A stretch of 64,000 bases of DNA, taken from a virus (taxonomy: Duplodnaviria; Caudoviricetes). The DNA lies in the IMG/VR virus record IMGVR_UViG_3300028601_000030, positions 1 through 64,000 of that record; one strand, written 5' to 3'. This document shows positions 1 through 64,000 of this stretch, piece by piece (within the stretch, counting starts at the first letter, position 1; each line of letters opens with the position of its first letter). Position numbers and translations under genes: made by a program. A model generated the notes under the pieces. That model saw nothing but the letters and a program-made list of their open reading frames with translations. It was not told where the DNA came from and did not search any database.

Positions 1-23
1 TAACACATAACAAGGAGTTAAAA

Positions 24-170
24 ATGCCTGAAAAACAGCAAAACACCAAATGCACCGCCCCGGTAGAAACCTACGCCCGCGTTGTCGGCTTCTTCCGCCC
101 AGTCCAGCACTGGAACAAAGGCAAGCAACAGGAGTTCGCCGACCGCCAGACCTTTGATGTGGATAGATAA
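24..170 (+). CDS. Stand-alone 48-aa protein matching the C-terminal glycyl-radical segment of class III ribonucleotide reductase NrdD (not in the ORF track)
   Basis: Hand translation MPEKQQNTKCTAPVETYARVVGFFRPVQHWNKGKQQEFADRQTFDVDR; RBS AAGGAG at 12-17; matches NrdD C-terminal motif E-x-Y-x-RVVG(Y/F)-x-RP-xxx-WN-x-GK-xx-EF-xx-R. Confidence 0.85.
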   Translation: MPEKQQNTKCTAPVETYARVVGFFRPVQHWNKGKQQEFADRQTFDVDR

Positions 171-212
171 CACCTAGTTCAGCGGCTTGCCCGATGCAAC
201 GACTTGTTATGA
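165..212 (-). other. attC-like (integron cassette recombination site) palindrome
   Basis: Minus strand reads TCATAAC-AAGTC-GTTGCATCGG-GCAAG-CCGCTGAAC-TAGGT-GTTATCT: R'' box, 5-nt spacer, L'' with one extra base, L', R' box GTT. Confidence 0.6.
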
Positions 213-230
213 CAACATTTGGAGAGAGAC

Positions 231-515
231 ATGAAAGCAAAACCATTGAATGATTTAGAAATGTTCGAGCTATTACAGGCCGCATACCCCGAAAAATTCC
301 CAGATGACGAAGATGAGACTTGGGAGGCTGCACAGAGCTTTGCGGATGAAATTTATGGCTGGGAAGAAATAGCCGACTTGCTCGGGCGAGTCGCAATGCT
401 GACCATGCCGATGCAGTCACCGTTGACCGGAAAATATGCGTACTGTTTAGGAAAAATTACTATTCACGATGATCAAGCAAGTATGGTAGCTGCTGTACGC
501 CGCGAGGCTGCATAA
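231..515 (+). CDS. Hypothetical phage protein
   Basis: ORF with GGAG RBS, lies between two attC-like elements. Confidence 0.7.
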   Translation: MKAKPLNDLEMFELLQAAYPEKFPDDEDETWEAAQSFADEIYGWEEIADLLGRVAMLTMPMQSPLTGKYAYCLGKITIHDDQASMVAAVRREAA

Positions 516-559
516 ACCACAAGCTAACGCGCAGCGTTTAGCTGTCGCATTTGAGCGCC
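510..559 (-). other. Degenerate attC-like palindrome
   Basis: Minus strand GCTCAAATGCGACAGC-TAAAC-GCTGCGCGTTAGC-TTGTG-GTTTATGC folds with bulged bases; R' has an extra T and R'' is missing. Confidence 0.45.
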
Positions 560-629
560 ATAACCAACGCGGGGAATCGGTTTGGTAGTGAAGCAGATTT
601 CGTTACCAAAATGCGGAGAGGATAGAGAG

Positions 630-836
630 ATGGGGAAGTGTGAAGATTGTAAATACTGGGATAAGTCTGATGGGGAGTGTGTGGGTGTAGGTTTCGACCA
701 ACGCAGCACACAACCTAGCGTAACGGACGGTAATGCAGTTGTATACTTTGATTCTGAGGATACCCAAGGGCTTGTATGTGGTTTTGTTACTGGCCCAGAG
801 TTTGGCTGTGTAAACTTCAAAGTTAAGAAAGGATAG
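630..836 (+). CDS. Small Cys-rich hypothetical protein
   Basis: MGKCEDCKYW...EC...FGCVNF, typical small phage metal-binding ORF; GGAGAGG upstream. Confidence 0.65.
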   Translation: MGKCEDCKYWDKSDGECVGVGFDQRSTQPSVTDGNAVVYFDSEDTQGLVCGFVTGPEFGCVNFKVKKG

Positions 837-873
837 AGGGATGAATAGTAATTATGCAACAGAGCAGGGGATT

Positions 874-927
874 CTTAACGCACAATACAACGCTGCAAGC
901 GAGTGGGGTGATTTGAGCGCCGTTGTG
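874..927 (-). other. Highly degenerate attC-like element
   Basis: Shares TAAC-(G)CACAA start and ATTTGAGCGCC end with the 510-559 element, ends in GTTGTG; arms pair poorly. Confidence 0.3.
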
Positions 928-1031
928 GAGGTAATTTACGAAGAAGACGCCTGGCGCGAGGCGTAGGCCGCAGCATAGCACAGTAACAGCCCCTGCCTTG
1001 CGAAGGGCGGGGAAGGAGGTGAGAGGTGGTG

Positions 1032-1253
1032 ATGCCTAAACAGGCTAAGCTCCGTGTATGTGCTAGTTGTGAATGGATATTCAGAGATAGTATTAGTTGT
1101 CCTAAATGTGGATTTGGTTCTTATGGTGCTAGATCCGTATATGGCGATAAATGCTATAAGTACGAAAGCACTCAACAACCTTGGCTGGATAAAAAGATGT
1201 TTGCATACGAAATGAGGTTATTACGTGAAATTAAAAAAGAAACGGTATGCTGA
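1032..1253 (+). CDS. Zinc-ribbon hypothetical protein
   Basis: CASCEW...CPKCGF motifs; GAGG RBS. Confidence 0.7.
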   Translation: MPKQAKLRVCASCEWIFRDSISCPKCGFGSYGARSVYGDKCYKYESTQQPWLDKKMFAYEMRLLREIKKETVC

Positions 1254-2166
1254 TTATTCGGACGTTGATGCAAAAAGTTTGTTCATCGCAGAAGGTATTC
1301 CGTTTAAAGAAGGAGGCAAAAACGTATCTGCTGGTTGGGTGGGTGTTTGCTGTCCTTTCTGCGGTGAGCAAAACTTTCACCTCGGGGTAAATCTGGAGAC
1401 TAAGCGTTATTCTTGTTGGGTATGTACAGAGACAGGCACACTGCTTAAATTGGTGTCTGTGATACTCGGCATACCTTATTCAAAAGCGCATGATGTTCTT
1501 AAACCGTTTCGTGGGCATAGATATGAAGCACCTATACGGGAGTTAGCTCCTGAGATTATTTACCCAACAAATGTACGGGCTTTATCTTCTAAAGGTCATG
1601 AGTATTTACGTAAAAGAGGATTTGATTCAGAAGAATTGGAAAAGAAATACCATCTACAAGAGACAAATGTACTGTCAGAACTACGGTTGCCCGATCATAC
1701 TCAACCATTCAAATGCAGAATTATAATTCCAATCATCATGGACAGAGAAATTGTCTCATACACAGGTCGTGATTGGACAGGTAAACAAGACCCTCGGTAT
1801 CAGAATGCTCCTTTAGAAGCAAGTACGTTGCACACTTCGGAATGTCTCTACAATCTGGACACAGTTCGGGACAGAGCGTTGATTGTCGAAGGTCCTGCTG
1901 ATGTATGGAAACTTGGTGATGAAACTATCGGTACTCTTGGTGTTAAATTCTCGCATGGGCAAATCAATCGCATCATCCAGAAGAATTTGAAACGTGCGGT
2001 TATTCTGTTTGATGATGGGGCAGAAGCGGCTGCAAAGAGCTTGTACTACACACTGGCACCTTTTATCACAGATTTAAAAGTTTACACCACAATTGATATT
2101 GACCCCGGTGAAATGAATCCCATTGAGGCGAAGAAACTCAAATACGATTTACTTTATGGAGAATAA
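1225..2166 (+). CDS. DNA primase (Zn finger + TOPRIM)
   Basis: CCPFCG...CWVC zinc finger; YTGR, IVEGPADVW and LFDDGAE TOPRIM motifs. Confidence 0.9.
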   Translation: MKLKKKRYADYSDVDAKSLFIAEGIPFKEGGKNVSAGWVGVCCPFCGEQNFHLGVNLETKRYSCWVCTETGTLLKLVSVILGIPYSKAHDVLKPFRGHRYEAPIRELAPEIIYPTNVRALSSKGHEYLRKRGFDSEELEKKYHLQETNVLSELRLPDHTQPFKCRIIIPIIMDREIVSYTGRDWTGKQDPRYQNAPLEASTLHTSECLYNLDTVRDRALIVEGPADVWKLGDETIGTLGVKFSHGQINRIIQKNLKRAVILFDDGAEAAAKSLYYTLAPFITDLKVYTTIDIDPGEMNPIEAKKLKYDLLYGE

Positions 2167-2246
2167 ATTAAGTATTATCCCTGAGTGGTCTAAAAAAATT
2201 CGATAAACAGCGTGTAAAGATGTTTTGGTGGTAATGTCATTAAGTG

Positions 2247-2275
2247 TTGACACTGCCATTAGGATCATGTACGAT
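2247..2275 (+). promoter_or_regulatory. Sigma70-like promoter with an overlapping imperfect inverted repeat
   Basis: TTGACA-17nt-TACGAT with TG extension; TGGTAATGTCA (2229-2239) and TGACACTGCCA (2248-2258) pair at 9 of 11 positions. Confidence 0.7.
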
Positions 2276-2332
2276 ATACACATAACGAATTAACAGCAAT
2301 AAAATCAATATTTTATCGACCTTCGAAAATTT

Positions 2333-2354
2333 AGCCCGACAAAATTGTCGGGCT
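2333..2354. promoter_or_regulatory. Perfect 10-bp hairpin just upstream of an RBS
   Basis: AGCCCGACAA-AA-TTGTCGGGCT. Confidence 0.55.
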
Positions 2355-2372
2355 TGATATCTATCTTAGGAG

Positions 2373-2861
2373 TTGTCTATGGAAAAAACATTTTTAGAAA
2401 ATAAATTTCAAACTGATTGCTCTTCAATTATTGGTATATGGGAAATAATAAATGAGATCAAAAATGACTCTCATCTATGGGGATTATTTAGCCTTGCAAT
2501 ATCTCCTGTAATTGAATCAGTGGACGAGGAAGAACTAAAACAATTATTCTGCACCGATTATTTGATTACTGCTGTGTATAAGGCAGTTAAAAGCAAAGAA
2601 GCAGAAGATTCTTTCTTTGGGGAATTTAGACAGATTTTAAAAAATACAAAGGAGCTTACAGAAACGGAAATAGAATGGATTCTCCAATTTAATAGAGAAT
2701 ATATTTTCTTCGCCGATACAGATTCTATGAAAGTTCTTACACATGGAATATCACTGCAAGAAATGATGGATCAATCAAAGACTAAATGGAAAAAAGAGAA
2801 GCCAAGAGAATCATTTTTCTCTTGGCTTCAAGCTCAGTATGAAAAACCGGAGGAAATATGA
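2373..2861 (+). CDS. Hypothetical protein
   Basis: 162-aa ORF with AGGAG RBS, no recognised motif. Confidence 0.7.
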   Translation: MSMEKTFLENKFQTDCSSIIGIWEIINEIKNDSHLWGLFSLAISPVIESVDEEELKQLFCTDYLITAVYKAVKSKEAEDSFFGEFRQILKNTKELTETEIEWILQFNREYIFFADTDSMKVLTHGISLQEMMDQSKTKWKKEKPRESFFSWLQAQYEKPEEI

Positions 2862-4240
2862 TTAGAATTGAAGGAGGGTTCGCCAGAACATCCACGTTAA
2901 TCAAAAAATACCTCAGTAGTTCAGACTGCTCTTCCTACCTGATGTTTATTGCAGATCATTGTACTATGCACGGGGATAAAAAAGCAACGACTGAAAAATA
3001 TAAATATTTCACGCAAGGATATATAAAAAGATTAACTGGAATTTCTTTGCGTTCGCAAAGAAGGTACATGCTTCAATTGCAAGAATGGAAATTTCTTTCT
3101 GTGCATAGAGGAGCAAGGAATGAGGTTAAGTTTTATGAGATCCACGAACAGAATATCATGTCCTTTTTCAATGACCCAGAAGCATACAAAGAAGCAAAGG
3201 AACAAAATGCGCTTTGTATTGTGAATTATGTCAATCCTATCAAGCACTTAACTACACCCTCTAAAAAAACTGAGCCTGACAAGATGACAGGCTTAAATAC
3301 AAATCGAGACCTACACGCTGACAGTCTCTCTTTAAAAGAAAAGAAGAACTTAAAAGAAGAAGACAATCAAAGATTGTCTACGACGCCTTCTCCGAAGACG
3401 GCGTTGCAACGTAGGAAAAAACAGAAAGAAGTGAACAACAGAACCTTGCCTGTTGTTCAACGAAAAGATGAAGAAATTTCACCAAAGAGAAAATCAATCA
3501 ATGACTTTGCTTATTCCAGAAACTTTGTGAGAGTCAAGAAACTGTGGAACTCTTTGCCCACAAGAAAACTAAGTGACTACAATCCAGAAAAACAAAACAA
3601 AACATTGGACAGATCAATTCTTGCAGTTCAAGCTTTGCTCAATGGTAGATTGCTTGAGACTGGAATAACTACTGCCGAGAATAAAAAGGTTCATGTTAAA
3701 CTTCCAGATAATTTCAATGTTGATGATTGTGGAAAACTTGACATTCATTGGTTGCTGGAGAAAATTGAACGATTTGGAAAAATCATCGAAGATGAACAGC
3801 TTGCCCCGAGAAATAAGGATTTCTTGCGCCGATTGTCTCTTGGTGATTTTATTTTAGGTGCAATGACAAATCAGGGTCAATCTGAATCAGTTATGTTCCA
3901 GTATTGTTGTGGGGAAGTTCAGACTGTTTGGGAAGACCCACACCCAGACATTACTTCCGCAATTTGTCATCACTTCAATACCTGGACAGAGAAAGAGCAT
4001 GATTATTCCGGTCGGGAATTGCGCGAATTATCCAAGCTAAGTGAAAAGCTTGTGGAGTTTGCAGAACAGAAGGATGTCAAACGTAGCAGACATTTAGGAA
4101 AAGGCAATGTTGCTAGACTGGCTAATGTGTTTATGAAAACCCTCAGCATTGCTTGGGGAGCGCATTTCATGGTTATAAATCCAACAACTCTTGCAAAGGA
4201 GAATGCTTGGAAAACTTTTGTGAATAATGTGGAGTATTAA
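2858..4240 (+). CDS. Putative replication initiator (N-terminal winged HTH)
   Basis: N-terminal wHTH-like segment (YIKRLTGISLRSQRRYMLQLQEWKFL), basic low-complexity middle, position between primase and helicase. Confidence 0.55.
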   Translation: MIRIEGGFARTSTLIKKYLSSSDCSSYLMFIADHCTMHGDKKATTEKYKYFTQGYIKRLTGISLRSQRRYMLQLQEWKFLSVHRGARNEVKFYEIHEQNIMSFFNDPEAYKEAKEQNALCIVNYVNPIKHLTTPSKKTEPDKMTGLNTNRDLHADSLSLKEKKNLKEEDNQRLSTTPSPKTALQRRKKQKEVNNRTLPVVQRKDEEISPKRKSINDFAYSRNFVRVKKLWNSLPTRKLSDYNPEKQNKTLDRSILAVQALLNGRLLETGITTAENKKVHVKLPDNFNVDDCGKLDIHWLLEKIERFGKIIEDEQLAPRNKDFLRRLSLGDFILGAMTNQGQSESVMFQYCCGEVQTVWEDPHPDITSAICHHFNTWTEKEHDYSGRELRELSKLSEKLVEFAEQKDVKRSRHLGKGNVARLANVFMKTLSIAWGAHFMVINPTTLAKENAWKTFVNNVEY

Positions 4241-4348
4241 AATCTTGCTTCTAAGCGATTTGCCTATAGCTATCTATGCACTGACTCGTTTTTAAATTTT
4301 CTTTTCATTCACCGCTAAATTTCGCAGCGGAAAGCAGAGGTATGTTGT

Positions 4349-5923
4349 ATGTCTCGTGTCAATGTTCGTGAACTAAAGCTAGAATCAAATGCCGAAGATT
4401 TATTTTTGACAGGGATGATAGTCTCGGATGAATTTCTGAAAGGAATCACACATGTATTTGAACCTATCTATTTTAAATCTAGGCACATTCGTAAAGTTTC
4501 TGAATGGGTAATTGACTATTACGAGGAATTCAAAGAAGCTCCACAAGCAGAGATACAAAACATCTTTGAAGTGGAAGCTCGCAACGAAGACATTGCAGAT
4601 GCGGAATTGATTGAAACCCTTCTACACAACATATCAAAGCGTTATGTTGGTCAAGAGTTTAACGCTGGATATCTTATTCCGAAGATGCTTGATTACATCA
4701 GGGAACGTGTAGTTGAGATAACATTGGATGATGCTCGTTGGAACCTACGCAAAAAAGGTGCTGACGAAGCTTGGCTGACATTGAACAAAATTAAAGAGGT
4801 TCGGCAACAAACTCATAACTCAATCAATTTTGTTGGTGACTTCAAACAGAACTTTGATTCGTGGTACTACGCAAGCAAAGATGAAATCATGCGTTTTCCT
4901 GGCGCTCTTGGTTATTACTTTGCTCCTCTCCTCCGCAAAAAACTCATAGCCTTTCTTGCCCCTCCTAAACGAGGTAAATCTTGGTGGTTGTTGTACGTAG
5001 CTTTTGTGGCTGCAACCCACAGACTGAGAGTAGCTTTCTTTTCTTTGGAAATGTCTGAAGATGAAGTCCAAGAGCGTTTGTCGATAATGATTAACGCTCA
5101 TGAGCCTGGTTCGGGAAAAGAGACATACACTTTTCCAATTTGTGACTGTGTTCACAATCAATCAGGTAACTGCACAAATCCCCAATGGGTTAATCCTAGT
5201 GACGGAATACTTGAAAATGGCATCCCAATGGAATTTGAAGAAGCTCCTGAATGGATGCCTTGCACAGCATGCCGTGTTGATTGGAGTGAACGTGATGCTC
5301 CATATCAGTCTACAGATTACGAGTTTGCTCCTTGGAAATATGAAGAAGACCGCAAGAAATTAAACAAGAAAGAAATTCAAGAAGAAATGGAACGTTTCTC
5401 CCTTCATTTCGGTCCTGATGTTCTCAAACTTTTTACTTATCGTATTGGGTCTGCAAGCGTAGCTGATATTGAAAATGACCTTGATGAAGAGGAAAGATTG
5501 TTTGGTTGGGTGCCTGATGTAGTGATTATCGACTATGCTGATATTGCAAAGAAGAATGCTCAGATGGGAGAACGTAGGCATCAGCTTTCAGATATTTGGG
5601 AACAGCTTTCTGGTATGACTAAAGAGCGGAACGTTCTTACATTCACTGCTTCACAAGGCAACAGGGGTTCAGCAAGTAAGCGTACCCTCGGTGCTGATGA
5701 TATTTCAGAAGACTGGGGAAAGGTTATGATTGTTGATGGTCTTATCACCATTAACGAAGACAACAAAGAGAAAAACAAAACGGAGAAAGATCGTTACTGG
5801 CAAGTTCAGCGTTTGAAATGGGTTGCACATAGGTACAAAAAAGACTTACGTGAATGGGAAGAATGTACCGTGCTTCAAAATCTTGGTCTTGGTCAAGTAC
5901 GTTTAGATTCGGAGATTACTTAA
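4349..5923 (+). CDS. DnaB-like (SF4) replicative helicase
   Basis: Walker A APPKRGKS, FFSLEMS, VIIDYAD, TASQGNR motifs. Confidence 0.9.
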   Translation: MSRVNVRELKLESNAEDLFLTGMIVSDEFLKGITHVFEPIYFKSRHIRKVSEWVIDYYEEFKEAPQAEIQNIFEVEARNEDIADAELIETLLHNISKRYVGQEFNAGYLIPKMLDYIRERVVEITLDDARWNLRKKGADEAWLTLNKIKEVRQQTHNSINFVGDFKQNFDSWYYASKDEIMRFPGALGYYFAPLLRKKLIAFLAPPKRGKSWWLLYVAFVAATHRLRVAFFSLEMSEDEVQERLSIMINAHEPGSGKETYTFPICDCVHNQSGNCTNPQWVNPSDGILENGIPMEFEEAPEWMPCTACRVDWSERDAPYQSTDYEFAPWKYEEDRKKLNKKEIQEEMERFSLHFGPDVLKLFTYRIGSASVADIENDLDEEERLFGWVPDVVIIDYADIAKKNAQMGERRHQLSDIWEQLSGMTKERNVLTFTASQGNRGSASKRTLGADDISEDWGKVMIVDGLITINEDNKEKNKTEKDRYWQVQRLKWVAHRYKKDLREWEECTVLQNLGLGQVRLDSEIT

Positions 5924-6291
5924 TGGACAAACTTCTTTTTCCAAAATGTGGTATATATATTTCGGATGTTGAAAGAATTGCTAAATACGCAGATAATAAA
6001 CGACACGCGGCAAAACTTTTGGGTATAAGTGAGCGCCAATTTTACAGCGTGATTAAATCCCAAAATTTGGATCATCTTTTCCAGTTAAAAAAGAAACGTA
6101 AAATAACCATAACAAAACAAGATTTGCAAGAGCTGGCTGAGATTGGCGTAACCATTGCTGATGCCGCAGCTATTCTGGAAACTGATCGTGGTTGGGTACG
6201 TAAACTTTTAAACCGCTGGAACATGCGTCATTTGTTTGAGACAAATTCTGGCAAGTGTTCATGGAAAGCAAGGAGGGGATATTGTGGATGA
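5923..6291 (+). CDS. Tandem HTH DNA-binding protein
   Basis: Two HTH-like segments: KRHAAKLLGISERQFY and TIADAAAILETDRGWV. Confidence 0.6.
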   Translation: MDKLLFPKCGIYISDVERIAKYADNKRHAAKLLGISERQFYSVIKSQNLDHLFQLKKKRKITITKQDLQELAEIGVTIADAAAILETDRGWVRKLLNRWNMRHLFETNSGKCSWKARRGYCG

Positions 6292-6607
6292 TCTAAAAAA
6301 TTGTCCGGTTTGTGGAGCACCAGCTGAAGCTGAATACTGTGAAAATGAATTAGGTATGGGATTGGTAAGATGTACAGAATGCCATATGAGGGTATTTGGT
6401 GAAATTGATTCAGTTATCAGTTTTTGGAATGAGCAGGCAAAGGTGTACAGTATGGGTAATCGAAAATACCAAGAAGAATTAGACTGTTTGAAAAAATGCG
6501 AAGAAACGTTACGCGCGTTGGTAGAAGCAAAGTGTTTGAAAAATTCTGGAAAAACTTCTCCAGAATCTGAAGAAAAGAAAGAAAGAGGATGGACACAAGC
6601 AATATAA
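6284..6607 (+). CDS. Lar (restriction alleviation)-family zinc-ribbon protein
   Basis: LKNCPVCGAPA...VRCTECH...FWN pattern; AGGAGG RBS before GTG. Confidence 0.6.
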   Translation: MDDLKNCPVCGAPAEAEYCENELGMGLVRCTECHMRVFGEIDSVISFWNEQAKVYSMGNRKYQEELDCLKKCEETLRALVEAKCLKNSGKTSPESEEKKERGWTQAI

Positions 6608-7038
6608 TCTATTTGACGAGGAGCTTGTTAATGCACAATGAAGGGTGTCGGGCATTTTTTGAGCGCAAATATGAACCATATGATATGTTTTGTCCTTTAA
6701 TGGCTTCAGTCGATGCCAAACCGGTCAACAACTACTGGAAAGAAAAATGCGAGGCTCGTCAAAAAAATCCTTTTCACCGTGAAACTTGCGGATACGGCAA
6801 GGGGTGTCAAGCACACAAAACAGCTTACATGGATAATATCCTAATTGACGAAATAAAACATATCGACTTTCGTTTAAACGAAGAACCAAAGAAGATATAT
6901 GACGCAAGCTCACTTTTGATAAGGACTCGCATGACATTCAAAGTCATTGCACGAGAAGTAGGTTTAGAACTCAAACACATCATGAGAATTGCAAACGCAC
7001 TGCGTAACAATGGGTACACTCTATATAAGGACAGGTGA
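6589..7038 (+). CDS. Hypothetical protein, possible C-terminal HTH
   Basis: ORF in operon; MTFKVIAREVGLELKHI segment. Confidence 0.6.
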   Translation: MDTSNIIYLTRSLLMHNEGCRAFFERKYEPYDMFCPLMASVDAKPVNNYWKEKCEARQKNPFHRETCGYGKGCQAHKTAYMDNILIDEIKHIDFRLNEEPKKIYDASSLLIRTRMTFKVIAREVGLELKHIMRIANALRNNGYTLYKDR

Positions 7039-7307
7039 TGATAGATCTTAACGAAGTAGACGAGGTGGTTACGACTCTAAGAGATGAAGTATACCAAACT
7101 TCAGGTTGTTGTGAATATTTTAATTTGTTCGGGCAATTTGCAGACGGTGAAATATTCATAGAGTTTTTAGGAATCAACATCTGGAATACAGTTGATGATG
7201 ATCGGGAATACATTGACGAAGACAATGATATTCGTGTTCCATTGGAAGATCACTTACGTAAGAGAATAAATGAGGAAATCGCTAAGGTATCTAAAATAAA
7301 ATTATAA
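7035..7307 (+). CDS. Hypothetical acidic protein
   Basis: ORF with overlapping stop/start in operon. Confidence 0.65.
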   Translation: MMIDLNEVDEVVTTLRDEVYQTSGCCEYFNLFGQFADGEIFIEFLGINIWNTVDDDREYIDEDNDIRVPLEDHLRKRINEEIAKVSKIKL

Positions 7308-7319
7308 CGGGAGGAAAAA

Positions 7320-7916
7320 ATGGGTTCTCAGTTCGTACAGCCAGAAATTCCAGAAATTGAAGAAAAGTACACTAAGGAGTATTTTCAAAAGCGTAGACGC
7401 AACATCCGACAAGAACTTGGAGTAATAGAAGCGAATCATGTTGTTAATGGAGGAACTACTGATTTAGTTTCAAACCTACTCACTCGGAAACATGCGGTTG
7501 AATTGTTGGAAGCAAAACACATGACTACCATTTCTAAGAAAGTCAATTTTGCTTCCGCTCATTTCTTGCCTGAACATCCTGGTAAATGTCGAAATCTCCA
7601 TGGACATGAATGGACAGTTGAAGTTGCTATTGAAGCTCCTGTAACAAAGTCTGGAATGGTTATGGATTTTGGTACATTGAAACAAATTCTAAATACTTAC
7701 GTGGTTGAAAAGCTTGACCATGCTTTTCTAAATATGCTGGTTGTTAATCCTACAGCAGAAAATTTGGCGATGTATATCTGGAACATTCTCCAATACGAAG
7801 CTGAATTGAAATTGATCACGTACATTCGCTTGTGGGAAAGTCCCAATTCAATGGTCGAATTGATAGAGAAGCAGATGCAGTATGCAACTCGGGGCATGTG
7901 GGATTGGGAGGTTTAA
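7320..7916 (+). CDS. queD: 6-carboxy-5,6,7,8-tetrahydropterin synthase with about 70-aa N-terminal extension
   Basis: FASAHFL...CRNLHGHEW, GMVMDFG, LDHAFLN, PTAENLA, WESP motifs. Confidence 0.95.
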   Translation: MGSQFVQPEIPEIEEKYTKEYFQKRRRNIRQELGVIEANHVVNGGTTDLVSNLLTRKHAVELLEAKHMTTISKKVNFASAHFLPEHPGKCRNLHGHEWTVEVAIEAPVTKSGMVMDFGTLKQILNTYVVEKLDHAFLNMLVVNPTAENLAMYIWNILQYEAELKLITYIRLWESPNSMVELIEKQMQYATRGMWDWEV

Positions 7917-8576
7917 ATGGAACCAGTTTATTCTGTAGTGGAATTTTTTGAATCTATTTCAGGAGAAGTAGGAACAACAATCCCGCAAGGTGAACGTACT
8001 TGGTTTCTGCGATTTGCTGGATGTTCTTTGCAGTGCAAATGGTGCGATTCTCAGCATTCTTGGAACTCTGCAAGCAAGAGGATAACTCTGATAGATTTGA
8101 TGGACGATATTGCATTTGCTGCTCCTACAAATCTGATTGTTACTGGTGGTGAACCTTTTGAACAACCACACATTTATAAATTTTTTGATACATTGTGCAA
8201 GACAGAAATCAAGAACATTGCTGTTGAAACGGGTGGTGTAGAAATTGATGATTTTTTCCTTTTGCATAAACGTGGAAGGATCAGTATAATCGCCGATTAC
8301 AAACCCAGAAGTGCTGGTATAGAAAAAGAACACAACACCCTTAATTATGACTATTTGCGGTCTGAAGATGTTGTAAAGTTTCCTGTTGCCACTGATGAAG
8401 ATTTAGATGAAGCTATCAAAACGTGGCAACATTTAGCATGGAATGAACACGGACCAAAATTTGCATTTACACCAATATTCCCTATGACAGCCGAAAAATT
8501 GTTTGAGCGTCTACGCTGTTTCCCCGATTCTTTTAGAATAAACGGGCAGTTACATAAATATTTCGGACTTGCTTGA
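7917..8576 (+). CDS. queE: 7-carboxy-7-deazaguanine synthase (radical SAM)
   Basis: FESISGE, FLRFAGCSLQCKWCDS, VTGGEP, VETGG, QLHKY motifs. Confidence 0.92.
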   Translation: MEPVYSVVEFFESISGEVGTTIPQGERTWFLRFAGCSLQCKWCDSQHSWNSASKRITLIDLMDDIAFAAPTNLIVTGGEPFEQPHIYKFFDTLCKTEIKNIAVETGGVEIDDFFLLHKRGRISIIADYKPRSAGIEKEHNTLNYDYLRSEDVVKFPVATDEDLDEAIKTWQHLAWNEHGPKFAFTPIFPMTAEKLFERLRCFPDSFRINGQLHKYFGLA

Positions 8577-8584
8577 TTTTTTTC

Positions 8585-8613
8585 TTGACGTACACAGCGT
8601 ATATGTATAGATT
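8585..8613 (+). promoter_or_regulatory. Sigma70-like promoter
   Basis: TTGACG-17nt-TAGATT in the gap after queE. Confidence 0.6.
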
Positions 8614-8648
8614 ATGTGCATGATGTTAAAACAAAAAGAGAGGTTGTC

Positions 8649-8810
8649 ATGGAGAAGAATTTTGAAATACCTACCCTTGAGTGTAAACGATGCGGGCACG
8701 AATGGGTACCTAGGGTAAAAGTAATCCGCACCTGTCCAAAATGCCGTTCCCCTTATTGGGACACACCAGCGCAATCCACAAAGAAGGAGAAAGAAAATGA
8801 CCTACAATGA
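8649..8810 (+). CDS. Small zinc-ribbon protein
   Basis: CKRCGHEWVPR...CPKCRSPYW; GAGG RBS. Confidence 0.75.
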   Translation: MEKNFEIPTLECKRCGHEWVPRVKVIRTCPKCRSPYWDTPAQSTKKEKENDLQ

Positions 8811-9294
8811 TCTGAAAACTGCGGTCAAGGAACTGAACGATCTGACGCTTGAAGGGCTAGATAAGCTCAAAACTGTCGGACTTCGCAAAGAAGTTCTTCT
8901 GGAGAGTTTTCTCCGTTCAGTTGAGAAAGTAGATGATCTCGGTAAAACTGAGGAGCTTCCCGCTTCCATCATCGAAGCGTACAACTGGTTCTCCAAGAAC
9001 GAAATGGAAGAATCCCCCAGTGCGAAAAAGGGAGCTGGACAAGCAAAGAAAAAGTCCATCAAGAAGTCTCGGTATGGTCACGTTCAGAGTGCCGTGTCTG
9101 GTAAGTTGGATGATATGTTGTTTGAAGGTGCAACCATTGCTGATGTGATGCAGGCGCTGGAACTGAAGCGTACTCGCGTCATTGGTCATATCAAGCATCT
9201 GAAAAATGACAAAGGTCTTACCTTCATTGAAGAAAAGCCCGCAGATGGTAAGCTGAATGACACCTTCTACCGTTGCAAAGAAGAATCTGCATAA
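8797..9294 (+). CDS. Putative DNA-binding protein (C-terminal wHTH-like)
   Basis: AAGGAG RBS; C-terminal GATIADVMQALELKRTRVIGHIKHL. Confidence 0.6.
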   Translation: MTYNDLKTAVKELNDLTLEGLDKLKTVGLRKEVLLESFLRSVEKVDDLGKTEELPASIIEAYNWFSKNEMEESPSAKKGAGQAKKKSIKKSRYGHVQSAVSGKLDDMLFEGATIADVMQALELKRTRVIGHIKHLKNDKGLTFIEEKPADGKLNDTFYRCKEESA

Positions 9295-9319
9295 TATGTA
9301 GTTGGTACATACTTTTATT

Positions 9320-9360
9320 GAAGGGAACGGAATTAGCTTTTCGTTCCCTTCTTTCTTTTT
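9320..9360 (+). terminator. Intrinsic terminator
   Basis: GAAGGGAACG...CGTTCCCTTC stem followed by TTTCTTTTT. Confidence 0.8.
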
Positions 9361-9373
9361 AAGGGTGAAATTC

Positions 9374-10933
9374 ATGGACACAAATAAGATTGAAAAGGGC
9401 ATTGAGTTAGTTTTGTCTGGACTTGTTGGTAACGATTGGAGAGCAGATGAAAACTTTTCTGAAACCCCAGCGCGTGTAGCAAAAGCGTACAAAGAAATGC
9501 TTTATGGTCATGATCTTCGTAGAACAGACATGGCTAAATTTTTCGAAAAGAAATTCCCTGCTGCCGGTTACAGTCAGATGATTTTCTGCACAGGAATCAA
9601 AGTTTATTCCATGTGTCCGCATCATCTATTACCTGTGACGTACAATGTATCTGTAGGGTATATTCCGAATGAGAAAGAGGGATATGTTATCGGTGCTTCG
9701 AAGCTTCCTCGACTTGTTGAAGCACTTGCAGCACAAGCAATCATTCAGGAAGAACTTACTTCTGAGATTGCCAAAGAGATTCAATTTCATCTCAACCCTA
9801 CAGGTATTGCACTTGTTGTTTCGGGGCAGCATTTGTGTTATGACGATCAGACAGACATTCTTACGGATAATGGTTGGAAAAAGTTTTCTGAATTAGGACG
9901 ATGGGATAAAGTGGCCCAATATAATCAAGAGTTAGAGAGCATTACTTTTGTATATCCCACAGAGTATATTTCCTACCCTTATCAAGGGGATATGATTTCA
10001 ATGAAAAGCAAAAACTATGATCTTTTAGTAACTCCAGATCATAGAGTTCTTTGCTCTTCAGAATGGAAATATAAAAATTCAAACGGTAAATTTGTAGATA
10101 TTGTTACTGCCGAACAATTATTAGATCAGCGTAAAACTTATTTGCCAAAGACTGCAAAAAATGGCAAAACAGATGGAGTTCGCATAAATTCTATTTATGG
10201 TGTTAACGGGGATGATTTTTGTGAATTTATGGGTTGGTATTTAGCTGATGGTTGTTGTAGTTATCGAAATAATAGAAAAACTGTTTGTATTACAAAATCT
10301 CGAACTAAGAATAATGGACAGGATCGAAAAGATTTATTATCCTTGTTGGATAAACTGGGATGTGATTATAGAGAATCAGAGGCAGACAATAATATTACAA
10401 TTACTGGAGAATTTTTACAATGTGTATTTCCATTATTATTTGAATGCGGAAAATCAAGAGATAAATTTGTGCCTAGAGTGATAAAATCAAGCACACAGGA
10501 ACAAATAAATCTTTTTTTAGACGCATATATCCGTTGTGATGGTCATATATATGAAAATGGGAAAGTGCATTTTTGTACAATATCCAAACAACTGCTTTCT
10601 GATTTGCAAGAGATGCTTTTATATGTTGGTAAAAGTGGAAGTATTCAATCTAATAACATGCGAATGGAAACAAATAAAGGGTATGCGTGTTTAGACTCAC
10701 AACATATTACAAAAACTTATTATGACGGGTATGTTTATTGTGTTTCCGTCCCAGATTCCTTATTAGTTGTTCGTAGAAATGGAAAAGTATCTATTTCTGG
10801 CAATTGTATGCAGGCTCGCGGCATCAAACAGCGTGGCAGTTCGTTTGAAACTTCAGAAATGCGCGGAGCATTTAGGGAGAATGAAAGCACCCGTAATGAA
10901 TTTTTTGAACTACTGAAAAACTCACAGAGGTAA
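9374..10933 (+). CDS. folE: GTP cyclohydrolase I interrupted by an intein (about 196 aa spliced)
   Basis: ETPARVAKAY, SMCPHHLLP, GASKLPRLV, IIQEELT motifs; HL|CMQARG restored when residues encoded by 9836-10804 are removed. Confidence 0.95.
   Translation: MDTNKIEKGIELVLSGLVGNDWRADENFSETPARVAKAYKEMLYGHDLRRTDMAKFFEKKFPAAGYSQMIFCTGIKVYSMCPHHLLPVTYNVSVGYIPNEKEGYVIGASKLPRLVEALAAQAIIQEELTSEIAKEIQFHLNPTGIALVVSGQHLCYDDQTDILTDNGWKKFSELGRWDKVAQYNQELESITFVYPTEYISYPYQGDMISMKSKNYDLLVTPDHRVLCSSEWKYKNSNGKFVDIVTAEQLLDQRKTYLPKTAKNGKTDGVRINSIYGVNGDDFCEFMGWYLADGCCSYRNNRKTVCITKSRTKNNGQDRKDLLSLLDKLGCDYRESEADNNITITGEFLQCVFPLLFECGKSRDKFVPRVIKSSTQEQINLFLDAYIRCDGHIYENGKVHFCTISKQLLSDLQEMLLYVGKSGSIQSNNMRMETNKGYACLDSQHITKTYYDGYVYCVSVPDSLLVVRRNGKVSISGNCMQARGIKQRGSSFETSEMRGAFRENESTRNEFFELLKNSQR
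9836..10804 (+). mobile_element. Intein with LAGLIDADG-type endonuclease in FolE (323 aa)
   Basis: Starts CYDDQTDILTDNGWK; block B LLVTPDHRV; FMGWYLADG and FLDAYIRCDG; ends YVYCVSVP...VRRNGKVSISGN followed by Cys. Confidence 0.93.
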
Positions 10934-11928
10934 TGATGGAAATTGTCAAAGCGGAAATACTCTTTAGTCGCCAGTGCCCACTTGATTGTTCATACTGTGG
11001 TATGAAAAATGAAAAGCAAAATAACCGCTCAATCAATGAATGGTTCATTGGTTTGGAAAATCTCAAATCTTTGGGGTGTCAATTTGCCGCTTTCTATGGG
11101 GCGGAGATATTGATGGAGTTTGACAAACTGAAGAAAGTTGTTGGTTATTCGGAATCAATCGGAATTGCTACAACTATCATAACTTCTGGGGCTGTTCCAG
11201 ATTTTAAGAAAAAACTACGTGAGTTATACGACAACGGTGCAAGAAGTCTGACCATGTCCAATGATTTGTGTACAACAGATCCTTCAAGCAGACGAAAAAC
11301 GGAACAAACATTATCCAACTTGCAGTTTTTCAACGAATATCCAGAATGTCGGGACGTTGCTTCTATCACAACTTTGACCAGACAGAACTTTCATCACCTT
11401 CCTGAAGCAATCAAAAAGCACACGGAAATGGGCATATGGACGTTCTTTGATTTCATTCACCCTGATAGAGGACTTCCAGGAACAAAGTGTCGGGGCAATG
11501 CAGAAGGTTTTGTTTTCGAGGACGAAGATTTCCCGAAGCTTGCAGAAGTTATGGATGAAGTCTGCGAAATGAAAGAACAAGATTATTTGGTTCATGTGTC
11601 CAAAGAATACATTAACCTTATGAAGCAAAATGATTTCAGCCTTCTGAAAAATTATAATTGGAACTGCGCTAAGTTGGATGTATTTCCGTCCTGGGTAACT
11701 ATTGACTGTGATGGTTCTGTACATTACTGCGATGATTTCCAAGAACAACGAAAACAACCTAAGTTTGACATGACTACACTGTTTAAAGACTGGGATAAAT
11801 TCTGCAGGCATGGTAAAAAGCTAGTTGGTACACGTTGCAGAGGATGTGCATGGTCTACTCATATTGACGCCCACTATATTAAGATGGGTATCAATGATAT
11901 AGATTCTTATGTACATGGGAGAACATAA
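10933..11928 (+). CDS. Radical SAM protein with SPASM/twitch-like C-terminus, function unknown
   Basis: CPLDCSYC motif, FYGAE, ITSG; C-terminal C...IDCDGSVHYCDD...CRGC. Confidence 0.85.
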   Translation: MMEIVKAEILFSRQCPLDCSYCGMKNEKQNNRSINEWFIGLENLKSLGCQFAAFYGAEILMEFDKLKKVVGYSESIGIATTIITSGAVPDFKKKLRELYDNGARSLTMSNDLCTTDPSSRRKTEQTLSNLQFFNEYPECRDVASITTLTRQNFHHLPEAIKKHTEMGIWTFFDFIHPDRGLPGTKCRGNAEGFVFEDEDFPKLAEVMDEVCEMKEQDYLVHVSKEYINLMKQNDFSLLKNYNWNCAKLDVFPSWVTIDCDGSVHYCDDFQEQRKQPKFDMTTLFKDWDKFCRHGKKLVGTRCRGCAWSTHIDAHYIKMGINDIDSYVHGRT

Positions 11929-11994
11929 TGGATTTCTACAAAATACTTACTGAATTTTCACCTGTAGGAAGCACTTCTTGGAGAGGGATATAAA

Positions 11995-12978
11995 ATGATA
12001 CTTTGTCTTTCAGGCGGACTAGATTCCGTAATTGCGTATTATTATATGGGGAAACCCAAAACTATCTTTTTTGATTATGGTGACTATACCAAAGTTGAAA
12101 AAGAACGAGTCCTTGCAATTGCTCCTGACACAATCATTGACAAGTCTTTGAATCTGGCGGGAAAGTCTCAAGGAAAAACAGCGTATATTCCCAATCGCAA
12201 TCTGATGTTTGCAGCACTTGCATGTAGGTATGCCAATACCATTGTTATGGCAGGAATAAAAGATGATGATGTTCCCGATAAAAATCGAATAGCCTTTACG
12301 GAAATGGGAGAACTCCTGTCTAATATTAGTGGCGGTACAACCATAAAAGTAGAATCTCCTTTTTGGGAAATGACAAAATCAGACTTAGTTGCGTGGGCAA
12401 TTGATAATCTGTCTACAGATGAATTGGAAACTGTTTTAGAGGTTTCTATATCCTGCTACACACCCACACCAGACGGTAAAGAGTGTCGAAGTTGCCCCTC
12501 TTGTTTCAGAAAATGGAATGCTTTAGATGCCAACGGTATTCATACCAAGTTCAAAAACAAAGCTTTGATGGAAGAATATCTGCAAAAAGCAAAGGATGGT
12601 GTTTATATTCCAGAAAGAAATTCATCTATTATCCGCAGTGTTACTGGTTATTTTAGCAAGGACCTGAGACAAAAGCCTAAAGTGTATTGCTTTGACATTG
12701 ACGGTGTTCTGACTGTAGAGACTGAGGGATATGGAGAAGAAGTTTACCGGAATCGCACACCAAACATCGTAATGATTGAAAAGGTGCGAAAACTACACTT
12801 GATGGAGAATAAAATCATTCTCCATACAGCAAGGCATAAAGAGGATATATCTGTCACTTGTGATTGGCTTGCAAAGCACAGTGTTCCGTTTGATGCGCTT
12901 CAATTTGAAAAGCCGAAAGCTGATTATTACATTGACGACCGAATGATAAGAATGGAAGAGGTTCTTACCCATGTCTAA
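11995..12978 (+). CDS. queC: 7-cyano-7-deazaguanine synthase fused to a HAD-family phosphatase domain
   Basis: SGGLDS, YIPNRNLMF, SCY...CRSCPSC; C-terminal FDIDGVLT, HTAR, KPKADYYIDDR. Confidence 0.9.
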   Translation: MILCLSGGLDSVIAYYYMGKPKTIFFDYGDYTKVEKERVLAIAPDTIIDKSLNLAGKSQGKTAYIPNRNLMFAALACRYANTIVMAGIKDDDVPDKNRIAFTEMGELLSNISGGTTIKVESPFWEMTKSDLVAWAIDNLSTDELETVLEVSISCYTPTPDGKECRSCPSCFRKWNALDANGIHTKFKNKALMEEYLQKAKDGVYIPERNSSIIRSVTGYFSKDLRQKPKVYCFDIDGVLTVETEGYGEEVYRNRTPNIVMIEKVRKLHLMENKIILHTARHKEDISVTCDWLAKHSVPFDALQFEKPKADYYIDDRMIRMEEVLTHV

Positions 12979-13843
12979 AATTTCCTTTTTCCTAGATTGT
13001 GGTGCCTATAGCGCCGATTCTCAAGGCAAGCCCGTTGATCTTGAGGAATACATTGCCTATATAAAACAACACGAACACTTACTGGATATTTACCCAGTCC
13101 TTGATGTTATTGGCAATGCCGAAGAAACTTGGAAAAATCAGCAAATCATGGAAGATGCTGGACTTAAACCATTACCTGTGTTTCACGTAGAAGATAATAT
13201 GAACCATCTTTTTCAGTGTTTGGAATATGAGTATTTTTGTTTAGGTGGTATGGCAGGAGGTGCTGGAGGAAAAACAAGGCAAGCCTTTTTGAACAAATGT
13301 TTTGACATCATCTGTGACACACCTGACAGAAAACCGAAATCAAAAGTTCATGGTTTTGGATTAGCTTCACCATCATTGATGGTGCAGTATCCTTTCTACA
13401 GTGTAGATACTTCTAGTTGGGTTGCGTACTCACAGTATGGAATAATACTTGTTCCTAAGCACGACAACGCAGGCAATCCATTATACGGAGCAACACCGAC
13501 AAAGATCTTTGTCACCGAGCGTTCACCAAAAATGGAGATTGAGGGACAACACTTCAAAAACCTGACCAGTAAAGAAAAAGACTTTGTGCTGAAATACATT
13601 GAAGATTTAGGATTCCAGATGGGCAAATCATCTACGTTCGAAGTCTCAGAAGACTACACCTTGCAAGAGTCAGAGACTTTCATGAATAAAGAAAAAACTC
13701 GCGTTGAGCGTGCGGAGATTTGCGGAATCAGCAATAATAATTCAATGCGCTACGTTTACAACATGCGTTACTTTCAAGCAATTGCAGATTCTTGTTCCGA
13801 GTGGCCGTGGTCTTGGAGTCCTAAGATTCGTAGTTTTTTCTAG
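12971..13843 (+). CDS. dpdA: TGT-like DNA deazaguanine transglycosylase (DpdA-like)
   Basis: FLDCGAYS, VLDVIG, LGGMAG, KVHGFG, SVDTSSW TIM-barrel motifs; adjacent to queC/folE. Confidence 0.8.
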   Translation: MSKISFFLDCGAYSADSQGKPVDLEEYIAYIKQHEHLLDIYPVLDVIGNAEETWKNQQIMEDAGLKPLPVFHVEDNMNHLFQCLEYEYFCLGGMAGGAGGKTRQAFLNKCFDIICDTPDRKPKSKVHGFGLASPSLMVQYPFYSVDTSSWVAYSQYGIILVPKHDNAGNPLYGATPTKIFVTERSPKMEIEGQHFKNLTSKEKDFVLKYIEDLGFQMGKSSTFEVSEDYTLQESETFMNKEKTRVERAEICGISNNNSMRYVYNMRYFQAIADSCSEWPWSWSPKIRSFF

Positions 13844-13851
13844 GAGTAGAT

Positions 13852-14076
13852 ATGAAATACCTAAAAGAAATCTCAATTACCAGTAAATCTGGTTCAGATG
13901 AAGTGAACTTGCTGCTGGAAGAAAACCCTGAAGCAGTTGAAAAATATATCCACGTTCAGCGTAAAGGAACAAAGGTGGTTATCCCTGCTTTATCTACCTC
14001 GGATATTGATGAACTTATGCAGGCATTGCATCCGTATAGCAGTTGCGGACAATTTTTGAATGGTGTTGCAAGTTAG
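13852..14076 (+). CDS. Hypothetical protein
   Basis: ORF with AGGAG RBS. Confidence 0.65.
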   Translation: MKYLKEISITSKSGSDEVNLLLEENPEAVEKYIHVQRKGTKVVIPALSTSDIDELMQALHPYSSCGQFLNGVAS

Positions 14077-14083
14077 GAGAAAT

Positions 14084-14278
14084 ATGATGGCTAAAATCAG
14101 AGTAGAAACTATCCGTGAATTTTACTTGGAATTATCAGAAGCAGAAGCTTCCTATTTGAAGGACATTCTTCAAAATTATCTAGGTGCAGGAGAAGAATAT
14201 ACACTAGATAGAACTATTCGGGAGAGATTGTTCAAAGAACTTCATAGCGGATTTCATCCAGATATGGAGGAGAAATAA
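14084..14278 (+). CDS. Hypothetical protein
   Basis: ORF with AGGAG RBS. Confidence 0.65.
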   Translation: MMAKIRVETIREFYLELSEAEASYLKDILQNYLGAGEEYTLDRTIRERLFKELHSGFHPDMEEK

Positions 14279-14607
14279 TGAACCAATATGAAATGCTATT
14301 GAAGGCAAACAGGAAGCTCCAAGCAGACATTAAAGTTTTGCAGGAAGCTTATGAGCAAGAAGTTAAAAATGCCCATCGACTTACAGGTGAGGTTAATTCA
14401 TTGAACAAAAAAGTGGCTACTTTGGTAGAACAGACTGCAGGATTTACATTCAAGGAGCAAATGATTCTCACTATATGGCCAATGCTGTTTGAGCACTTTG
14501 TAAAAGACACTGGAATTTCCACTACCTCTGCAAAGAATCGTGCCTTGAATATTATCCAAGATTTAGAATCTAATCGTTTTTCAAGTCATGGAGAATCCAT
14601 TATATGA
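14278..14607 (+). CDS. Coiled-coil hypothetical protein
   Basis: Overlapping stop/start; heptad pattern. Confidence 0.65.
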   Translation: MNQYEMLLKANRKLQADIKVLQEAYEQEVKNAHRLTGEVNSLNKKVATLVEQTAGFTFKEQMILTIWPMLFEHFVKDTGISTTSAKNRALNIIQDLESNRFSSHGESII

Positions 14608-14792
14608 TTCTATATTTTGCGGGTAATTTCGAATACTTAGGCAAGGTTGAAAAAGAAATGGAATTAGCAAATCTTTGCTTGCAAAAGTCTGGTTCATATA
14701 ACAGACTAAGCTCATTCTTTTTCAGAAAAGAAACTGACAATGTCCTGCAAGTTGTTGAAGAACTTAAACAAGGAGAAGAGAATGAAGGTTAA
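14604..14792 (+). CDS. Small protein resembling the N-terminal LYFAG...RLxS segment of some phage TGT/DpdA-like proteins
   Basis: MILYFAGNF...YNRLSSFFF; resemblance from recall only. Confidence 0.4.
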   Translation: MILYFAGNFEYLGKVEKEMELANLCLQKSGSYNRLSSFFFRKETDNVLQVVEELKQGEENEG

Positions 14793-15804
14793 AACAGAAG
14801 AATTGAAATCAGTAATCAAGGTTCTATTACCGGCAACCAGTAAAAAGGACTTGGTGTTGCAAATGGCGCACCTTGTATTCCAAGAAAATGAAATACTCGC
14901 CTATAACGACCGCATTGCGATTGCTCATCCTTTTGAATCTGGTATTACTGCATCGGTACCTGCTGGGTCTTTGAATAAGATTCTTGATGGTATCGAAGAC
15001 AAAGAAATTGAATTGTCGGCAGATGATAATAATCTGACCATCACAAGCAAATCGACTGAAGCTGTTATCCAGATTGAAACCGAGTCTCGTGTAGTTGAGG
15101 AATATTTCTCTGAAGTTGACTTTGATGATATGGTTTGGGAGGCTGTACCAAAGGACTTTCTTGATAATCTGGCACTTGCTCGTTTGAGCACTTCAAGCAA
15201 CGTATTCGACCCGAACAATCTGTATTGCGTCTATGTAAACAAAGAATGCTTGGATTCAAGTGATGGTTACAGGGTGTCTCGTATTTTTATGGAGTCTGAT
15301 TTTGAAGATAGTTTCCTTTTACCCTCATCTTCAATTCAAGACCTCTTGACATTTAAAAGCTTTGAGTCCTACTCCCTCGAAGACAGCTGGATTCATTTCA
15401 CCACTGACAACAAGGTGACTGTATCTTGTCGCACAGGAGCCGGTGACTTTCCCGACTTCACAGAAATCATTGATGGGTTTGAAAAAGAATCCGAAATCAA
15501 GATTGATGCGAAGCTTATCCCGGCACTTGAAAACTTGAGTGGTTTGGTTGAAGGCGAATCTGATTTTATGAAGTCGGTAAATATCGAACTCAAAGCAAAG
15601 AAGGCAATCATCACTGGACGTAAAGAAGGTGTGAGTGTCAAGAAATCGTATGATGTTGAAAATTCCGGTACAGCTACTTTCGACATTAGCCCTGTGTTTC
15701 TGGCATACATTCTAAAACTGACAAACAACATGGCAATTGGAGAACACAGTGCCTTGTTTGAAGACAACGACAAGTTTATCCACCTCGTACAACTTCCGGT
15801 ATAA
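14782..15804 (+). CDS. DNA sliding clamp (DnaN/beta-clamp-like)
   Basis: About 340 aa acidic beta-rich protein; ILAYNDRIAI, LDSSDGYRV motifs; directly upstream of the polymerase. Confidence 0.75.
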   Translation: MKVKTEELKSVIKVLLPATSKKDLVLQMAHLVFQENEILAYNDRIAIAHPFESGITASVPAGSLNKILDGIEDKEIELSADDNNLTITSKSTEAVIQIETESRVVEEYFSEVDFDDMVWEAVPKDFLDNLALARLSTSSNVFDPNNLYCVYVNKECLDSSDGYRVSRIFMESDFEDSFLLPSSSIQDLLTFKSFESYSLEDSWIHFTTDNKVTVSCRTGAGDFPDFTEIIDGFEKESEIKIDAKLIPALENLSGLVEGESDFMKSVNIELKAKKAIITGRKEGVSVKKSYDVENSGTATFDISPVFLAYILKLTNNMAIGEHSALFEDNDKFIHLVQLPV

Positions 15805-15806
15805 TT

Positions 15807-18800
15807 ATGGCTAAGATTCACAATTTCTTTTCCAAGAGTAAAGATGCTGTTCCTATGGAATGCGCTAAATGCGGCATGTTCAACGGCTGTAAAAACGGAC
15901 GTATGAAACCAGCTGGTCTAGGAGAAAAGAAAATATTGGTTATCACTGACTCCCCTGACGCTCAAGCTGATTTGAAAGGAACAATTGCTGAAAGTTCCCA
16001 ATACAAATTCCTGCATACAGAATTGCGTAAGTTGGGACTTAACCTCTATAAGGACTGCTGGACTGTTCCGGCAGTCCGTTGTTATTCAGAACGTACACCA
16101 CAAAAAGCACAAGCGATGCACTGTAAACCAGAGCTTGAAGAAGATTTCAAGTCACTTCAACCGAAACATGTATTTACATTTGGCAATATTTCATTGGGCA
16201 CAATCACAGATAAGTATTATTCTGGTATTATCAGTGAGAATTGTATGGGAGATTCAATTCCCATTAAAGAATTTGGATTTTATCTTCATCCGTTTTTAGA
16301 TGTCCCTCAAATTCAAGCAACAAAGAAAAACAAGAATTACCAATCTTATGTCAAACGGCAATTACACAAGGCGATTGAGTTTGCAAAGTCTGGAAGAGGA
16401 TTTATAAACTACACATACGATGATCCTAAAAATGTAGAATTCCTGCTTGATGCTAAATCAGTTCTGGACAAACTTGGCGAATTGATGGATGAAAAAGAGA
16501 TTGCCCTTGACTACGAAACAACAGGCATAAAGCCCCATCGTGACGGACACAAGATAACTGTTGTTGGATTGTCTACTGATGATAGCGCATACGCTTTCCC
16601 ACTTGACTATCAAGAGTATTGGAACGTTGATGATTGGAATGATATTAACGATGCTTTGGCAGACCTCATAGAAGCAAAGAAACCAAAGATGATTGTGCAT
16701 AACAAAGTGTTCGAAAATCTTTGGTCTCGTTTTATATTGGAAGTTGATTCATTCATGGACGAATGTACCATGATTCGTCAACATGTGTTAGATCATCGGC
16801 GCAAAACAAAATCCCTGAAGTACCAGATATTCCGACGTTGGGGAATTTGGGGATACGATGCTTCGATGGATAGGTATATTAAAGCTCCAGATTCCAACTC
16901 AATGAACAAAATGGACGAAGCTCCGTTAGACGATCAATTGTTGTATGTTGGACTTGATGCGTACATGACGATGAAACTTCATCGCGAACAGGAGAAAGAG
17001 TTTGCTGGGAAGAAAAATCTGCAACAGGCAAATAAGTTTTTCCAAGAATCGTCAAATTCTATGACAGTTCTGCAAGAATCTGGTTTAAATGTAGATGAAA
17101 AATATTACCAAGAAATAGAAAAAGAATTAACTCGTACAATCACTGGGTTAGAAAAATCAATCTCAGCAAACGAAGAAGCCCAACGCTTTCGTAAACTGTA
17201 TAAGAAAAAGTTTGACCACAATTCACCGATGAATCTCAAGAGGTTGTTGTTTGATCAAATGGGATTAGAGTCGGTGAAAGACACAGCCAAAGGTGGGCAA
17301 GCTGTTGATGCTGAAGTTTTGAAAGAACTGGACATTCCTATTGGTAATTATATCCTTGATTTACGTAAGTATCTCAAACTCAGGGACACGTACCTTTCAC
17401 AGTTTAAACGTGAAGTTGTTGATGGACATATTCATCCATTCTTTTATCTGACAACAGTTACCAGTTATAGGTCCTGTATAGCTGGATATGAAAAAGTAAT
17501 GGTTGTTCGTGATTTTGAATCTGAACCTGAAGGAATACCAATAAAAGATGTTAAAGTTGGTGATTTAGTTTATTGCTTTGATGATAAATTAAACCCTCAG
17601 ATAAAAAAGGTTTTGTGGCAAGGTAAGACTGGTCATAGAGAAATTATACGAGTGCATTATTACCGCAAGGGTAAACGTTATTATTTTGATTGTACTCCTG
17701 AACACAAGGTACGATTGATTGATGGGTCGTATATAGAAGCTCAAAATTTAAAACCAAATGATCATGTACTAGCTTGCAGTAGAACTGGAGATTATATAAA
17801 TTTTACTGGTCACTTAAAACATGGGCATGGGTTTAAAGAGCATCGCTTTATCTATGAACAATTGGTAGGTGATTTAAATTCTGATGAAGTAATACACCAT
17901 AAAAATTGGAATCACTTTGATCATCGTCCAGAAAACTTACAAAAAACAACCAGATCGGAACACAGTAAAATTCACGCATCTGTTTTGTCAAATCTTCCGG
18001 AACGTAAAGAACTAGCTCGGCAGTCGATGTTAAAACGTTGGGAAAACAATGAATTTTCTCCCAGATTTGGGGAAGACAACAATTCGTATGTTTTTATCAT
18101 CCGTTTTGCTTGCCTGCGAAAACTTGCTGAAAATCACGGCAAACTCAAACTGGCTGCTGAATCTATTCCTATGGATTTTGCTACATTTAAAAATAAAATT
18201 TCTGACTACGGTTTAGATTGGAAAACGATAAAACTCAGATATGACAAAAACGGGAAATATATTTCTAAAGCAAGATTGCAGAACTTGTCTCATTTAGGAA
18301 GGAGTAAAGTACAACGAATTTTAGGACACAATTATTATAAGTTATTAGAATTGTATAAATTCTACGGATTAGATTTAAAACGAAAATGGTCAAATCAATT
18401 TGGAGAATTTGTTCCAGGCAATCACAGAATAACCGGTATAGAGCATTTGCATACAAGTGTTGATGTGTATGATATTGAGGTAGAAGATCATCACAATTTC
18501 TTTGTAAATGAGATTTGTGTGCATAATTCAAGTGCAGACCCAAATTTCCAGAACATACCCAAGCGGGACAAAGAAGCAAAGAACTCTATTCGTTCTGGAA
18601 TCGTGCCTTCAAAAGGCAACAAGCTTTGTGAGATTGACTTCTCTGGTATGGAAGTTTCTACTTCAGCTACGTATCACTGTGACCCGAATTTTATCAATTA
18701 CCTACTTGATGATTCAGCCGACATGCACAGGGATAATGGCTGTGACATTTGGATGCTTGAACAAGATGAAATGACTCCAGAGATTCGTTTCTTTGTCAAG

Positions 18801-19397
18801 AATGGTTGGACATTTCCTCAGTTTTATGGTGATTGGTATGATTCATGTGGTCGTGCATTGTGGAAAAGCTCATTGCATTTGAACACGGCTGCTGGTATCA
18901 CACTTGAAGAACATTTGAAAGGCAAGGGAATCTATAGCCAAAATGAGTTTTTGGAACATTGCAAGTCTGCTGAAAACATTATGTGGCATGAACGCTTCAA
19001 GGTTTACACTGAGTGGAAAGAATCCATCAATGATTTTTATCTGAAAAATGGATATGTTGAAACACACATGGGATTTCGTTTCACAGGTATGATGGACAGA
19101 AAGCAAACTGCAAACTTTCCTATTCAAGGTACAGCGTTTCATCTTCTCCTGTTCTGCATAAACTTGATGATTAAAGAGAAGCAGAAACGTAAGTGGAAAT
19201 CACGTTTCATTGGACAAGTGCATGATAGTTGCATCATCGACCTTGTCCCAGAAGAACAAGATGAAATATTTGAGGTGTTCGATTATCATGTCCAGCACAC
19301 CATCCCCGAAACATTTAAATGGGCGAATGTTCCGTTTCGCATAGACAAAGAAGTGTCTCCTATCGACGGAACATTTGCACAATTGGAGGAATTATAA
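15807..19397 (+). CDS. polA: Family A DNA polymerase with N-terminal UDG-like domain, 3'-5' exonuclease and an intein (about 845 aa spliced)
   Basis: ExoI LDYETTG, ExoII HNKVFE, ExoIII YVGLDA; RS|SSADPNFQNIP; motif A EIDFSGME, motif B RFFVKNGWTFPQFYG, motif C QVHDS. Confidence 0.95.
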   Translation: MAKIHNFFSKSKDAVPMECAKCGMFNGCKNGRMKPAGLGEKKILVITDSPDAQADLKGTIAESSQYKFLHTELRKLGLNLYKDCWTVPAVRCYSERTPQKAQAMHCKPELEEDFKSLQPKHVFTFGNISLGTITDKYYSGIISENCMGDSIPIKEFGFYLHPFLDVPQIQATKKNKNYQSYVKRQLHKAIEFAKSGRGFINYTYDDPKNVEFLLDAKSVLDKLGELMDEKEIALDYETTGIKPHRDGHKITVVGLSTDDSAYAFPLDYQEYWNVDDWNDINDALADLIEAKKPKMIVHNKVFENLWSRFILEVDSFMDECTMIRQHVLDHRRKTKSLKYQIFRRWGIWGYDASMDRYIKAPDSNSMNKMDEAPLDDQLLYVGLDAYMTMKLHREQEKEFAGKKNLQQANKFFQESSNSMTVLQESGLNVDEKYYQEIEKELTRTITGLEKSISANEEAQRFRKLYKKKFDHNSPMNLKRLLFDQMGLESVKDTAKGGQAVDAEVLKELDIPIGNYILDLRKYLKLRDTYLSQFKREVVDGHIHPFFYLTTVTSYRSCIAGYEKVMVVRDFESEPEGIPIKDVKVGDLVYCFDDKLNPQIKKVLWQGKTGHREIIRVHYYRKGKRYYFDCTPEHKVRLIDGSYIEAQNLKPNDHVLACSRTGDYINFTGHLKHGHGFKEHRFIYEQLVGDLNSDEVIHHKNWNHFDHRPENLQKTTRSEHSKIHASVLSNLPERKELARQSMLKRWENNEFSPRFGEDNNSYVFIIRFACLRKLAENHGKLKLAAESIPMDFATFKNKISDYGLDWKTIKLRYDKNGKYISKARLQNLSHLGRSKVQRILGHNYYKLLELYKFYGLDLKRKWSNQFGEFVPGNHRITGIEHLHTSVDVYDIEVEDHHNFFVNEICVHNSSADPNFQNIPKRDKEAKNSIRSGIVPSKGNKLCEIDFSGMEVSTSATYHCDPNFINYLLDDSADMHRDNGCDIWMLEQDEMTPEIRFFVKNGWTFPQFYGDWYDSCGRALWKSSLHLNTAAGITLEEHLKGKGIYSQNEFLEHCKSAENIMWHERFKVYTEWKESINDFYLKNGYVETHMGFRFTGMMDRKQTANFPIQGTAFHLLLFCINLMIKEKQKRKWKSRFIGQVHDSCIIDLVPEEQDEIFEVFDYHVQHTIPETFKWANVPFRIDKEVSPIDGTFAQLEEL
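17475..18527 (+). mobile_element. Intein with HNH endonuclease in PolA (351 aa)
   Basis: Starts CIAGYEKV; CTPEHKV; HNH motif VIHHKNWNHFDHRPENLQKTTRSEHSKIH; ends VYDIEVEDHHNFFVNEICVHN followed by Ser. Confidence 0.95.
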
Positions 19398-19840
19398 TGC
19401 CTGATAGCAAATTACTGAACCTTCACTTGGCTGCCGCTATTGGTGGCCTTTCCTGTGTGTATGCTCGTCAACCCAAAGAACACACAAGGGTTGCACGTTT
19501 ATGTGGACAAATAATCAAAATACTTTATACCAAAGCAAACGTTCAGTTGCCAATGGTAGATGATTTTATTATGCTCAAGGCGCATTCAATTCTTCCAGAA
19601 ATTGAAGACAAATGCAACAAAGCCGTTGAGCGTACTGGAAAATCGGCTGATGTTGTTTTGTTGGCTCTGGTTTGTTTTTGTGTAGAGGAATTGCCCAACA
19701 ATCGCAAAATGAATGACGCTCTTTTTAAATTATTGGAGTGCTTCGAAAAACAGGAGGTGTTTGAAATTTCTACCGTTGAAACTGTAGAAGATATTTGGAA
19801 TTATTTGGTGGAAGCTATTTACGCAGAAAAAGGAGAATAG
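19397..19840 (+). CDS. Hypothetical protein
   Basis: TAATG overlap with polA; GGAGG RBS. Confidence 0.7.
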   Translation: MPDSKLLNLHLAAAIGGLSCVYARQPKEHTRVARLCGQIIKILYTKANVQLPMVDDFIMLKAHSILPEIEDKCNKAVERTGKSADVVLLALVCFCVEELPNNRKMNDALFKLLECFEKQEVFEISTVETVEDIWNYLVEAIYAEKGE

Positions 19841-19842
19841 GT

Positions 19843-20766
19843 ATGTCTGAACCACTGCACATTAAGTATCGTCCTAAGAAACTCGAAGATGTAGCTGGCA
19901 ACAAAGGTGCCGTTGCTACAGTGAAATCTTTCTTGGAAAGAGAATTGATTGACATGCCTCATTCATGGTTGTTCTCTGGTCCTTCGGGTACAGGCAAAAC
20001 AACCATTGCTCGAATCGTTGCCCATGAACTAGGTTGTTCCGACATTGACTTCATTGAATACAATTCTGGTTCAATGCGAGGTGTTGATTCAATACGGGAT
20101 ATTGAGCAGAAATCAAAACTTTCTCCGATGAAGGGTAAAGTTAAAGTTTACTTATTTGATGAAGTCCATAATTGGACGGCGGCGGCTCAGGAAGCTTCTT
20201 TGAAATTGTTGGAAGATGCCCCTAAAAATGTGTTTTTCTTTCTCGCTACAACGAACCCCGAAAAGCTACGTAAGGCAGTGCGTACTCGTTGTACGGACAT
20301 CGCTGTAAAGGCACTAAATACGAAGGACATATCTGCTTTAATCAGGCGTATCTGTGAAGAAGAAGGCATAGGTGATATGCCTAAAGAAGTGATTCAAAAG
20401 ATTGCTTCAAGTTGTGATGGTTCTCCTCGCGAAGCTGTTAAAATGCTTGACGCCGTTATTGACATTGAAGAGCTTGATGAAGCTCTCGAAGCAATCAGCG
20501 CCGTCTATACTGCCGAAACAGAAATCATTGACCTATGCCGGGCATTGACGCAGGGGCATTCTTGGAACAAAATTTCTCCGATACTCAAGAATTTAGAAGG
20601 TGACCCTGAAAACGCACGTAGAGCAATTCTTGGGTATTTTACAAAGGTGTTGTTAGATAAAGGTGATTTACGTATTGCTGAAATGATGGAGCAATTCGAA
20701 TCAAATTATTATGACACAGGCAAGGCTGGTCTGGTTTTGTCTTGTTTTGCGGCAACTCAAGTTTAG
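19843..20766 (+). CDS. Clamp loader AAA+ ATPase (DnaX/RFC-like)
   Basis: KYRPKKLEDVAGN, GPSGTGKTT, FDEVH, LLKLLED-like SLKLLED, LATTNPEKL, RTRC, GSPREA. Confidence 0.9.
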   Translation: MSEPLHIKYRPKKLEDVAGNKGAVATVKSFLERELIDMPHSWLFSGPSGTGKTTIARIVAHELGCSDIDFIEYNSGSMRGVDSIRDIEQKSKLSPMKGKVKVYLFDEVHNWTAAAQEASLKLLEDAPKNVFFFLATTNPEKLRKAVRTRCTDIAVKALNTKDISALIRRICEEEGIGDMPKEVIQKIASSCDGSPREAVKMLDAVIDIEELDEALEAISAVYTAETEIIDLCRALTQGHSWNKISPILKNLEGDPENARRAILGYFTKVLLDKGDLRIAEMMEQFESNYYDTGKAGLVLSCFAATQV

Positions 20767-20774
20767 GAGTTATC

Positions 20775-21374
20775 ATGTACAAATTCCCGAAAGCAAAATT
20801 TGCTGACGAAAACACTGTGGTTGAACAAATTGACCACTTGTATTCTGAAATAGAGGAATGTCTGCAAGCTTTAGATGAACAAAGTAAGGATCTATTTCAT
20901 CTTGCGGAAGAAATATTTGATGTTTCCCATTCGGCAGAAACAGCCCTCCGCATAATTGAGAGCTTAGAAGGTCCTGAATTTTTACGCAATGTCAAATATT
21001 TCGTAATTGCGAAGAATGCGGATCGTGGTTATTATCCTTCATGGGAAGTAGAACAAAAGCCGTCTTTGGATATAGATTTGACTGCGATTGAAAATGAGCA
21101 AAGAGTATTTGCCGGAATGCTGAAAGTAGTTATGGAGGAAATGTTTTCTTTCCTCCTTGAGAAAAATGCAAAGTATGGCAATTCTTGTTTAGAGCCTTTG
21201 CGGGTTTTTAGTAAATCTCCCACTGATGAACAAATCAATGTGCGTATGGATGACAAGCTAAGTCGTATTGCACAAGACCGGGTAGGTGATGATGAAGACC
21301 CTGAGTTGGATCTTCTTGGATATCTGCTGATTAAAAAAGTTTGGTCTAAACTGAACGGTGCTTACCATGGCTAA
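20775..21374 (+). CDS. Fusion of a MazG-like all-alpha domain and a DUF1599/Nmad1-like domain
   Basis: N-terminal HLYSEIEEC...EEIFDV; C-terminal KNAKYGNS...RMDDKLSRI...DLLGYLL. Confidence 0.6.
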   Translation: MYKFPKAKFADENTVVEQIDHLYSEIEECLQALDEQSKDLFHLAEEIFDVSHSAETALRIIESLEGPEFLRNVKYFVIAKNADRGYYPSWEVEQKPSLDIDLTAIENEQRVFAGMLKVVMEEMFSFLLEKNAKYGNSCLEPLRVFSKSPTDEQINVRMDDKLSRIAQDRVGDDEDPELDLLGYLLIKKVWSKLNGAYHG

Positions 21375-21888
21375 AAGACGAGACCCAGATGCTCCGACAA
21401 ATAAGATTCGCAGGCATCTGCACAAACACAAGAGAATAACTAGGGAAGAGATTGCAGCTTATGGATGGAAGACACAACCCGGTTTAGCAATTTCTTATTT
21501 GCGTTATAATGGATATAAACTGCCATTACGAATTACTCCTGAAGGTCGATATTGGGAAATGACCGGCTTTGAAAAGAAGCAGGTACAGCAAGGCGAAGAC
21601 CTTGGTCCAGAACTAGAGCGACACACAATCAATTGCCAAAACTGTGGGGTAACTTTTGTAGTTGGTGTATGGCCAGGAGACAAACCGAACAAGCATCAAT
21701 TTTGTTCGGGGTGCAGGTCTCATCCTATTGAAGGAAAAAGAGAAAAATATGTTCCTTCAAAAACTCCACCAACAATGCAATCTTTAAATATTTTGCCTTC
21801 TTCAGAAGTATATATCTATAAACCAGGTGATGATGGTTTTGATGAAATAGCTGCACAATGTACGCATATTTCGGAGATACAATATTAA
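21367..21888 (+). CDS. Hypothetical protein with wHTH-like N-terminus and zinc ribbon
   Basis: CQNCG...CSGC motif. Confidence 0.6.
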   Translation: MAKRRDPDAPTNKIRRHLHKHKRITREEIAAYGWKTQPGLAISYLRYNGYKLPLRITPEGRYWEMTGFEKKQVQQGEDLGPELERHTINCQNCGVTFVVGVWPGDKPNKHQFCSGCRSHPIEGKREKYVPSKTPPTMQSLNILPSSEVYIYKPGDDGFDEIAAQCTHISEIQY

Positions 21889-21899
21889 AAATATTTGTC

Positions 21900-21928
21900 T
21901 TGTTTTTTCTGTCGATTACATATAAGAT
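21900..21928 (+). promoter_or_regulatory. Possible sigma70-like promoter
   Basis: TTGTTT-17nt-TAAGAT in an AT-rich gap. Confidence 0.4.
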
Positions 21929-21960
21929 ATACGCACAAACAATCAGTATTGGGGGAGAAA

Positions 21961-22521
21961 ATGACAAAGCATTTTGACAATGATTATCCGTCACACACAT
22001 TTGATGGTAAGGAGGTGAACGAAGATGAAATAAACTTTGAAGAGGATTTATCTATTGACCAGTACGGCCTTGATTACGAGTGGATACGGCAAGCAAAGCT
22101 CATGCAGAAATACGCAGTTCTTTATGCGGATCTGTCCGCTGAAAAAGAAGAAGCAAAAGAATGGGTGCAGAGAGTTGATGCTGAGATTGACTTGGATGTA
22201 AGGTCAAATTATGAATCTTATGGATTCGAAACCAAACCTACTGAAGGGGCGATTAAATCCATAATCGCTAACGACAAGAAGCACCTTAAAGCCCAGAAAG
22301 AACTCATTGAAGTATCAAGACAGGTTCTTATTGTACAAGGTGCGAAGACTTCTATGGAACATAAGAAATCTGCTCTGGAGAGATTGTCTTCCCTGTATTT
22401 ATCAGGATACTGGGCTGATCCTAGAATTACAAAAGAAGCCAAAGACCATTACGAGGACGATATGCAATTTGCTCATAGGCAGTATTTAGCAAACAACGAA
22501 AGGATTAAGAAAAATGGCTAA
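21961..22521 (+). CDS. UvsY-like recombination mediator
   Basis: Helical protein LSIDQYGLDYEWIRQA...KPTEGAIKS...MEHKKSALERL upstream of SSB and RecA. Confidence 0.55.
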   Translation: MTKHFDNDYPSHTFDGKEVNEDEINFEEDLSIDQYGLDYEWIRQAKLMQKYAVLYADLSAEKEEAKEWVQRVDAEIDLDVRSNYESYGFETKPTEGAIKSIIANDKKHLKAQKELIEVSRQVLIVQGAKTSMEHKKSALERLSSLYLSGYWADPRITKEAKDHYEDDMQFAHRQYLANNERIKKNG

Positions 22522-23575
22522 GAAATCACGTTTCCGTTCAATGAAAGGTAACCCCACCGAAGACATGATTCGCCGCACTGAAGAATCAAAGAAGCGCGAA
22601 GGCGGAACAAACAAGTGGAATGACTACTTGAAAGATGATTTTGATGGTGAGAAATTCATCGCAAAGGAAGGTGAACATCTTCTTGATATTATTCCTTATA
22701 TCACTGGCACACAAGACCCGAAATTGGGTGAAGGCGAACGTGCGTATATGCTGGATGTGTACGTTCACCAGAAAGTAGGTATAAACGAAGATTCTGTATT
22801 GTGTCCTGCTTCAAACTATCGTGGTAAGAAGTGCCCGATTTGTGAACACCAAGCAAAGATGAAAAAAGCTGGCATCTTCTCTGAGGATGAAGTGAAAGCA
22901 CTCAACCCCAAACGTCGCGCTCTGTACAATGTCGTTTGCTACGACACAGCGGAAACCGAAGCAAAAGGTGTTCTTGTTTGGGAAGCTTCATATCATTTGA
23001 CAGAAAAAGAAATACTCCCGATTGCACGTAATCGTCGTGGTGGAGGATACATTCCGTTTGCTGACCCCGACAAAGGCAAATCTATCTCTTTCTTCCGTGA
23101 AGGTGCTGGTGCCGCTACGCGCTACAAAGGTTACACACTGCTCGACCGTGAAGAAGAAATTTCCGATGAAATTCTCGATGCCGCTTATTGCCTCGATGAA
23201 TTGCTCGATATAAAGAGCTATGAGGAAATTGAAGAACTGTTCCGTCCTACTGCACCTGAACTTGATGGCTCTGATACACCTGACCATGATAAAGACGAAG
23301 AAGAAGATCATGAGTATGAGCGTTCCCGTTCTCGTAAGCGTTCTAGTGCAAAGAAGGAAGACGAAGAAAAAGAAAAGCCTTCGAAGATAAGCCGCCGTTC
23401 TGCTCGCAAGGAAGAAAGTGAGGAAGAAGATGAGACGGAAAAACCGACCTTCGACAAAGACGATGAAATTCCTGACTACGGTCAAGAAGCGCCAGACGGG
23501 GAAGAAGAGGAAAATGAAGAAGAGGAAGAAGAAAAATCTCGAAGAAGCTCCTCACGTAGAAGTCGCCGCAAGTGA
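22514..23575 (+). CDS. Single-stranded DNA-binding protein (gp32-like)
   Basis: H...LCP...CPICE zinc motif; long acidic C-terminal tail. Confidence 0.8.
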   Translation: MAKKSRFRSMKGNPTEDMIRRTEESKKREGGTNKWNDYLKDDFDGEKFIAKEGEHLLDIIPYITGTQDPKLGEGERAYMLDVYVHQKVGINEDSVLCPASNYRGKKCPICEHQAKMKKAGIFSEDEVKALNPKRRALYNVVCYDTAETEAKGVLVWEASYHLTEKEILPIARNRRGGGYIPFADPDKGKSISFFREGAGAATRYKGYTLLDREEEISDEILDAAYCLDELLDIKSYEEIEELFRPTAPELDGSDTPDHDKDEEEDHEYERSRSRKRSSAKKEDEEKEKPSKISRRSARKEESEEEDETEKPTFDKDDEIPDYGQEAPDGEEEENEEEEEEKSRRSSSRRSRRK

Positions 23576-23594
23576 TTGAACATATCTAAAATAG

Positions 23595-23624
23595 AGCAGA
23601 GGAGAGCTTTCTCCTCTGCTTTTC
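23595..23624 (+). terminator. Probable intrinsic terminator
   Basis: AGCAGAGGAGA-GCTT-TCTCCTCTGCT followed by TTCT. Confidence 0.65.
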
Positions 23625-23727
23625 TATATCAGCACACATTTTACAAATAAAAATCAAATACACCGCGCGAGAATAGCGGGAATCGTTATTTCTTGTAGCC
23701 CACTTGCTCGATAGAAAGGTTTGCTCT

Positions 23728-26106
23728 ATGTTGAATCGTAGATCAAAAGGCGAAAATGATGCAGCAGTGGAAAACATTCAGAAAACTGAAAAGAAAATTC
23801 CTAAAGTTGCAGATAATTATGTATCGGTCGATAAAGACACTCTGCTTGTATCCACAGGCTCTACTCTACTTGATCTTGCTATTTCTGGTGGACGTGTTCG
23901 GGGTGGGGGAATCCCTGGTGGAATCATGTGCGAAATCTTTGGACAAAGTTCCGCCGGAAAATGTATTACAGGCAATACGCAAATATTAACGGATAAAGGG
24001 CAATATGCCATCGAAGACTTCTCTTCTGGGGAAGAGGGGTTTGTCGAACATCGGATGAAAATAGTTTCCGATTCTGGTATTGAAGATACTTCTCATTTCT
24101 ATGAAGAGGAATCTTCTGAAGTTATCCAAATAACAAATACTCTTGGTATGGATATAACTGGAACTCCAGAACATCCTATACTTTGTTATTGTGCTGGTGG
24201 TATATCTTTTAAAAAATTATCGGATATCCATATCGGTGATTTGACTTGTATCCCCAGAGAATTAGGAATTTTCCCAAAAGATAATTTCTATATTGCTTTT
24301 AAAGATCCAACAAGACAAACATCTGCAACGAGGACATTGGTGAATATTCCGGAAAAACTTACCCCAGAACTTTCTAGGCTACTTGGATACCTAGTAGCTA
24401 ACGGTTGTGGAAAGGATAATCTTATTGGGTTTTCATCGAAAAATAAGAAAATTCGAAAAGATGTAATATCCATTTGTTCTTCATTAGGAGTAGAATGCGG
24501 AAAACTAGAAAAGGGCAAAGATTTTGGTATTAAAGGAAGAGTTTTTCGAAATTTTATTGACTACTTGAATGGAGAACCTTTCCAAAAATCCAGAACAAAG
24601 AAAATACCAGTATCTGTTTTACAATCGAATAGAGAATGTCAACGCCAATTCCTTCTTGGTTTATTCGACTGTGATTCTTGGTATGATTATAACTGCACGT
24701 TTGAATATTATACGGCAAGTAAAATGTTAGCCGTACAAGTACAAACGATGCTCCAAAATTTTGGTATTTTATCTGTGCATGGTGAGAAATATTTGGAAGA
24801 ATATGAGCATACTTACCATTCTATTAAAATACCAGCGTGGGGGGTAGAAAAATTCTATGAGCTGTTCCCAGATTCCATTAAATATGAATGGCATAAAAGG
24901 GAATTTCAAAAGGATTTTAATCGACTACCAATTAATAATGAGCTTCGTAATTTAGTAGATTCTATAAGAAAGGAGTTGGGGGTAAAAAATAACGGTGCCT
25001 TTCTTTATAAAGGACTTAGTGGTCGTTTTCAATTATTAAAAGGTGTTCCAGATCAGTTTTCCAAACAATCGGATAATTACAATGCAAGACATCTTCCAAT
25101 CATTTTAAAAAATGCAAAAAAATTACCACAAGTAGATTCCGTAAAAAGTTTAATAAATTTTGTTACTCAACTTATTCCTTATTTCTTATCACCTGTAACA
25201 AAGGTTAAAGTAAAAAAAGAACCAACAATGGTTTACGATTTTACGATACCAGAAACACATAAATTCTTTAGTAATGGGTATATTTCTCATAACACAGCAA
25301 TCCTTACAGAAATAGCTGCATCTATTCAAGATAGAAAAGGTGATGTTTTCTTTGTTGATCCTGAAGCCCGCATAGATAAAGAGTACAGCAAGATTTACGG
25401 GTTTGAAATGAACAAAAATAATTATGCCCGTTGTGACACTGTTACCGAGACATTCGACCTTCTTGAAAAATGGGCACCTGAGAATCCAAACAAAATCAAT
25501 TTGTTTGCGGCGGATTCAATAGCAGCTCTTTCTACTGATATGGAGATGGGAGAAGGTGACAAGCGTGGACAAAGAAAAGCAAAAGAATTGTCCGAAGGTT
25601 GCCGGAAGACTGCTCGGCTTATTGCTCACAATAATAAGCTTGTCATTTTTACCAACCAAGAACGTGACGGAGAATATGGTAAAACAACCCCCGGCGGTCA
25701 TGCCATCCCGTATCACTGTTCGCTCAGGATGCGAGTCTCACGGAAGGGCAGAATCGAAAAGAAAAAGACGATTGCTTCAGGAAAGGCTGTCACTAAGACA
25801 ATCGGCATTGAGTCGGAGGTGCTGATTAGAAAATCTACCGTTGATGATGAATACAGAACAGCCCCTATTTTCATAATCTTTGGTGTAGGTATTGATGATG
25901 TCCGTGCAAATCTTCAGTACGTAAAAGACATGGAGAAGCTTACCAAATATTGGTGTGTTGACACTGAATATGTTTCCATGGACAAAGCTATCACGTACAT
26001 TGAAGACAACGATCTGGAAGAAGAATTACGTGAACGTGTGATTGATATTTGGGAAGAAGTTGAAGCCAAATTTACTATGGAACGCAAAAAGAAAAAGAGG
26101 TTTTGA
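23728..26106 (+). CDS. recA: RecA/UvsX-like recombinase with an intein (about 348 aa spliced)
   Basis: STGSTLLDLAI, GGIPGG, EIFGQSSAGK|T, FVDPEAR, DSIAAL, FTNQ, TTPGGHAIPYHCS. Confidence 0.93.
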   Translation: MLNRRSKGENDAAVENIQKTEKKIPKVADNYVSVDKDTLLVSTGSTLLDLAISGGRVRGGGIPGGIMCEIFGQSSAGKCITGNTQILTDKGQYAIEDFSSGEEGFVEHRMKIVSDSGIEDTSHFYEEESSEVIQITNTLGMDITGTPEHPILCYCAGGISFKKLSDIHIGDLTCIPRELGIFPKDNFYIAFKDPTRQTSATRTLVNIPEKLTPELSRLLGYLVANGCGKDNLIGFSSKNKKIRKDVISICSSLGVECGKLEKGKDFGIKGRVFRNFIDYLNGEPFQKSRTKKIPVSVLQSNRECQRQFLLGLFDCDSWYDYNCTFEYYTASKMLAVQVQTMLQNFGILSVHGEKYLEEYEHTYHSIKIPAWGVEKFYELFPDSIKYEWHKREFQKDFNRLPINNELRNLVDSIRKELGVKNNGAFLYKGLSGRFQLLKGVPDQFSKQSDNYNARHLPIILKNAKKLPQVDSVKSLINFVTQLIPYFLSPVTKVKVKKEPTMVYDFTIPETHKFFSNGYISHNTAILTEIAASIQDRKGDVFFVDPEARIDKEYSKIYGFEMNKNNYARCDTVTETFDLLEKWAPENPNKINLFAADSIAALSTDMEMGEGDKRGQRKAKELSEGCRKTARLIAHNNKLVIFTNQERDGEYGKTTPGGHAIPYHCSLRMRVSRKGRIEKKKTIASGKAVTKTIGIESEVLIRKSTVDDEYRTAPIFIIFGVGIDDVRANLQYVKDMEKLTKYWCVDTEYVSMDKAITYIEDNDLEEELRERVIDIWEEVEAKFTMERKKKKRF
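23962..25293 (+). mobile_element. Intein with LAGLIDADG endonuclease inserted in the RecA P-loop (444 aa)
   Basis: Starts CITGNTQI; ITGTPEHPI; LLGYLVANG and FLLGLFDCDS; ends VYDFTIPETHKFFSNGYISHN followed by Thr. Confidence 0.95.
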
Positions 26107-26107
26107 T

Positions 26108-26710
26108 ATGGAAGTTGTTACTCCTAAAATCTACATGCGTACACCAAATGTATTCTTTGAAAGAATGCTTGATCGCTTAGAAACAGCGGCACGGATTTGT
26201 TATAAGAGTGAAGATAAAATTGCCGATGGTACTGCTGAAAGTCTCATAGGCAAAATCATTCGTCTTGGACATGAATCTGTTCTGGAACATGAGTGTATTT
26301 CAGTACGAGTAGTTTGTGACCGTGGGATATCCCATGAAATTGTACGCCACAGGATTGCTTCGTACTCTCAGGAATCTACCCGCTATTGTGATTACGGTAA
26401 ATTTGGCATGCAAATCATTCATCCGCCCGGATTATGTGATGAACAACTCCGACGTAGAGAAGAACTTTTCTGGGCTGTTCAACGTGTATATGATGCGGAA
26501 CGTGATGAAGGTATTTCCCCGCAGATTGCACGTGGTGTACTTCCACATGCGTTAAAGACAGAGATTGTCATGACTTTGAATTTGCGTTCTTGGAGACATT
26601 TTCTTAAATTACGCACAGACAGTGGAGCACATCCACAAATTCGGGAGCTTGCAGAAGGAATGAAAACGATGTTCCAGAAAAAGATACCGCTTGTTTTTGA
26701 TGAAGTATAA
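26108..26710 (+). CDS. thyX: FAD-dependent thymidylate synthase
   Basis: AARICY, GHESVLEH, RHRIASYSQESTRY, ARGVLP, LRTDSGAHPQIR. Confidence 0.95.
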   Translation: MEVVTPKIYMRTPNVFFERMLDRLETAARICYKSEDKIADGTAESLIGKIIRLGHESVLEHECISVRVVCDRGISHEIVRHRIASYSQESTRYCDYGKFGMQIIHPPGLCDEQLRRREELFWAVQRVYDAERDEGISPQIARGVLPHALKTEIVMTLNLRSWRHFLKLRTDSGAHPQIRELAEGMKTMFQKKIPLVFDEV

Positions 26711-26712
26711 AT

Positions 26713-26763
26713 AAAAAAGGTCGGCCACCCAGGAGAAGTGTGATACGGGGGAAGTGGCCGACC
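26713..26763 (-). terminator. Minus-strand terminator-like hairpin with a large loop
   Basis: Plus strand AAAAAA-GGTCGGCCAC-25nt-GTGGCCGACC; the U-tract is on the minus strand. Confidence 0.5.
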
Positions 26764-26825
26764 AAAATCAAAACATGGCTATTCATATATAGCGCAATGT
26801 TCTTTATTGAACAAGGAGAAATATC

Positions 26826-27026
26826 ATGTCCGAGAAAAATAACATTGAATTTTCTGTGTCCATGACAAAAACGATTCAGGAAAAGCAGTTTGAACCTATG
26901 GTTATTTCTGCTTCCATGAAAATGGAAATACCCGAAGATCATGACATACAAGAAGAAGTTGATAGGGCTTTAGATTTTCTGGAAGAAACTATTGAAAAGA
27001 AATTCAAAAGTCGTGGGGTTATGTAA
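26826..27026 (+). CDS. Hypothetical protein
   Basis: AAGGAG RBS. Confidence 0.7.
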   Translation: MSEKNNIEFSVSMTKTIQEKQFEPMVISASMKMEIPEDHDIQEEVDRALDFLEETIEKKFKSRGVM

Positions 27027-27892
27027 TGAAGACAATTGCCCTTATTGACGCAAATGGTATAGGTGCGAAGTCCGCTTTTGCATTGCAGGATTTAGCAATG
27101 AACGAAGTACCGACAGGCGTTGTTTATGGGTTTCTTCGTGAAATACTGACTATTGGTATTGCATTGAGAACCAACAGATTGATGTTTTGTTGGGACTCCA
27201 GACGTTCTTTGCGTAGAGATTTGTTTCCTGGTTATAAAGAAAAGCGCACAGACAAACGCACTAAATGGGAAAAAGAAGTTTGGAAAGTTGCTTACGACCA
27301 ATACGATATTCTTCGGGAAAAGGTTTTGCCTTCAATTGGGTGGCGAAATCAATTTCATTTTGATGGTTATGAAGCTGACGATATAATGCACCAAGCAGCA
27401 AAACAATTGCACCAAGAAGGACATGATCCTGTAATTGTTTCTTCTGACGAAGATATGTACCAATCACTTGTTTGGGCCGACATTTACAATCCAACGAAAA
27501 AGAGTTTTTTCCTTCCTGAAGATTTTGAAAAGAAATATGGAATAACCCCAGATAAATGGCATCTGGTAAAAGCTATTGGGGGATGCACTTCTGACACTGT
27601 TCCTGGTGTAGAAAACGTTGGAGAAAAAACTGCAATTGCTTATCTCAAAGGTGAATTGAAACGCACAACAAAAAAGTTCCAAAGCATCAAGCAAGCAGAA
27701 TCGAACGGCACTCTTGAACTATACAAGAGGTTGGTAACTCTTCCATTTGAAGGTTTTCCTGCGCTTAAATTCCAAGGTGATGTATTTGACGTTGATAATT
27801 TTGTAGCCAATTGTGAAGGCTATGAACTTCATTCCCTGCTTTCCAGAAAAAGTTATGCTCGCTGGGAAGATTTTCTTTACGGAGTATTTTAA
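27026..27892 (+). CDS. 5'-3' exonuclease / flap endonuclease (T4 RNase H-like)
   Basis: LIDANG, WDS...YKEKR, EADDI, SSDEDM, GCTSDTVPGVENVGEKTA. Confidence 0.92.
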   Translation: MKTIALIDANGIGAKSAFALQDLAMNEVPTGVVYGFLREILTIGIALRTNRLMFCWDSRRSLRRDLFPGYKEKRTDKRTKWEKEVWKVAYDQYDILREKVLPSIGWRNQFHFDGYEADDIMHQAAKQLHQEGHDPVIVSSDEDMYQSLVWADIYNPTKKSFFLPEDFEKKYGITPDKWHLVKAIGGCTSDTVPGVENVGEKTAIAYLKGELKRTTKKFQSIKQAESNGTLELYKRLVTLPFEGFPALKFQGDVFDVDNFVANCEGYELHSLLSRKSYARWEDFLYGVF

Positions 27893-28083
27893 TGCTACCT
27901 CCATTGATTGTAGTAGACCCGGAACATGTTGATGAAAACGGTGCCCCTGTTGAAGGAGCTACCATTTACCTAAACCACATAAAAGTACACCCTTCCCAAG
28001 AAAAGAAAGTATTTCAAGGGCTTAAAGGAATGTACCCAAACCAAGAGTTTTGTGTAGAGAGGCGACATGGCAAATTGCGTTAG
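27892..28083 (+). CDS. Hypothetical protein
   Basis: TAATG overlap; 63 aa. Confidence 0.55.
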   Translation: MLPPLIVVDPEHVDENGAPVEGATIYLNHIKVHPSQEKKVFQGLKGMYPNQEFCVERRHGKLR

Positions 28084-28197
28084 CTGTGTATATGAGGAAT
28101 GGGAACGAACTGTAAATTGCAGATATAGGTGGTGGCGGTATAAACCGAAAAGATGGATTAGCTAAACCTTGCCCATGTTTCACTGAAAGGACTTGAT

Positions 28198-28749
28198 ATG
28201 GCATTGATGCGAAGAACGGCAAATGGAGTTTTTGTTGGACTTGATTTGTCCCTGACAGGAACAGGAGTTGTGGTGTTAGACAACGAATGTTCCGTACTTT
28301 GCGCGGAAACACTGAAAAACAAGCTCAGGGGAATGGAAAGGCTTGCATACTTGCGGGAAGAAATCCACTCTGTGGTTCGTAAATATCCTTCGGCTGTGTA
28401 TTGTATTGAAGGGTATGCAATGGGCAGTCGTTCAGGACAAGCTTTCTCTATAGGTGAATTGGGAGGAGTTATCAAGCTTCTTCTCCACACAGAAAACATC
28501 ATTCCGCACCTTGTGCCTCCTACAAGGCTAAAGAAATTTATTGTTGGTGGAGGTCGTGCAGAAAAAGATATGATCCTCATGAAAGTATTTCAGCGTTGGG
28601 GATGGGAAGCGAAAGATAATAACCAAGCTGACGCATATGGCTTAGCCAGAATTGCTTATGGTCTTACAAATCCAGATGGTCATAACAAAGCGCAAATTGA
28701 AGTTTTGAATGATATTTTGAATCCTCCCGAACCAAAAAAGAAAAAATAA
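28198..28749 (+). CDS. RuvC-like Holliday junction resolvase
   Basis: VGLDLSLTGTG, CIEGY, IGELGG, PTRLKKF, DNNQADA. Confidence 0.85.
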   Translation: MALMRRTANGVFVGLDLSLTGTGVVVLDNECSVLCAETLKNKLRGMERLAYLREEIHSVVRKYPSAVYCIEGYAMGSRSGQAFSIGELGGVIKLLLHTENIIPHLVPPTRLKKFIVGGGRAEKDMILMKVFQRWGWEAKDNNQADAYGLARIAYGLTNPDGHNKAQIEVLNDILNPPEPKKKK

Positions 28750-28759
28750 GGAGAAACCA

Positions 28760-30136
28760 ATGAAGATGGAATTTCAACCAATACTCGAAGACCTAATAAA
28801 ACTGTCCAATACTTCAAGCACAAACGCAAAGAAAGACATGCTTGCCAGCATGATGAAGTGCAAGAACTTTCGCACAGTGCTTGAACTAGCCCTTGATTCC
28901 CGCAAGCACTTCAACATAAAAGAACTTCCAAAACCAAAGACAGGGATATTTGCAAAGAAAGCAGATATATCAATTCAGGATGTATTTGATTTTCTGGAAG
29001 AACTTGCAAAAACTCCTGGAACTTCACAAGCTGAAAAACAACAACTTGCGAATTGGGCAAATCAGTTTGTAGGTGGATATGAGGTTGTGTGCCGTATCGT
29101 CAAAAAAGATTTGCGTTGTGGCGTTAAAGGCAAACTGGTGAATGCTGTAGCTGAGAAATATTTCCCTGATTTTTCTATTTTTGAATGGCCGTATATGCGT
29201 TGCCGTTCTTACACAGAAAAGAATCTGAAGAATATCCGCTATCCTGCGTATGCACAGCTCAAGGCTAATGGTTCGCATATTGATGTGATAAAAGATTCTG
29301 ATGGAAATATCACATTTCATTCACGGGCAGGTAATGAATATGACTTTCTTGGGCTGCTTGACAAAGCAACCGAAGAATTGTTTGGTGCTGTTGACGGTGT
29401 GTTTATTGGGGAAGCTCTGGTGGTTGATGATTTTGGTGAACCTTTAGACAGAAAAACCGGTAACGGGATAATCACAAAGGCGCTCAAGGGAACAATCACC
29501 AAAGCAGAAGTCAAGCGCATACGCATTCAGCTATGGGAATATGTCTCCTACGGCTATTTCTTCGCTCAAACAGAGGATAAACTTGTCTACAGAGATTCAT
29601 TTGAAAATGTCCTAGCCCATACAAAAGGCAATCCAATATATTCTCCCATCGAACATCGGATTGTAAACAACTTTGAAGAGGTTATGGTATATTACAAAGA
29701 GGTGAAAGAACGTAAGCTGGAAGGATTAGTTCTTAAAAACTTTTCTGGTGTATTTGAAAGCACACAAACCGGTTCAAAAAATCAGATGAAGGTAAAGTCT
29801 GTTCTTGGTGAAGAATACGAAGCCGAGTTTACAATCACTGGATTTGAATTTGGTGAAAAAGGCACACGATTTGAGAATGGTCTTGGTGCTTTGCATTACA
29901 CTTCAAAGTGTGGTAAAATTCAAGGTAAAGTAGGGTCTGGTTTTTCTCATGCGGAGCGCGACAATCTGACGGAAGAAGATGTAGTTGGGAAAATTGCAAC
30001 CTTGCGCTTCGATGAATTGATAAAAGATAAACACGCGGATTCTGTTTTCCGCTTGTATGCTCCTCGCTTTATTGAGTTTCGTAGAGACAAAGAAGAAGCG
30101 GATTCACTTGAATATGTAATGGAGATGGCTCAATGA
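28760..30136 (+). CDS. ATP-dependent DNA ligase
   Basis: Motif I QLKANGSH, FIGEAL, EGLVLK, KVKS; OB-fold KVGSGFS...APRFIEFRRDK. Confidence 0.88.
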   Translation: MKMEFQPILEDLIKLSNTSSTNAKKDMLASMMKCKNFRTVLELALDSRKHFNIKELPKPKTGIFAKKADISIQDVFDFLEELAKTPGTSQAEKQQLANWANQFVGGYEVVCRIVKKDLRCGVKGKLVNAVAEKYFPDFSIFEWPYMRCRSYTEKNLKNIRYPAYAQLKANGSHIDVIKDSDGNITFHSRAGNEYDFLGLLDKATEELFGAVDGVFIGEALVVDDFGEPLDRKTGNGIITKALKGTITKAEVKRIRIQLWEYVSYGYFFAQTEDKLVYRDSFENVLAHTKGNPIYSPIEHRIVNNFEEVMVYYKEVKERKLEGLVLKNFSGVFESTQTGSKNQMKVKSVLGEEYEAEFTITGFEFGEKGTRFENGLGALHYTSKCGKIQGKVGSGFSHAERDNLTEEDVVGKIATLRFDELIKDKHADSVFRLYAPRFIEFRRDKEEADSLEYVMEMAQ

Positions 30137-31209
30137 TTAAAAATTTAACCATTGAAAACTTCCAGTCCCACAAACACACATCATTGGATTTTCATCCTGG
30201 GGTAAATGTTATTCTTGGATTGTCTGATGTTGGTAAATCTTCAATACTTCGTGCGCTTAATTGGGTAGCGTTTAACAATCCGTCTGGTGATTTTTTCCGT
30301 TCAGACTTCACGAAGAAAGACACAAAGGTTTCTGTCACGTTTGATTCCGAGGACACAGTTGTTCGTAGACGAGGCAAGGACAATTGTTATCTGGTAAATG
30401 ACCAGAAATTTAAAGCTCTTGGTACGAAAGTACCTGAAGAGGTGTCCGATTTGTTCAACATGGACGATGTGAATATGCAGCCTCAATGGCAGTCCTATTT
30501 CATGTTAGACCAGTCAAGTGGGCAAGTTGCACGTTCGTTAAATGCTATTTCTGGTTTGGAAGACATGGACTTGTCCATGAAAGCTATCAATTCTAAGATA
30601 AAAGATTCCAATACTGAAGTCAGTAACTTGGCTGAAGATATAAAAGAATGTGAGGAAGAAATTGAAGCTTTGTCTTGGATTGATGCCGCAAAGACAGAAC
30701 TACAGGACATCAGCTCAATTCATGATAAGATAGCTGAGAAGCGACAAGAACAAGGATCGCTCGCGTCCTTACTCACACGTTACGAGACCTTGCAAATCGA
30801 ATTGAAAACTCTTCCAGACTTCTCGGCTCTACCAACAATCAAAGAACTACTTCAACTCGATGAACACATTGAATCGTTGGTGGACGGCGCGGATAAATTG
30901 CAAGTATTGGTGGGCAAAGAAGCAACTCTACAGGAGCAGTTATCTGAATTGGATTTTGTTCCAAAAGCTAAACAAGACTTAGAAGTTTGTCAGCAAATGC
31001 ACCAACAAATCTTGGCTGATATTGAATCTCGTTCTTGTCTGGTTAAAAAGTTGTCCGAGCTAAACGACATTCAAAAATCATTGGATGATGTGCAAAAACA
31101 TACCGACGATTGCAGAAAAGCAGTCAAAAAATGTCACAGTGAAATTGATGTTTGTCCTACATGTAATCGTGAATGGGACAGCACTTGCGATGTAGGAGGT
31201 GCAGTATGA
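30133..31209 (+). CDS. SbcC/Rad50-like ATPase, N-terminal half ending at the zinc hook
   Basis: IENFQSH, Walker A GLSDVGKS, Q-loop, coiled coil, terminal CPTC. Confidence 0.85.
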   Translation: MIKNLTIENFQSHKHTSLDFHPGVNVILGLSDVGKSSILRALNWVAFNNPSGDFFRSDFTKKDTKVSVTFDSEDTVVRRRGKDNCYLVNDQKFKALGTKVPEEVSDLFNMDDVNMQPQWQSYFMLDQSSGQVARSLNAISGLEDMDLSMKAINSKIKDSNTEVSNLAEDIKECEEEIEALSWIDAAKTELQDISSIHDKIAEKRQEQGSLASLLTRYETLQIELKTLPDFSALPTIKELLQLDEHIESLVDGADKLQVLVGKEATLQEQLSELDFVPKAKQDLEVCQQMHQQILADIESRSCLVKKLSELNDIQKSLDDVQKHTDDCRKAVKKCHSEIDVCPTCNREWDSTCDVGGAV

Positions 31210-32087
31210 AATTTGTAGTTACTTCAGACTGGCACATAAAGAAAGAAAACCCAGAATATCGGGTAGATAATTATCTGGAAACTGCCCTGAAAAAAGTCCA
31301 ATTCATTATCGACCATGCAAACAAAAATGATGCTCGTGTCCTGATTGCTGGTGACATATTTGATTCACCGAGAGTTGGATTCTATGTTCTTAATCGTTTA
31401 ATGGAAATACTACGCACAGCGAATGAACCGCCGATTGTGTGTTATGGCAATCATGACACAACCTTCCACTCAGCAGATTTGACAAAGACTCCGTATCATA
31501 ATCTGCTTGTGAGCGGTACAGTTGTTGAAGGTGCTGATTTAGGTGACGTTGTTATTCATCCTGTAGGTTGGGAATGTACTGATGTTTCTCCTATAGAGAA
31601 CGAGGTGAATATTCTTCTTGGACATATTCCAACATTTGAAAGCACTGTTCCCTTCTGGAGTGAAAATGGCAAAACTCCTACAACGCTTAAACGAGCATTT
31701 CCTGGATTTGATTATTACATCGTTGGTGACATCCATACTCCTTTTGTGAAAAAGAATGTTATCAACCCAGGCAGTTTGTTACGTTCAGGAATCGACCAGT
31801 ACGACTATGAACCTCGTATTTATGAGCTTTGCACAGACAAAGGAACAATCAACGAGGTTAAAATACCCATTGAACCCGCAGCCAGTGTATTCGATACTCC
31901 GAAAAAAACAATGGCTGATACTCGCGATGTTAAAGCCCTGAATGAATTTATCGCAACATTGCAATCTGATCAAAAAGAAAAGCCCAATTTCAAAAACACT
32001 TTATCATCAGTGGTAAAACAATCTGAAGCTCCTGAACCTGTAGTAAAAATCATTTCTGATATTTTGGAGGAAGTTTATGGAAGATAA
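31206..32087 (+). CDS. SbcD/Mre11-like metallophosphoesterase nuclease
   Basis: SDWH, AGDIFD, YGNHD, LGH, GDIH, NPGS. Confidence 0.9.
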   Translation: MKFVVTSDWHIKKENPEYRVDNYLETALKKVQFIIDHANKNDARVLIAGDIFDSPRVGFYVLNRLMEILRTANEPPIVCYGNHDTTFHSADLTKTPYHNLLVSGTVVEGADLGDVVIHPVGWECTDVSPIENEVNILLGHIPTFESTVPFWSENGKTPTTLKRAFPGFDYYIVGDIHTPFVKKNVINPGSLLRSGIDQYDYEPRIYELCTDKGTINEVKIPIEPAASVFDTPKKTMADTRDVKALNEFIATLQSDQKEKPNFKNTLSSVVKQSEAPEPVVKIISDILEEVYGR

Positions 32088-32322
32088 AATCGCAAAACTC
32101 AAGCAGGCAAAAAAGAAGTTGGAAGAATCACAACACAAAGAGATTGTTCTGAAAACCAAGATTGAGCAAGTGATTGAGCAATTAGATGACCTTGGGCACA
32201 CGGTGGTTTCAGCAAAGAAGGCCATAAAGGAGTTTGATAAATCCGTACAAGAACTCGAAGAAGAATTGGAGGAGAAAATCACTGAGTTTGAAAATAATTA
32301 TGGTGAATTTTTCGAGGAGTAA
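32077..32322 (+). CDS. Small coiled-coil protein (possible middle piece of split Rad50)
   Basis: 81 aa almost entirely heptad repeats; GGAGG RBS. Confidence 0.65.
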   Translation: MEDKIAKLKQAKKKLEESQHKEIVLKTKIEQVIEQLDDLGHTVVSAKKAIKEFDKSVQELEEELEEKITEFENNYGEFFEE

Positions 32323-32325
32323 TGT

Positions 32326-32934
32326 ATGGATGCTAAATTAAAAAAGTGGGATACTATTCTTACTGAAAAGAAAGTACGCCGCGATGTAAAAACAGATATG
32401 CTTAAAAGCAAGCGGGAAGAATACGAGGAAGAAATGGTATATCTGGAACATCTACAGATTGCCCGCTCTTTGATTCAACGCGCTTCTGTTCTCACGCAAG
32501 AAAAGCTCAGTCACCATATAGGTGAATTGGTGACACTGGCTATGCAATCTGTGTTCGATGATCCTTATTCTTTTGCGGCAAACTTTGTCAATCGTAGAAA
32601 CACCACAGAATGTGATTTAGTTTTCACAAAAAATGGAAAGGAATATAAACCACTTGATTCTTGTGGTTATGGGGCAGCCGATGTTTCTTCCTTTGCCCTT
32701 CGTATAACTTTTTGGTCACTTGGTAATAAACGTCCAACAATTACTTGGGATGAACCTTTTAGACAGCTTGATTCAAAGAGGATTACGTATGCAGCAGAAA
32801 TTGTAAAAAGGTTGTCGGAAGATTTGGGGATTCAATTGATTATTGTTACCCACGAAAAAGAATTGACGGCTTGTGCGGATAAAATTTTCAGTGTTTCTAT
32901 GTCCGATGGAGTTTCCAAAGTAATCACAATTTAA
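32326..32934 (+). CDS. SbcC/Rad50-like ATPase, C-terminal half
   Basis: Signature-like SCGYG, Walker B ITWDEPFRQLD, H-loop IVTH. Confidence 0.85.
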   Translation: MDAKLKKWDTILTEKKVRRDVKTDMLKSKREEYEEEMVYLEHLQIARSLIQRASVLTQEKLSHHIGELVTLAMQSVFDDPYSFAANFVNRRNTTECDLVFTKNGKEYKPLDSCGYGAADVSSFALRITFWSLGNKRPTITWDEPFRQLDSKRITYAAEIVKRLSEDLGIQLIIVTHEKELTACADKIFSVSMSDGVSKVITI

Positions 32935-32956
32935 ATATCTTGCACTCTACACAATG

Positions 32957-33002
32957 ATGCCCAGAGATTAAGTATATCAGCACTCGCTTATTCTCTGGGC
33001 AT
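32957..33002. terminator. Inverted repeat at the junction of convergent transcription units
   Basis: ATGCCCAGAGA-24nt-TCTCTGGGCAT; related copy ATGCCCAGAATAA near 33117. Confidence 0.45.
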
Positions 33003-33136
33003 TTTAGCTCCGAAGCAAACAGAACGCAAAATTTCTAATTCTTTGTTAAATCTTGCGCGAATGAAATCTTCCCTTCGATAGATATAAATAGCCGCCTTCT
33101 CTTCTCCACTTTCTTAATGCCCAGAATAAACAGTTA

Positions 33137-33529
33137 TCAATTTAATTTCTTGTTAAAGCTACTCTTGCCTGCCCAAAGAACAGCAAGGAAATAACGTGTA
33201 GCCATAAAAGTTCGTTTTGTCCGATGCTTATCTCCAACTGTATATATTTTTCGAAGCATGTTATAAAGGAAAACTATATCCGCGACTATCTTATCCCACA
33301 TTGTACCGCCTACCCAATACATAAAATCATGGATATTCGCGGCCTCCGTCATGTCCAGACCAAAAAAATGGTCTGGAATAAGCCATTTAATAAAACGGTT
33401 AAACAGACCATGCTCAGAACCCATGCCATTACATAGCTTCTTTTTTGTTTCTTCTGGTAAATGCCAATAATCTTTGTGGGCGATTAGTCCATCATCGGCT
33501 ATTTTCAGATTCCTTATCAGAGATGGCAT
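33137..33529 (-). CDS. Conserved phage protein with a CNGxG...HDxMY motif (PLA2/DUF1353-like)
   Basis: LCNGMGS...AANIHDFMYWVGG...KIVADIVF. Confidence 0.5.
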   Translation of the reverse strand: MPSLIRNLKIADDGLIAHKDYWHLPEETKKKLCNGMGSEHGLFNRFIKWLIPDHFFGLDMTEAANIHDFMYWVGGTMWDKIVADIVFLYNMLRKIYTVGDKHRTKRTFMATRYFLAVLWAGKSSFNKKLN

Positions 33530-33665
33530 CTTCTATGTGTCCTTTCCCAGCAGCATCACGATCAATACGCAATTTAACCAAATCACCAAGAATACTAAAT
33601 GCTACTCCGGTATTACATCCAGACAAAAGCACAAGAAGTAAAACAGCCACAACCAATCTTTTCAT
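33492..33665 (-). CDS. Small lipoprotein (o-spanin candidate)
   Basis: MKRLVVAVLLLVLLSGC lipobox; GGAGG RBS. Confidence 0.7.
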   Translation of the reverse strand: MKRLVVAVLLLVLLSGCNTGVAFSILGDLVKLRIDRDAAGKGHIEDAISDKESENSR

Positions 33666-33678
33666 TTTCCTTCCTCCG

Positions 33679-33849
33679 TTACTGTACAGGGCCATCGTTT
33701 CCAAGAACTACAATCCCGTGCTGATTTTGCTGGGCAAACCGTACAGCGCGAATATGGGCATCTCGACCAGGTTTCCCGTGGCACTGATTGCAATTCTTCC
33801 AGCGACAAATTCCGTAAGCTGCTGCAATAGGACATTTTTTAGATTCCAT
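33679..33849 (-). CDS. Small Cys-rich protein (not in the ORF track)
   Basis: Hand translation MESKKCPIAAAYGICRWKNCNQCHGKPGRDAHIRAVRFAQQNQHGIVVLGNDGPVQ exactly fills the gap between its neighbours. Confidence 0.55.
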   Translation of the reverse strand: MESKKCPIAAAYGICRWKNCNQCHGKPGRDAHIRAVRFAQQNQHGIVVLGNDGPVQ

Positions 33850-33852
33850 TTT

Positions 33853-34254
33853 TCAATCAGTTTTCTTTGAATGATTGGTATAAAAATTATCTTGTTCCCG
33901 TCGTAGAGAAAAACAACCATCTATTTTCTTTTGTAGTATGGTTATGCTTTTTTCTCGTTCTCTGCAAACGGCATGTTGTTCTTTGCATTGCTGTTCTAAA
34001 GCGTCAATGCGATCTTCATGACTTTCATATTTGGTAAAAAGCAATTTTATCTGGTCCACTAATTCTTCTATTTTGTGGACAAGCGTGACGATCTCAGACT
34101 TTTCCATTTCTTCTTGTTTTCGAGCAATGTCTTGTTTCTGTTCCATAATAATATAGAACATCTTGTACATTATCCAAAAACTAAGCAGAAAAAATAAAGG
34201 TAAAATTGGTGTTCCCGGAGCCATAAGATATTTCCACAAACTCATAAAGTCCAT
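33853..34254 (-). CDS. Single-TM coiled-coil lysis protein (holin or i-spanin candidate)
   Basis: N-terminal hydrophobic helix followed by coiled coil; directly downstream of the endolysin. Confidence 0.6.
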   Translation of the reverse strand: MDFMSLWKYLMAPGTPILPLFFLLSFWIMYKMFYIIMEQKQDIARKQEEMEKSEIVTLVHKIEELVDQIKLLFTKYESHEDRIDALEQQCKEQHAVCREREKSITILQKKIDGCFSLRREQDNFYTNHSKKTD

Positions 34255-34262
34255 AAAACCAC

Positions 34263-34682
34263 CTAAATCAATTCAAAGTGCGGAAAATCATCAAATTCAT
34301 TGTCGGAAGTTTTCCAATCTTTGTTCCAGTCACCTCCCCAACGAACACTTCTAGTCATTTTACCTTCTGACTTGAGTTTTGCAGCTATGCCAAGAACAAA
34401 GCCTGCATTTAAGTGAAAACGGTCGCGATCTTCCCAATCTTCTTGAGAAAATGGATACGGGATTAAATCTACGGCTTCGGACGGAACAGGGTTATGTTTA
34501 GAACCGCCAGCACGAACCTTTGTCTTGCCAGCTTTAAACAATTCTTCTTGTCGCGCACTAGAGCGATAACCTTCAATAAGAGATATGTTGATATGCTTAA
34601 TGACTTCATTCATCAGCACACGAAGTTCTGGGTGCAGAGAAGCAAGGACTTGTTTTGATCGTGAGCCGAAGTAATAAGACAT
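34263..34682 (-). CDS. Endolysin, M15 family peptidase
   Basis: LHPEL, EGYRS...QEEL, SKHN...AVD, WGGDW, DFPHFEL. Confidence 0.92.
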   Translation of the reverse strand: MSYYFGSRSKQVLASLHPELRVLMNEVIKHINISLIEGYRSSARQEELFKAGKTKVRAGGSKHNPVPSEAVDLIPYPFSQEDWEDRDRFHLNAGFVLGIAAKLKSEGKMTRSVRWGGDWNKDWKTSDNEFDDFPHFELI

Positions 34683-34742
34683 GTTTTCCTCCTATTGGAT
34701 ATTTGTGCAAAAGTAGCATATCATTTGGTTTTAGACAATTCT

Positions 34743-34970
34743 TTAAACTTCATGTTCAGTATACGGGAGGTTAGGAGCTTCGCCTTGTATTCTACCTGTT
34801 TGAATGAATGCTTTATTGCCTACCGCAACACTCGTACCTTTAACAATTGCTGTGCCTCCCCCAGGAAAAGAAACAAAGCTTGTCCCATCAGCTAAGTGGG
34901 AAGATACTGTAGCAACCAATACTGGATCTTTTGGCAAAAGCTTTTCAAACTGTTTCCATATATTACTCAT
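34743..34970 (-). CDS. Small tail tip protein
   Basis: MSNIWKQFEKLLP...IQGEAPNL, typical last tail gene of this architecture. Confidence 0.55.
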   Translation of the reverse strand: MSNIWKQFEKLLPKDPVLVATVSSHLADGTSFVSFPGGGTAIVKGTSVAVGNKAFIQTGRIQGEAPNLPYTEHEV

Positions 34971-34973
34971 GGT

Positions 34974-37229
34974 CTAACTCCCGAGATACTTCATAACGGA
35001 AATATCTTGATAAACTCCAGGACGCTGGGAACTAACAGCAACCGACTGCACTTGCCCTCTCCAAGTTACTCCTAAATCAGTAACAGAAATAAGCATTCCT
35101 GGAATAAGTAATCCTGGATTATCGAACAACGGAGCTTGGATATTTACAATCTCTCGCGTTCCACTGTCCGCCAATATCTTCGCGCCTAATTGTTGTGCTG
35201 CGTAAACATCAGTTATAAGTGGGTCTGTTACCATCTGCGGTTGTTCAGAACCATCTGTACCAGTACGTTTTATCAAACAAGACACACCTTGATTCTGGCC
35301 ACTAACGTACACACCATTGTATTGTACTTGAGAATTATGGGTTACACCTTTATTTTGATAGCTTGGCAAGGAAGCATCAATTATAGCTCCTCCCCAATCC
35401 CAAGGCAAAGTGGCATATCTTGGAAGTAAACTGATAATCGTAGTGTTCGGTGCGCTCTGCACAATTCCCCCGGCAGCCGCGGCAATCGTCACCAATTCTT
35501 GTATTGGTGTTTTATCCGTCACGCTGTAGACATTTGCTGGAACTAACCAGTCATTCAACTGCCAATCTACAGTAAAACCTGTGTTCAAAATCGCTTCTTC
35601 CGCGAGCTGTACCGCTTGTCTTTGACTCGATTGTACGTAACTCTTAGGTCTTACGTAAGGAGCAGCAAGCTGTGCGCTAGGACTGCGGCCTGAGATTGAA
35701 TAAGTGCGCTGTCCGAACGCTCTACTCTCGCCATAGTCTTCAATTATGAATCGCCACTTGTTTCCATTGATTGTGGCTTCTACTTCAACCGGTGAGCCAG
35801 AAGGCACTACAAGGTCGAGGTCTTCTCGTCTTCTTAAATTTGCTTTGAATCCCCAACACCAATTATCTAATGAACCTTCAATGCTCATGCTTTGAATTGG
35901 TATAAGGGCGCTATCTGAAACTCTCCGCAGAGTGACGGTATTCATAATTATGTAATAACTCCTTATATCAGCTTTTGGTGTAGGTTTTATGTAATCATCA
36001 TCTGGGTTATAATCGTACTTGTCTTGAGGACCGGTTCTGTATCCATCATAGCAAACTTCATCGTAATTTGAAGTCTTATCTTCGAAGTACAATGGAAATT
36101 CCAGCATTCCCCGACTTGTCACATTCAGCGTTGCACCTATGCTACCACGCATTTCAATTTTGGTGTTGTCTTTACCTATTGGTCTATAACCAAACATTCC
36201 ACCTGAAGGGAATGAATAATACCGATTCTCTGGTGCAGGACTTATTGATAGTGGTTCAGGTAATCTTATGTACTCCTGTGGATTTATTTCAAATGCAACC
36301 TCAGAGAAATATTGACTTGGTACTTGGTCTTTTTCAGAATCCCAGACAAATACAACTTCACCATAAGCTGTTTCCCAAGTACGTTCACACCATTTAGGAA
36401 ACCAATTAGGACCACTATATATTGGTATCTCTCTATCTTTTGGGTCTGGGTGGGAATAAGCAAACACGTTCTTTATATCGTGTAAGGCTTTGAATTGGTC
36501 CCAAGGTACAACTTTTCCGAAATCTTTAAATTCAGGTGCTGTGTATCCATGGGAAATGTCATGGGCCAATTCTTTAACAAACTTATCCCAAAGAATATGT
36601 TTCTCTAAATCCTTTGTTGCTGGTGAGGTATATCCAGTTGCAACATTACTTTCGTATTGGTTAATTAAATCTTGGAAAGATGCAATCGTTTCACGATCTT
36701 GTTTTGGAATGAAATCCCACAAACTGCTGAAGTGTCGGAATAGATCATCCATCGCACCCCAAGGAATAATCTTCTCTTTTGCATTATTTATTGGAGCACT
36801 ATTTGAAGGAGCACTTATTTGAGGATCAAGCAGGTTAAATTTATTCCAAGGGGCTTTAACCTCATTCTTGTTTGGTTGGCGAACAAACCATGACGGTGCA
36901 AGCTCAGATTCAATGCCCGTGAAGCCAGATATACCTAACGTTATGTTTACGTTGGTTTCCCCAAGGAGAAGTGAATCCGTAAGCTCTGCGGCATTTCCTT
37001 CTATCGTCCCTAACGCTTCGGCAACCCAAGGAATGAGTAAAAGTTCTGGTGTGCTTGCTGATACTGTGATGCTATCGACAACATGCCATGACGTAGAATC
37101 CAGAACGGCTTCGTTTCCAGTGACATTGATTGCCACCGGATATGAAAACCACCCAAGCAGAAGGATTATATCAAATTCTGTAGGGGTAGCCGATACTGGA
37201 TCTTTTGTTATGGTTTGTCGGCTAAACAT
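34974..37229 (-). CDS. Tail tip / hub structural protein
   Basis: 751 aa; C-terminal half IMNTVTL...WCWGF...GRSPSAQLAAPY...DW typical of siphophage tail tip proteins; N-terminal W-containing 28-29 aa repeats. Confidence 0.7.
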   Translation of the reverse strand: MFSRQTITKDPVSATPTEFDIILLLGWFSYPVAINVTGNEAVLDSTSWHVVDSITVSASTPELLLIPWVAEALGTIEGNAAELTDSLLLGETNVNITLGISGFTGIESELAPSWFVRQPNKNEVKAPWNKFNLLDPQISAPSNSAPINNAKEKIIPWGAMDDLFRHFSSLWDFIPKQDRETIASFQDLINQYESNVATGYTSPATKDLEKHILWDKFVKELAHDISHGYTAPEFKDFGKVVPWDQFKALHDIKNVFAYSHPDPKDREIPIYSGPNWFPKWCERTWETAYGEVVFVWDSEKDQVPSQYFSEVAFEINPQEYIRLPEPLSISPAPENRYYSFPSGGMFGYRPIGKDNTKIEMRGSIGATLNVTSRGMLEFPLYFEDKTSNYDEVCYDGYRTGPQDKYDYNPDDDYIKPTPKADIRSYYIIMNTVTLRRVSDSALIPIQSMSIEGSLDNWCWGFKANLRRREDLDLVVPSGSPVEVEATINGNKWRFIIEDYGESRAFGQRTYSISGRSPSAQLAAPYVRPKSYVQSSQRQAVQLAEEAILNTGFTVDWQLNDWLVPANVYSVTDKTPIQELVTIAAAAGGIVQSAPNTTIISLLPRYATLPWDWGGAIIDASLPSYQNKGVTHNSQVQYNGVYVSGQNQGVSCLIKRTGTDGSEQPQMVTDPLITDVYAAQQLGAKILADSGTREIVNIQAPLFDNPGLLIPGMLISVTDLGVTWRGQVQSVAVSSQRPGVYQDISVMKYLGS

Positions 37230-37240
37230 TCTTTATCCCA

Positions 37241-37402
37241 TTAAATAGGTTCTACTTTTGAACCTTTTTGACCAACCCATACATTTTTGTCTCTGGTATT
37301 ATCCGTACACACATATAACTCCCCACCTTCTAGGTCTTGCCATAGATAGGGAGTTACTGGTGGATTTACATAAATATTTGGTGGTCTATTTGCAGTTATC
37401 AT
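37241..37402 (-). CDS. 53-aa short paralogue of the shared anchor domain (not in the ORF track)
   Basis: Hand translation MITANRPPNIYVNPPVTPYLWQDLEGGELYVCTDNTRDKNVWVGQKGSKVEPI. Confidence 0.75.
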   Translation of the reverse strand: MITANRPPNIYVNPPVTPYLWQDLEGGELYVCTDNTRDKNVWVGQKGSKVEPI

Positions 37403-37421
37403 AATTTATACCTTTATACCT

Positions 37422-38249
37422 TTATATATTGTCTGCACGTTCATGAACATAAATCTTGTCTGAACCATTATCACAACTGATCAGGTTTGTTCCATCGAAA
37501 GTCAATCCTGATGGATATGATGATGGTGATGAAAAGGATGTTAAAATGTTTTGGGAAACACCATCATGAACATAAATCTTTTTTGAATCATAATCACAAC
37601 TGATCAGGTTTGTTCCATCGAAAGTTAAACCATATGGATATCGTGATGGTGATGAAAATGATGTCAAAATGGTTGAAGATATTCCATCATGAACATAAAT
37701 CTTTTTTGAATCACTATCACAACTGATCAGGTTTGTTCCATCGAAAGTTAAACCTCTTGGATATCGTGATGGTGTTGAAAATGATGTTAAAATTGAACTG
37801 GAAACACCATCATGAACATAAATCTTTTCTGAACCATTCTCACAACTGATCAGGTTTGTTCCATCGAAAGTTAAACCTCTTGGATATCGTGATGGTGTTG
37901 AAAATGATGTTAAAATTGAACTGGAAACACCATCATGAACATAAATCTTTTCTGAATTATAATCACAACTGATCAGGTTTGTTCCATCGAAAGCTAGTCC
38001 TGATGGATTTGATGATGGTGATGAAAATGATGCCATAATCTGCCCATGAGGCAAAGAATAATACCGTACCATTGTACCTAATTGACCAACCCACACATTA
38101 AAATCTGGAGTGAGGTCAGTACAAATAAAAATTTCCCCGGTAGACAAATTCAGCCATGTTTTGCCAATTCTACCGGGGTTTACTGTAAGCGTTGGATTCT
38201 CTTTGTATATGTAATCGAAACCAGAAAAAGGTCTTATTTGATCAATCAT
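37422..38249 (-). CDS. Anchor domain + five 41-aa beta-propeller-like repeats (paralogue 3)
   Basis: NPT..VNP...WLNLSTGEIFICTD followed by 5 x SFSxPSxxPxGLTFDGTNLISCDxxSxKIYVHDGVSxxILT. Confidence 0.85.
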   Translation of the reverse strand: MIDQIRPFSGFDYIYKENPTLTVNPGRIGKTWLNLSTGEIFICTDLTPDFNVWVGQLGTMVRYYSLPHGQIMASFSSPSSNPSGLAFDGTNLISCDYNSEKIYVHDGVSSSILTSFSTPSRYPRGLTFDGTNLISCENGSEKIYVHDGVSSSILTSFSTPSRYPRGLTFDGTNLISCDSDSKKIYVHDGISSTILTSFSSPSRYPYGLTFDGTNLISCDYDSKKIYVHDGVSQNILTSFSSPSSYPSGLTFDGTNLISCDNGSDKIYVHERADNI

Positions 38250-38261
38250 GGGAAACTCCTA

Positions 38262-38477
38262 CTAAGAAACACTTGTACCGAAATTACCTTTCCATACATT
38301 AGCATTCCTTGTATTGTCTAGGCAAACAAATATCTCACCAGTTAAAGTGTTTAGCCAGGTAGCATATAAAGATGATGGATTGATATCTATAGTTGGAAGA
38401 CCAGCATATACATAATCATACCGGTCTGCCCATGTATGCACTATTTCTTGTTCTGGTATATTTCCTATATAATTCAT
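38262..38477 (-). CDS. Short paralogue of the anchor domain
   Basis: LPTIDINP...WLNTLTGEIFVCLDNTRNANVWKG. Confidence 0.8.
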   Translation of the reverse strand: MNYIGNIPEQEIVHTWADRYDYVYAGLPTIDINPSSLYATWLNTLTGEIFVCLDNTRNANVWKGNFGTSVS

Positions 38478-38487
38478 AAATCACCTT

Positions 38488-39375
38488 CTATGAAGGGGTA
38501 AATTCAAACGGAGCGTAAGTGGATACTTGCCCATCTATCCTAGCATGAACATAAATCCTTTTTGAATCATAATCACAACTGATCAGGTTTGTTCCATCGA
38601 AAGCTAAACCTATTGGAGTTGTTGATGGTGATGAAAATGATGTTAAAATGTTTTGGGAAACACCATCATGAACATAAATCTTGTCTGAATTATAATCACA
38701 ACTGATAAGGTTTGTTCCATCGAAAGTTAGTCCATATGTATATGTTGATGGTGTTGAAAATGATGTCAAAATGTTTTGGGAAACACCATCATGAACATAA
38801 ATCATGTCTGCACTATTATCACAACTGATCAGGTTTGTTCCATCGAAAGTTAAACCTATTGGATTTGATGATGGTGAAGGAAATGAAGTCAAAATTGTTG
38901 AAGAAACACCATCATGAACATAAATCATGTCTGAATAAATATCACAACTGATCAGGTTTGTTCCATCGAAAGTCAAACCTGTTGGACGTGATGATGGTGA
39001 TGGAAAAGATGTTAAAATGTTTTGGGAAACACCATCATGAACATAAATCCTTTTTGAATTATAATCACAACTGATCAGGTTTGTTCCATCGAAAGTTAAA
39101 CCTCTTGGATATGTTGATGGTGAAGCAAAGCTTCTTTCAATGGCTTCTTGTGGCATTGAATACACTGCAATCAAAGTTCTGTAAGTACCTTTCCAGATAT
39201 TTGCACCCAATGTATTATCTAGGCAAACAAATATCTCACCAGTTAAAGTGTTCAACCATGTCATGTTGAGAATGGGCGGATTTACATCTATAGTGGGATT
39301 ATCCGTAAAAATGTAATTATGCGGCAATCGCTGCGACATATTTACCATTCTGTAATTTTGTTTGCCTAGATACAT
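38488..39375 (-). CDS. Anchor domain + five 41-aa repeats (paralogue 2)
   Basis: NPTIDVNP...WLNTLTGEIFVCLDNT followed by 5 repeats. Confidence 0.85.
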   Translation of the reverse strand: MYLGKQNYRMVNMSQRLPHNYIFTDNPTIDVNPPILNMTWLNTLTGEIFVCLDNTLGANIWKGTYRTLIAVYSMPQEAIERSFASPSTYPRGLTFDGTNLISCDYNSKRIYVHDGVSQNILTSFPSPSSRPTGLTFDGTNLISCDIYSDMIYVHDGVSSTILTSFPSPSSNPIGLTFDGTNLISCDNSADMIYVHDGVSQNILTSFSTPSTYTYGLTFDGTNLISCDYNSDKIYVHDGVSQNILTSFSSPSTTPIGLAFDGTNLISCDYDSKRIYVHARIDGQVSTYAPFEFTPS

Positions 39376-39557
39376 TATGAAACCTCCCCATCAATATATT
39401 TCCATACGACATTGGTTGGGTTATTATTTACACAAGTAAATAATGCACCTGTTTCCGTATTCAACCAGATAAACGGTATAAATGGAGGAATATCTTCATG
39501 CGTTGGATTTCTAGTCGCTGCATAGTGGCAGATATTTTGAGCTTCTTGTTTAAGCAT
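39375..39557 (-). CDS. Short paralogue of the anchor domain
   Basis: NPTHEDIP...WLNTETGALFTCVNNNPTNVVW; TAATG coupling at both ends. Confidence 0.8.
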   Translation of the reverse strand: MLKQEAQNICHYAATRNPTHEDIPPFIPFIWLNTETGALFTCVNNNPTNVVWKYIDGEVS

Positions 39558-40432
39558 TATCCCACCGTTGATATATAAGAACGCCAATAAGGAACAACTT
39601 GCCCATCCTCCCTTGCATGAACATAAATCTTGTCTGAAGCACTATCACAACTGATCAGGTTTGTTCCATCGAAAGCTAGTCCTGATGGATTTGATGATGG
39701 TGATGAAAATGATGTTAAAATTGAACTGGAAACACCATCATGAACATAAATCTTGTCTGAACCACTATCACAACTGATCAGGTTTGTTCCATCGAAAGTT
39801 AAACCTCTTGGAGATGATGATGGTGTTGAAAATGATGTTAAAATGTTTTGGGAAACACCATCATGAACATAAATCCTGTCTGAACCCGGGTCACAACTGA
39901 TCAGGTTTGTTCCATCGAAAGCTAGTCCTGTTGGAGATGCGGATGGTGATGAAAATGATGTTAAAATGTTTTGGGAAACACCATCATGAACATAAATCCT
40001 GTCTGAACCCAGGTCACAACTGATCAGGTTTGTTCCATCGAAAGTTAAACCTGATGGATATGATGATGGTGATGGAAAGGATGTTAAAATGGTTGAAGAA
40101 ACACCATCATGAACATAAATCCTGTCTGAACCACTATCACAACTGATCAGGTTTGTTCCATCGAAAGTTAGTCCATATGGAAAAGTTGATGGTGAAGGAA
40201 ATGATGTTACTACAGAGTATTTAGGTAAGGAATATGCCATGATAATGGTCTTATACGAACCTCTCCAAGAATTTGCATCTATGGTATTTTTAGTGCAGAC
40301 AAACAATTCTCCTGTGGTAATGTTCATCCAAGTTGCGTACTGCTTTCTTGGATTTACATCAATTGTAGGATTACCCTTACTCACATAATCGAACTGTGGA
40401 CCTTCCATTATATGTTGTTGCATGAGGCCCAT
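39557..40432 (-). CDS. Anchor domain + five 41-aa repeats (paralogue 1)
   Basis: NPTIDVNP...WMNITTGELFVCTKNT followed by 5 repeats. Confidence 0.85.
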   Translation of the reverse strand: MGLMQQHIMEGPQFDYVSKGNPTIDVNPRKQYATWMNITTGELFVCTKNTIDANSWRGSYKTIIMAYSLPKYSVVTSFPSPSTFPYGLTFDGTNLISCDSGSDRIYVHDGVSSTILTSFPSPSSYPSGLTFDGTNLISCDLGSDRIYVHDGVSQNILTSFSSPSASPTGLAFDGTNLISCDPGSDRIYVHDGVSQNILTSFSTPSSSPRGLTFDGTNLISCDSGSDKIYVHDGVSSSILTSFSSPSSNPSGLAFDGTNLISCDSASDKIYVHAREDGQVVPYWRSYISTVG

Positions 40433-40743
40433 CAGCTCATCTCCATATAACTGATAAGATATTCAACACCAGCATCCACAGAACAAAGCTCTTTTATCGT
40501 ATCTCCAGCATTCAATACTTGTTTGCCGCTCAACAACGGTAGAGTAGAACCTTCAGGTAATGGTACATTCTTCACCAAATAAGTATCAGATGGTGTAAGT
40601 TGCACATCAATATTCACCTGGTACCCAGCAACATTCGCTACAGTGAAACCGATAATAACCCACTGAACACCATCTGGAACAGTAGCTATAGTTGAGCCTG
40701 CAGATGTTCCGGTTGCTACTATTCGATCAAAAGAGTTAGCCAT
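40432..40743 (-). CDS. Small beta-rich virion protein
   Basis: 103 aa in tail operon. Confidence 0.6.
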   Translation of the reverse strand: MANSFDRIVATGTSAGSTIATVPDGVQWVIIGFTVANVAGYQVNIDVQLTPSDTYLVKNVPLPEGSTLPLLSGKQVLNAGDTIKELCSVDAGVEYLISYMEMS

Positions 40744-40753
40744 TTATATTCTC

Positions 40754-42046
40754 CTATCCAAGAGCAATAACCATTGCCACGATGTCTGCATTGGTTGCTA
40801 CAGAACTTCCCGGCACAACTACAGCAGAAAGGTCTGTGATGTTCGGTTCATTGGGTTCTGAATAAATATCAGTCAAGCTTGTATCGCTCAACGATGACGC
40901 ATAGATGTTGATTCCCGCTAAATTTAACACGCAGAAATCACTTTCACCATTGATTTTGTACCCTAACGCTAAGTTGTTAGTGGGAGTCGTTGTTTTAATG
41001 CTTGCTGTGAGAGGCGTTTCCGCAACACCATTCACAACCAGATTTAAATCTGTTCCATCATAACGCAATGCTACATGGTATTCAGTAGAAGCAGAAATTG
41101 CTTTGGTGATAGTTTGCTCAGTGTCTGTATCATCAAGCACAGCAACTACAAGGTTTCCTGTAGCTGTGAGTTTCATGTGCAGATAACCATCAGTATCAAG
41201 TCCTGATTGATTACTGAGGAAAACACCATCTGCAAGGGTGTCGGCTGTTTCCATCCAAAACGTTAAAGTGAATGGAGCAGAATGATCTAATCCAAAATCG
41301 GTCAAGGTGACTTTACTGCTTGTTCCATTTAATTGAACACCATCACCAGCAACTCCGTCTTTCTTCCAGCGCAGACAATCGACACACACGGCATCTTGGT
41401 ATCCTGATGCGTTTCTCCACACATCGTTGAAAAACATGTCACTTTTAAATGTTTGTCCTGTGGGAACTGGTGTGTCTGGTTCTGTATGAGTAGTGGTATA
41501 TTGCCCTATAGCGATGAACTCTACTTGTTGGCCAGCAGTAAGCCCTGTATTGAAAACAACCGTTGCTCCATCAACTGCGGAATATTCAGACTCAGCAACC
41601 AATTTACCATCTACATAAACTTCAAGTGAACCACGAATATATATGTGGTCAAAAGTAGTTTGGCCTTCTGTAGCAATCTGGTAACCACGATTGAAGGTGA
41701 CATTACCTTGGTTTATTACAAACCCAGCTATGTGGTCAAGTGCTGCGGCTGTTGCTGTGTTGAAGATGGTCTTTGAACCAGCTGCCCAAGGAACTTTAAG
41801 ATCATTGTTGGAACTAGCAAGTATGGTATCTCTGGTAAGTGTGGTTGAAGTGCCTACGATTATCTGACCATAACCAATTTCCCAATTATCTAAACCTTCA
41901 CAGCAGTAATAGCACCACTCACCGTCACCGATACCTTCTACAAATGTTCTTTCAAGAGGATCAGTTGTTCCTTCAAGAACATAATCAGAAGAACCTTCGG
42001 TAGTGGTTGCTTCACGAACTCTGTCACCGTATTTCAGTAAGGCCAT
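40754..42046 (-). CDS. Tail fibre-like protein with a LamG/concanavalin-A-like domain
   Basis: N-terminal DRVREATTTEG fibre motif; ATEGQTTF...VYVDG module; C-terminal FTLTFW...YHVALRYDGTDLNLVVNG. Confidence 0.75.
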   Translation of the reverse strand: MALLKYGDRVREATTTEGSSDYVLEGTTDPLERTFVEGIGDGEWCYYCCEGLDNWEIGYGQIIVGTSTTLTRDTILASSNNDLKVPWAAGSKTIFNTATAAALDHIAGFVINQGNVTFNRGYQIATEGQTTFDHIYIRGSLEVYVDGKLVAESEYSAVDGATVVFNTGLTAGQQVEFIAIGQYTTTHTEPDTPVPTGQTFKSDMFFNDVWRNASGYQDAVCVDCLRWKKDGVAGDGVQLNGTSSKVTLTDFGLDHSAPFTLTFWMETADTLADGVFLSNQSGLDTDGYLHMKLTATGNLVVAVLDDTDTEQTITKAISASTEYHVALRYDGTDLNLVVNGVAETPLTASIKTTTPTNNLALGYKINGESDFCVLNLAGINIYASSLSDTSLTDIYSEPNEPNITDLSAVVVPGSSVATNADIVAMVIALG

Positions 42047-42055
42047 GATCTATCC

Positions 42056-42475
42056 TTAATTGAAGGTGAACTTAACAGCACCAGGATTAAACTCTGGAGC
42101 AGGGGCACCATTGGGCACATTCTTATTTGACGCTAAAGGAGAAAATATCAAAAGATTTCCACCATTTGCTAAATCAGCATCAAACAATCCCCAACCAACG
42201 ATTGTTCCCCAATCTTCTTGAGGAGTTGGGAAAATGATCGAAAACAGATTGTAAAATTCACCATTACCGTCAACAGGTTCTGTCCAATGGGTGTTTGACG
42301 GTCCGTAAGCAACCCTACCATACGATGCCGCTGGACACTCAATGCCACCTGTTCCATCGTCAGCAGTAGGCAATGTTGTGAATAAACCCATGTACAAAGT
42401 AGTTGGTTTAGTAAAGGCCGCATCTCGGAACAAGTGATTCCCAAGTTGCTGTTCTAAGTAGTCGGTCATACCCAT
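42056..42475 (-). CDS. Conserved tail protein
   Basis: MTDYLE...HLFR...YMGLFT...SYGRV...FP...WGTI...LFDA...GNLL family pattern. Confidence 0.7.
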   Translation of the reverse strand: MGMTDYLEQQLGNHLFRDAAFTKPTTLYMGLFTTLPTADDGTGGIECPAASYGRVAYGPSNTHWTEPVDGNGEFYNLFSIIFPTPQEDWGTIVGWGLFDADLANGGNLLIFSPLASNKNVPNGAPAPEFNPGAVKFTFN

Positions 42476-42487
42476 ATCGAAAACTCC

Positions 42488-43297
42488 TTAATTCTCTGGA
42501 GGGAAGCCCTGATCTGACACTTGAAATACTCTAGCATGAACTAGGGCATTTAAAAAGCCTGTTTTTCTGTCGTCAAATACAGTCACAATGTGTGGTTCAT
42601 CTATACGTTGCACTAGTAAACGTTTAAATGCAGCTACTCCATAGCGATCAGTTATCATACTTGCGATATATTTGCCGTTGGTACTGTTGCGAATTTCTAC
42701 GCGCCTTTGCACATAAGTGCTATCAAGAACAGTTTTTATGGTCAGTTTGTGTGGATAGTCTGGAAATATGCCAGGTACAATTATTTCTTCTGGGCTATGC
42801 ATTTGTGTGTGTTCTGGCAGTCCTGTCACAGAAGTAGGTATTTCAGTGTAAACAGTGTCTGGTAATTTTCTCCAACGAATAGCAAAATCATACTCACCTG
42901 TTCCGTTTTGCACTCGCGCAGTTAATGTGTATGTTCCTGGAGCGAGTGTTATTTGTGTTCTTTCTGGGACACCATTATGGACGGAATAACACACCCCTGT
43001 TCCATCTAAGAACAAATCAATATAATCATCTGCATCTGCATCAAATTCATACGCGGCTTCTTCAGTTATGGTTAAAGTGTATTCAATGACCATAACTAAA
43101 TTAGTGGAGATATTTATTCCAAAACCAACATTTTGTCCGCTTGACCATTGACCGAACAAAGTATTAAATGGACGCCTACCAAGTTCAACCGTTCCCGCAT
43201 CTGATAAAACTGTGTCCATTTCAGACGGCAATTGAATATTGCGCCCTAAAGCAGTAATAGCAGTAGCTACATCGTATACGGTCATTGTCACAGACAT
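42488..43297 (-). CDS. Tail protein with a PA14-like carbohydrate-binding domain
   Basis: YEFDADADDYIDLFLDG...LAPGTYTL...NGTG...W; C-terminal RRVEIR...TDRYG...F module. Confidence 0.6.
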   Translation of the reverse strand: MSVTMTVYDVATAITALGRNIQLPSEMDTVLSDAGTVELGRRPFNTLFGQWSSGQNVGFGINISTNLVMVIEYTLTITEEAAYEFDADADDYIDLFLDGTGVCYSVHNGVPERTQITLAPGTYTLTARVQNGTGEYDFAIRWRKLPDTVYTEIPTSVTGLPEHTQMHSPEEIIVPGIFPDYPHKLTIKTVLDSTYVQRRVEIRNSTNGKYIASMITDRYGVAAFKRLLVQRIDEPHIVTVFDDRKTGFLNALVHARVFQVSDQGFPPEN

Positions 43298-44229
43298 TAC
43301 CAAGGTCCTGTTATGTCAAAGAAAACTACACCTTCATCATCAGATTCATTATCTGAATCATAGTGAACACACAAATAAGATTTGCCTGTTTCAGGGTCAA
43401 CATGTACATCCTGATGATTCATTGGTTTGTATGCGAGCGGTTGGTACATACCCCGCAATTTACCACGTACTAATTTTAAACCCTTTTCTGTAGCTGTGTC
43501 ACAAGCTACATAGCATGGAGAAAGATAAAAACCTAATCCGGTATTCGCGCTTTCTAGGCTAGAGAAATATCGCTCATTCCCCATTATGTGGGCTCCGCCA
43601 ACAGACACAATATGTCCATTAGGTGCAAATTCACCACTTGCAGAACGGTGAAACTCTAAACCATATGTACCAGCACCAACAGCATTTGTATAATGCAGGC
43701 CTAATGTTTCATCGTCATCTGGTAGAGAATTTGAGTCAGCATGTCCAGAAAAGAAACTGTTGTAAGGGTCATTGGGCATTATCGAATGAAATTCACCAAA
43801 ACCATGAATTATATTTCCATAGTATCCTTCCAAAATCACATAGCATGTTTTTTCGTCGGCAAGGACTATCCAGTTTGCAGAATCTACCGTGGTGTGTTGC
43901 TTGCCGAAATAATCTTCTCCCCATTGACCAATCATGTCTCCGTCAACAAGAGCTAAAGATTCCCCAGCGTACATATAAGCAACATCAGGATCGTCCATAT
44001 TATCATTGACTTGGTATACCTGACGAGCGTCACCAGTCAATGAGCGAAATGCAGCGTAGTTATTCGCTTCTTCGAATATTTCTTCCCAACCAGCACCAGC
44101 TATAGTTGTATCCCCAAGCGTCCAACCAGTGACAAGGCATTTACGCAATAGATCTGCCATCGAGCCGCGTTTACTGTTTGGATGTGCTGGGGCTCCAGTC
44201 AAACCAGAATGAAAATACTTGACTCCCAT
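43297..44229 (-). CDS. Tail protein
   Basis: VKYFHS...GAP...GSMADLLRKCLVTG...AGWEE...RGKLRG family pattern. Confidence 0.7.
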   Translation of the reverse strand: MGVKYFHSGLTGAPAHPNSKRGSMADLLRKCLVTGWTLGDTTIAGAGWEEIFEEANNYAAFRSLTGDARQVYQVNDNMDDPDVAYMYAGESLALVDGDMIGQWGEDYFGKQHTTVDSANWIVLADEKTCYVILEGYYGNIIHGFGEFHSIMPNDPYNSFFSGHADSNSLPDDDETLGLHYTNAVGAGTYGLEFHRSASGEFAPNGHIVSVGGAHIMGNERYFSSLESANTGLGFYLSPCYVACDTATEKGLKLVRGKLRGMYQPLAYKPMNHQDVHVDPETGKSYLCVHYDSDNESDDEGVVFFDITGPW

Positions 44230-46319
44230 CAGTTCGCATCTCCTCGTATTTGCAGTACGAAGTTATCAGTAGGATTAGTAACTTCACCTTGCATTGTAGT
44301 TCTTGCAATCCAAACCGGATAGTTTGCTGCTGAAGTATCAAATCGGATGTTGTTTCCTGTTGCCCAACCAGAACCCCAACCATTAGGATCAATCGTAAAA
44401 TACGGAGCACCTGTAGCCGGATTTATTGGGGCTATTGGATTCGCAATGTTGTATTCTCCAATAATACCGAATGTTTCGCCAATAACTTGAATTGAGGAAG
44501 AACTGGTGAATTTCAAACACCATCTTTGATTCGCTGAACCTTCATTGGTGATAATAAACGGATAGTTTACTGTGTCATATTTTGCTGAAGTGCTGCTACC
44601 TGAAATAGAATCTCGCCACACACTATCCCATGTTTTCTGATGGAACAAACGTGTCACACGTCCAGCAAGGTCGCCAAGAATAAGTGCCGTAGAAAGCTGT
44701 GTGCCTGTCGCAGGGTAGTTGTGTGTTATTGGGCCTACGGAAGTCAAATACCCGTTGATTTGGGCTTCAGAAAGCAGGAGCATATCTTCTATTCGATGAT
44801 TCACCATCACATTCTCAGCATTGCCATTTGTATAACTATTCAATTGGGAACCATTTACTACAGTCAATGTTCCAGCAACAAGATCAATTGTGTAAATAGA
44901 ACGATCATCAGGAATGATATTTCCTTCATAATCATACACATCAGCAATGGATAATCTGTCTCTGCTCAAAGTTATTACTTGGCTGTCAGAAAATGGCCCA
45001 GTTCCAATTGCTTCTGATAGTGTATGATGAAGAACAACCACATCACCAGATTTAAAAATAGGTACCCGACCATCAGAAGGCAGTCTAATTGGTTCAATAC
45101 CAATAAGAGTAGAATCAAGTGGAAGAGTCCTTATACCTACGCAGTTATACATCGCAGTCTCAGGCATGAGACCAATAGGCTCCCAGATAACACCACCTTC
45201 TTGAATCATATCTACTGCGTACCAAGGTTCTTCTTCGTTGCCTTCTGCAAGTCGCCAACGTCCAATATCTAAGCGCACAACACCAGTTGTTGAATTGATA
45301 GTGCCCCGCATCGAAGGAAGATAACCAGACCCATCAAAAACTATTTTATCCTGATTATTTGCAAGTGCGGATAGTTGTGAGCCGTCGAGCATTGATCCAC
45401 GAACACTGAAAGAACCTGCAAGTAGCGGGGCAGAAGGAGTACGAAACACATACGAACTAGGAGGATTGCCTTGAAATCTAGCTAAACCACCAAGAATAGA
45501 AACCTTCGGACTTGTTATCTGGTCATATTGCCCAATAACGACCTCACCAGTTTTATAGTTTATGCTTCCCTTGTCCACACCAGCACCGGTTTCTGGGTCA
45601 AAATCGGTGACTACCCTGCCGTTACGATCATAATATATATCACTATCAAAAGAAAAAATTACACTGCCAGGAACCAGTTTTTGCGTTGAATGCGGGGTAA
45701 GGCTGAACTTTACTGGCAAAGAATTAAAATCTTTAGTCACTGTTCCTGCAATAAAATCACTATCATCTACGTATGTCGCAATCACTATATCCGGGTTAGG
45801 ATCTGTGCCTGATATTGTAGTAGATTGAGTAACCGTGGTGGTCGATTGCTCTTGTATATACGTTGGTTCATTGTTGTATGTAGCTGCAATCCCGCCTGCT
45901 GCATCTGTTTCTGGAGAAGAAGGCAACTGAGCCGGAGGTTTTTCTGTAGGTCCGCCAGACTCAAGCGCAAGGTACACGGATGCAGCCTTCTCCGCAATAT
46001 ATGCAGCCAATTCATCACTACCTGCTGCTAAATACCTGTCACGCAGTTCTATCAATCTATCATAATCCAGCTGTACTACATAATGGTCTACCTCTCTTCT
46101 TCTGCTCTCTTCCCACGCCGCCGATTCTTCTTCGGCAGTATTATATCCACACGTATAATAAGCAGATGCAAACCTGTGTATGAACACAAAACCATCTTGT
46201 TCAGGCCGCCCATCATCAACCTCTTGTTGTATATATCGACGATACTCGCCATTTACGTCATATCTAACCACTTCCATGTATTTTGGGTTTATTGGCGCAT
46301 ATCCGGGTGCTGCTGACAT
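44229..46319 (-). CDS. Tail tip structural protein (C-terminal-half type) with an unrelated N-terminal extension
   Basis: LPLDSTLIGIEPIRLPSDGRVPIF, HRIEDM, NPATGAPYF, GSGWATGNNIRF, FVLQIRGDAN. Confidence 0.75.
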   Translation of the reverse strand: MSAAPGYAPINPKYMEVVRYDVNGEYRRYIQQEVDDGRPEQDGFVFIHRFASAYYTCGYNTAEEESAAWEESRRREVDHYVVQLDYDRLIELRDRYLAAGSDELAAYIAEKAASVYLALESGGPTEKPPAQLPSSPETDAAGGIAATYNNEPTYIQEQSTTTVTQSTTISGTDPNPDIVIATYVDDSDFIAGTVTKDFNSLPVKFSLTPHSTQKLVPGSVIFSFDSDIYYDRNGRVVTDFDPETGAGVDKGSINYKTGEVVIGQYDQITSPKVSILGGLARFQGNPPSSYVFRTPSAPLLAGSFSVRGSMLDGSQLSALANNQDKIVFDGSGYLPSMRGTINSTTGVVRLDIGRWRLAEGNEEEPWYAVDMIQEGGVIWEPIGLMPETAMYNCVGIRTLPLDSTLIGIEPIRLPSDGRVPIFKSGDVVVLHHTLSEAIGTGPFSDSQVITLSRDRLSIADVYDYEGNIIPDDRSIYTIDLVAGTLTVVNGSQLNSYTNGNAENVMVNHRIEDMLLLSEAQINGYLTSVGPITHNYPATGTQLSTALILGDLAGRVTRLFHQKTWDSVWRDSISGSSTSAKYDTVNYPFIITNEGSANQRWCLKFTSSSSIQVIGETFGIIGEYNIANPIAPINPATGAPYFTIDPNGWGSGWATGNNIRFDTSAANYPVWIARTTMQGEVTNPTDNFVLQIRGDAN

Positions 46320-46331
46320 TATATTTCTCCT

Positions 46332-48317
46332 TTATGCGTTCGGGTTCCGAACCCAATCGGTGCTGATTTTGGTTTCCGTCCATGTTTGTTCATAATTATA
46401 TACGCCTGTCGGGTCTAGCGTGACCGCGCGTGTAACATAATCCACTACACCGACGGTTTCACCGGTGGATGTGTTGGTCAGCACCCCGTACATATCATCT
46501 CTGGCTTTCATTTTTACGAGGTTTTTGAGGCTGCCTTGCGGCCCGGCGGAAATCGTGCGTTCTACATACCATTCAATCTCTACACTGCCGGGGCGAATGC
46601 TTGTAGTTTCATCTCCCAGCGTGAAGCTGGTGACACTCGAAAAGGCTTCGTATTTGGTGGAGTTTTTCTCAGCTGATACGGTGAAAACAGTATCTGATGA
46701 TGGAAAAACGTTAGGCTCAAAGAGGATTATGCCGTTGGTATAAGCTATTGCCCCTGTGCCATCGCCAGCAAGTTCATATGTGGTAGTGGTATCGTCAGCC
46801 AGTAAATCGGTGCCCCATTCAACCGTGACGGTTCCCGGTTTTATGTCACCTTCGCCTAAATCCATCACGTATTCTATAGAGGTTGTGTCAGATGAAGGTG
46901 CAAGATCTTTCACATCATCGAACTTACCCCATTTGACGATAATTGAACTGCCGACGTCGGGCAAGGCGCCGAGGGTAAGAACCAGTGAGCCTGTCCAGTA
47001 ATCTATGGTACCGGAGCCGGTATTTTCTAAATCGGGAACTAGCTTGCCGTGACCATCGTCACGGATTCTGTACCACTTGCCTTGTGCCATGTAGTCTATA
47101 ATAAGGCTATTAGGTGCTGGGTATGGATCTATGAGTGATGGCACGTAATTGTAAGCGCGATTTGCCAGTTTAATATAAATTTCTTTAGTAACACTTGAGT
47201 TGGCTATTACCGCGCCGAGGTTTACGCTTATCTGTGCACTAAACGCCACAGTATCTGGTGGAGTAATACTTATCAAACCTTGTGCGTAGTCAACAAATCC
47301 AGAATATCCTCCATTTGTAGCATCTTCTCCAACTATCAAAGAGCCATTCAAATCGGAAAATTCTGCCATCGTTGTTCCAGATTTAACAATTTTTACGCTC
47401 ACTGTTCCTCTAGCAATAGCTCTAGGGCAATGCGCTGAAGTAAAAGTTCCAGAAGACATGGCAACGGTTGTCGAATACCGATGATGAAGATCCAAAATCA
47501 CTGAAGTATCCCCACCAACCATTTGGTCCACAAATGCAGTTTCTTGGCGCGACACAGGAACTAATTGGTTGTAGATACTATCTACTTGGACATGAAATTC
47601 ACCTTGATTCACTGTTTGTGTAACGTTTGAAACACCGTAATATTTTGCTGAATCTGTAACCACTGTTGCATGGATTCTGGAATCCGCTTTAGTTGCATAC
47701 GGGGTTGCTTCCAATCCAGGAAAATCATAAAGTAGTGCCGCGGAAAGTTCTACAGTTAGCCTAGAAACAGTAAAACTGCCATAGCTTGGCAAAACAAACT
47801 CAACCTCAGTTTGTGCAATATCAATTATTCGAACATATTGGTAATTACCGGTATTATAATTTTTTATAACAACCGTATCGTTAATTTCTGGAGCTTCCGT
47901 TCCAGGAGGGGCAAATAGGGCGACTGCTCTTTGTCCTTTAAGTTGATCATTAAGAGGGCGCCAAATCAATTCATGTGCTATGGACAAATAAGATTCTACT
48001 TTGTCCCGGGCATCTTGACGAATATCAGTAAAGTCCCTACGAGAAAACATGGTTACATAAACATTATCATCGTCAGGGGGGTCTGTAACAATGACATGGG
48101 CGCCGTAATACATGTCAGAATTTGCAGTTATTACTGCGGGAAATGCTTTCCGAAGAGAAACACGACCGTAGGTTCGATCTAGTCTGGAAATGTCAGAGAA
48201 CAGATTATTTAACTCACCAGAAACAACCTCTTGTCCGGTCATTGCTCCGCCGCCATCATAGAAATCTGTCAATCTCTCAGAGGCGAGCAGTTTTATATCC
48301 GTTTTTTTAATAGCCAT
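46332..48317 (-). CDS. Tail tip structural protein (N-terminal-half type)
   Basis: DIKLLASERLTD..DGGG...NNLFSDISRLDRTYGRVSLRK, YYGVS, YMAQGKWY..RDDG.G. Confidence 0.75.
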   Translation of the reverse strand: MAIKKTDIKLLASERLTDFYDGGGAMTGQEVVSGELNNLFSDISRLDRTYGRVSLRKAFPAVITANSDMYYGAHVIVTDPPDDDNVYVTMFSRRDFTDIRQDARDKVESYLSIAHELIWRPLNDQLKGQRAVALFAPPGTEAPEINDTVVIKNYNTGNYQYVRIIDIAQTEVEFVLPSYGSFTVSRLTVELSAALLYDFPGLEATPYATKADSRIHATVVTDSAKYYGVSNVTQTVNQGEFHVQVDSIYNQLVPVSRQETAFVDQMVGGDTSVILDLHHRYSTTVAMSSGTFTSAHCPRAIARGTVSVKIVKSGTTMAEFSDLNGSLIVGEDATNGGYSGFVDYAQGLISITPPDTVAFSAQISVNLGAVIANSSVTKEIYIKLANRAYNYVPSLIDPYPAPNSLIIDYMAQGKWYRIRDDGHGKLVPDLENTGSGTIDYWTGSLVLTLGALPDVGSSIIVKWGKFDDVKDLAPSSDTTSIEYVMDLGEGDIKPGTVTVEWGTDLLADDTTTTYELAGDGTGAIAYTNGIILFEPNVFPSSDTVFTVSAEKNSTKYEAFSSVTSFTLGDETTSIRPGSVEIEWYVERTISAGPQGSLKNLVKMKARDDMYGVLTNTSTGETVGVVDYVTRAVTLDPTGVYNYEQTWTETKISTDWVRNPNA

Positions 48318-48320
48318 AAT

Positions 48321-48698
48321 TTACTCCAAAACCATTAAGTATAAAGACAAGGTGTAATAAAAATCAGCATCTGGATCACTATTGTCTGCAACAGGATTTG
48401 CGTTGTATCTATCACCAGTAAAAACAACATTAAAAGAACGCCCGTCATTTAAGACGAGCGTCATTTGTAAACCTGGTGTGTCCGCTTTGGCTTTCACCAA
48501 ATCTACGACTGATTTTTTAACGTAACCGAAAGTATCTCCGCCGATAAGTGTTATAAGTCTTCCTGTCAGCTGTGCGTCTTCTTGTACGGCAACTGCACCA
48601 TCAGACATTATATCAACTTGCTGGGCTACGGGAGTCCAAGCATATTCATCAATCCATAAAAGATCAGAGGTCAATGAAATTCCATCCAGTGTAATCAT
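48321..48698 (-). CDS. Distal tail-like protein
   Basis: ITLDGI.L..DL.W.DE..W...Q......GR.ITL.G, directly after tape measure. Confidence 0.65.
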   Translation of the reverse strand: MITLDGISLTSDLLWIDEYAWTPVAQQVDIMSDGAVAVQEDAQLTGRLITLIGGDTFGYVKKSVVDLVKAKADTPGLQMTLVLNDGRSFNVVFTGDRYNANPVADNSDPDADFYYTLSLYLMVLE

Positions 48699-48701
48699 CT
48701 G

Positions 48702-51700
48702 TTACCCCGCAAATCCCTGCTGTTTCTGCAACATGGCCATCAAATTTTTGGCGTCTTCTTCTGTGAAATTACCAACAACCTGTTGACCTCCAGACTGTAT
48801 ATTAACTGAAACACTGCGCCTTGTTCCTTCATCATTGCGTTTATTATCGGACAAAGCTTTTTCAATTCTATTGAGAACCTTTGTTAAAGCACCATCGTCT
48901 TTATCATAACGAACAACCTGTCCTCCTGTCGAGAAATTTGTTTTTGGCACAGGAGCGGATGCTGGAGCAGGTACAACCGAAGCTCCCTGCAACGCTGATT
49001 TTATTGCCTGTCCAGCGGCAGATAATGGTTCATTTATACCTTTCATAAACCCAGAACCAAAATTCTGTGTCCAAGACCTTGCAGATTCATTGCGTATGAA
49101 CCACTCACCAGGACGAGCAAGTACCGGAATAGAATCAATTGTGGATTCACCTGGTAATTGGCCGCCACGAGCCATCTTAGTTGTATTGTCCTTTTTTGTG
49201 CCAAATGGATCATACCAATTGTGACTAATTCCACCTTGAGTTGCGTCAGCTATAGACTTTAGTGCTTCGAGCATTTGCTGGTTAAATGATTCTACACCTT
49301 CCAAACGTTTTGCATTTTCGGCCTCAATCCACTCTAATGCTTTTTCGTGGGCAATTCTGGCACGTTCTTCTTCTTCTTCCGCCTGCTCAATCTTCATTTC
49401 ATTTAATTCTAAAAGATTGCCTTTTTCAATATCCAATCTATCTGTGATAGCTTGGGATTCAAGAGACAACATTTCTTGGACATCAAGAAGACCTTCCAAA
49501 CGCTCTTGTGCAAGCTCCCGTTCTTCTTGTTTCTGTGCATCAGTAAGTTCACCAGCAGCTTCCAAAAATTGTAAATGCTGCGCGTCTGCTAAACGTTGGG
49601 CAGAAATCTGTGCTTTTATTTCTGCACTTTCCTTTTTTATTTCTTCTAATCTTGAAGCATCTTCTGGAGCAAATCCATAATCTTCAATATTTTTGCCCGC
49701 TTCTTGTAGGCGTTCAATCTCACCTACAGCCGCGTTAATGGCGTCAGTATTCGCCTGCTCTTTCTCTAGTCGGGCGGCATTCTCTTTTTCTTGATTAAGG
49801 ATACGTTGCTGGTTGATTTGTTCCTGAACTGCTGATTTAGCTTTTTGTAAGTTTTGGAGGTCTTCTTGCCCCAAATACGTATATTCTTCTCGAATCTGAT
49901 TTAATTTGCGTTGGGCAGCTTCTACATCTGAGTAGTGAGAAATTTCCATTGAATCCAAAGCACGAATGTCTTTGGTATATTGCAATTTCTCTCTGATTGC
50001 ATTTGCAGCTTCTCTCCACTTATCAGCTAAATCCTTCCAAAGCGGAGCCCACGCAGCGGAGCCGCGAAGCATAGCATCCTTAAAACCCTGCGTCTTTTTC
50101 TGAGCTGCATCAAGTTTCAACGCCCACTGAGCAACTTCATCGCCAGCCAATGCGGCATTTTCGGCTATAGCCTCAATAAATAAGTTTCCTTGAGAACCTA
50201 AACTTGCGGCCTTTGCGCCAACTTCAACTAGCGCATTCCCAACCTCATTATATAAACCAGTAATAAAGTTTGCTGCGGCTGCTGCAACTCTTTCACGTTT
50301 ACTAGCAGCCTTTTCTTCCGCTTTACTTTCTTCCTCAATTTGCGCCAAACGTTCCTCATGTGCTTCTTTTGCGATCTGTTTGCGCTTTGCTGCTGCTTGT
50401 TCAGCCTGAATGTGATACTCAGCTTCCGCTTGGAGCATTTTCTCTTTAGCGGCTTTTATATCTTCAACACTTGCATTTTCGAGTGCGGATATCTCATTGT
50501 AATACGCTCGTGCTTGATTAAGGCGCATTTGAAGGTATTTGGTCTCAATCTCTAATTTCTCTTTTTCATATTCTTCTTTGGAAACGCTACCTTGAATATT
50601 GCGGGTTTCAAGTCGAGCAAGCTCCCGTTTTTCAGCGTTATCAATGATGGTCATTTCCAAATCATACGAGGCTTCAATGTCTTTGGTGCGCTGTTGTATC
50701 AGCTTCTTTTCTGTCGTATATATGGATTTTTTCTTATCTTCAATTTGAGCAACCAACTTCATAACAACGTCGGTATGGTCTCCTTCTAAAGCCATCTTGT
50801 CTCGCAAGTTGTCCTGGAGATCCGACAGTTCTCTACGGTATTGGGCTTGACGCCGTTCCAATATAGCTTCGCCAACTTCTTCTATATCAGTTACCGCTTC
50901 ATAGTTCAGCTCTTTTAACGCTTCTTTTTGGCGTTCTGCAATCTCACGTTCCTTGTCGGCGTATTCCTCTTCAATCTCAACCTTTCTTTGTAGGTGATTT
51001 TGAAGCAACTTCGCTTTCGCTAGCAGAGTTTGACGGTAAATTTCTGTATCTTGTCTACCGGTCTCTACAAGCGTATCCAAAGTCTCATTCAGATATTTTA
51101 AACGTTCTTGGTAAGCCTTGTTTTCTTCCGCAATAGCTTGTGCTTTGCCATCACCGAATATCTCAGCTATCTGTGCCTGTATTTCATATTCGTCCGCTTT
51201 TAATTCAATCAGTCTCTTTTCAACTTCGAGCAGGGCTTTTGTGGTGCGGATAACTTCTTGTTTAGTTTCCCGTACCTTTTCTTCCGCTTTATTTACTGCT
51301 TGAGTGGCAGACAGAAGTTCTTGCTCGGAAACTTTCCGCTTGGCCAAAGAAGCTAAATTAGCCTTTGCATTTTTTGCCTCAATTTCTGCGGTACGTAGAG
51401 CTACCGCAGCTTTTTCCTTGTCCACCTCGGCTTCTTCGATCTTGGTTGCTAAAGTCTCTTTGCGGGTCTTGAGGGAAGTCTTTTCCGCTTCCTGAGTTTC
51501 CCTCTCCCGCGCAATTATCTCTTTTAGCTGTGCAACGTATTCTCTAGTAGCGGGTAAGTTGTCTCCGAAGACTTCAGCAAAATCAAACGCTTCCCCAAGG
51601 TTTTCAATCTGCATGATTTGCAGGGCAATTTCCTTGAGCTTCGCATTGTACTTGGAAGTAGCTTCACCAAGATTTCTTCTGCGTTCTGCGGCGAGTTCTT

Positions 51701-54329
51701 CCTCATCCCCAGCAGCTTTTACTGATTCTGCGTGAAGTTTCACGGAACGCGCACTTTGCACTAATTCTTGGCTGAGAAGTTTTACCTTTTCTGTAGTAGC
51801 TTCTACAGCTTCTTCAATTTTAGACTTTTGGATTTTTTCTAAAACCTTCGCAAGAGCCTCGCCGCTATCGGAAGCATTATAAATCTCAGTAGTCCACTTT
51901 GGATAAGCATCAGCCAACTTGTTTACAAGGTCGAGCCTTTCTGCGGCAGTTCCATTAAACTTCTTTGTCTGTGCGATTTCTGCATCTAAAGCGGAAGCTA
52001 CTTTTAAGGCATCTGCTTTTAACTGGGTGTAATTTTTAATGGTTTTTTCTGTAGCTTTATGGTGCTTGTACATCAGCCCCAAAAGAATTGTAATACCAGC
52101 AATTGCCATACCCCACGGATTTGCAAGAATAGCCACATTCATTGCAAGTATCCTGGCAGTGGCAGCTTTTGTTGCCGCTCCAAATGCGGCCATCGCTGCA
52201 CTAGCTTTTACCATTGAAGCCCCAATTTGCAGAGCGATAAATGCCGCGGCTGCGGAAGTAAGTCCAACAAACCATCTAGCTGCGGGAAGTCCTACCAAAT
52301 CTGTCAAGCGATCTAGCGTGTACCGAACAGTGTTGCCGAAAACACGAAGAACACCATTTAATCCTGCATCCCCCATTGCAAGTGCAAGGTTTGCTGCCTT
52401 ATCACCTATCTGCTTGTATATGATTCCAAGACCTTCAACCTGAATAGCTGCATTTTCTGCGGCGGTTCCTTGGAGCTGTACAGCGAGCTGCATTTTTTCG
52501 AAAGCTTCAACACCTTGGGTAGCAAGCGCAGAAGCAGCAGTTGCCCCACGCAAACCAAACAGTTCGAATGCTGTATCAGCATCTGTCACGACATACTGGA
52601 GATTCTTAATGACAGTCTGCATGTCATTAGCACGAAGGTCAAAATCTTCAACGCTTAAACCAGCTTCCCGAATTGCTTTTTTCATCTTGTCTGTAGGAGA
52701 TACCAACTCTTTAAAGACCCTACGCAAGCCAGTAGCAATGGAACTCGCTCTCATACCTGTATTTGCAAGTACCATCATACTTGCAGAAGTGTCTTTGAGC
52801 GACACGCCTGCCCTAGCAGCAATTGGTCCAAGATAGTTCATCGCTGTTTGGATTTTGTCTACAGTCAGCTTTGAATTATTGACTGCATTGGTGAAAATAT
52901 CCGCAGCATCCGAAGCATTTATATTCTCATCCTTGAACACACGAAGGGCGGAAGTGACAAGTTCTACCGAAGTGTTCATGGTAGAAAGTGTACCAGTTGC
53001 AAGATTCGCAACGCCCTCAATCGCACCAATAGTTTCTAGTGCAGAGAAACCAGATTGACCGAGAAGTTTCATACCTTCTGCAATCTCACCAGCAGAGAAT
53101 TTGGTTATGCCTGCTACTTCGCGAATCTTCGCATCGAGCAGCCCCATTTCTTCTGTAGTTGCTCTGGTAATTGCTTCAAGGTCTTTTAGTGCTTGGGAAA
53201 ATTGGATGTTCGTGGTGAAGGCTTTCATTGCGGTGCCAAGGGCCGCAGCAGTAGTAGCTGCCGCTACGGTGTAAGCAACGAAAGATTTTAACTTGTTTCC
53301 AATAAATTGTATTGCGCGTCCGAAACGCCCGGATTCTTCTTGAGTGCGCTTAAACCCTGCAGAGAGAACACCTAAACGCCTCCCAGCTTCCTCACTTGAT
53401 ACTCCAAGAGTGCGCAAACCTTCACTTGTTAGTGCTTTAAACTTTCCATTTACAACAGAAAGATCACCAGATAGTATTTTCTGAGAAGCAAGCACTGGAT
53501 CAATTGAAGCTACATGTTTTCGATATGCTTTAGTTGCGGTGTCTACATTTCCGGTTTGTGCCTTTAAAGCAATCCTGGAATTTTTTGTAGCTGTTGCTGT
53601 CTGGTCTAAGGCTTTTGACCATATTGCAACTTCTTTTGAGCCATAACCAAATTGTTTTCCTAGTGACTGAACAGCATCACTATAAACATAAGAAATTTTG
53701 GCATTTTTATCCAAAACTTTTTTATAATCAGTCTGAACATTATTCAGTTTACGTAGGGCTTCAGCTTGTTTTTTGTTCATGCCTAAAGCACGTTCACCAG
53801 CCGCAGTTACCGGAACAAGAACATCACCAACTTTTTTGATATCTTTAGAAGTGAGTGCTGCTTGAGCACCTAAAGCATCGAAATTTTTGGTAAAAGTACC
53901 AACTTTATTTCCAGTGGCTACAAGTTGTGCAGCAGTGCCCATAACGGCATTTTCCCACTTTGTTGCTTCTTTTGTGGCACGTTTGTGGGCTAATTCTGTT
54001 TTACCTAATTTTTGGTAGTAATCGTTGTATAGGGTAGAAACACCCTTAATTTCAGAAGCAAATTTACCTTGTGCAGCAGCAGCCTTGCTCGTAGCGTCTG
54101 CTTGCTTAGTAAATTCTTTGGCGGCCTTGCCAGTTGTTTTGGCAAGGCCGTCCAATTCCTTCTGCATCTTGGAAAGTTGCGTGGCGGCAGCGGACTTGTT
54201 CATCTTGTCCATCTCTACCGCCAAATTCTTGGTCAGATTGGCGAGGTTTTTGAAGCTCGTATTTAGGGCATTAAACACCGATTTGGTGTTGTTTACCATG
54301 CTGACGGACATTCTTAAATCTGCGGCCAT
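48702..54329 (-). CDS. Tail tape measure protein (1875 aa)
   Basis: TP901-type core (FSAGEIAEG..LLGQSGF, AVNNSKLTV, LFGLRG), long helical Ala/Glu/Lys-rich body, C-terminal MARGG...DSIP.LA.PGEW. Confidence 0.95.
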   Translation of the reverse strand: MAADLRMSVSMVNNTKSVFNALNTSFKNLANLTKNLAVEMDKMNKSAAATQLSKMQKELDGLAKTTGKAAKEFTKQADATSKAAAAQGKFASEIKGVSTLYNDYYQKLGKTELAHKRATKEATKWENAVMGTAAQLVATGNKVGTFTKNFDALGAQAALTSKDIKKVGDVLVPVTAAGERALGMNKKQAEALRKLNNVQTDYKKVLDKNAKISYVYSDAVQSLGKQFGYGSKEVAIWSKALDQTATATKNSRIALKAQTGNVDTATKAYRKHVASIDPVLASQKILSGDLSVVNGKFKALTSEGLRTLGVSSEEAGRRLGVLSAGFKRTQEESGRFGRAIQFIGNKLKSFVAYTVAAATTAAALGTAMKAFTTNIQFSQALKDLEAITRATTEEMGLLDAKIREVAGITKFSAGEIAEGMKLLGQSGFSALETIGAIEGVANLATGTLSTMNTSVELVTSALRVFKDENINASDAADIFTNAVNNSKLTVDKIQTAMNYLGPIAARAGVSLKDTSASMMVLANTGMRASSIATGLRRVFKELVSPTDKMKKAIREAGLSVEDFDLRANDMQTVIKNLQYVVTDADTAFELFGLRGATAASALATQGVEAFEKMQLAVQLQGTAAENAAIQVEGLGIIYKQIGDKAANLALAMGDAGLNGVLRVFGNTVRYTLDRLTDLVGLPAARWFVGLTSAAAAFIALQIGASMVKASAAMAAFGAATKAATARILAMNVAILANPWGMAIAGITILLGLMYKHHKATEKTIKNYTQLKADALKVASALDAEIAQTKKFNGTAAERLDLVNKLADAYPKWTTEIYNASDSGEALAKVLEKIQKSKIEEAVEATTEKVKLLSQELVQSARSVKLHAESVKAAGDEEELAAERRRNLGEATSKYNAKLKEIALQIMQIENLGEAFDFAEVFGDNLPATREYVAQLKEIIARERETQEAEKTSLKTRKETLATKIEEAEVDKEKAAVALRTAEIEAKNAKANLASLAKRKVSEQELLSATQAVNKAEEKVRETKQEVIRTTKALLEVEKRLIELKADEYEIQAQIAEIFGDGKAQAIAEENKAYQERLKYLNETLDTLVETGRQDTEIYRQTLLAKAKLLQNHLQRKVEIEEEYADKEREIAERQKEALKELNYEAVTDIEEVGEAILERRQAQYRRELSDLQDNLRDKMALEGDHTDVVMKLVAQIEDKKKSIYTTEKKLIQQRTKDIEASYDLEMTIIDNAEKRELARLETRNIQGSVSKEEYEKEKLEIETKYLQMRLNQARAYYNEISALENASVEDIKAAKEKMLQAEAEYHIQAEQAAAKRKQIAKEAHEERLAQIEEESKAEEKAASKRERVAAAAANFITGLYNEVGNALVEVGAKAASLGSQGNLFIEAIAENAALAGDEVAQWALKLDAAQKKTQGFKDAMLRGSAAWAPLWKDLADKWREAANAIREKLQYTKDIRALDSMEISHYSDVEAAQRKLNQIREEYTYLGQEDLQNLQKAKSAVQEQINQQRILNQEKENAARLEKEQANTDAINAAVGEIERLQEAGKNIEDYGFAPEDASRLEEIKKESAEIKAQISAQRLADAQHLQFLEAAGELTDAQKQEERELAQERLEGLLDVQEMLSLESQAITDRLDIEKGNLLELNEMKIEQAEEEEERARIAHEKALEWIEAENAKRLEGVESFNQQMLEALKSIADATQGGISHNWYDPFGTKKDNTTKMARGGQLPGESTIDSIPVLARPGEWFIRNESARSWTQNFGSGFMKGINEPLSAAGQAIKSALQGASVVPAPASAPVPKTNFSTGGQVVRYDKDDGALTKVLNRIEKALSDNKRNDEGTRRSVSVNIQSGGQQVVGNFTEEDAKNLMAMLQKQQGFAG

Positions 54330-54331
54330 GA

Positions 54332-54733
54332 TTATTTCCTTTGCTCAGACTGCCATTTTTTATGCTTACCCATCATTTTTTGGGTCATTTCTTCCTTCTC
54401 TTCAGGAGATATATTAGCATAATCGTCAGGGTTTCCAAATAACGGAACTTCTTTATTCATGTTTTGGGAGGTATTTATTTGCGGGTCTTTGCTCGCAGCT
54501 TCTTTAGAAACATCTATACCGTGCATTGCGGCCTCAATTTCAAGATCATCATTTCGCAATTTGGTTAGTGTTTTGTATAGCGTTTCAAATTGGCTTCGAG
54601 TTACACCTCCCTCTAAAAAACCAAGAGTATAAAAATGCTCTACTCTGTAGGTTGAGTTTTTGATTATTGTGCAGATTGCCTCGTCTGTGGAAACATATTC
54701 TTTACTTTCCCCACGAGGCTCTGGAAGTTTTTT
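54332..54733 (-). CDS. -1 frameshift extension of the tail assembly chaperone (gpGT-like)
   Basis: Slippery A-AAA-AAC at 54733-54727 in the gpG frame; the -1 frame is open from there through the 54332-54559 ORF. Confidence 0.85.
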   Translation of the reverse strand, partial: KKLPEPRGESKEYVSTDEAICTIIKNSTYRVEHFYTLGFLEGGVTRSQFETLYKTLTKLRNDDLEIEAAMHGIDVSKEAASKDPQINTSQNMNKEVPLFGNPDDYANISPEEKEEMTQKMMGKHKKWQSEQRK

Positions 54734-55065
54734 ACTGAACCGGTAAAGTTCATATCAAAGATCAGTTCCAGAAGTTCTGTAAACTGTTCATTGTCAATGT
54801 CAGACATTTCTGGACGATTAGCTTCCTTAGTGACCATCTGCAATACTGTGGAAATGTTTTCTTTCAGCACATCGAAGATGGTTAAAACTACAGTGGTTGT
54901 TTCAGAATCATCCGAGTCATCAGTGATGCCAGAAATTTTTTCGGCAACATCAGAAATAGTGTCAAACAGTTTAAACTCGTCCGCCATAGAAAGCGGATAG
55001 ATGGTATAGGTGTGAAGTTCTTCGATTCCCAACTCAATGGTTTTGATTTTTGGATTAAGGCCCAT
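54664..55065 (-). CDS. Tail assembly chaperone (gpG-like)
   Basis: Acidic 133 aa between major tail and tape measure, with slippery site. Confidence 0.85.
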   Translation of the reverse strand: MGLNPKIKTIELGIEELHTYTIYPLSMADEFKLFDTISDVAEKISGITDDSDDSETTTVVLTIFDVLKENISTVLQMVTKEANRPEMSDIDNEQFTELLELIFDMNFTGSVKNFQSLVGKVKNMFPQTRQSAQ

Positions 55066-55091
55066 TTTCTATTCTCCTAGAAGATTGAAGT

Positions 55092-55113
55092 TGGGGAGGC
55101 GAAAGCCTCCCCA
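55092..55113 (-). terminator. Hairpin after the major tail gene
   Basis: TGGGGAGGC-GAAA-GCCTCCCCA. Confidence 0.6.
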
Positions 55114-55149
55114 TACTATGTAACACGATCAATCAAAATAAATTGATCG

Positions 55150-56061
55150 CTAGTCGAAGGATATAATCCCCAATGGCTGCGCGTCCCAAGCGGCATTACC
55201 GCCGGATACCTCAGCGTCAGCACGTTTCGCTTCGAATGTCAGCGGAACGGCCGCAGCATCTTCTGCCTGAAGATCAATCTCAGTGGTTGCAACAGCGTTT
55301 GCACGGGGGAAGATGATGTACATGTGGTTTACACCATTGGGATATGTGTAAACTGCTTCCATACGCACGAACTTCGGTGCCGCGATACTACCGAGACCAA
55401 TAGATCCAGTATGATTGTCTGCAAAGTTACTGGACAGATTCACTACGGAGAAACGCACAATGTCGCCTGCTGCATGAGTTCCTGTAACAAAGCTGGCTGC
55501 GAGAGTCAGAGCATCGTTGATGCCATCGAAGCTGAAACCTTCTGTAGTACTAATACCAACTGCCGCATCATTCTTCATAGTGCCAAGAGAATCATGACGT
55601 ACATCGTATGCAGTATCAGAGGTAAACTCTACAGTGTACGTACCAGCTTCAATGTAATCCTGGCTTGCAACAGTGATTTTTGTCTGGTCTACAACAAGAT
55701 CGCCATTTACACTGACTACAACGTGGGCACCAGATACAGACATTGTTCCTGCACCTTCACTCGGGTCAAGACCACGAGCAATTGCCAGGTTCTTCGGCGA
55801 AAGCTCTTTGAAAGCACATTCAAGACTCGCTGTTTCACGAAGAGGTACGGTCATGTCTTCCAACAGCGGGAAACCAGACTCAAGTTTCCAGTAAGACACT
55901 TCACCAGTGTACTTGGTGTTTGCGAGAGCCCCAATTGACTGATCTGCGGTAAGGACTGAACCTACCTGAGAAATGTTTGTTGCTGAATTACCGACACGAA
56001 TCTGAGCCAGCCCCAGGGCGACTGTGCTGGTATCCTTAGTTACTGGACCTGTTCTTCCCAT
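55150..56061 (-). CDS. Major tail tube protein
   Basis: Position; acidic beta-rich 303 aa; IIFPRAN...EIDL...A.VPLTFEA. Confidence 0.8.
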   Translation of the reverse strand: MGRTGPVTKDTSTVALGLAQIRVGNSATNISQVGSVLTADQSIGALANTKYTGEVSYWKLESGFPLLEDMTVPLRETASLECAFKELSPKNLAIARGLDPSEGAGTMSVSGAHVVVSVNGDLVVDQTKITVASQDYIEAGTYTVEFTSDTAYDVRHDSLGTMKNDAAVGISTTEGFSFDGINDALTLAASFVTGTHAAGDIVRFSVVNLSSNFADNHTGSIGLGSIAAPKFVRMEAVYTYPNGVNHMYIIFPRANAVATTEIDLQAEDAAAVPLTFEAKRADAEVSGGNAAWDAQPLGIISFD

Positions 56062-56064
56062 AAT

Positions 56065-56283
56065 TTACTCCTTTTTCTTGGTTAAGTCTAACACGGTTAC
56101 GTGGTCACAACTTCTTCGGAGACATTTCAGATAAATCTTACCTCCCCCGACTACTTCCATATCAACTATCGGCTGTTCTTTGTGAGAGCGTCCAAAACGA
56201 AAAACGTAATTATCACCACTCTTTTTGTATATCAGCTTCTTGCCACATTGTTCACAATGAATAAACACTATTTTGCTCCCCAA
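56065..56283 (-). CDS. Com-like zinc-ribbon protein
   Basis: CEQCGKKL...LKCLRRSCDHV. Confidence 0.6.
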   Translation of the reverse strand: MGSKIVFIHCEQCGKKLIYKKSGDNYVFRFGRSHKEQPIVDMEVVGGGKIYLKCLRRSCDHVTVLDLTKKKE

Positions 56284-56732
56284 TTCAAGAGAAAAGGAAG
56301 AATTTTGAGATTTATTCCTTCCGTGTACAAAGCAAAATTCATATCATCCAGTACCTGAACCACAGCTACAAACTGCTGCGTCCAAGATGAATCATAACAA
56401 GCTACACGCTTTTTACAGTCTGTGTGGGAAAAATCTACCAGTTTTTCGTAAACAATGTCCCTAAATTCAGCAAGTTTATATCCGTCAGTATCCCCAGAAG
56501 AAAACAGGTAGATATGAAAATACTTAGTGCTGAGTGTTCCCCGTACAGAATTTCTGGGAACTACACACATCCAACGGTCGATCTTGTTCCCTTCTGCATC
56601 TGTAGGCTGCTTATCAATAAATTCAAAATAAAGAGGAATACCCCCAACCGTTTTGAACTCGTCAATAAAGAACTTCCGCACAGAGCGCAGAATCGTAGCA
56701 TCGCTTAGGGTTGGATCAAGCATCAGGATCAC
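56268..56732 (-). CDS. Putative tail terminator / completion protein
   Basis: Position upstream of the major tail gene; size. Confidence 0.55.
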   Translation of the reverse strand: MILMLDPTLSDATILRSVRKFFIDEFKTVGGIPLYFEFIDKQPTDAEGNKIDRWMCVVPRNSVRGTLSTKYFHIYLFSSGDTDGYKLAEFRDIVYEKLVDFSHTDCKKRVACYDSSWTQQFVAVVQVLDDMNFALYTEGINLKILPFLLNWGAK

Positions 56733-56931
56733 TCAGCTCCTTTTCCAAATCTACCAGCAATTTATGGAACTTCTGAAAAGTCTCCAAAATCTTTGCGTCT
56801 TCCGGTTTATTTGCATCCAGGTCTAACTCGGTCACATTCAGACCACCGATCAAATTACGAACCTCACTGTACGGAAGCTCAAACAGTATGTGGATGTCTT
56901 TTGGCACAACTTGTACTATTCTCATAATCAA
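56716..56931 (-). CDS. Hypothetical protein
   Basis: Overlapping stop/start in operon. Confidence 0.6.
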   Translation of the reverse strand: MIMRIVQVVPKDIHILFELPYSEVRNLIGGLNVTELDLDANKPEDAKILETFQKFHKLLVDLEKELSDPDA

Positions 56932-57752
56932 ATCTTATCATTAAATTCTCGGACGTATTCCTGGATAGTAGCTTCATCCAGCCCAGCGGCGCGTAAACCA
57001 TCAATAAAATTCTTCTTGTCTTCTGTGGCAAAGGATGATTCACTTTCGCGCACACTAAACCCACCGGCAGTAGCTTGGGACATTTCCCCAAGAGATACGG
57101 AAGCGGAAGCAATCCTCCCTGCACCAGAACGCGCTTCTCTGGTAGCTTCACTCAAGTTATCTTCCACTTCATCTGCTACCCGATACATAAAATATTTTGC
57201 TGCGGATGGTGCAAACTGAGAAGCAAAATCTGCCATCGCCGTTAAAATTAGAGGTCTAGGTTTGTCACTATGCCAACCAAATTCAAGAGCGGCTGTATAC
57301 CCCGCTACAGAAACCTGCTCACCTGTAGTATAAAAACCGTTACTGCCCATGACCACTTTTGCAGTTTTCTTGCCTTGATCAATGCCTACAATGCTACCGC
57401 GTTGACTTCCGTATCTGCGATTGAGCACTTTAATAGATTCCATCAAAGTGCCTGTTAATATATGATCTCCGTATTCTGCTCCAGCGGCAGCCTTTGCTTT
57501 AGCATAATATTTTGAATATGTGCGAGTTTGGTATCCTGGAAGATTTTCTCCTCCCTTTTCAATTGATTTTCGCACGTGCGCCGCAGCTACAGCAGCCATA
57601 TTTTTAGAAAGCCAACCACCACCATCATCAGATAAATAAGCTACTTTTCTACCATATTTTTCAAGCGTCCGAGCGGTGACTTCAAGTTGAGGGAGCAAAT
57701 GCTCATCCCAACCCATAGCAAATAATCCTCTTGGAGTTCCTTTACCTGCCAT
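56928..57752 (-). CDS. Neck / tail completion protein (HK97 gp10-like position)
   Basis: TGTLMESI...ALEFG...PRPLI motif. Confidence 0.6.
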   Translation of the reverse strand: MAGKGTPRGLFAMGWDEHLLPQLEVTARTLEKYGRKVAYLSDDGGGWLSKNMAAVAAAHVRKSIEKGGENLPGYQTRTYSKYYAKAKAAAGAEYGDHILTGTLMESIKVLNRRYGSQRGSIVGIDQGKKTAKVVMGSNGFYTTGEQVSVAGYTAALEFGWHSDKPRPLILTAMADFASQFAPSAAKYFMYRVADEVEDNLSEATREARSGAGRIASASVSLGEMSQATAGGFSVRESESSFATEDKKNFIDGLRAAGLDEATIQEYVREFNDKI

Positions 57753-58366
57753 TACCGATCATCCTTATCCGCCATACAAACTAAAACATTGTCCAATTCG
57801 TAAGCATTGACTTGGAGAATCTTAAAATTACATCCATCAGAACATTGCCAACGATCACCTATTTTCGCTTTATAGATTGCTGGAATGTACAAAATCATGG
57901 TTCCTTGGGTATTTGACATGACACCTTCCATCATGGTATCGTCTTGAACCAAAGCTTTCTCAACAAAACATGCGCGTATATTTTCGGCTATAGGTTTCCA
58001 GGGAGATAAACGCTCGTAATTTTCGTCATATTGGGGATTATCAGAATACTCCAAAACACTACCGACAACATTGCATCGGTAGAACAGCGCAATATTCTCT
58101 ACAACGGCATTTTCAAAGGTTTCTGGTACAAGGTTTGTTACGAGGAAATATGTACCACTAAAACTAACAATGTCTCCCATTTGGACAGGGGAATCAGCGG
58201 CTATTGAACCTCTACGGGCAAACATTCGTATGAAAAGAGTAGATTGGTCTGGATATGAAGTAGGATCTATGAACAGACCGGTAGTTGCTGAACCGTCTGG
58301 ATGATGAAGGGTCATTGCTGTTCCGACTTCTTCAAGAACTTCCTTTATGTCGTTGGCAATGGTCAT
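57752..58366 (-). CDS. Head closure-like protein
   Basis: Two beta-barrel-like halves (GDIVSF, GDRW); position. Confidence 0.55.
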   Translation of the reverse strand: MTIANDIKEVLEEVGTAMTLHHPDGSATTGLFIDPTSYPDQSTLFIRMFARRGSIAADSPVQMGDIVSFSGTYFLVTNLVPETFENAVVENIALFYRCNVVGSVLEYSDNPQYDENYERLSPWKPIAENIRACFVEKALVQDDTMMEGVMSNTQGTMILYIPAIYKAKIGDRWQCSDGCNFKILQVNAYELDNVLVCMADKDDR

Positions 58367-58375
58367 AATTCATCC

Positions 58376-58816
58376 TTATCTGCGCGGAACGTCAACCCGA
58401 ATACCTACCGGGTCATATACAAAACTGTTTGTTATGTAGGTCATAAACCCTTCTTTGTCCATATCGCTCAGAACGCTATCCAAGAACAAAGACGGGTTAT
58501 CTTCTACAAACGCTTGGAACTTTGAATCTGCCTGCTCAATCATTGCGGACAGATGCTTGAAACGATGCTCAAGATGAATCTGTTTGTACTGAAATTTAAG
58601 TGCCGCAACGTTCATCAGCACATAAAGTATGTGGCGACGGCAACGCTCAATCGCCCAATACTGCTTGGTGTTATCTGTTATAGGGAAAGACCATCCCACC
58701 TCTGTCAAAGCTTGTTGTGCCGCAGACTCTAATGCAGGAACTTCGAGACTATCGGCTGTTCCAGACATCAAAGACTGTGTTTGACTAATTAAATCGTCCA
58801 GAGATGAGATGGCCAT
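58376..58816 (-). CDS. Head-tail adaptor-like protein
   Basis: Helical 146 aa after capsid genes. Confidence 0.55.
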   Translation of the reverse strand: MAISSLDDLISQTQSLMSGTADSLEVPALESAAQQALTEVGWSFPITDNTKQYWAIERCRRHILYVLMNVAALKFQYKQIHLEHRFKHLSAMIEQADSKFQAFVEDNPSLFLDSVLSDMDKEGFMTYITNSFVYDPVGIRVDVPRR

Positions 58817-58822
58817 ATCTTA

Positions 58823-59128
58823 TTACCCTTTTTTCTGAGTGGTTCGCGCAGGGCGCTTCAACTCTTTCTTTTCGGCTCCAGCTTCTTCTTTCTCTTTGGC
58901 TTCAGCTTTTTCTTTGGCTTCCGCTTTTTCTAGCTCCTGCGGGTCAATGGTCTTTTCTTCAGGAACAACCTCCTTCTGGATCAGGAGAATAGAACTGTTC
59001 TTTTTGACCATTTTCTGAATCTCTTCAGGAAAGCTTTCAACGGGGCCACGAAAAACGTGGCCCCTTGAAAGAATGTCACCATTTCCCATTTTCAGGGTTC
59101 CCTTAAGTGTAACCTTAATGGATTGCAT
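58823..59128 (-). CDS. Small protein with a charged EKAEAK tail
   Basis: AGGAGG RBS; position immediately after the capsid gene. Confidence 0.65.
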   Translation of the reverse strand: MQSIKVTLKGTLKMGNGDILSRGHVFRGPVESFPEEIQKMVKKNSSILLIQKEVVPEEKTIDPQELEKAEAKEKAEAKEKEEAGAEKKELKRPARTTQKKG

Positions 59129-59139
59129 GTGACCTCCTA

Positions 59140-60366
59140 TTAGCGTACTTTGAGACGGTAGATGGTGTCAGGATAGTACAGTACCGGCAGACCTTTGTCC
59201 TGTACACGAGTCCAAGTACCATCAGGATCCCACTCGTCTTTCTTATCAACATTCATACCCCACTGACGCTCAAGGCCGTAAGGTGCCTGCATGAACTCCG
59301 CAATCTTCATGCCATCGGCAGAAGTGTCAGAGAAAATCAAGAAGGTGTCATCGTCAATGAACTTCTTACGCATGATAACCTTGTCCTCACCTGCAATGTA
59401 ACTGTTGGTAGGAGCAGATGCTACAGTGATTGTATTGGTGCTTACATTCACTGCGGTGATTTTACGATCTTCCCAAGAGGAAGCTTCGCTCATGTCGATA
59501 AGGCGCAGAGTACCACCAACTTCAAAGTCAGCAGCATTGTCAACAACGATGTCAGTGGAAGAACCACCAGTTACGTTGCTGAGAAGCCAACCGGTAACTT
59601 CGAAAGTCTCATCGTACACCTGGATATTGCCAACGCCCAGCAGGGAGCCGATAACCTGTGACGGATTAGCAAACAGATCGCCATTGCCGAATGCAGACTT
59701 CTGAAGCAGAGCCTGGATGTCTTTGTCCAGAACCAGAAGCTTCAGCAGGTTGCTGTTGAGCATTGCGTACTTGGGAGTAACGCCTGCATCATCCTGGAGA
59801 GTAGTCTTCGCATCGAAAATATCCTCAACGGGATTCTTTTTTGTACCAGTATCCCACTGACGATCAGTACCGAGCGTTACCAGGTGACTTTCAGGAATGC
59901 CGTAGCTTACAGAAAGACGAGTACCGCCTTTTGCAAGGTAGCTAAATCCGCCCTGGGTTACCATCTGTGACATCATCCACTCACGGCGCCGGTCACAACG
60001 ATTGCGAAGTTTCTGCATACCACGAGCAAGTTGGCGCTCGGCAGTCAGATACTTAGCAGTAGTTCCTGGCTCACGGAGGTTGTTGAGGAATTCTTCGTCA
60101 AAGTACATCTTCTCTTTGAAGTATGCGGCTTTGGCACTTGCTTCACCAACACCATCGAGTCCGATTGCCGGAGCAGGGGCACCGGGAGCTACAAACGGAG
60201 TCATTCCCGCGCTGCCGTACTCAATTTCCCAGCGAATGTTGTCAGAATCGTAGTTCTGGCTGGGGAACATGTTCGAAAAGAACATGGTCGGCGCAGTGGG
60301 GAACTTACGAATCAATTTATTCAGCACCGTCAGTTTCAGTGCCGGAATACCTTCAGAACCTTTCAT
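59140..60366 (-). CDS. Major capsid protein (lambda gpE-like family) with an inserted beta domain
   Basis: FVAPGAP...YFKEK...RRREWM..Q...YGIP...W...NPVEDI...GLPVLY; insert VTGGSSTDIVVDNAADFEVG...ITAVN...ITV. Confidence 0.88.
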   Translation of the reverse strand: MKGSEGIPALKLTVLNKLIRKFPTAPTMFFSNMFPSQNYDSDNIRWEIEYGSAGMTPFVAPGAPAPAIGLDGVGEASAKAAYFKEKMYFDEEFLNNLREPGTTAKYLTAERQLARGMQKLRNRCDRRREWMMSQMVTQGGFSYLAKGGTRLSVSYGIPESHLVTLGTDRQWDTGTKKNPVEDIFDAKTTLQDDAGVTPKYAMLNSNLLKLLVLDKDIQALLQKSAFGNGDLFANPSQVIGSLLGVGNIQVYDETFEVTGWLLSNVTGGSSTDIVVDNAADFEVGGTLRLIDMSEASSWEDRKITAVNVSTNTITVASAPTNSYIAGEDKVIMRKKFIDDDTFLIFSDTSADGMKIAEFMQAPYGLERQWGMNVDKKDEWDPDGTWTRVQDKGLPVLYYPDTIYRLKVR

Positions 60367-60397
60367 AATTCAATCTCCTTCTTTAGGTGGTTAGCAC

Positions 60398-61063
60398 TTA
60401 CTTGATGATGGTGTGAACACCGTCCTGGATAGCTCCAAGATCAGTAAGCGATTTCGCGGACATTCCAGTGAGGAATGCGGTATACAGAATACAATTGCCG
60501 AATACAACAGAAACGGGAACTGCATTATCAGTGCCAGCAGTGCCTGTGTTGATATCCTTGTCCAATACGCAAGAAGCCGCATAGAAAGGCGAAGCCGCAG
60601 CGGTCTTGTGGCTCAGAGCCGAACGGCTTGCAACCGTCATTAACGCACCAGAAACAGCATTGGTCACAGTAATAACAACCTGACCATTTGCCGGAGCAGC
60701 AATTTTCGTGATTGCGCCAAGATCCTGATATACAGGAGTGAGGTTGTTCAGGACAACTTCATCACCAACGCGAAATTTTGCGGCGTCAGCTTCCGACACA
60801 GTTACAGTAGTATCAGTGTCCCCTGCGTCAACAACAAGGCGGGAACGTGCCGCGTCAATGGCGTCAACAGACCCAGAATCTACGGGAACCGGTACAACCA
60901 GTTCATCTGCAACAGTTGTTGCCATTACCCGGCCGCGTTTCAGGTAGCCGAATCCGGCGTGGGCAGACTTGTCCTTAATCAGGGCAATTTCTGCACGAGA
61001 GTGAAAAAGCGGCGGGAGACCCGGGGTATATCCGGTGCGCTCGATGCCAGGTGCTTCATTCAT
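60398..61063 (-). CDS. Head decoration protein
   Basis: Between protease and capsid; LKRGRVM...CVL...FGN pattern with inserted TVTVSEADAAKFRVGD domain. Confidence 0.7.
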   Translation of the reverse strand: MNEAPGIERTGYTPGLPPLFHSRAEIALIKDKSAHAGFGYLKRGRVMATTVADELVVPVPVDSGSVDAIDAARSRLVVDAGDTDTTVTVSEADAAKFRVGDEVVLNNLTPVYQDLGAITKIAAPANGQVVITVTNAVSGALMTVASRSALSHKTAAASPFYAASCVLDKDINTGTAGTDNAVPVSVVFGNCILYTAFLTGMSAKSLTDLGAIQDGVHTIIK

Positions 61064-61090
61064 GATGTTACCTCCTTATCAGTTAAAAAT

Positions 61091-61645
61091 TTACTCGGAA
61101 TCTACGTCGCCGCACATACGAGCAAGTATAGCGTCTTCGTCTGAAGAAGCAGAACCAGTTTTTCCTTCAGGAGTCTTTGAATTTGCACCAACCCCCTGCA
61201 CAAGTGAGCCTGATTCAGCAAGTGTTTCTTCCCAATCCTTAACTTCAGCATCAACTTTCGCTGAATACGCATCGGAATCGAACTTGCCCTCGGCAGAAAT
61301 ATAATCTTCTTTGCGTACCTGGGCAGACACCTTACCATGCAAGCGTTCTGGTATTGAACTGTCGGAAAGAGCTTTCGTCAAGATGCTTTCAGCAGAAGCT
61401 TTAATTGCCTTCTCCTCAAAAGCAGTCACCTTGCGGTCAAGCTCTGCATTTTTCGCAGTCAACTCCCCAATCTGTGCTTCCAGCTCTTTGTTTTCCTTTT
61501 CTTTGGCGGCAATTTCGCCGTCTTTTGCTTCAATAGCTTTTTTGCTTTCGCCTGAAGCTTCAACTTTTCCCTGATTAACAAGTTCAGTAACCAGGTCGGG
61601 ACGACCAGCAACAAGCTGGTCTTTCGTCAACGCTTTGAAATCCAT
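61091..61645 (-). CDS. Internal in-frame scaffold protein (Nu3-like), 184 aa
   Basis: GGAGG RBS 7 nt before ATG of MDFKALTKDQL... Confidence 0.7.
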   Translation of the reverse strand: MDFKALTKDQLVAGRPDLVTELVNQGKVEASGESKKAIEAKDGEIAAKEKENKELEAQIGELTAKNAELDRKVTAFEEKAIKASAESILTKALSDSSIPERLHGKVSAQVRKEDYISAEGKFDSDAYSAKVDAEVKDWEETLAESGSLVQGVGANSKTPEGKTGSASSDEDAILARMCGDVDSE

Positions 61646-62485
61646 AATGCTTCCTCCGTCTTGGGTTTGGTTTGTTCCGACCAATTCCTGTAAAAGTTCT
61701 TCGTAAGAACCAAGTCTATCTGCCATTCCAGCTTCAACAGCTTCCTTTCCAATCAAGACACCGCCTTGACCAAAATCCTTCTCTACTGTTTTTACACTGA
61801 CCTGACGATTTGTTGCTACACTTTCTATAAAAACTGTTGCCAATTTATCCAATGTAGAAATAAGATCCGCTTTCCCTTCTTTCGTTTCTACGTCCATCCT
61901 TTTCTTAGGACTTGCAGTATTGGTAAATTCCAACGGAGCGTCTTCGTCTTTCTTCGAAATACCGGCTACTACACCAATGCTCCCAAGAGCCGCTGTAGCG
62001 TCAATCACAATTTCATCCGCAGCAGAAACAATCCAATACGCCGCTGATGCTGCCTGGTTCCCGACGTATGCAACCGTCTTAGTTTTGGAGTTCTTTACCA
62101 CATTCGCCATTTCATGAATACCAGAAGCCACCCCTCCTGGAGAATTGGCGTTTATCAGAATTGTGTTTATAGACGGATCTTCGTCTGCGGCTTGAAAATC
62201 TACGGCAAATTTTGAAAGAGCAGTTGCCCCAGACATTTCGGTCATGAGGTTGGCTTTAGGGAAAATCGGACCTTCGAGAGGAACAATCGCTACATCTTCG
62301 CGAACTGTAGCAGTCATCCCATCCTCGTATTTAGCTTCGAGTTTGGTTTTGAGTGCTTCAACATCACCTTCGTATGAGGCGATGGCGATCATTTGTCGGA
62401 GTCCTTCTTCAGTACACAACCAAGGTTGAGTGCAAAGGGCTTCCATTATCCGTGGATGAGAATTGAACTTTTTATTCATTGGCAT
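61091..62485 (-). CDS. S49 (SppA-like, lambda gpC-type) prohead protease with C-terminal scaffold
   Basis: INANSPGG, AASAAYWI, GSIGVV motifs; coiled-coil C-terminus. Confidence 0.92.
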   Translation of the reverse strand: MPMNKKFNSHPRIMEALCTQPWLCTEEGLRQMIAIASYEGDVEALKTKLEAKYEDGMTATVREDVAIVPLEGPIFPKANLMTEMSGATALSKFAVDFQAADEDPSINTILINANSPGGVASGIHEMANVVKNSKTKTVAYVGNQAASAAYWIVSAADEIVIDATAALGSIGVVAGISKKDEDAPLEFTNTASPKKRMDVETKEGKADLISTLDKLATVFIESVATNRQVSVKTVEKDFGQGGVLIGKEAVEAGMADRLGSYEELLQELVGTNQTQDGGSIMDFKALTKDQLVAGRPDLVTELVNQGKVEASGESKKAIEAKDGEIAAKEKENKELEAQIGELTAKNAELDRKVTAFEEKAIKASAESILTKALSDSSIPERLHGKVSAQVRKEDYISAEGKFDSDAYSAKVDAEVKDWEETLAESGSLVQGVGANSKTPEGKTGSASSDEDAILARMCGDVDSE

Positions 62486-62584
62486 CTCCTTACATATACC
62501 TAATAACAGAAAAAAGTTTAGGTGTAAAGTTTATTTTTCCATTCTTCTATCAAGCGTAGGCTTTTTCTTTGTGGATTGTTTGTC

Positions 62585-64000
62585 TTAAGGAGAAGCATCT
62601 TCATTTCCATCCACAGATTGATTTGAAGGATTTGGTACATTTTGTGGTTCTTGGGAACCGGCTGATTCTTCCGCGGCATCAATTTGTATCTGCAAGGGAG
62701 TTGGTGGATAAGTATCTTCCTCAGTTGAGAACATAAGGCGTTTCTTGGCATAAGAACCAAAACCAAGTTTCGTCGCAATATCCTCTTTAGGAATACCAAG
62801 ACTTTCAGAAACAGACCCATGTTTAACCCCCAGCAATGCCCTTGCTTTCGATTCGATGTCTGAAATTTCTGATACTGGGAACTCAAAATCAACCAATTTA
62901 TAATGCGGCATAGGCACTGTTTTAAAAACTGGCTCTTTATCTTTGAACGAAACAGCCTTGTGTACATTGTATTTTGGCTTCAATCGGCCTACTTTTTCTG
63001 CCAAAGTGAACATTCCACGGCAAAATTCATAGCGCAAGAAGCGGGAAAAATAAGCTTTTTGGTCTTGTATCCTGTCAGATTGAGGTCCACGATTTGTGGT
63101 AATTCCTGCCTTTGTGCCTCCCATTGTAGTTCCGTTTACCATATCTTCTGTTCTATTCAGTCCTGCAGTTACCATGTGCATAATATCTGTGTCTTGATTA
63201 GATATAGAACTTAGATTTGGATTGCGGCACTCTAAATCAATGCCTGGGGGAAGAACAATTGTTCCACCGGGAGTTTTCTTTGAAAACAGACCTGTTTCCG
63301 CTTTTTCTTCTTTGGTGAGTTTCAACCAGGTACGATATGCTTTGGAATCATTGATTTTTGCTACCCACAAGTAAGAACCGCTTGATTTCTTGTGGTCAAT
63401 CTCCCATCTCTTCAAGTCTTCGTAGTGATTGAGCCATACAAGTGTTGTTTTTACATGGGATACATTACGAGTAGTCAAAAACCCTCTGTCCCATGCAATC
63501 ACGAATGTACACAACCCTTTGAGCGGAGCATACTTACGGGAAGTTGATTTATTGTAAAATCCCTTCTTACTCTGCTTCTTCAGCATCTTTTCTGCTTCAG
63601 GAATCATTTCTGGGAAGTACGCCAGATTGATTGAAGGTAGATACATTTCAGCGCCTTCTGTCGGCTCAAAGCGATAGAACAGTGGGAAAGCTGATTTATT
63701 GGGATGGAAGAAAATACCAGAGTTATCTTTGCTTCCACCAGTAATAAGTGACGGATCAATAAAATCAATCTCCACAAAACCGTCTGGATGTACAGTCAAA
63801 GACAAGAACAGTTCGCCTTCAATCTCAGAACGAGCTACAAATTGCCCCATACGCACATAAAGAGCGTTTCTTGGATCGTCCCAAATCTCATCGAAATACT
63901 CACTGATGTCGTGTATCGGGGATTCAACAGCAAATCCATTGCCTGTCAAATTACCCATAAAATCGCGGACATGTGAGTTTATTTGCGGATTAGAAACGAA
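62585..64000 (-). CDS. Portal protein, 5' end outside the window
   Basis: Frame is open to the window edge (FVSNPQINSHVRDF-MGNLTGNGF); EIEGELF, VLPPG motifs; position upstream of the protease. Confidence 0.85.
   Translation of the reverse strand, partial: FVSNPQINSHVRDFMGNLTGNGFAVESPIHDISEYFDEIWDDPRNALYVRMGQFVARSEIEGELFLSLTVHPDGFVEIDFIDPSLITGGSKDNSGIFFHPNKSAFPLFYRFEPTEGAEMYLPSINLAYFPEMIPEAEKMLKKQSKKGFYNKSTSRKYAPLKGLCTFVIAWDRGFLTTRNVSHVKTTLVWLNHYEDLKRWEIDHKKSSGSYLWVAKINDSKAYRTWLKLTKEEKAETGLFSKKTPGGTIVLPPGIDLECRNPNLSSISNQDTDIMHMVTAGLNRTEDMVNGTTMGGTKAGITTNRGPQSDRIQDQKAYFSRFLRYEFCRGMFTLAEKVGRLKPKYNVHKAVSFKDKEPVFKTVPMPHYKLVDFEFPVSEISDIESKARALLGVKHGSVSESLGIPKEDIATKLGFGSYAKKRLMFSTEEDTYPPTPLQIQIDAAEESAGSQEPQNVPNPSNQSVDGNEDASP

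Follow-up and report, generated by a model that had tools for sequence, protein, structure and literature searches.

Phage DNA is known to contain eight 7-deazaguanine bases and, to our knowledge, every addition to the list has so far involved new enzymology and shown a resistance profile of its own towards restriction and CRISPR. The closest described systems are the dPreQ0 and dG+ clusters of CAjan, 9g and the Queuovirinae (Hutinet 2019, PMC6884629). As in the phage described here, FolE, QueD, QueE, a QueC-family enzyme and DpdA are encoded there in the replication module, beside the sliding clamp and the polymerase, and their DpdA proteins are 35-40% identical to the one reported here. However, those phages carry a canonical QueC or a Gat-QueC and have neither a second full-length radical SAM enzyme nor a HAD protein, whereas our locus combines a remodelled QueC paralogue with both. 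Additional enzymes that alter the 7-substituent from within such a cluster (dDG, mdPreQ1, fdPreQ1) are those of phiST, phiSM and immuto, namely DpdL, a QueD paralogue, DpdM, a DUF3109 protein, and DpdN, a formyltransferase (Cui 2023, PMC10516641). Unlike the three genes considered below, none of these is a radical SAM/SPASM enzyme, a HAD protein or a QueC paralogue, and mdPreQ1 and fdPreQ1 are made, by the routes described so far, via QueF, which we did not find in this phage.

Two systems outside phage DNA are also comparable. In the ArcS-RaSEA pathway to archaeosine, a radical SAM enzyme likewise comes into play once preQ0 has been formed, its substrate being a 7-deazaguanine adduct, but the target is tRNA and ArcS, of which our phage has none, is obligate (PMC11298593). 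QatC and Cap9 are repurposed QueC paralogues in which, as in our protein, the ATP site is kept and the substrate pocket is changed; they ligate 7-carboxy-7-deazaguanine (CDG) to an amine rather than form a nitrile (PMC13329287). Both serve in bacterial defence, where they modify a partner protein, in contrast to the phage protein, which retains a zinc motif and a biosynthetic context and matches QatC only marginally (E 0.003).

Organization of the cluster and its core genes

The window that we analysed, a stretch of 64,000 nucleotides, belongs to a 79.6-kb record of a virus estimated to be 67% complete. A deazaguanine cluster occupies positions 7320-13843 on the + strand, where QueD, QueE, an intein-split FolE, a radical SAM enzyme, a QueC-HAD fusion and DpdA are encoded by co-oriented and tightly packed genes (Table 1), with stops and starts that abut or overlap at 7916/7917, 10933 and 12971-12978. 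The first-pass annotation of this DNA had listed co-oriented queD, queE, folE and dpdA-like genes with a second radical SAM enzyme and a HAD domain in the middle of the operon, and profile and sequence matches bear it out. It had also proposed a neighbourhood search for the set of radical SAM, QueC-HAD and DpdA genes; the same gene order was seen again in more than 60 independent viral contigs and, because of this recurrence, the arrangement is not a matter of chance. On balance, we read the locus as a phage operon that would swap DNA guanine for a 7-deazaguanine and that includes a tailoring set made of the QueC paralogue, the radical SAM enzyme and the HAD phosphatase. An ATP-dependent ligase gene of the same phage lies at 28760-30136.

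Table 1. Predicted features of the deazaguanine locus, in window coordinates
Feature	Coordinates	Strand	Matches or conservation
QueD (6-carboxytetrahydropterin synthase)	7320..7916	+	PF01242 E 6e-33; TIGR03367 103.3 bits (cut-off 89.25)
QueE-like radical SAM enzyme (CDG synthase)	7917..8576	+	QueE NCBIfam models; phrog_2076
Conserved protein without family assignment	8797..9294	+	homologue between QueE and FolE in 38/58 loci
FolE (GTP cyclohydrolase I), intein-interrupted	9302..10933	+	PF01227 E 4e-46; NF006826 163.1 bits (cut-off 162)
LAGLIDADG intein inside FolE	9836..10804	+	PF14528 E 6e-11; Intein_splicing and Hint matches
Extra radical SAM enzyme, twitch/partial-SPASM type	10933..11928	+	PF04055 38 bits (cut-off 29.5)
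QueC-HAD fusion ORF, whole	11995..12978	+	
QueC-like PP-loop ATPase / Zn-ribbon domain	11995..12624	+	PF06508 E 4e-21; TIGR00364 61.8 bits
Minimal (cap-less) HAD phosphatase domain, fused to QueC-like	12640..12978	+	TIGR01689 E 4.5e-8; phrog_1238 E 1e-20
DpdA-type DNA guanine transglycosylase	12971..13843	+	phrog_887 E 9e-42; CAjan DpdA 38% identity
Small conserved ORF, 62 aa, between DpdA and sliding clamp	14604..14792	+	positional homologues in 21/58 loci

The T-fold domain of QueD covers residues 70-181, while no match was found for the 69-residue N-terminal extension. We considered whether this gene might be a DpdL paralogue and ruled it out by the motif criterion of Cui 2023 (PMC10516641), since the protein carries CxxxHGH and not the DpdL motif LxxxHRHxF. 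The QueE-like protein contains CxxxCxxC and GGEP motifs and matches the QueE-like family phrog_2076 (E 4e-24); its best NCBIfam matches are QueE models (E 1.3e-30 and 4.6e-26), both under the equivalog cut-offs. In FolE, for which the true start is probably the ATG at 9374, the intein corresponds to residues 179-501 of the ORF, as delimited by alignment to intein-free FolE homologues, and sits before the Cys of a conserved H-x-C motif. The protein encoded between QueE and FolE has an N-terminal helical part, a Lys-rich linker and a C-terminal SRYGH...LDD...H.KHL block; it matched nothing in Pfam, NCBIfam or PHROG and is probably DNA-binding.

The identity of DpdA to the experimentally characterised CAjan enzyme extends over 225 residues (E 2e-43), and the query matched 187 phage records, mostly annotated as DpdA/TGT. 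Neither sequence nor profile searches of the PDB gave a match. The best 50 PDB fold matches of its AF2 model (pLDDT 89.6) were all tRNA-guanine transglycosylases with a probability of ~1.0, yet with TM-scores of 0.34-0.49 and E ~1e-3. Three aspartates that may be catalytic, D9, D45 and D146 in the protein's own numbering, do not vary among 18 homologues. By sequence and model, the protein is a predicted DNA guanine transglycosylase of the CAjan/9g type.

A divergent QueC paralogue fused to a phosphatase domain

The gene first labelled queC does belong to the QueC family but is not a canonical QueC. Its PF06508 match, at 75.8 bits well above the superfamily threshold of 22, is confined to model positions 85-208, and its TIGR00364 score falls under the equivalog cut-off (61.8 against 150.3 bits). 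In E. coli QueC, residues Y35 of the YxQxHxxE motif, R99 of VPxRN and Y131 of YPDC are essential by mutagenesis (PMC13329287). The first of these motifs reads YGDYTKVE in our phage and (L)G(T)Y(S)xKE across the family, where 30 of the 47 members have Leu at the Tyr position. The third reads VPDK, or V(S/P)DK/R across the family, and the loop around it is about 13 residues shorter. VPxRN is kept as IPNRN, with Arg and Asn invariant and Pro present in 46 of 47 members, and the SGGxDS PP-loop and the C(x)nCxxCxxC zinc motif are invariant in all 47. Compared with canonical QueC, two loops have been lost and a conserved C-terminal extension gained, whereas the QueC proteins of CAjan and phiSM keep the canonical motifs. 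Furthermore, a canonical Gat-QueC adjoins the HAD and QueC-like genes in loci L122 and L120 and in the P0161 contig. Because some phages carry Gat-QueC beside it, the QueC-like protein is a divergent paralogue of QueC, and the earlier assumption of a standard, preQ0-making QueC at this locus is not established.

Nonetheless, four near-complete genomes of the window's clade have no QueC-family gene other than this paralogue, and for that reason its product in this clade may, the altered motifs notwithstanding, be no more than preQ0 or ADG. The locus would then be an ordinary dPreQ0 (or dADG) system, in which the divergent QueC supplies preQ0 or the amide and DpdA inserts it, an account also favoured by the retention of the PP-loop, the IPxRN motif and the zinc site and by the relatedness of DpdA to the preQ0-inserting CAjan enzyme (38% identity). 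The radical SAM enzyme and the HAD phosphatase would be merely supportive, either in precursor supply or, together with the phage ligase, in repairing 3'-phosphate nicks left by abortive base exchange. We consider this rather unlikely: the preQ0 pathway has no step for which a phosphatase or another radical SAM enzyme would be needed, CAjan and other characterised dPreQ0 phages do without the pair, and parts of the trio coexist with canonical Gat-QueC.

The HAD domain resembles PDB 1xpj (E 1e-7) and conserves the DxDG motif, the motif III Lys and the motif IV Asp in 40-43 of 43 family members, which places it, by sequence, in the HAD phosphatase superfamily. Its relatives are mini-HADs of the phosphosugar type, many of them fused to cytidylyltransferases. 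It also resembles the 3'-phosphatase domains of polynucleotide kinases and, owing to this likeness, could act in DNA-end repair, which, with the ligase at 28760-30136, would suit the supportive role just described; the tight linkage that withstands rearrangement is, however, to the QueC-like gene and not to repair genes.

The extra radical SAM enzyme and the linkage of the trio

Cysteines C15, C19 and C22 (CxxxCxxC), C245, C266 and C305 are invariant in the family of the extra radical SAM enzyme, and C259 and C302 nearly so. The conserved arrangement C245-x15-G261-x4-C266 followed by C302-xx-C305 fits the CX15GX4C plus CxxC pattern; the Pfam SPASM model gave no match, and no N-terminal peptide-recognition (RRE) domain was found in the protein. 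The closest PDB fold neighbour of its AF2 model (pLDDT 91) is BlsE, a cytosylglucuronate decarboxylase (PDB 7vob; Z 25.2, 302 of 327 residues, rmsd 3.4), followed by RiPP maturases (Z 20), viperin (18) and MoaA (17), and the fold matches include PqqE, SkfB and SuiB. Motifs and model together suggest a member of the SPASM/twitch group. The substrate of BlsE is a small-molecule nucleoside, but its pathway is unrelated and at 16% identity a shared reaction is not inferable; this identity holds no information on the substrate of the phage enzyme, the fold neighbours of which also include peptide maturases. The substrates of the radical SAM enzyme and of the HAD phosphatase are likely to be small molecules, given the BlsE fold, the lack of an RRE, the phosphosugar-type relatives of the HAD domain and the tailoring-type genes added in related phages.

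Two other identities for this enzyme were considered. A QueE role is at odds with the separate QueE-like gene of the cluster; such a gene also occurs in four of the five relatives that were re-examined, the other being a fragment with a completeness of 37%, and B. subtilis QueE reaches only Z 9.8. A RaSEA identity is improbable on account of its partner: the obligate ArcS (DUF5591) is absent from the record and from four near-complete relatives. The DUF5591 search, which detected the domain in three archaea as a positive control, found none in the whole 79.6-kb record or in the four relatives (94-100% complete), and neither did searches for QueF and GATase, so that the reported absence of QueF, ArcS and Gat-QueC holds beyond the window.

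A new route to a known base could also be imagined, in the manner of ArcS-RaSEA, with an amine adduct formed at the C7 group by the QueC paralogue and then cleaved by the radical SAM enzyme to give archaeosine (dG+) without Gat-QueC, QueF-L or ArcS. The part played by RaSEA in archaeosine synthesis is established (PMC11298593), QatC and Cap9 show that QueC-family proteins can ligate amines to CDG (PMC13329287), and every other route to G+ is missing in the window's clade. Yet we find this improbable, since RaSEA is functional only as a complex with ArcS (PMC11298593), no DUF5591 was found, the route would be redundant in the three loci that carry Gat-QueC too, and the HAD phosphatase is left unexplained.

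The extra radical SAM family comprises 114 clusters at E<=1e-30. Searches by tblastn at E 1e-5 found no match in 50,697 deposited phage genomes, those bearing DpdL, DpdM or DpdN (phiST, phiSM, VH7D, immuto) included, and in 185,579 species genomes the only four matches were on MAG contigs of 3-65 kb. The neighbours were unchanged around a member as remote as E 4e-44. Among the contexts examined, the family is phage-only and occurs solely in deazaguanine clusters. This speaks against the radical SAM and HAD proteins being a separate viperin- or MoaA-like pair that modifies nucleotides for host takeover or counter-defence and is merely co-transcribed with the deazaguanine genes, as does the fact that the HAD domain is fused to the QueC paralogue and not to the radical SAM enzyme. 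Pairs of a radical SAM enzyme and a phosphatase acting on nucleotides are known in nucleoside-antibiotic pathways, and viperins and MoaA do give weak matches in sequence and in fold, but we give such a separate function little credence.

With the radical SAM gene as the entry point, 54 loci were recovered, of which 53 had the QueC-like gene, 48 HAD, and 50 each DpdA and FolE. When 55 non-redundant, well-flanked QueC-like loci were considered, 44 had both radical SAM and HAD, six the radical SAM gene only, five HAD only and none neither; a fusion of HAD with QueC-like occurred in 13 of 68 cases. The trio is thus not obligate, with five of the 55 loci lacking radical SAM and six lacking HAD, which would fit merely supportive roles. 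The loci are metagenomic fragments, and gene absences in them are soft. Where FolE, QueD/QueE or DpdA have been relocated or the order inverted (L040, L028, L034-36, L049), the three genes are usually close and most often adjacent. At this position relatives bear further genes, for a methyltransferase, an SDR protein, a GT47-like (glycosyltransferase-like) protein or another radical SAM enzyme. The remodelled QueC paralogue, the HAD phosphatase and the radical SAM enzyme are a conserved, linked set restricted to phage deazaguanine clusters; no deposited phage genome has this trio, and the deazaguanine literature that we searched makes no mention of it.

A putative branch of deazaguanine biosynthesis

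The gene identities, their family-wide conservation and physical linkage, the paralogy to canonical QueC and the lack of known tailoring enzymes are the basis on which a pathway may be proposed, of which we infer the substrates, the order of the steps and the final base. FolE, after splicing of the intein, QueD and QueE would convert GTP to CDG. The QueC paralogue would retain the ATP-dependent activation of the C7 carboxylate of CDG. The joint action of this paralogue, the radical SAM enzyme and the phosphatase would produce a 7-substituent other than a plain nitrile; the latter two would form or process a phosphorylated compound, either a partner or an intermediate, that probably derives from a sugar or a nucleotide. 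DpdA, being of the CAjan/9g type, would exchange the finished base for guanine in DNA, and tailoring could come before or after insertion. The first-pass suggestion of a product other than plain dPreQ0 gains strength from the linked set, the QueC paralogy and the extra genes of relatives, its chemistry being a matter of inference, and the trio probably makes a base other than plain preQ0.

What is new here is a conserved, phage-only trio inside a deazaguanine cluster of known type, the core gene set itself having already been described. We tentatively propose, at somewhat less than even confidence, that a widespread clade of uncultivated phages installs a new 7-deazaguanine hypermodification through a three-enzyme branch, in which a twitch radical SAM enzyme and a mini-HAD phosphatase would accompany a QueC paralogue that serves as CDG ligase; candidate products include an N-substituted 7-carboxamide and a derivative that bears a sugar. 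With its radical SAM enzyme, its partner phosphatase and a QueC scaffold repurposed in a third way, the trio offers three candidates that could be cloned in the search for new base chemistry. Pipelines that label these genes "QueC" may wrongly predict dPreQ0 for a whole clade of environmental phages.

Core genes and the surrounding replication module

The full record is 79.6 kb long and is estimated to be 67% complete, the window covering its first 64 kb, where the deazaguanine genes lie inside a replication module. The QueD of the window has the CxxxHGH motif as found in QueD rather than in DpdL, a motif that distinguishes QueD from this decarboxylase paralogue (PMC10516641). QueE models gave the best matches to the window QueE (E 1e-30), yet these remained under the curated cut-offs. 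The likely start of FolE is the ATG at 9374 rather than the TTG at 9302. The conserved H-x-C motif of the protein is broken by an intein, which sits just in front of the Cys, ends in Gly-Asn and is lacking in the homologues of relatives. Although Pfam gave no match for DpdA, and neither did sequence and profile searches of the PDB, the protein is 38% identical (E 2e-43) to the DpdA of phage CAjan, whose DNA carries dPreQ0, and the top PDB fold matches of its AlphaFold model (pLDDT 89.6) are exclusively tRNA-guanine transglycosylases.

Features of the window in and around the deazaguanine cluster
Feature	Position	Strand	Remarks
Small ORF just upstream of the cluster	6236-6607		Weak match to restriction-alleviation protein Lar (E 3e-4)
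Primase, helicase, small ORFs	5' of QueD	+	Replication module
QueD	7320-7916	+	Equivalog cut-off passed; CxxxHGH motif
QueE	7917-8576	+	QueE models are the best matches
Conserved protein between QueE and FolE	8797-9294	+	Homologues at the same place in relatives
FolE with intein	9302-10933	+	Cut-off passed
LAGLIDADG intein of FolE	9836-10804		323 residues
Second radical SAM enzyme	10933-11928	+	Own phage-restricted family
QueC-HAD fusion	11995-12978	+	Partial Pfam QueC match; mini-HAD
DpdA	12971-13843	+	Homology to CAjan DpdA; fold matches
Small ORFs, then sliding clamp, then PolA	3' of DpdA	+	Same replication module
ORF between DpdA and clamp	14604-14792		62 aa; kept in 21/58 loci; no match to known domains
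PolA	15807-19397		1196 aa; weak N-terminal UDG-like domain (E 0.005); 3'-5' exonuclease domain
RecA-like recombinase	23704-26106		Split by a LAGLIDADG intein, the third intein of the replication module

Of 58 loci, 38 have the conserved protein between QueE and FolE. Its N-terminus is helical, a Lys-rich linker follows, and the C-terminal part holds a conserved block, SRYGH...LDD...H.KHL; the protein may be a DNA-binding accessory or a regulator of the module. The polymerase domain of PolA carries an HNH-containing intein, and UDG-PolA fusions are also present in two relatives (L002 and L003).

A phage-restricted radical SAM enzyme and a divergent QueC

A second radical SAM enzyme and a HAD domain do sit inside the cluster, as the first-pass annotation had proposed, and the radical SAM enzyme belongs to a genuine family restricted to phages. 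Its homologues from a word-indexed search number 191, at 43-69% identity and all without names; in an exhaustive profile search the number of representative clusters was 114 with a threshold of E<=1e-30 and 790 with one of E<=1e-10. Neither tblastn of the enzyme against 50,697 deposited phage genomes nor megablast of the cluster region against deposited phages gave a match, and 185,579 prokaryote species (one genome each) yielded four matches, all on MAG contigs of 3-65 kb with the same phage genes wherever the sequence suffices. The CxxxCxxC motif is invariant in the family, which also conserves, in its C-terminal part, the CX15GX4C ... CxxC pattern usual for twitch/SPASM auxiliary clusters; an N-terminal peptide-recognition domain was not found. 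The structure closest to the model of the enzyme (pLDDT 91) is BlsE, the radical SAM decarboxylase of cytosylglucuronate (Z 25.2 over 302 aligned residues, with Foldseek concurring), followed by SkfB, PqqE and SuiB (Z about 20), viperin (18) and MoaA (17). Since the QueE of B. subtilis is distant (Z 9.8), and since the window phage has a separate QueE, as do four of the five relatives that were examined again (the remaining one is a 37%-complete fragment), we ruled out the enzyme as a QueE replacement. The PTO1314 family (TIGR03961) fits poorly, the score being 20 bits where the cut-off lies at 306. DpdL, DpdM and DpdN were likewise rejected, since there is no similarity to them and QueD itself carries the QueD motif. 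A word search showed no fusion to other domains above 580 aa, and the long forms among the profile matches proved to be intein insertions. Tandem paralogues of the family occur in some relatives (L037 8001-9933, L038 7998-9930, L049 7111-8990, and L050).

The reading of queC as an ordinary QueC has to be revised: judged by score and motifs, the window protein is a divergent paralogue. Its Pfam QueC match is confined to model positions 85-208, and its score of 62 bits falls short of the equivalog cut-off, 150. Libby et al. 2026 (PMC13329287), who defined the canonical QueC signature, showed three of its residues to be essential in E. coli: Y35 (YxQxHxxE), R99 (VPxRN) and Y131 (YPDC). The QueC-like family, in 47 distinct members, shows little or no variation in the PP-loop, an IPxRN motif and the four zinc cysteines, while YxQxHxxE has become (L)G(T)Y(S)xKE and YPDC has become V(S/P)DK, two loops are absent and a conserved C-terminal Y...Y..ERN extension has been gained. 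In the same alignment the canonical motifs are kept by the QueC proteins of CAjan and phiSM, phages in which dPreQ0 and mdPreQ1, respectively, were measured. In the complete genomes of the window's own clade the paralogue is the sole QueC-family gene. However, in two related loci (L122 and L120) and on the contig with P0161, a canonical Gat-QueC (531-580 aa, with YGQ and YPDN motifs) directly adjoins the HAD and QueC-like genes, and because the two coexist they are unlikely to be doing the same job.

The HAD is a cap-less mini-HAD that keeps its catalytic DxDG, Lys and Asp across 43 members. Its relatives include PDB 1xpj (function unknown), TIGR01689 ('capsule biosynthesis phosphatase') and small HADs of T4-like cyanophages and Acinetobacter phages labelled 'phosphoheptose isomerase', some of them within heptose gene sets, and its structural relatives include HAD domains fused to cytidylyltransferases; polynucleotide-kinase phosphatase domains also match, more weakly.

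Linkage of the three genes across loci

The radical SAM enzyme, used as the seed, brought up 51 loci from IMG/VR, three further metagenome contigs and four contigs from MAGs, which show the order QueD-QueE-(unknown)-FolE-radical SAM-QueC-HAD-DpdA-(small ORF)-clamp. By tblastn, QueC was found in 53, HAD in 48, DpdA in 50 and FolE in 50 of 54 loci. Seeding with the QueC domain gave 59 loci, and the 55 left after duplicates and loci with short flanks were dropped comprised 44 with both radical SAM and HAD, six with radical SAM only, five with HAD only and none with neither. Of 68 non-redundant cases, 13 have HAD and QueC fused; in most others the HAD forms its own ORF, some 100 aa long, adjoining or near QueC on either side, and HAD-containing ORFs of 204-228 aa in relatives show no recognisable additional domain. 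Where FolE, QueD/QueE or DpdA has relocated, or the order is inverted, the three genes mostly stay close and are most often adjacent.

Further, optional enzymes occur at this same position, with methyltransferases in at least 10 loci. The close relative L079 has QueC-like and HAD genes, with a methyltransferase-like ORF at the usual place of FolE and the radical SAM gene. Other genes seen at the position are SAM-dependent methyltransferases (L122 4432-5121), an SDR (L120 4375-5340), a weakly matching GT47-like glycosyltransferase (L111 7644-8597) and the tandem radical SAM paralogues of L037, L038, L049 and L050. In relative L001, from an NCBI assembly, a phosphoribosyltransferase, a dNMP kinase and a PurA/PurZ-like adenylosuccinate synthetase surround the same deazaguanine cluster (1187-1774 and 12650-14802), and the DNA of this phage may carry another modified base as well, for example 2-aminoadenine.

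A possible tailoring branch

The absence of QueF, ArcS and Gat-QueC noted in the first-pass annotation stands, since QueF, class-II glutamine amidotransferase and the ArcS core domain (DUF5591) were found neither in the whole record nor in four 94-100% complete relatives, one of them with terminal repeats, whereas positive controls matched where expected among the reference genomes. In relatives, two weak matches to QueF were cross-matches on FolE, which has the same T-fold. Judged by the partner of RaSEA, ArcS, which was not found, the radical SAM enzyme is unlikely to be a RaSEA. We give little credence to a RaSEA-like new route to dG+, and as little to the reading in which the radical SAM enzyme and HAD are an unrelated nucleotide-modifying pair.

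By what is established for these families, the core pathway leads from GTP to CDG and is followed by base exchange by DpdA; none of its known steps calls for another radical SAM enzyme or for a phosphatase. Neither enzyme is mentioned for phage deazaguanine clusters in the main phage papers (PMC6884629, PMC10516641) or in the QueC-family survey (PMC13329287), literature searches returned nothing relevant, and DpdL, DpdM and DpdN, the tailoring enzymes known so far, differ in fold from the three proteins. The suggestion of a product other than dPreQ0 survives in a qualified form. A tailoring branch is the best explanation, and a modestly probable one, because the three genes are conserved, resist rearrangement and are restricted to deazaguanine clusters, the QueC pocket is remodelled, Gat-QueC coexists with the paralogue and further optional enzymes occur at the same position. 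A plain dPreQ0 or dADG system, in which the radical SAM enzyme and the HAD serve auxiliary or repair roles, is unlikely but keeps an appreciable share of the probability. In the favoured tailoring branch, the QueC paralogue would still adenylate the C7 carboxylate. A phosphorylated partner, perhaps coming from a sugar or a nucleotide, would be supplied or processed by the radical SAM enzyme and the phosphatase, and the final 7-substituent would then be something other than a nitrile.

Follow-up and report, generated by a model that had tools for sequence, protein, structure and literature searches.

The locus described here encodes a second radical SAM enzyme inside a phage gene cluster for 7-deazaguanine DNA modification, and it raises the question of which reaction this enzyme catalyzes. 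The window, that is, the whole stretch of DNA analyzed, comprises 64,000 nucleotides (positions 1 to 64,000 of IMG/VR record IMGVR_UViG_3300028601_000030, Caudoviricetes); the full record is 79.6 kb long and approximately 67% complete. Phage DNA is known to carry eight 7-deazaguanine derivatives, each of which, when found, added novel enzymology and novel resistance to restriction and CRISPR. The literature searched on phage deazaguanine clusters describes no second radical SAM enzyme. The features concerned are as follows.

7320..7916, + strand: QueD (CPH4 synthase; PF01242, E 6e-33)
7917..8576, + strand: QueE (CDG synthase; TIGR03963, E 1e-30; phrog_2076)
8797..9294, + strand: conserved protein (165 aa) without assigned function, between QueE and FolE
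9302..10933, + strand: GTP cyclohydrolase I (FolE) with a LAGLIDADG intein (PF01227, E 4e-46; PF14528, E 6e-11; Intein_splicing)
10933..11928, + strand: radical SAM enzyme with a Twitch-like C-terminal domain (ORF, PF04055, phrog_1802)
10975..10998, + strand: CxxxCxYC, predicted ligands of the SAM-binding [4Fe-4S] cluster (C15, C19, C22)
11095..11109, + strand: YGAEI, family form of the GGEP SAM-binding motif (from the family alignment)
11659..11853, + strand: Twitch-like or partial SPASM domain (W243-x-C245, G261-x4-C266, C302-x2-C305)
11995..12978, + strand: divergent QueC paralog fused to a capless HAD phosphatase (PF06508, E 4e-21; TIGR01689, E 4.5e-8; phrog_1550, phrog_1238)
12971..13843, + strand: DpdA-type DNA guanine transglycosylase (phrog_887, E 9e-42)

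FolE, QueD, QueE, a QueC-type protein and DpdA are all encoded on one strand within positions 7320-13843, and the locus is a DpdA-type 7-deazaguanine cluster. The DpdA protein is nearest to DpdA1 of 9g/PaMx25-like phages and is, by tblastn, 35-40% identical to DpdA genes annotated in phages. In the fusion protein, the QueC part spans approximately residues 1-210 (PP-loop, SGGLDS; Zn site, C-x9-C-x2-C-x2-C) and the HAD part approximately residues 226-327; against the PDB, QueC was matched with an E of only 1e-3, and 1xpj with an E of 1e-7. The 165-aa protein recurred in most window-type loci (phmmer) and had neither a PHROG match nor a Pfam match above cut-off. QueF, ArcS and PRTase were absent from the 79.6-kb record, itself approximately 67% complete, and no Gat-QueC was detected among the record ORFs scanned. 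Only two PF04055 matches were found in the record, QueE being the sole other radical SAM enzyme. As the earlier note had pointed out, QueE is already encoded at 7917: four QueE families matched that ORF and were its best NCBIfam matches (E 1e-30), and none was among the matches of the radical SAM protein, for which an identity as QueE was rejected.

The ORF at 10933..11928 (+) encodes 331 aa, or 330 aa from the second in-frame ATG at 10936. The FolE stop codon TAA (10931-10933) and the ATG at 10933 form TAATG with a 1-base overlap, and the ATG at 10936 lies 5 nt 3' of an AGAGG(T) Shine-Dalgarno-like site. The start at 10936, 2 nt past the FolE stop, is favored and is probably the true one, because the protein-database copy has 330 aa and the ESM Atlas record begins at residue 2. 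Whichever ATG is used, folE and the radical SAM gene are tightly coupled, with the QueC-like-HAD fusion downstream, so that the coupling proposed in the earlier note holds. The ORF scored 38 bits against Pfam PF04055 (cut-off, 29.5; E 2.4e-9) and matched phrog_1802 (E 3e-10). The PF04055 score, the number of homologous clusters and the AlphaFold2 confidence described below establish it as a real gene and not a chance ORF. The cluster motif reads CPLDCSYC in the window copy, and its three cysteines were invariant in 41 of 41 family members and also in distant relatives; likewise invariant were Y55, G56, A57 and E58 (YGAE, residues 55-58) within a family consensus of YGAEP. These two motifs, the Cys-rich C-terminus and the TAATG overlap, all of which had been noted earlier, were thus present in the ORF.

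At residue 59, where more than 90% of the family members have Pro, the window copy has Ile. In BlsE all four GGEP residues, Pro among them, are essential (PMC3715490), and given this requirement the Ile counts against the reading favored below.

Membership in the radical SAM superfamily was indicated by a core profile above the gathering score, the cluster motif and a partial TIM-barrel fold matching many radical SAM structures. Homologs formed 191 clusters at 90% identity, with at least 118 representatives at 50% identity; all came from viral or metagenomic contigs, none from cultured phages. Searching 50,697 phage records with the radical SAM protein by tblastn gave no match at E <= 1e-3, and a search of 185,579 species genomes gave only 4 matches, all on MAG contigs of 3-65 kb. 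The family is virus-only, and within so large a family the enzyme is not the orphan that it had been called. Because no cultured phage carries the gene, the family cannot be linked with any known modification. The matches from both ESM Atlas searches comprised only unnamed or generic radical SAM clusters. Two long homologs (P0176 and P0216) considered as fusions proved to be intein insertions. A fusion of the radical SAM enzyme with QueC, suggested by a 571-aa 'QueC' as the best structural match in BFVD, was also rejected for want of fusion evidence; the 571-aa QueC cluster P0288, perhaps not the same protein as the BFVD match, joins a ComB-like phosphatase to QueC and shows no similarity to the radical SAM enzyme, and no longer forms of the enzyme were found in the search range of 679-2000 aa. 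The gene product is predicted to be a working radical SAM enzyme of an uncharacterized, virus-restricted family.

Known families were tested with NCBIfam profiles, of which 15 matched the radical SAM protein at E <= 0.1, all far below cut-off. The anaerobic RNR activase NrdG (TIGR02495, E 0.014, 14.8 bits against a cut-off of 131), viperin (NF038283, 19.7 bits against 180) and MoaA (TIGR02668, 12.7 bits against 325) were rejected, viperin and MoaA being similar in general fold alone (Z, 17.6-18.1), and the PqqE profile gave only a far sub-threshold match. The enzyme therefore maps neither to NrdG, the unrelated family put forward in the earlier note, nor to another named family. TIGR01210, which we take to be the RaSEA family, was not among the 15 matches and had no match in the 79.6-kb record; among six controls, it matched M. 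jannaschii, H. volcanii and M. acetivorans. ArcS (PF17884) had no match at E <= 0.1 in the record (approximately 67% complete). RaSEA identity was therefore rejected, and the parallel with RaSEA that had been drawn does not extend to homology.

The C-terminus had been assigned to SPASM. By definition, a SPASM domain (PF13186/TIGR04085) has the seven-Cys pattern CX9-15GX4C ... CX2CX5CX3C ... C and two auxiliary clusters, and a Twitch domain is a shorter version of it with a single auxiliary [4Fe-4S] cluster. Only C-x15-G-x4-C and CxxC were present here (C245-x15-G261-x4-C266, then C302-x2-C305), and Pfam SPASM (PF13186) gave no match at E <= 0.1, so that the assignment was narrowed to Twitch-like. 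C245, C259, C266, C302 and C305 were conserved in the family, and C245, C266, C302 and C305 were invariant in relatives down to 21% identity. In the AlphaFold2 model (pLDDT, 92.9; pTM, 0.91), the four invariant cysteines are placed in a hairpin-plus-helix arrangement (beta-hairpin, 254-264; helix, 287-301), and one auxiliary [4Fe-4S] cluster is probably bound by C245, C266, C302 and C305 as predicted from this model.

The structure closest to the model was BlsE (PDB 7vob; Z, 25.3; rmsd, 3.4 A; TM, 0.67; 301 of 327 residues aligned, 16% identity). Z values were 17-20 for SuiB, SkfB, PqqE, anSME and MoaA (SkfB, 20.1; MoaA, 17.6), only 11.9 for BtrN, only 9-10.4 for SPL, MiaB and TYW1, and only 9.8 for B. 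subtilis QueE. Among solved structures, the top sequence matches were the peptide-modifying SPASM/Twitch enzymes SuiB, SkfB, PqqE and CteB. BtrN, MoaA, SkfB, SuiB, PqqE and anSME resemble the window enzyme in that, behind the radical SAM core, they have a domain of beta-hairpin and helix that bears cysteines as C-x15-G-x4-C and then CxxC; unlike SPASM maturases, the window enzyme lacks the CX2CX5CX3C block, and it also lacks the RRE found in peptide maturases. The protein is compact, forms a single domain, opens directly with the radical SAM core and has no nucleic-acid-binding extension; the median pI across the family is 6.2. BlsE is the radical SAM cytosylglucuronate decarboxylase of blasticidin S biosynthesis. 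It shares with the window enzyme a length of approximately 330 aa and the lack of an N-terminal peptide-recognition domain, and its own substrate is small and nucleobase-bearing; it differs in having GGEP in place of YGAEP, and cytosylglucuronate genes are absent around the radical SAM gene. Given the low identity, an HMM match confined to the N-terminal core (E 1.5e-5) and the que/dpdA context, membership in the BlsE/MilG/ArgF decarboxylase family was rejected.

Linkage to deazaguanine genes was counted in 37 distinct loci seeded with the radical SAM enzyme and flanked on either side by 3 kb or more. In all 37 the QueC paralog was present (<=3 kb away in 36), FolE in 36, QueD in 33, and QueE, DpdA and HAD in 32 each, and the homologs thus do sit with que and dpdA genes, the association on which the earlier note had made its proposal depend. 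The linkage held at 30% identity, across differing gene orders and in records of approximately 67 to 183 kb, and que clusters also contained still remoter members of the family (E 1e-27 to 1e-38). In jumbo-phage members, DpdA was not detected by phrog_887, PF01702 or a DpdA profile, and one 617-aa ORF aligned weakly. Gat-QueC accompanies some of the members, which leaves room for more than one end product. Such linkage points to a shared function only indirectly.

The radical SAM enzyme is a dispensable add-on to the cluster. Among 63 distinct loci with the QueC paralog, a close radical SAM homolog was found in 39, a distant one in 14 and none in 10 (approximately 16%); loci without it were scattered over the QueC-like tree, and one of them (L107) is sister to a locus that has it (L044). 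A differential search for co-varying genes returned only a clamp and a DNA polymerase tracking the enzyme, which were taken as markers of phage lineage. In L107, a class I methyltransferase occupies the exact slot between FolE and the QueC-like gene. Elsewhere, a methyltransferase precedes Gat-QueC (L124), and a GT2 glycosyltransferase (L135) or merely a sub-threshold GT2 match (L141) is located upstream of the QueC-like gene, directly so in L135. Because the enzyme is dispensable and a methyltransferase or glycosyltransferase fills the same slot in loci lacking it, the tailoring reading is strengthened.

On the grounds of linkage, dispensability and the shared slot, the proposal of a candidate 7-deazaguanine tailoring enzyme stands. 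In the reading that we favor, to which we assign about an even chance, the radical SAM protein, encoded by a single dispensable gene, carries out a tailoring step of the phage 7-deazaguanine pathway, and the product is a derivative not yet described. We infer that it acts on this pathway, that its substrate is a small molecule and not DNA, and that its product is a new base. CDG would be made by FolE, QueD and QueE, a nitrile or amide base would be formed from it by the divergent QueC paralog with its phosphatase, and DpdA would put the base into DNA; the radical SAM enzyme would alter the 7-deazaguanine by 5'-deoxyadenosyl-radical chemistry or, alternatively, a reduced pterin precursor offering an sp3 C-H, with the auxiliary cluster serving as an electron conduit or substrate anchor. 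To our knowledge, free preQ0, CDG and ADG have no sp3 C-H, which counts against this reading, since ordinary H-abstraction would then depend on a co-substrate, on radical addition, on a pterin precursor or on a sugar. One such product might be preQ0 modified at C8 or on its side chain by radical addition or oxidation. Tailoring beyond the known steps is supported because, of the next-step enzymes, QueF and ArcS were not found in the record and Gat-QueC not among its scanned ORFs, and a small-molecule substrate because the fold is nearest to BlsE, the pI is acidic and a nucleic-acid-binding extension is absent.

The closest described systems bear on this reading. The DpdA1 systems of 9g (dG+, with Gat-QueC) and of CAjan and Rosebush (dPreQ0) share FolE, QueD, QueE, a QueC-type protein and DpdA with the window (PMC6884629) but lack a second radical SAM enzyme, and the window QueC, unlike theirs, belongs to a separate divergent paralog clade that is usually accompanied by a HAD phosphatase. 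DpdM, DpdN and DpdL are accessory enzymes by which phage deazaguanine clusters vary the base they insert (PMC10516641); their folds (DUF3109, formyltransferase and QueD paralog, respectively) are unrelated to that of the window enzyme, and DpdM and DpdN require preQ1 and hence QueF, which is absent from the record of the window.

Modification after DpdA, in which the enzyme would alter dPreQ0 or another inserted 7-deazaguanine in the DNA, is unlikely. The gene shares an operon with dpdA in 32 of the 37 loci, and its slot is filled elsewhere by a Zn-ribbon methyltransferase or a TAGT-like glycosyltransferase. Such methyltransferases and glycosyltransferases act on DNA in other phage systems, and that slot enzymes such as glycosyltransferases usually do so argues for a DNA-level substrate; DpdM, too, has been proposed to act on DNA (PMC10516641). 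Against this, the family is acidic (a weak argument), the compact single domain carries no added nucleic-acid-binding domain, the structural neighbors work on small molecules or peptides, with SPL, MiaB and TYW1 far lower in Z, and radical attack on the deoxyribose of DNA would presumably risk strand damage.

It is rather improbable that the enzyme processes a nitrogen donor in the manner of RaSEA, the QueC paralog coupling an amino acid or other amine, in place of ammonia, to CDG or preQ0, and the radical SAM enzyme then abstracting H beside that nitrogen and releasing the carbon skeleton, with a known end product (preQ0, ADG or G+). Twitch auxiliary clusters suit two-electron oxidation, as in BtrN and anSME, which counts for such processing, as does the fact that the enzyme never occurs without the QueC paralog. 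The adduct would provide the sp3 C-H missing from the free bases, and an optional enzyme fits loci able to use free ammonia. The precedent is RaSEA itself, a radical SAM enzyme of a 7-deazaguanine pathway after preQ0 that is paired with ArcS (PMC11298593); unlike the window enzyme, it acts on tRNA in Euryarchaea with its ArcS partner, and neither homology to it nor ArcS was detected by the searches above. The QueC-like sequences are not split by the presence of the radical SAM enzyme, so that a change of nucleophile is not visible, and Gat-QueC and DpdA of phage 9g make dG+ in E. coli without such an enzyme (PMC6884629), yet many family members adjoin Gat-QueC.

A role unrelated to the base, such as protein maturation in the pathway, supply or salvage, or anti-defense, with the gene co-traveling by shared regulation, is improbable. 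The sequence names no substrate, and the best sequence matches of known structure (SuiB, SkfB, PqqE and CteB) modify peptides; however, the N-terminal extension of SuiB, SkfB and CteB (approximately 90-130 residues, with the peptide-recognition RRE) and the full SPASM motif are absent, no small precursor gene co-varied with the enzyme, and linkage to the QueC paralog survived rearrangement across phage lineages. BlsE-like removal of a carboxylate, converting CDG to 7-deazaguanine (dDG in DNA), is very improbable: BlsE is the best structural match, CDG carries the sole carboxylate of the pathway and the dDG decarboxylase DpdL is merely predicted (PMC10516641), but identity to BlsE is low, BlsE acts on a sugar C-H and not an aromatic acid (PMC3715490), and the radical SAM enzyme always accompanies a CDG-consuming QueC-type enzyme, whereas the known dDG phage phiST has no QueC.

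If the tailoring reading is true, the enzyme would provide the first description of radical SAM tailoring in DNA purine modification. That a large clade of uncultured phages uses a Twitch-type radical SAM enzyme for a 7-deazaguanine DNA base outside the eight known is given slightly less than an even chance; their DNA would then carry a derivative beyond those described. If such a base is made, the chemistry of natural DNA would widen, the gene would be a marker with which to find such phages in metagenomes, and radical SAM chemistry would gain a new reaction whose scaffold is a deazapurine or pterin.

The open reading frame at 10933..11928 (+) was confirmed as real; the encoded radical SAM enzyme (rSAM) carries CPLDCSYC at residues 15-22, FYGAEI at residues 54-59 and a cysteine-rich C-terminus. 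The final base of the FolE stop codon TAA (10931-10933) is the first base of an ATG (10933). The protein-database copy (330 aa) and the ESM Atlas record begin instead at an alternative ATG (10936), located 5 nt downstream of an AGAGG(T) sequence. The FolE and rSAM genes are coupled whichever ATG serves as start. The neighbouring genes, in agreement with the earlier note, are placed as follows.

Genes adjoining the rSAM gene
7320-7916, QueD
7917-8576, QueE
9302-10933, FolE with a LAGLIDADG intein of ~320 aa (PF14528, Intein_splicing)
10933-11928 (+), rSAM
11995-12978, QueC-type enzyme fused to a HAD phosphatase
12971-13843, DpdA

Intein-free FolE homologues in three related loci (L001-L003) are 191-197 aa long. 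Between QueE and FolE, here and in many related clusters, lies a conserved protein of 165 aa (8797-9294) whose middle region is basic and to which no family was assigned. The UDG-PolA fusion (15807-19397) is 1196 aa long, its counterparts in related loci 837 to 908 aa or more; HNH-like sequence in the middle of the 1196-aa protein makes an inserted intein or homing endonuclease probable. An 800-aa UvsX-like ORF (23704-26106) has extra N-terminal sequence matching intein-bearing PHROGs.

A PF04055-type radical SAM core was detected in rSAM at 38 bits (Pfam threshold 29.5). All NCBIfam matches were far below threshold (PqqE N-terminus, HxsB, TIGR04053, PTO1314, viperin, NrdG2 and MoaA), and the sole PHROGs match was a generic 'radical SAM' family. 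The enzyme is not the orphan it was first taken for: a word-indexed protein search returned 191 homologous clusters, all from metagenomic contigs, at 43-69% identity and with a length of about 330 aa in nearly every case. When 1.84 billion representatives were searched exhaustively with an HMM, 118 matched at E <= 1e-30, a number that rose to 894 at E <= 1e-10. The family was found at 53 IMG/VR loci and just four times in 185,579 species genomes, in each case on MAG contigs of 3-65 kb that look like binned phage; no match was found in 50,697 phage genome records. Two homologous clusters (P0176 and P0216) are intein-split, the insertion of PT-HINT and Intein_splicing domains lying beyond about residue 300.

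Invariant positions in a 41-sequence alignment include C15, C19, C22, Y55-G-A-E58, C245, G261, C266 and C305, with P59, C259 and C302 nearly invariant; C245, C266, C302 and C305 are kept without exception in relatives down to 21% identity. The C-terminal pattern, C245-x15-G261-x4-C266 followed solely by C302-x2-C305, corresponds in sequence to the first half of the SPASM motif with a CxxC added, which predicts a Twitch-like domain suited to a single auxiliary cluster. The SPASM profile of Pfam gave no match, and the full SPASM architecture proposed earlier is not retained.

An AlphaFold2 model built with the family alignment (pLDDT 92.9, pTM 0.91) was compared against 48,161 PDB representatives.

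Structural comparison of the rSAM model
BlsE (7vob): Z 25.3, rmsd 3.4 Å, 301/327 residues, 16% identity
SuiB, SkfB and PqqE: Z about 20
anSME and viperin: Z 18.1
MoaA: Z 17.6
BtrN: Z 11.9
QueE: Z 9.8

Foldseek concurred on BlsE (TM 0.67), a radical SAM decarboxylase acting on a cytosine glycoside (PMC3715490). The rSAM chain opens directly with the radical SAM core and therefore, unlike RiPP maturases, has no N-terminal peptide-recognition domain. The family is acidic (median pI 6.2).

For linkage, the window's proteins served as queries against the ORFs of 60 loci, and 37 loci with at least 3 kb on each side of rSAM were left after removal of duplicates. A QueC-type gene was present in all 37 (within 3 kb in 36), FolE in 36, QueD in 33, and QueE, DpdA and HAD in 32 each. 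The linkage is kept at 30% identity, across several orders of the genes and in records that range from about 67 to 183 kb, and more distant members (E 1e-27 to 1e-38) likewise lie within que clusters; homologues thus do not mostly occur without que or dpdA genes, the outcome that the earlier note had set against its own reading. In one distant relative (L065:5979-11251), the cluster holds a PRTase-FolE fusion, rSAM, an SDR, a PfkB-family kinase, one canonical and one divergent QueC, and UDG-PolA; the PRTase-FolE fusion might return DpdA-released guanine to GTP.

The jumbo phage L046 (183-kb record, CheckV 100% complete; 15673-17523) encodes QueD, QueE, rSAM, Gat-QueC, the QueC paralogue and a methyltransferase; DpdA was not found in it by phrog_887, PF01702 or the DpdA profile, and a 617-aa ORF adjoining the methyltransferase, with a weak DpdA alignment (E 0.049) and a TGT-like DSGGFQ motif, may be a very divergent transglycosylase. 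At L001:12650-15699, a dNMP kinase, an adenylosuccinate-synthase-like gene (PurZ-like?) and ThyX adjoin the deazaguanine cluster, which hints that this phage alters more than one base.

The QueC adjoining rSAM matched solved QueC structures at E 1e-3 at best, and no close relative was found in cultured phages; the PP-loop, the R-N motif and the four-Cys zinc site are retained. It belongs to a distinct clade, since it occurs beside canonical or Gat-fused QueC in the same loci (rSAM-seeded L037, L039, L041, L046, L049, L059 and L065, and several QueC-seeded loci). Two minimal clusters without rSAM, one in the faecal phage L146 (DpdA, QueC-like, QueD, QueE and FolE) and one in L107 (QueD, QueE, FolE and QueC-like-HAD; no DpdA1-type match), have only this QueC; the paralogue alone is therefore probably a functional preQ0 (or ADG) synthase, and the HAD domain probably goes with it rather than with rSAM. 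Among phages, QueC has fused with phosphatases that fall into two unrelated folds (11995-12978; P0284, P0286, P0287 and P0288). In the window and many loci, a capless HAD domain forms the C-terminus; in clusters such as P0288 (571 aa; 21 members, with one 193-kb contig), a ComB-like 2-phosphosulfolactate phosphatase forms the N-terminus. Such convergent fusion points to a phosphatase step, perhaps the removal of pyrophosphate, as going with the QueC reaction.

Seeding with this paralogue gave 78 new loci, which were pooled with the earlier ones and de-duplicated, and 63 with enough flank were classified. A close rSAM was present in 39 and a distant one in 14 (mostly adjoining canonical or Gat-QueC, and with an SDR also present in 8 of the 14), and rSAM was absent from 10. 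Rows without rSAM are dispersed over the QueC-like tree (nine rows, nine changes; quick tree of 86 sequences), L107 being sister to the rSAM-bearing L044, and no gene family besides phage-lineage markers co-varies with rSAM. On these grounds, rSAM is a single-gene add-on, gained or lost repeatedly, that depends on the pathway, and the pathway does not depend on it.

Known routes were also considered. The parent 79.6-kb linear IMG/VR record (about 67% complete) contains two radical SAM genes only, and no QueF, ArcS or RaSEA-family gene, so that the suggested kinship to RaSEA falls away; none of the ORFs scanned was a Gat-QueC. DpdM (DUF3109), DpdL (a QueD paralogue) and DpdN (a formyltransferase) (PMC10516641) are absent from the proteins of the window's replication module. 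In E. coli, Gat-QueC and DpdA of phage 9g are enough to yield dG+ (PMC6884629), and a radical enzyme is therefore unnecessary on that route. In the literature searched, no phage deazaguanine cluster was described as encoding a second radical SAM enzyme.

Stripped of the orphan, SPASM and RaSEA labels, the earlier proposal of a candidate tailoring enzyme stands. The analysis establishes the class and fold of rSAM, the conservation of its cluster ligands, its gene linkage and its dispensability; from these we infer that rSAM tailors 7-deazaguanine or a precursor. PreQ0, CDG and ADG have no sp3 C-H, and several chemistries may be envisaged: rSAM might catalyse radical addition to pyrrole C8 or the nitrile, use a co-substrate, or act on a reduced pterin (CPH4 or H2NTP), on an amine adduct from the QueC paralogue (a RaSEA-like logic) or on DNA. 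That it yields an undescribed derivative, mainly at the small-molecule level, has in our estimate about an even chance. Action at the DNA level is unlikely. RaSEA-like processing of a nitrogen donor, for which the paralogue's adduct would be the substrate, is quite improbable, and a role unrelated to the base itself is very improbable. A CDG decarboxylase, recalling the activity of BlsE, is hardly to be expected.

Other genes occupy the corresponding position where rSAM is absent: a class I methyltransferase with a Zn ribbon between FolE and QueC-like (L107:7305-7982) and a SAM methyltransferase preceding Gat-QueC (L124:5459-6121). Just upstream of its QueC-like gene, L135 has a GT2/TAGT-like glycosyltransferase, with a glycerophosphotransferase nearby (L135:7169-7993 and L135:5213-6205), and the upstream gene at L141:7226-8011 has a weak, sub-threshold GT2 match; a methyltransferase is also present in some rSAM loci (L001 and L046). 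The arrangement looks like that of a biosynthetic cluster with one variable tailoring position, and the slot upstream of QueC-like or Gat-QueC may mark further, undescribed deazaguanine derivatives.

Follow-up and report, generated by a model that had tools for sequence, protein, structure and literature searches.

Fifteen near-identical propeller blades in three tail-region genes of an uncultured phage: evidence for recombination among repeats and for diversification of one predicted face

The window analyzed here, 64,000 nucleotides of the virus record IMGVR_UViG_3300028601_000030, contains three minus-strand open reading frames, genes A, B, and C (291, 295, and 275 amino acids), each of which consists of an N-terminal adaptor of ~65 residues followed by five units of exactly 41 amino acids (123 nt). 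The explanation that we favor, with a probability of roughly two in three, is that these genes encode receptor-binding propellers that evolve by ordinary homologous recombination together with diversifying selection. On this view, A, B, and C would be paralogues that serve an uncultured siphovirus-like phage as distal-tail receptor-binding proteins, each docked through its short adaptor and presenting a five-bladed propeller of an uncharacterized NHL/YVTN-like repeat family. The 15 blades would form one pool of direct DNA repeats on which general homologous recombination would act by gene conversion as well as by unequal crossover, both inside each gene and from one gene to another, perhaps with the phage's own RecA/UvsX-like recombinase. 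Such exchange, which probably still continues, would keep the scaffold homogeneous, reassort segments between blades, and alter blade number, and diversifying selection would preserve amino acid differences at some six positions in each blade. The positions concerned are in the loops connecting strands 1 and 2 and strands 3 and 4, on one face that is the probable ligand (glycan) binding surface, so that the locus is likely to provide a route to altered host recognition that does not involve a reverse transcriptase.

Results

Gene A (39557..40432, minus strand) encodes an adaptor of ~67 residues, five 41-residue blades (array 40231-39617), and a 19-residue tail; gene B (38488..39375, minus strand) an adaptor of ~72 residues, five blades (array 39159-38545), and a tail; and gene C (37422..38249, minus strand) an adaptor of ~64 residues, five blades (array 38057-37443), and a 6-residue tail. 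The initial annotation, made from the sequence, described three tail-region genes with five 41-residue repeats each, and the open reading frames and blade layout bear this out; its statements regarding the sequence all hold, with one qualification concerning synonymous invariance that is given below. Three small minus-strand open reading frames encode adaptors only. The first, a′ (39375..39587), is a stand-alone copy of the N-terminal adaptor, of 60 residues from an ATG at 39557 or 70 residues from a TTG; its start overlaps the stop of A and its stop overlaps the start of B, with TAATG at each overlap. The second, b′ (38262..38477, 71 residues), terminates with a double stop, TAG TAG, and shares the reading frame of gene C; its AlphaFold2 (AF2) model has a pLDDT of 76.5 and gave no match when compared with PDB folds. 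The third, c′ (37241..37402, 53 residues), has an AAGGT Shine-Dalgarno-like ribosome-binding motif. Read-through of TAG joining b′ to C was considered and rejected on three grounds: of 35 long frames, 7 terminate in TAG; two stops stand in succession; and C possesses an AGGAG ribosome-binding motif of its own.

The three genes are flanked on one side by the tape measure and distal tail genes and on the other by a tail protein and an endolysin. This tail protein, which is directly downstream of the array (34974..37229, minus strand, 751 residues), matches phrog_6079 with an E value of 1.5e-112. A fiber-like protein of 430 residues (40754..42046, minus strand) has a Laminin_G_3 domain (Pfam), and its first 90 residues are homologous to the N termini of the three propeller proteins of the relative L016 (BLASTP E 2e-12), in which the same propeller is joined to fiber N termini. 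Gene position, predicted fold, and this modular context suggest a probable virion location and a putative role in receptor binding. The phage also encodes a protein of 800 residues (23704..26106, plus strand) with a UvsX/RecA-like recombinase domain at residues 531-760, which is a possible catalyst of blade exchange.

Within the blade unit, codons 23-31 (FDGTNLISC) have the same nucleotides in all 15 blades save for one CTT, codons 38-41 (IYVH) are the same in 15 of 15, and the DGV codons that follow IYVH are identical at 11 of the 12 junctions. Synonymous variation is significantly depleted in the two blocks relative to the other framework codons, and, by way of qualification, the near-invariance at synonymous sites originally ascribed to the framework is concentrated in these blocks: outside them, strand codons have a pS of ~0.2, and ten codons carry purely synonymous polymorphisms. 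Amino acid variation is found at the positions reported previously (16, 17, 19, 33, 34, 36, and 37) and also at positions 4-6, 12-13, and 22.

The AF2 model of the propeller has pLDDT values of 96-99 over 20 strands, which are predicted to form five four-stranded antiparallel blades that close into a toroid, the architecture of a five-bladed β-propeller. With loops and strands taken from the strand map of the model, pN/pS is 5.0 in loops 13-19 and 33-36 (bootstrap 2.5-20), 0.67 in the loops of the opposite face, and 0.17 in the strands. The positions in loops 13-19 and 33-36 are also the most variable across the family (Spearman ρ 0.72). When faces are assigned from blade topology and the DSSP strand map, the variable residues, in the strand 1-strand 2 and strand 3-strand 4 loops, are predicted to share one face of the propeller, and it is to this modeled face that the codons with excess nonsynonymous change map, as they do in the HNWD-type genes discussed below.

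The repeats have a possible affinity to the NHL, YVTN, and lactonase-type Pfam families (PF01436, PF10282, and PF08450), membership of which was judged by the curated gathering score together with recognition of individual repeats. The propeller repeat family has no Pfam or NCBIfam model, encompasses about 5,500 representative clusters, and shows a continuum of internal blade identity from 0.4 to 0.83. A fold search of BFVD returned only uncharacterized phage proteins and giant-virus WD40/NHL proteins. Pfam matches of gene C to Mtd_N, He_PIG, and CUB were disregarded because they are sums of weak repeat matches in which no single stretch passes; those to Mtd_N stem from the IYVHDG motif summed over repeats.

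For the 15 blades, the PHI test returns p ≤ 0.0002, and 60% of the informative site pairs are incompatible; among 15 pairs of purely synonymous sites, 6 violate the four-gamete test. Recurrent mutation at hypervariable sites may inflate both signals, and the aligned blade is short, at 123 nt. No positional orthology is seen among the blades of the three genes, and long shared tracts connect blades from different genes. Adjacent blades C2 and C3 (37717..37956, minus strand) contain the exactly identical 117-nt tracts that had been pointed out at 37717-37833 and 37840-37956; they differ at 4 nt in all and look like a fresh duplication, probably the most recent duplication or conversion in the locus. 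The blade DNA encoding SSNPSGLAF, previously noted as common to the first and third genes, is an exact 71-nt run in A5 and C1 (39644..39714 and 37962-38032, minus strand) that spans hypervariable loop 1; it includes a run of 22 polymorphic sites with a pairwise permutation p of 0.006 (the value for a single pair, there being 105 pairs) and is a candidate intergenic conversion tract. The blades combine reassorted haplotypes of loop 1 and loop 2, the dipeptides YN, YD, NG, and SG each occurring with differing loop-1 sequences, and multi-nucleotide haplotypes (SQN/SSS/SST; GGA-CTA versus GGT-TTA) are present in every combination across the genes. Nucleotide identity between A, B, and C is 85% in the repeat part, 49-57% in the N-domains, and 33-54% in the tails, and it jumps sharply at the repeat borders, the switch being at codon 10 of blade 1.

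Searches of 50,697 GenBank phages by megablast with the 10-kb region and by tblastn with gene A gave no match, and therefore there is no cultured relative or annotation to draw on. A search of IMG/VR for relatives by way of the downstream tail protein found none, and an exact look-up of the A, B, and C proteins found none of them in the cluster collection searched. Exact 27-mer scans gave 0 matches in viral contigs and, in metagenome contigs, matched only the relative L007, a 1-kb short-read contig, so that no population repertoire could be put together from them. Blades share 87% identity inside the window and 85% inside L007, whereas blades compared across the two share 70% (76% at most), with fixed synonymous differences (TTT/TTC, CCA/CCT, and CAT/CAC). 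In four genomes the blades cluster by genome, while the N-domains pair as orthologues across genomes; by sequence, repeats of one genome resemble each other more closely than do those of orthologous genes in related genomes. The N-domain of B is orthologous to that of a B-like gene with four blades in L007 and to an adaptor-only open reading frame of 69 residues in L017; the orthologue of a′ is a stand-alone gene in L007 and is fused to another propeller in L017; and the orthologue of b′ in L017 bears a diverged five-blade propeller. The adaptor in L017 is also joined to other C-terminal modules. These comparisons indicate that the A-a′-B gene array is older than the split from L007 and that the blades were homogenized separately in each genome. 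The appearance of concerted evolution would also result if each lineage had recently re-amplified its blades independently, and the strongly diverged blades of L017 show that homogenization is not constant across the family, in which five blades are the canonical number.

An independent assembly, L006, is 100% identical over 12.6 kb save for the loss of exactly one blade, the 123 nt of A3 (39888..40010, minus strand), from gene A, which there encodes a protein of 250 residues (P0001). The breakpoint is inside a 61-nt exact intragenic repeat (39827-39887 and 39950-40010). Differences in repeat number are represented by two contigs, the four-blade A allele in an otherwise identical contig and the four-blade B-like gene of L007, and an assembler error could account for the variant that lacks one blade. 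The initial annotation had advised that an assembly artifact be excluded, and comparison with the independent assembly (ENA ERZ27247324, a k141 contig) is reassuring in this respect: gene B, the small open reading frames, and most of A and C are reproduced base for base. Given this agreement, and because all the exact repeats, of 117 nt at most, are shorter than the k of 141, gross misassembly is unlikely.

Discussion

The proposal that recombination or gene conversion homogenizes the blade scaffold is supported by the PHI test, by the jump in identity at the repeat borders, and by the clustering of blades by genome alongside orthologous N-domains. The accompanying proposal, that the loops are reshuffled into a combinatorial repertoire, is suggested by the reassorted loop haplotypes and the one blade-number variant; a population repertoire of this kind was not found. 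The latter bears on whether the locus is a dedicated diversification system free of reverse transcriptase, with the invariant blocks (27 and 21 nt) acting as recombination anchors, blades or half-blades being frequently exchanged as cassettes, and each population carrying combinatorial receptor-binding faces. The two blocks exactly flank the two hypervariable loops and are depleted in synonymous variation, the loop haplotypes are reassorted, the loss of a blade was accompanied by zero substitutions in 12.6 kb, and the phage encodes a recombinase domain. However, no specialized recombinase was seen among the genes examined, and there is no inverted repeat or silent cassette store, the copies being expressed direct repeats in three genes, and the blocks are not conserved at the nucleotide level in L008 and are synonymously variable in L007, which fits passive homogenization better than a selected site. 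The single structural variant found removes a blade from a canonically five-bladed family, and the searches of viral and metagenome collections gave no further variants. A dedicated system is accordingly doubtful, and nothing points to one in preference to general homologous recombination acting on repeats; we are equally skeptical of an active, self-contained pool in which the anchors flanking the loops would enable the phage machinery to exchange half-blades and alter blade number considerably faster than point mutation occurs. Improbable for different reasons is a static history, in which a single blade multiplied shortly before sampling and the resulting module was transferred to three adaptors of greater age, with only point mutation and positive selection since. 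Propellers are known to be continuously re-amplified from single blades (PMC9218822 and PMC6805158), and the resemblance of C2/C3 to a fresh duplication, the continuum of internal identity in the family, and the diverged propeller in L017 are in keeping with this; but the phylogenetic incompatibility is spatially structured (PHI) and extends to purely synonymous sites, positional orthology is lacking among the blades of A, B, and C, the multi-nucleotide haplotypes occur in all combinations, and the gene array appears to predate the split from L007, yet the blades are homogenized separately in each genome.

Templated hypermutation by a diversity-generating retroelement (DGR), which would derive the NNT codons at positions 17, 33, and 34 from AAT by adenine mutagenesis through a template repeat, has some superficial appeal, in that these codons keep a third-position T in 43 of 45 instances while positions 1 and 2 vary freely, and the residues found (Tyr, Ser, Asn, Thr, Asp, and Gly) resemble those of DGR variable regions. 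The retention of T is, however, predicted by the low overall synonymous divergence. No match to RVT_1 (PF00078) was obtained in the 79.6-kb record, with positive controls working, although the contig is only about 67% complete (CheckV estimate); blade-like DNA is absent outside the three genes; and no blade fits as a template, at most 75-80% of differences being at A in the best TR/VR pairing. Of the 31 variable sites, 23 have A as one of their states and 22 have T, the two bases being equally represented, and the variation includes C/T and G/C changes. A DGR is therefore extremely unlikely, and the initial suggestion that no reverse transcriptase is needed agrees with the lack of a reverse transcriptase in this incomplete record, of a template repeat, and of adenine bias. 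Site-specific inversion of the shufflon type was rejected, as every one of the 15 blade copies has the same orientation, on a single strand, as a direct repeat; no invertase is present among the neighboring genes examined. It is very unlikely that the mosaic blades and the blade count are short-read chimeras of the repeat array. The L006 contig does break inside gene C beside the 117-nt repeat and has one blade fewer in A, and the four blades of L007 come from a 1-kb contig, but the base-for-base agreement of two assemblies over gene B, both small open reading frames, and most of A and C, the length of the longest exact repeat relative to k, and the presence of three intact reading frames, each with the canonical five blades, all argue against it.

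Retargeting of receptor binding is central to the evolution of phage host range and to phage engineering. The known routes to fast retargeting are DGRs, invertible segments, and the exchange of modules between co-infecting phages. This locus points to another, in which an internal pool of near-identical blades is homogenized and reassorted by homologous recombination and one face is selected; in a literature search, we did not find this route described for phage tail proteins. For the immune-like recognition genes of fungi, which have WD repeats, this route is already well characterized (PMC1805685 and PMC2873952), and motif-guided exchange is on record for T-even gp38 (PMC3157838). The study also brings to light a large propeller repeat family that is recurrently fused to phage fiber and baseplate modules, and an array of short adaptor “sockets” whose binding modules are acquired or lost from one related phage to another. 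For the design of binders, a scaffold that is invariant but has about six variable positions in each blade is an attractive natural template. If the doubtful alternative of an active cassette pool were true, new receptor-binding faces would arise in every burst, an RT-free recombination counterpart of DGRs that might be general to a family with several thousand members.

Among phage proteins, Gp45 of Staphylococcus phage φ11 (PDB 5EFV; PMC4901313), with relatives in 80α and P68, is a siphophage baseplate receptor-binding module that likewise has a five-bladed propeller. The nearest structural neighbors of both Gp45 and the propellers described here are bacterial and plant glutaminyl cyclases (3NOL and others), and the closure of the last blade by an N-terminal strand in Gp45 (PMC4901313) is likely to apply here too. 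Fold class is the sole link, however: phmmer against PDB sequences detects no sequence similarity to Gp45, Gp45 is absent among the fold matches listed, and the blades of Gp45 are not sequence repeats and are combined with a tower domain and a coiled-coil stem, which is long. The present proteins, by contrast, have an adaptor of ~65 residues with β structure, the propeller, and nothing after it. The best PDB sequence matches of the phage propellers are 2YMU and the WRAP designs (E 2e-8). Recently amplified propellers such as Nostoc WRAP (PDB 2YMU; PMC9218822 and PMC6805158) resemble ours in that near-identical blades indicate recent amplification and in that the family forms a continuum from symmetric to diverged, but they are cellular proteins of the WD40 type, and the survey that describes them makes no mention of phages and collected few viral sequences.

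In the T-even gp38 adhesins, conserved motifs, which are glycine-rich, bracket hypervariable specificity segments as the conserved blocks do here, and recombination within or near the motifs yields chimeric adhesins (PMC3157838). Gp38 differs in being a single polyglycine-sandwich domain in which exchange is between co-infecting phages and not among 15 internal repeats, and in having no concerted evolution of tandem units. DGRs acting on phage receptor-binding proteins (BPP-1 Mtd; tentaclins, PMC10743442) arrive at the same outcome, a constant scaffold with a few hypervariable ligand-contact positions rich in Tyr, Ser, and Asn, but their targets have a C-type lectin fold rather than a propeller, and the reverse transcriptase, template repeat, and adenine specificity are absent here.

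A close likeness is to the HNWD genes of Podospora anserina (het-d/het-e/het-r), whose WD repeats, like the blades described here, are highly similar in DNA sequence within and between paralogues, undergo concerted evolution with exchange within and between genes, have a few positively selected positions per repeat on one interaction face, and change in number by deletion or duplication (PMC1805685 and PMC2873952), the last having a possible counterpart here in the four-blade contigs. HNWD proteins differ in being intracellular STAND/NLR proteins of a eukaryote with seven-bladed WD40 propellers and repeats of 42 residues, and RIP may contribute to their mutations, whereas the phage locus encodes five-bladed NHL/YVTN-like propellers in a phage structural module and has no NTPase domain. 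The phage locus is a functional analogue of the HNWD genes, not a member of that group.

Organization of the Propeller Genes

Three minus-strand genes, A (40432-39557, 291 aa), B (39375-38488, 295 aa), and C (38249-37422, 275 aa), alternate with three small minus-strand ORFs, a' (39587/39557-39375, 70 or 60 aa), b' (38477-38262, 71 aa), and c' (37402-37241, 53 aa). Each of the six has a Shine-Dalgarno-like motif and encodes a common N-terminal domain, the adaptor, of ~50 aa (motif NPTIDVNP...TWLN..TGE.FVC.DNT..N.W.G), which in A, B, and C only is followed by five units, or blades, of exactly 41 aa (A1 to A5, B1 to B5, and C1 to C5). TAATG overlaps are present at A/a' and a'/B. At 38250-38264, b' closes with the double stop TAG TAG, in frame with C three codons on, and this junction looks like one that was once fused or is deliberately insulated; stop-codon recoding is not indicated, and the genome uses TAG as a normal stop.

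The window comprises the initial 64 kb of an IMG/VR virus record of 79.6 kb (67% complete by CheckV estimate), and its minus strand carries the structural genes. These include a head protease and major head protein, a tape measure protein (1875 aa; indicative of a tail like that of siphoviruses), distal tail proteins, a Gp80-type fiber protein, and a Laminin_G_3 protein (430 aa) listed before the propeller array; a 751-aa tail protein (phrog_6079) and then an M15-type peptidase are listed after it. A tail protein at 44229-48317, also on the minus strand, is apparently split into two genes.

Tandem Repeats Finder detects three arrays with a period of 123, each holding 4.7-4.8 copies at 86-88% matches. 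When the 15 blades are aligned by codon, codons 23-31 (FDGTNLISC) form a single nucleotide string, bar one CTT, and codons 38-41 (IYVH) are identical throughout; variability is highest at codons 16, 17, 19, 33, and 34, with lesser variation at codons 4-6, where three discrete haplotypes (SQN, SSS, and SST) occur, and at codons 12-13, 22, and 36-37. Synonymous depletion is specific to the two invariant blocks and not general across the framework: the initial annotation described the framework as almost invariant even at synonymous sites, which holds within the blocks but not elsewhere, ten framework codons having purely synonymous polymorphisms and strand codons a pS of ~0.2. The 117-nt identity that it reported between adjacent blades is exact, and the blade DNA said to be common to the third and first genes is a 71-nt tract of A5 and C1. 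The 8-bp palindrome CTGATCAG has 14 sites in the 79.6-kb genome (~1 expected), all within blades (37422-40432), where it forms the Leu-Ile-Ser codons of every blade except one; GATC is scarce across the genome as a whole, with 181 sites where base composition predicts ~291.

Predicted Fold and Variable Face

No model in Pfam, PHROG, or NCBIfam describes the blade repeat. At the sequence level, 2YMU, a highly repetitive propeller from Nostoc, and its WRAP designs are the best PDB matches, and an AlphaFold2 model built with a 54-sequence alignment (mean pLDDT 88.6; 96-99 over residues 70-275) contains twenty strands, four per unit. An exhaustive HMMER scan for the repeat matched 5,480 representative clusters at E ≤ 1e-3, a number that drops to 2,055 at E ≤ 1e-10, and many of the matches sit within proteins of 1,000-6,000 aa. 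A PDB fold search with the adaptor modeled alone gave no recognizable match.

The DSSP map places the strands of each unit at positions 7-12, 18-23, 28-32, and 37-41. In the established topology of propellers, a four-stranded meander has its 1-2 and 3-4 loops on the same face, opposite the 2-3 and 4-1' connections; from this topology and the DSSP map, loops 13-19 and 33-36 are predicted to share one face. With regions set by the strand map rather than by variability, which avoids circularity, pN/pS is 5.0 (codon bootstrap 2.5-20) in these loops, 0.67 in the opposite-face loops, and 0.17 in the strands, values that uphold the earlier suggestion of variability on one face, as modeled. The variable positions mostly hold S, Y, N, T, D, and G, residues characteristic of binding sites. 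The top-entropy positions in 113 blades of other family members are 17, 33, 19, 34, and 16, and their positional variability follows the window profile (Spearman rho 0.72), indicating that the design of scaffold and variable face belongs to the whole family.

Adaptors in Related Phages

In a related phage, L017 (NCBI GCA_942490675.1; adaptor array at 6054-9082), the orthologue of the A adaptor bears a non-propeller domain, that of a' a different propeller type, and that of b' a five-blade propeller with strongly diverged blades, and the orthologue of the B adaptor stands alone (69 aa). In L016, an adaptor and propeller lie behind a fiber N terminus homologous to that of the window 430-aa LamG protein (E 2e-12). 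The adaptors thus make up a conserved row of sockets to which binding modules are added and from which they are lost, so that adaptor-only ORFs of the window are orthologous to full-length fiber genes elsewhere, and vice versa; the strict alternation of long and short genes is particular to the window phage. The six N-terminal adaptors (37241-40432) are syntenic across related phages, their C-terminal modules being a propeller, another propeller type, a β-sandwich-like domain, or nothing. A second repeat type (motif YQYSLST.FD.STASY, period ~45 aa), found in a 488-aa Flavobacteriaceae MAG protein (P0021) and at 6928-7779 of L017, sometimes comes after, or replaces, the FDGTNLISCD propeller and appears to be another unannotated propeller family using the same sockets.

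Recombination among Blades

For the 12 full blades, the PHI test gives p ≤ 0.0002 whichever of three window sizes is used, and incompatibility affects 60% of informative site pairs; among purely synonymous sites alone, 6 of 15 pairs fail the four-gamete test. Blades have no positional orthology between genes, A4 being nearest to C5 (8 differences), B2, and B5. Among A, B, and C, the adaptors are 49-57% identical in nucleotide sequence and the first nine codons of blade 1 are 44-52% identical; the figure rises to 85% over the repeats and falls back to 33-54% for the C-terminal tails, and the homogenized tract coincides with the repeated DNA.

The related phage fragment L007 (JGI 3300031339; counterpart of the array at 1-520) has the same layout of end-of-A, a', and B, and the window B adaptor finds its best match in the B-like adaptor of the fragment. 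Blades of the same genome are 87% (window) or 85% (L007) identical, compared with only 70% (maximum 76%) for window versus L007 blades, with fixed genome-specific synonymous codons at positions 11, 14, and 41. Identity is also higher within than between genomes in L008 and in L016. L016 is an independent lineage whose three propeller fiber genes are tandem paralogues of 363, 362, and 372 aa (8001-11312); two neighboring blades of the first are perfectly identical, and one blade of the third has a Gly-rich loop insertion. Judged from these sequences, the array predates the split of the window phage and its relatives and the blades have been homogenized separately in each, a combination that amounts to concerted evolution. 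The blade-repeat observation is real and statistically supported, and the recombination that the initial annotation proposed is supported by the PHI test, the synonymous four-gamete failures, and the similarity of blades by genome. A purely static, recent amplification of blades does not explain the data, since it accounts for neither the structured site incompatibilities nor the separate homogenization in related genomes.

A 4-blade gene A protein (P0001, 250 aa) is encoded in an independent k141 contig (ENA ERZ27247324), whose 12.6-kb global alignment with the window has 0 substitutions and one 123-nt gap, removing blade A3. The breakpoint falls in a 61-nt exact repeat, the longest within gene A; the contig also terminates within gene C, adjoining the 117-nt repeat. 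Assembly at k = 141 should resolve a repeat of 61 nt, and we therefore lean toward loss of A3 as a candidate real deletion allele.

Generation of the variation by a diversity-generating retroelement might be suspected from the marked NNT pattern of codons 17, 33, and 34, but this is explained by low neutral divergence and amino acid selection, and the 79.6-kb record contains no detected reverse transcriptase, no extra blade copy outside A, B, and C, and no adenine-directed pattern among blade differences; as far as the record goes, this source is excluded, in agreement with the proposed independence from reverse transcription. A dedicated shuffling system is a less probable reading with no specific support: there is no special recombinase among the neighboring genes screened, the two blocks lack nucleotide conservation in relatives, and the structural variant above is the single one found, scans of viral and metagenome contigs having added none. 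Of the proposed shuffling system with a combinatorial repertoire, the recombination stands, but calling it a system with a demonstrated repertoire was an overreach. An 800-aa protein (23704-26106, plus strand) has an N-terminal part assigned to phrog_9666, function unassigned, and a C-terminal UvsX/RecA-like recombinase domain (residues 531-760), a fusion unusually long among phage recombinases; given this domain, general recombination functions are plausible catalysts of blade exchange.

Comparison with Known Systems

Searches of the openly accessible literature turned up no account of phage tail proteins whose propeller blades evolve in concert. Highly repetitive propellers are a documented general phenomenon, with few viral cases and phages not mentioned (PMC9218822). 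The nearest idea in phages is the T-even adhesin gp38, in which exchanges occur in or near conserved motifs that bracket hypervariable segments (PMC3157838). In mechanism, the locus most resembles the HNWD genes of Podospora: the WD repeats of ten paralogues are in concerted evolution, each repeat has four positively selected positions on the interaction face, and spontaneous mutants have lost or duplicated repeats or contain novel units (PMC1805685, PMC2873952). The evolutionary principle of concerted repeats with selection on one face is already established elsewhere, and the present locus is a clear, testable case of it in an unannotated but large phage-associated repeat family.
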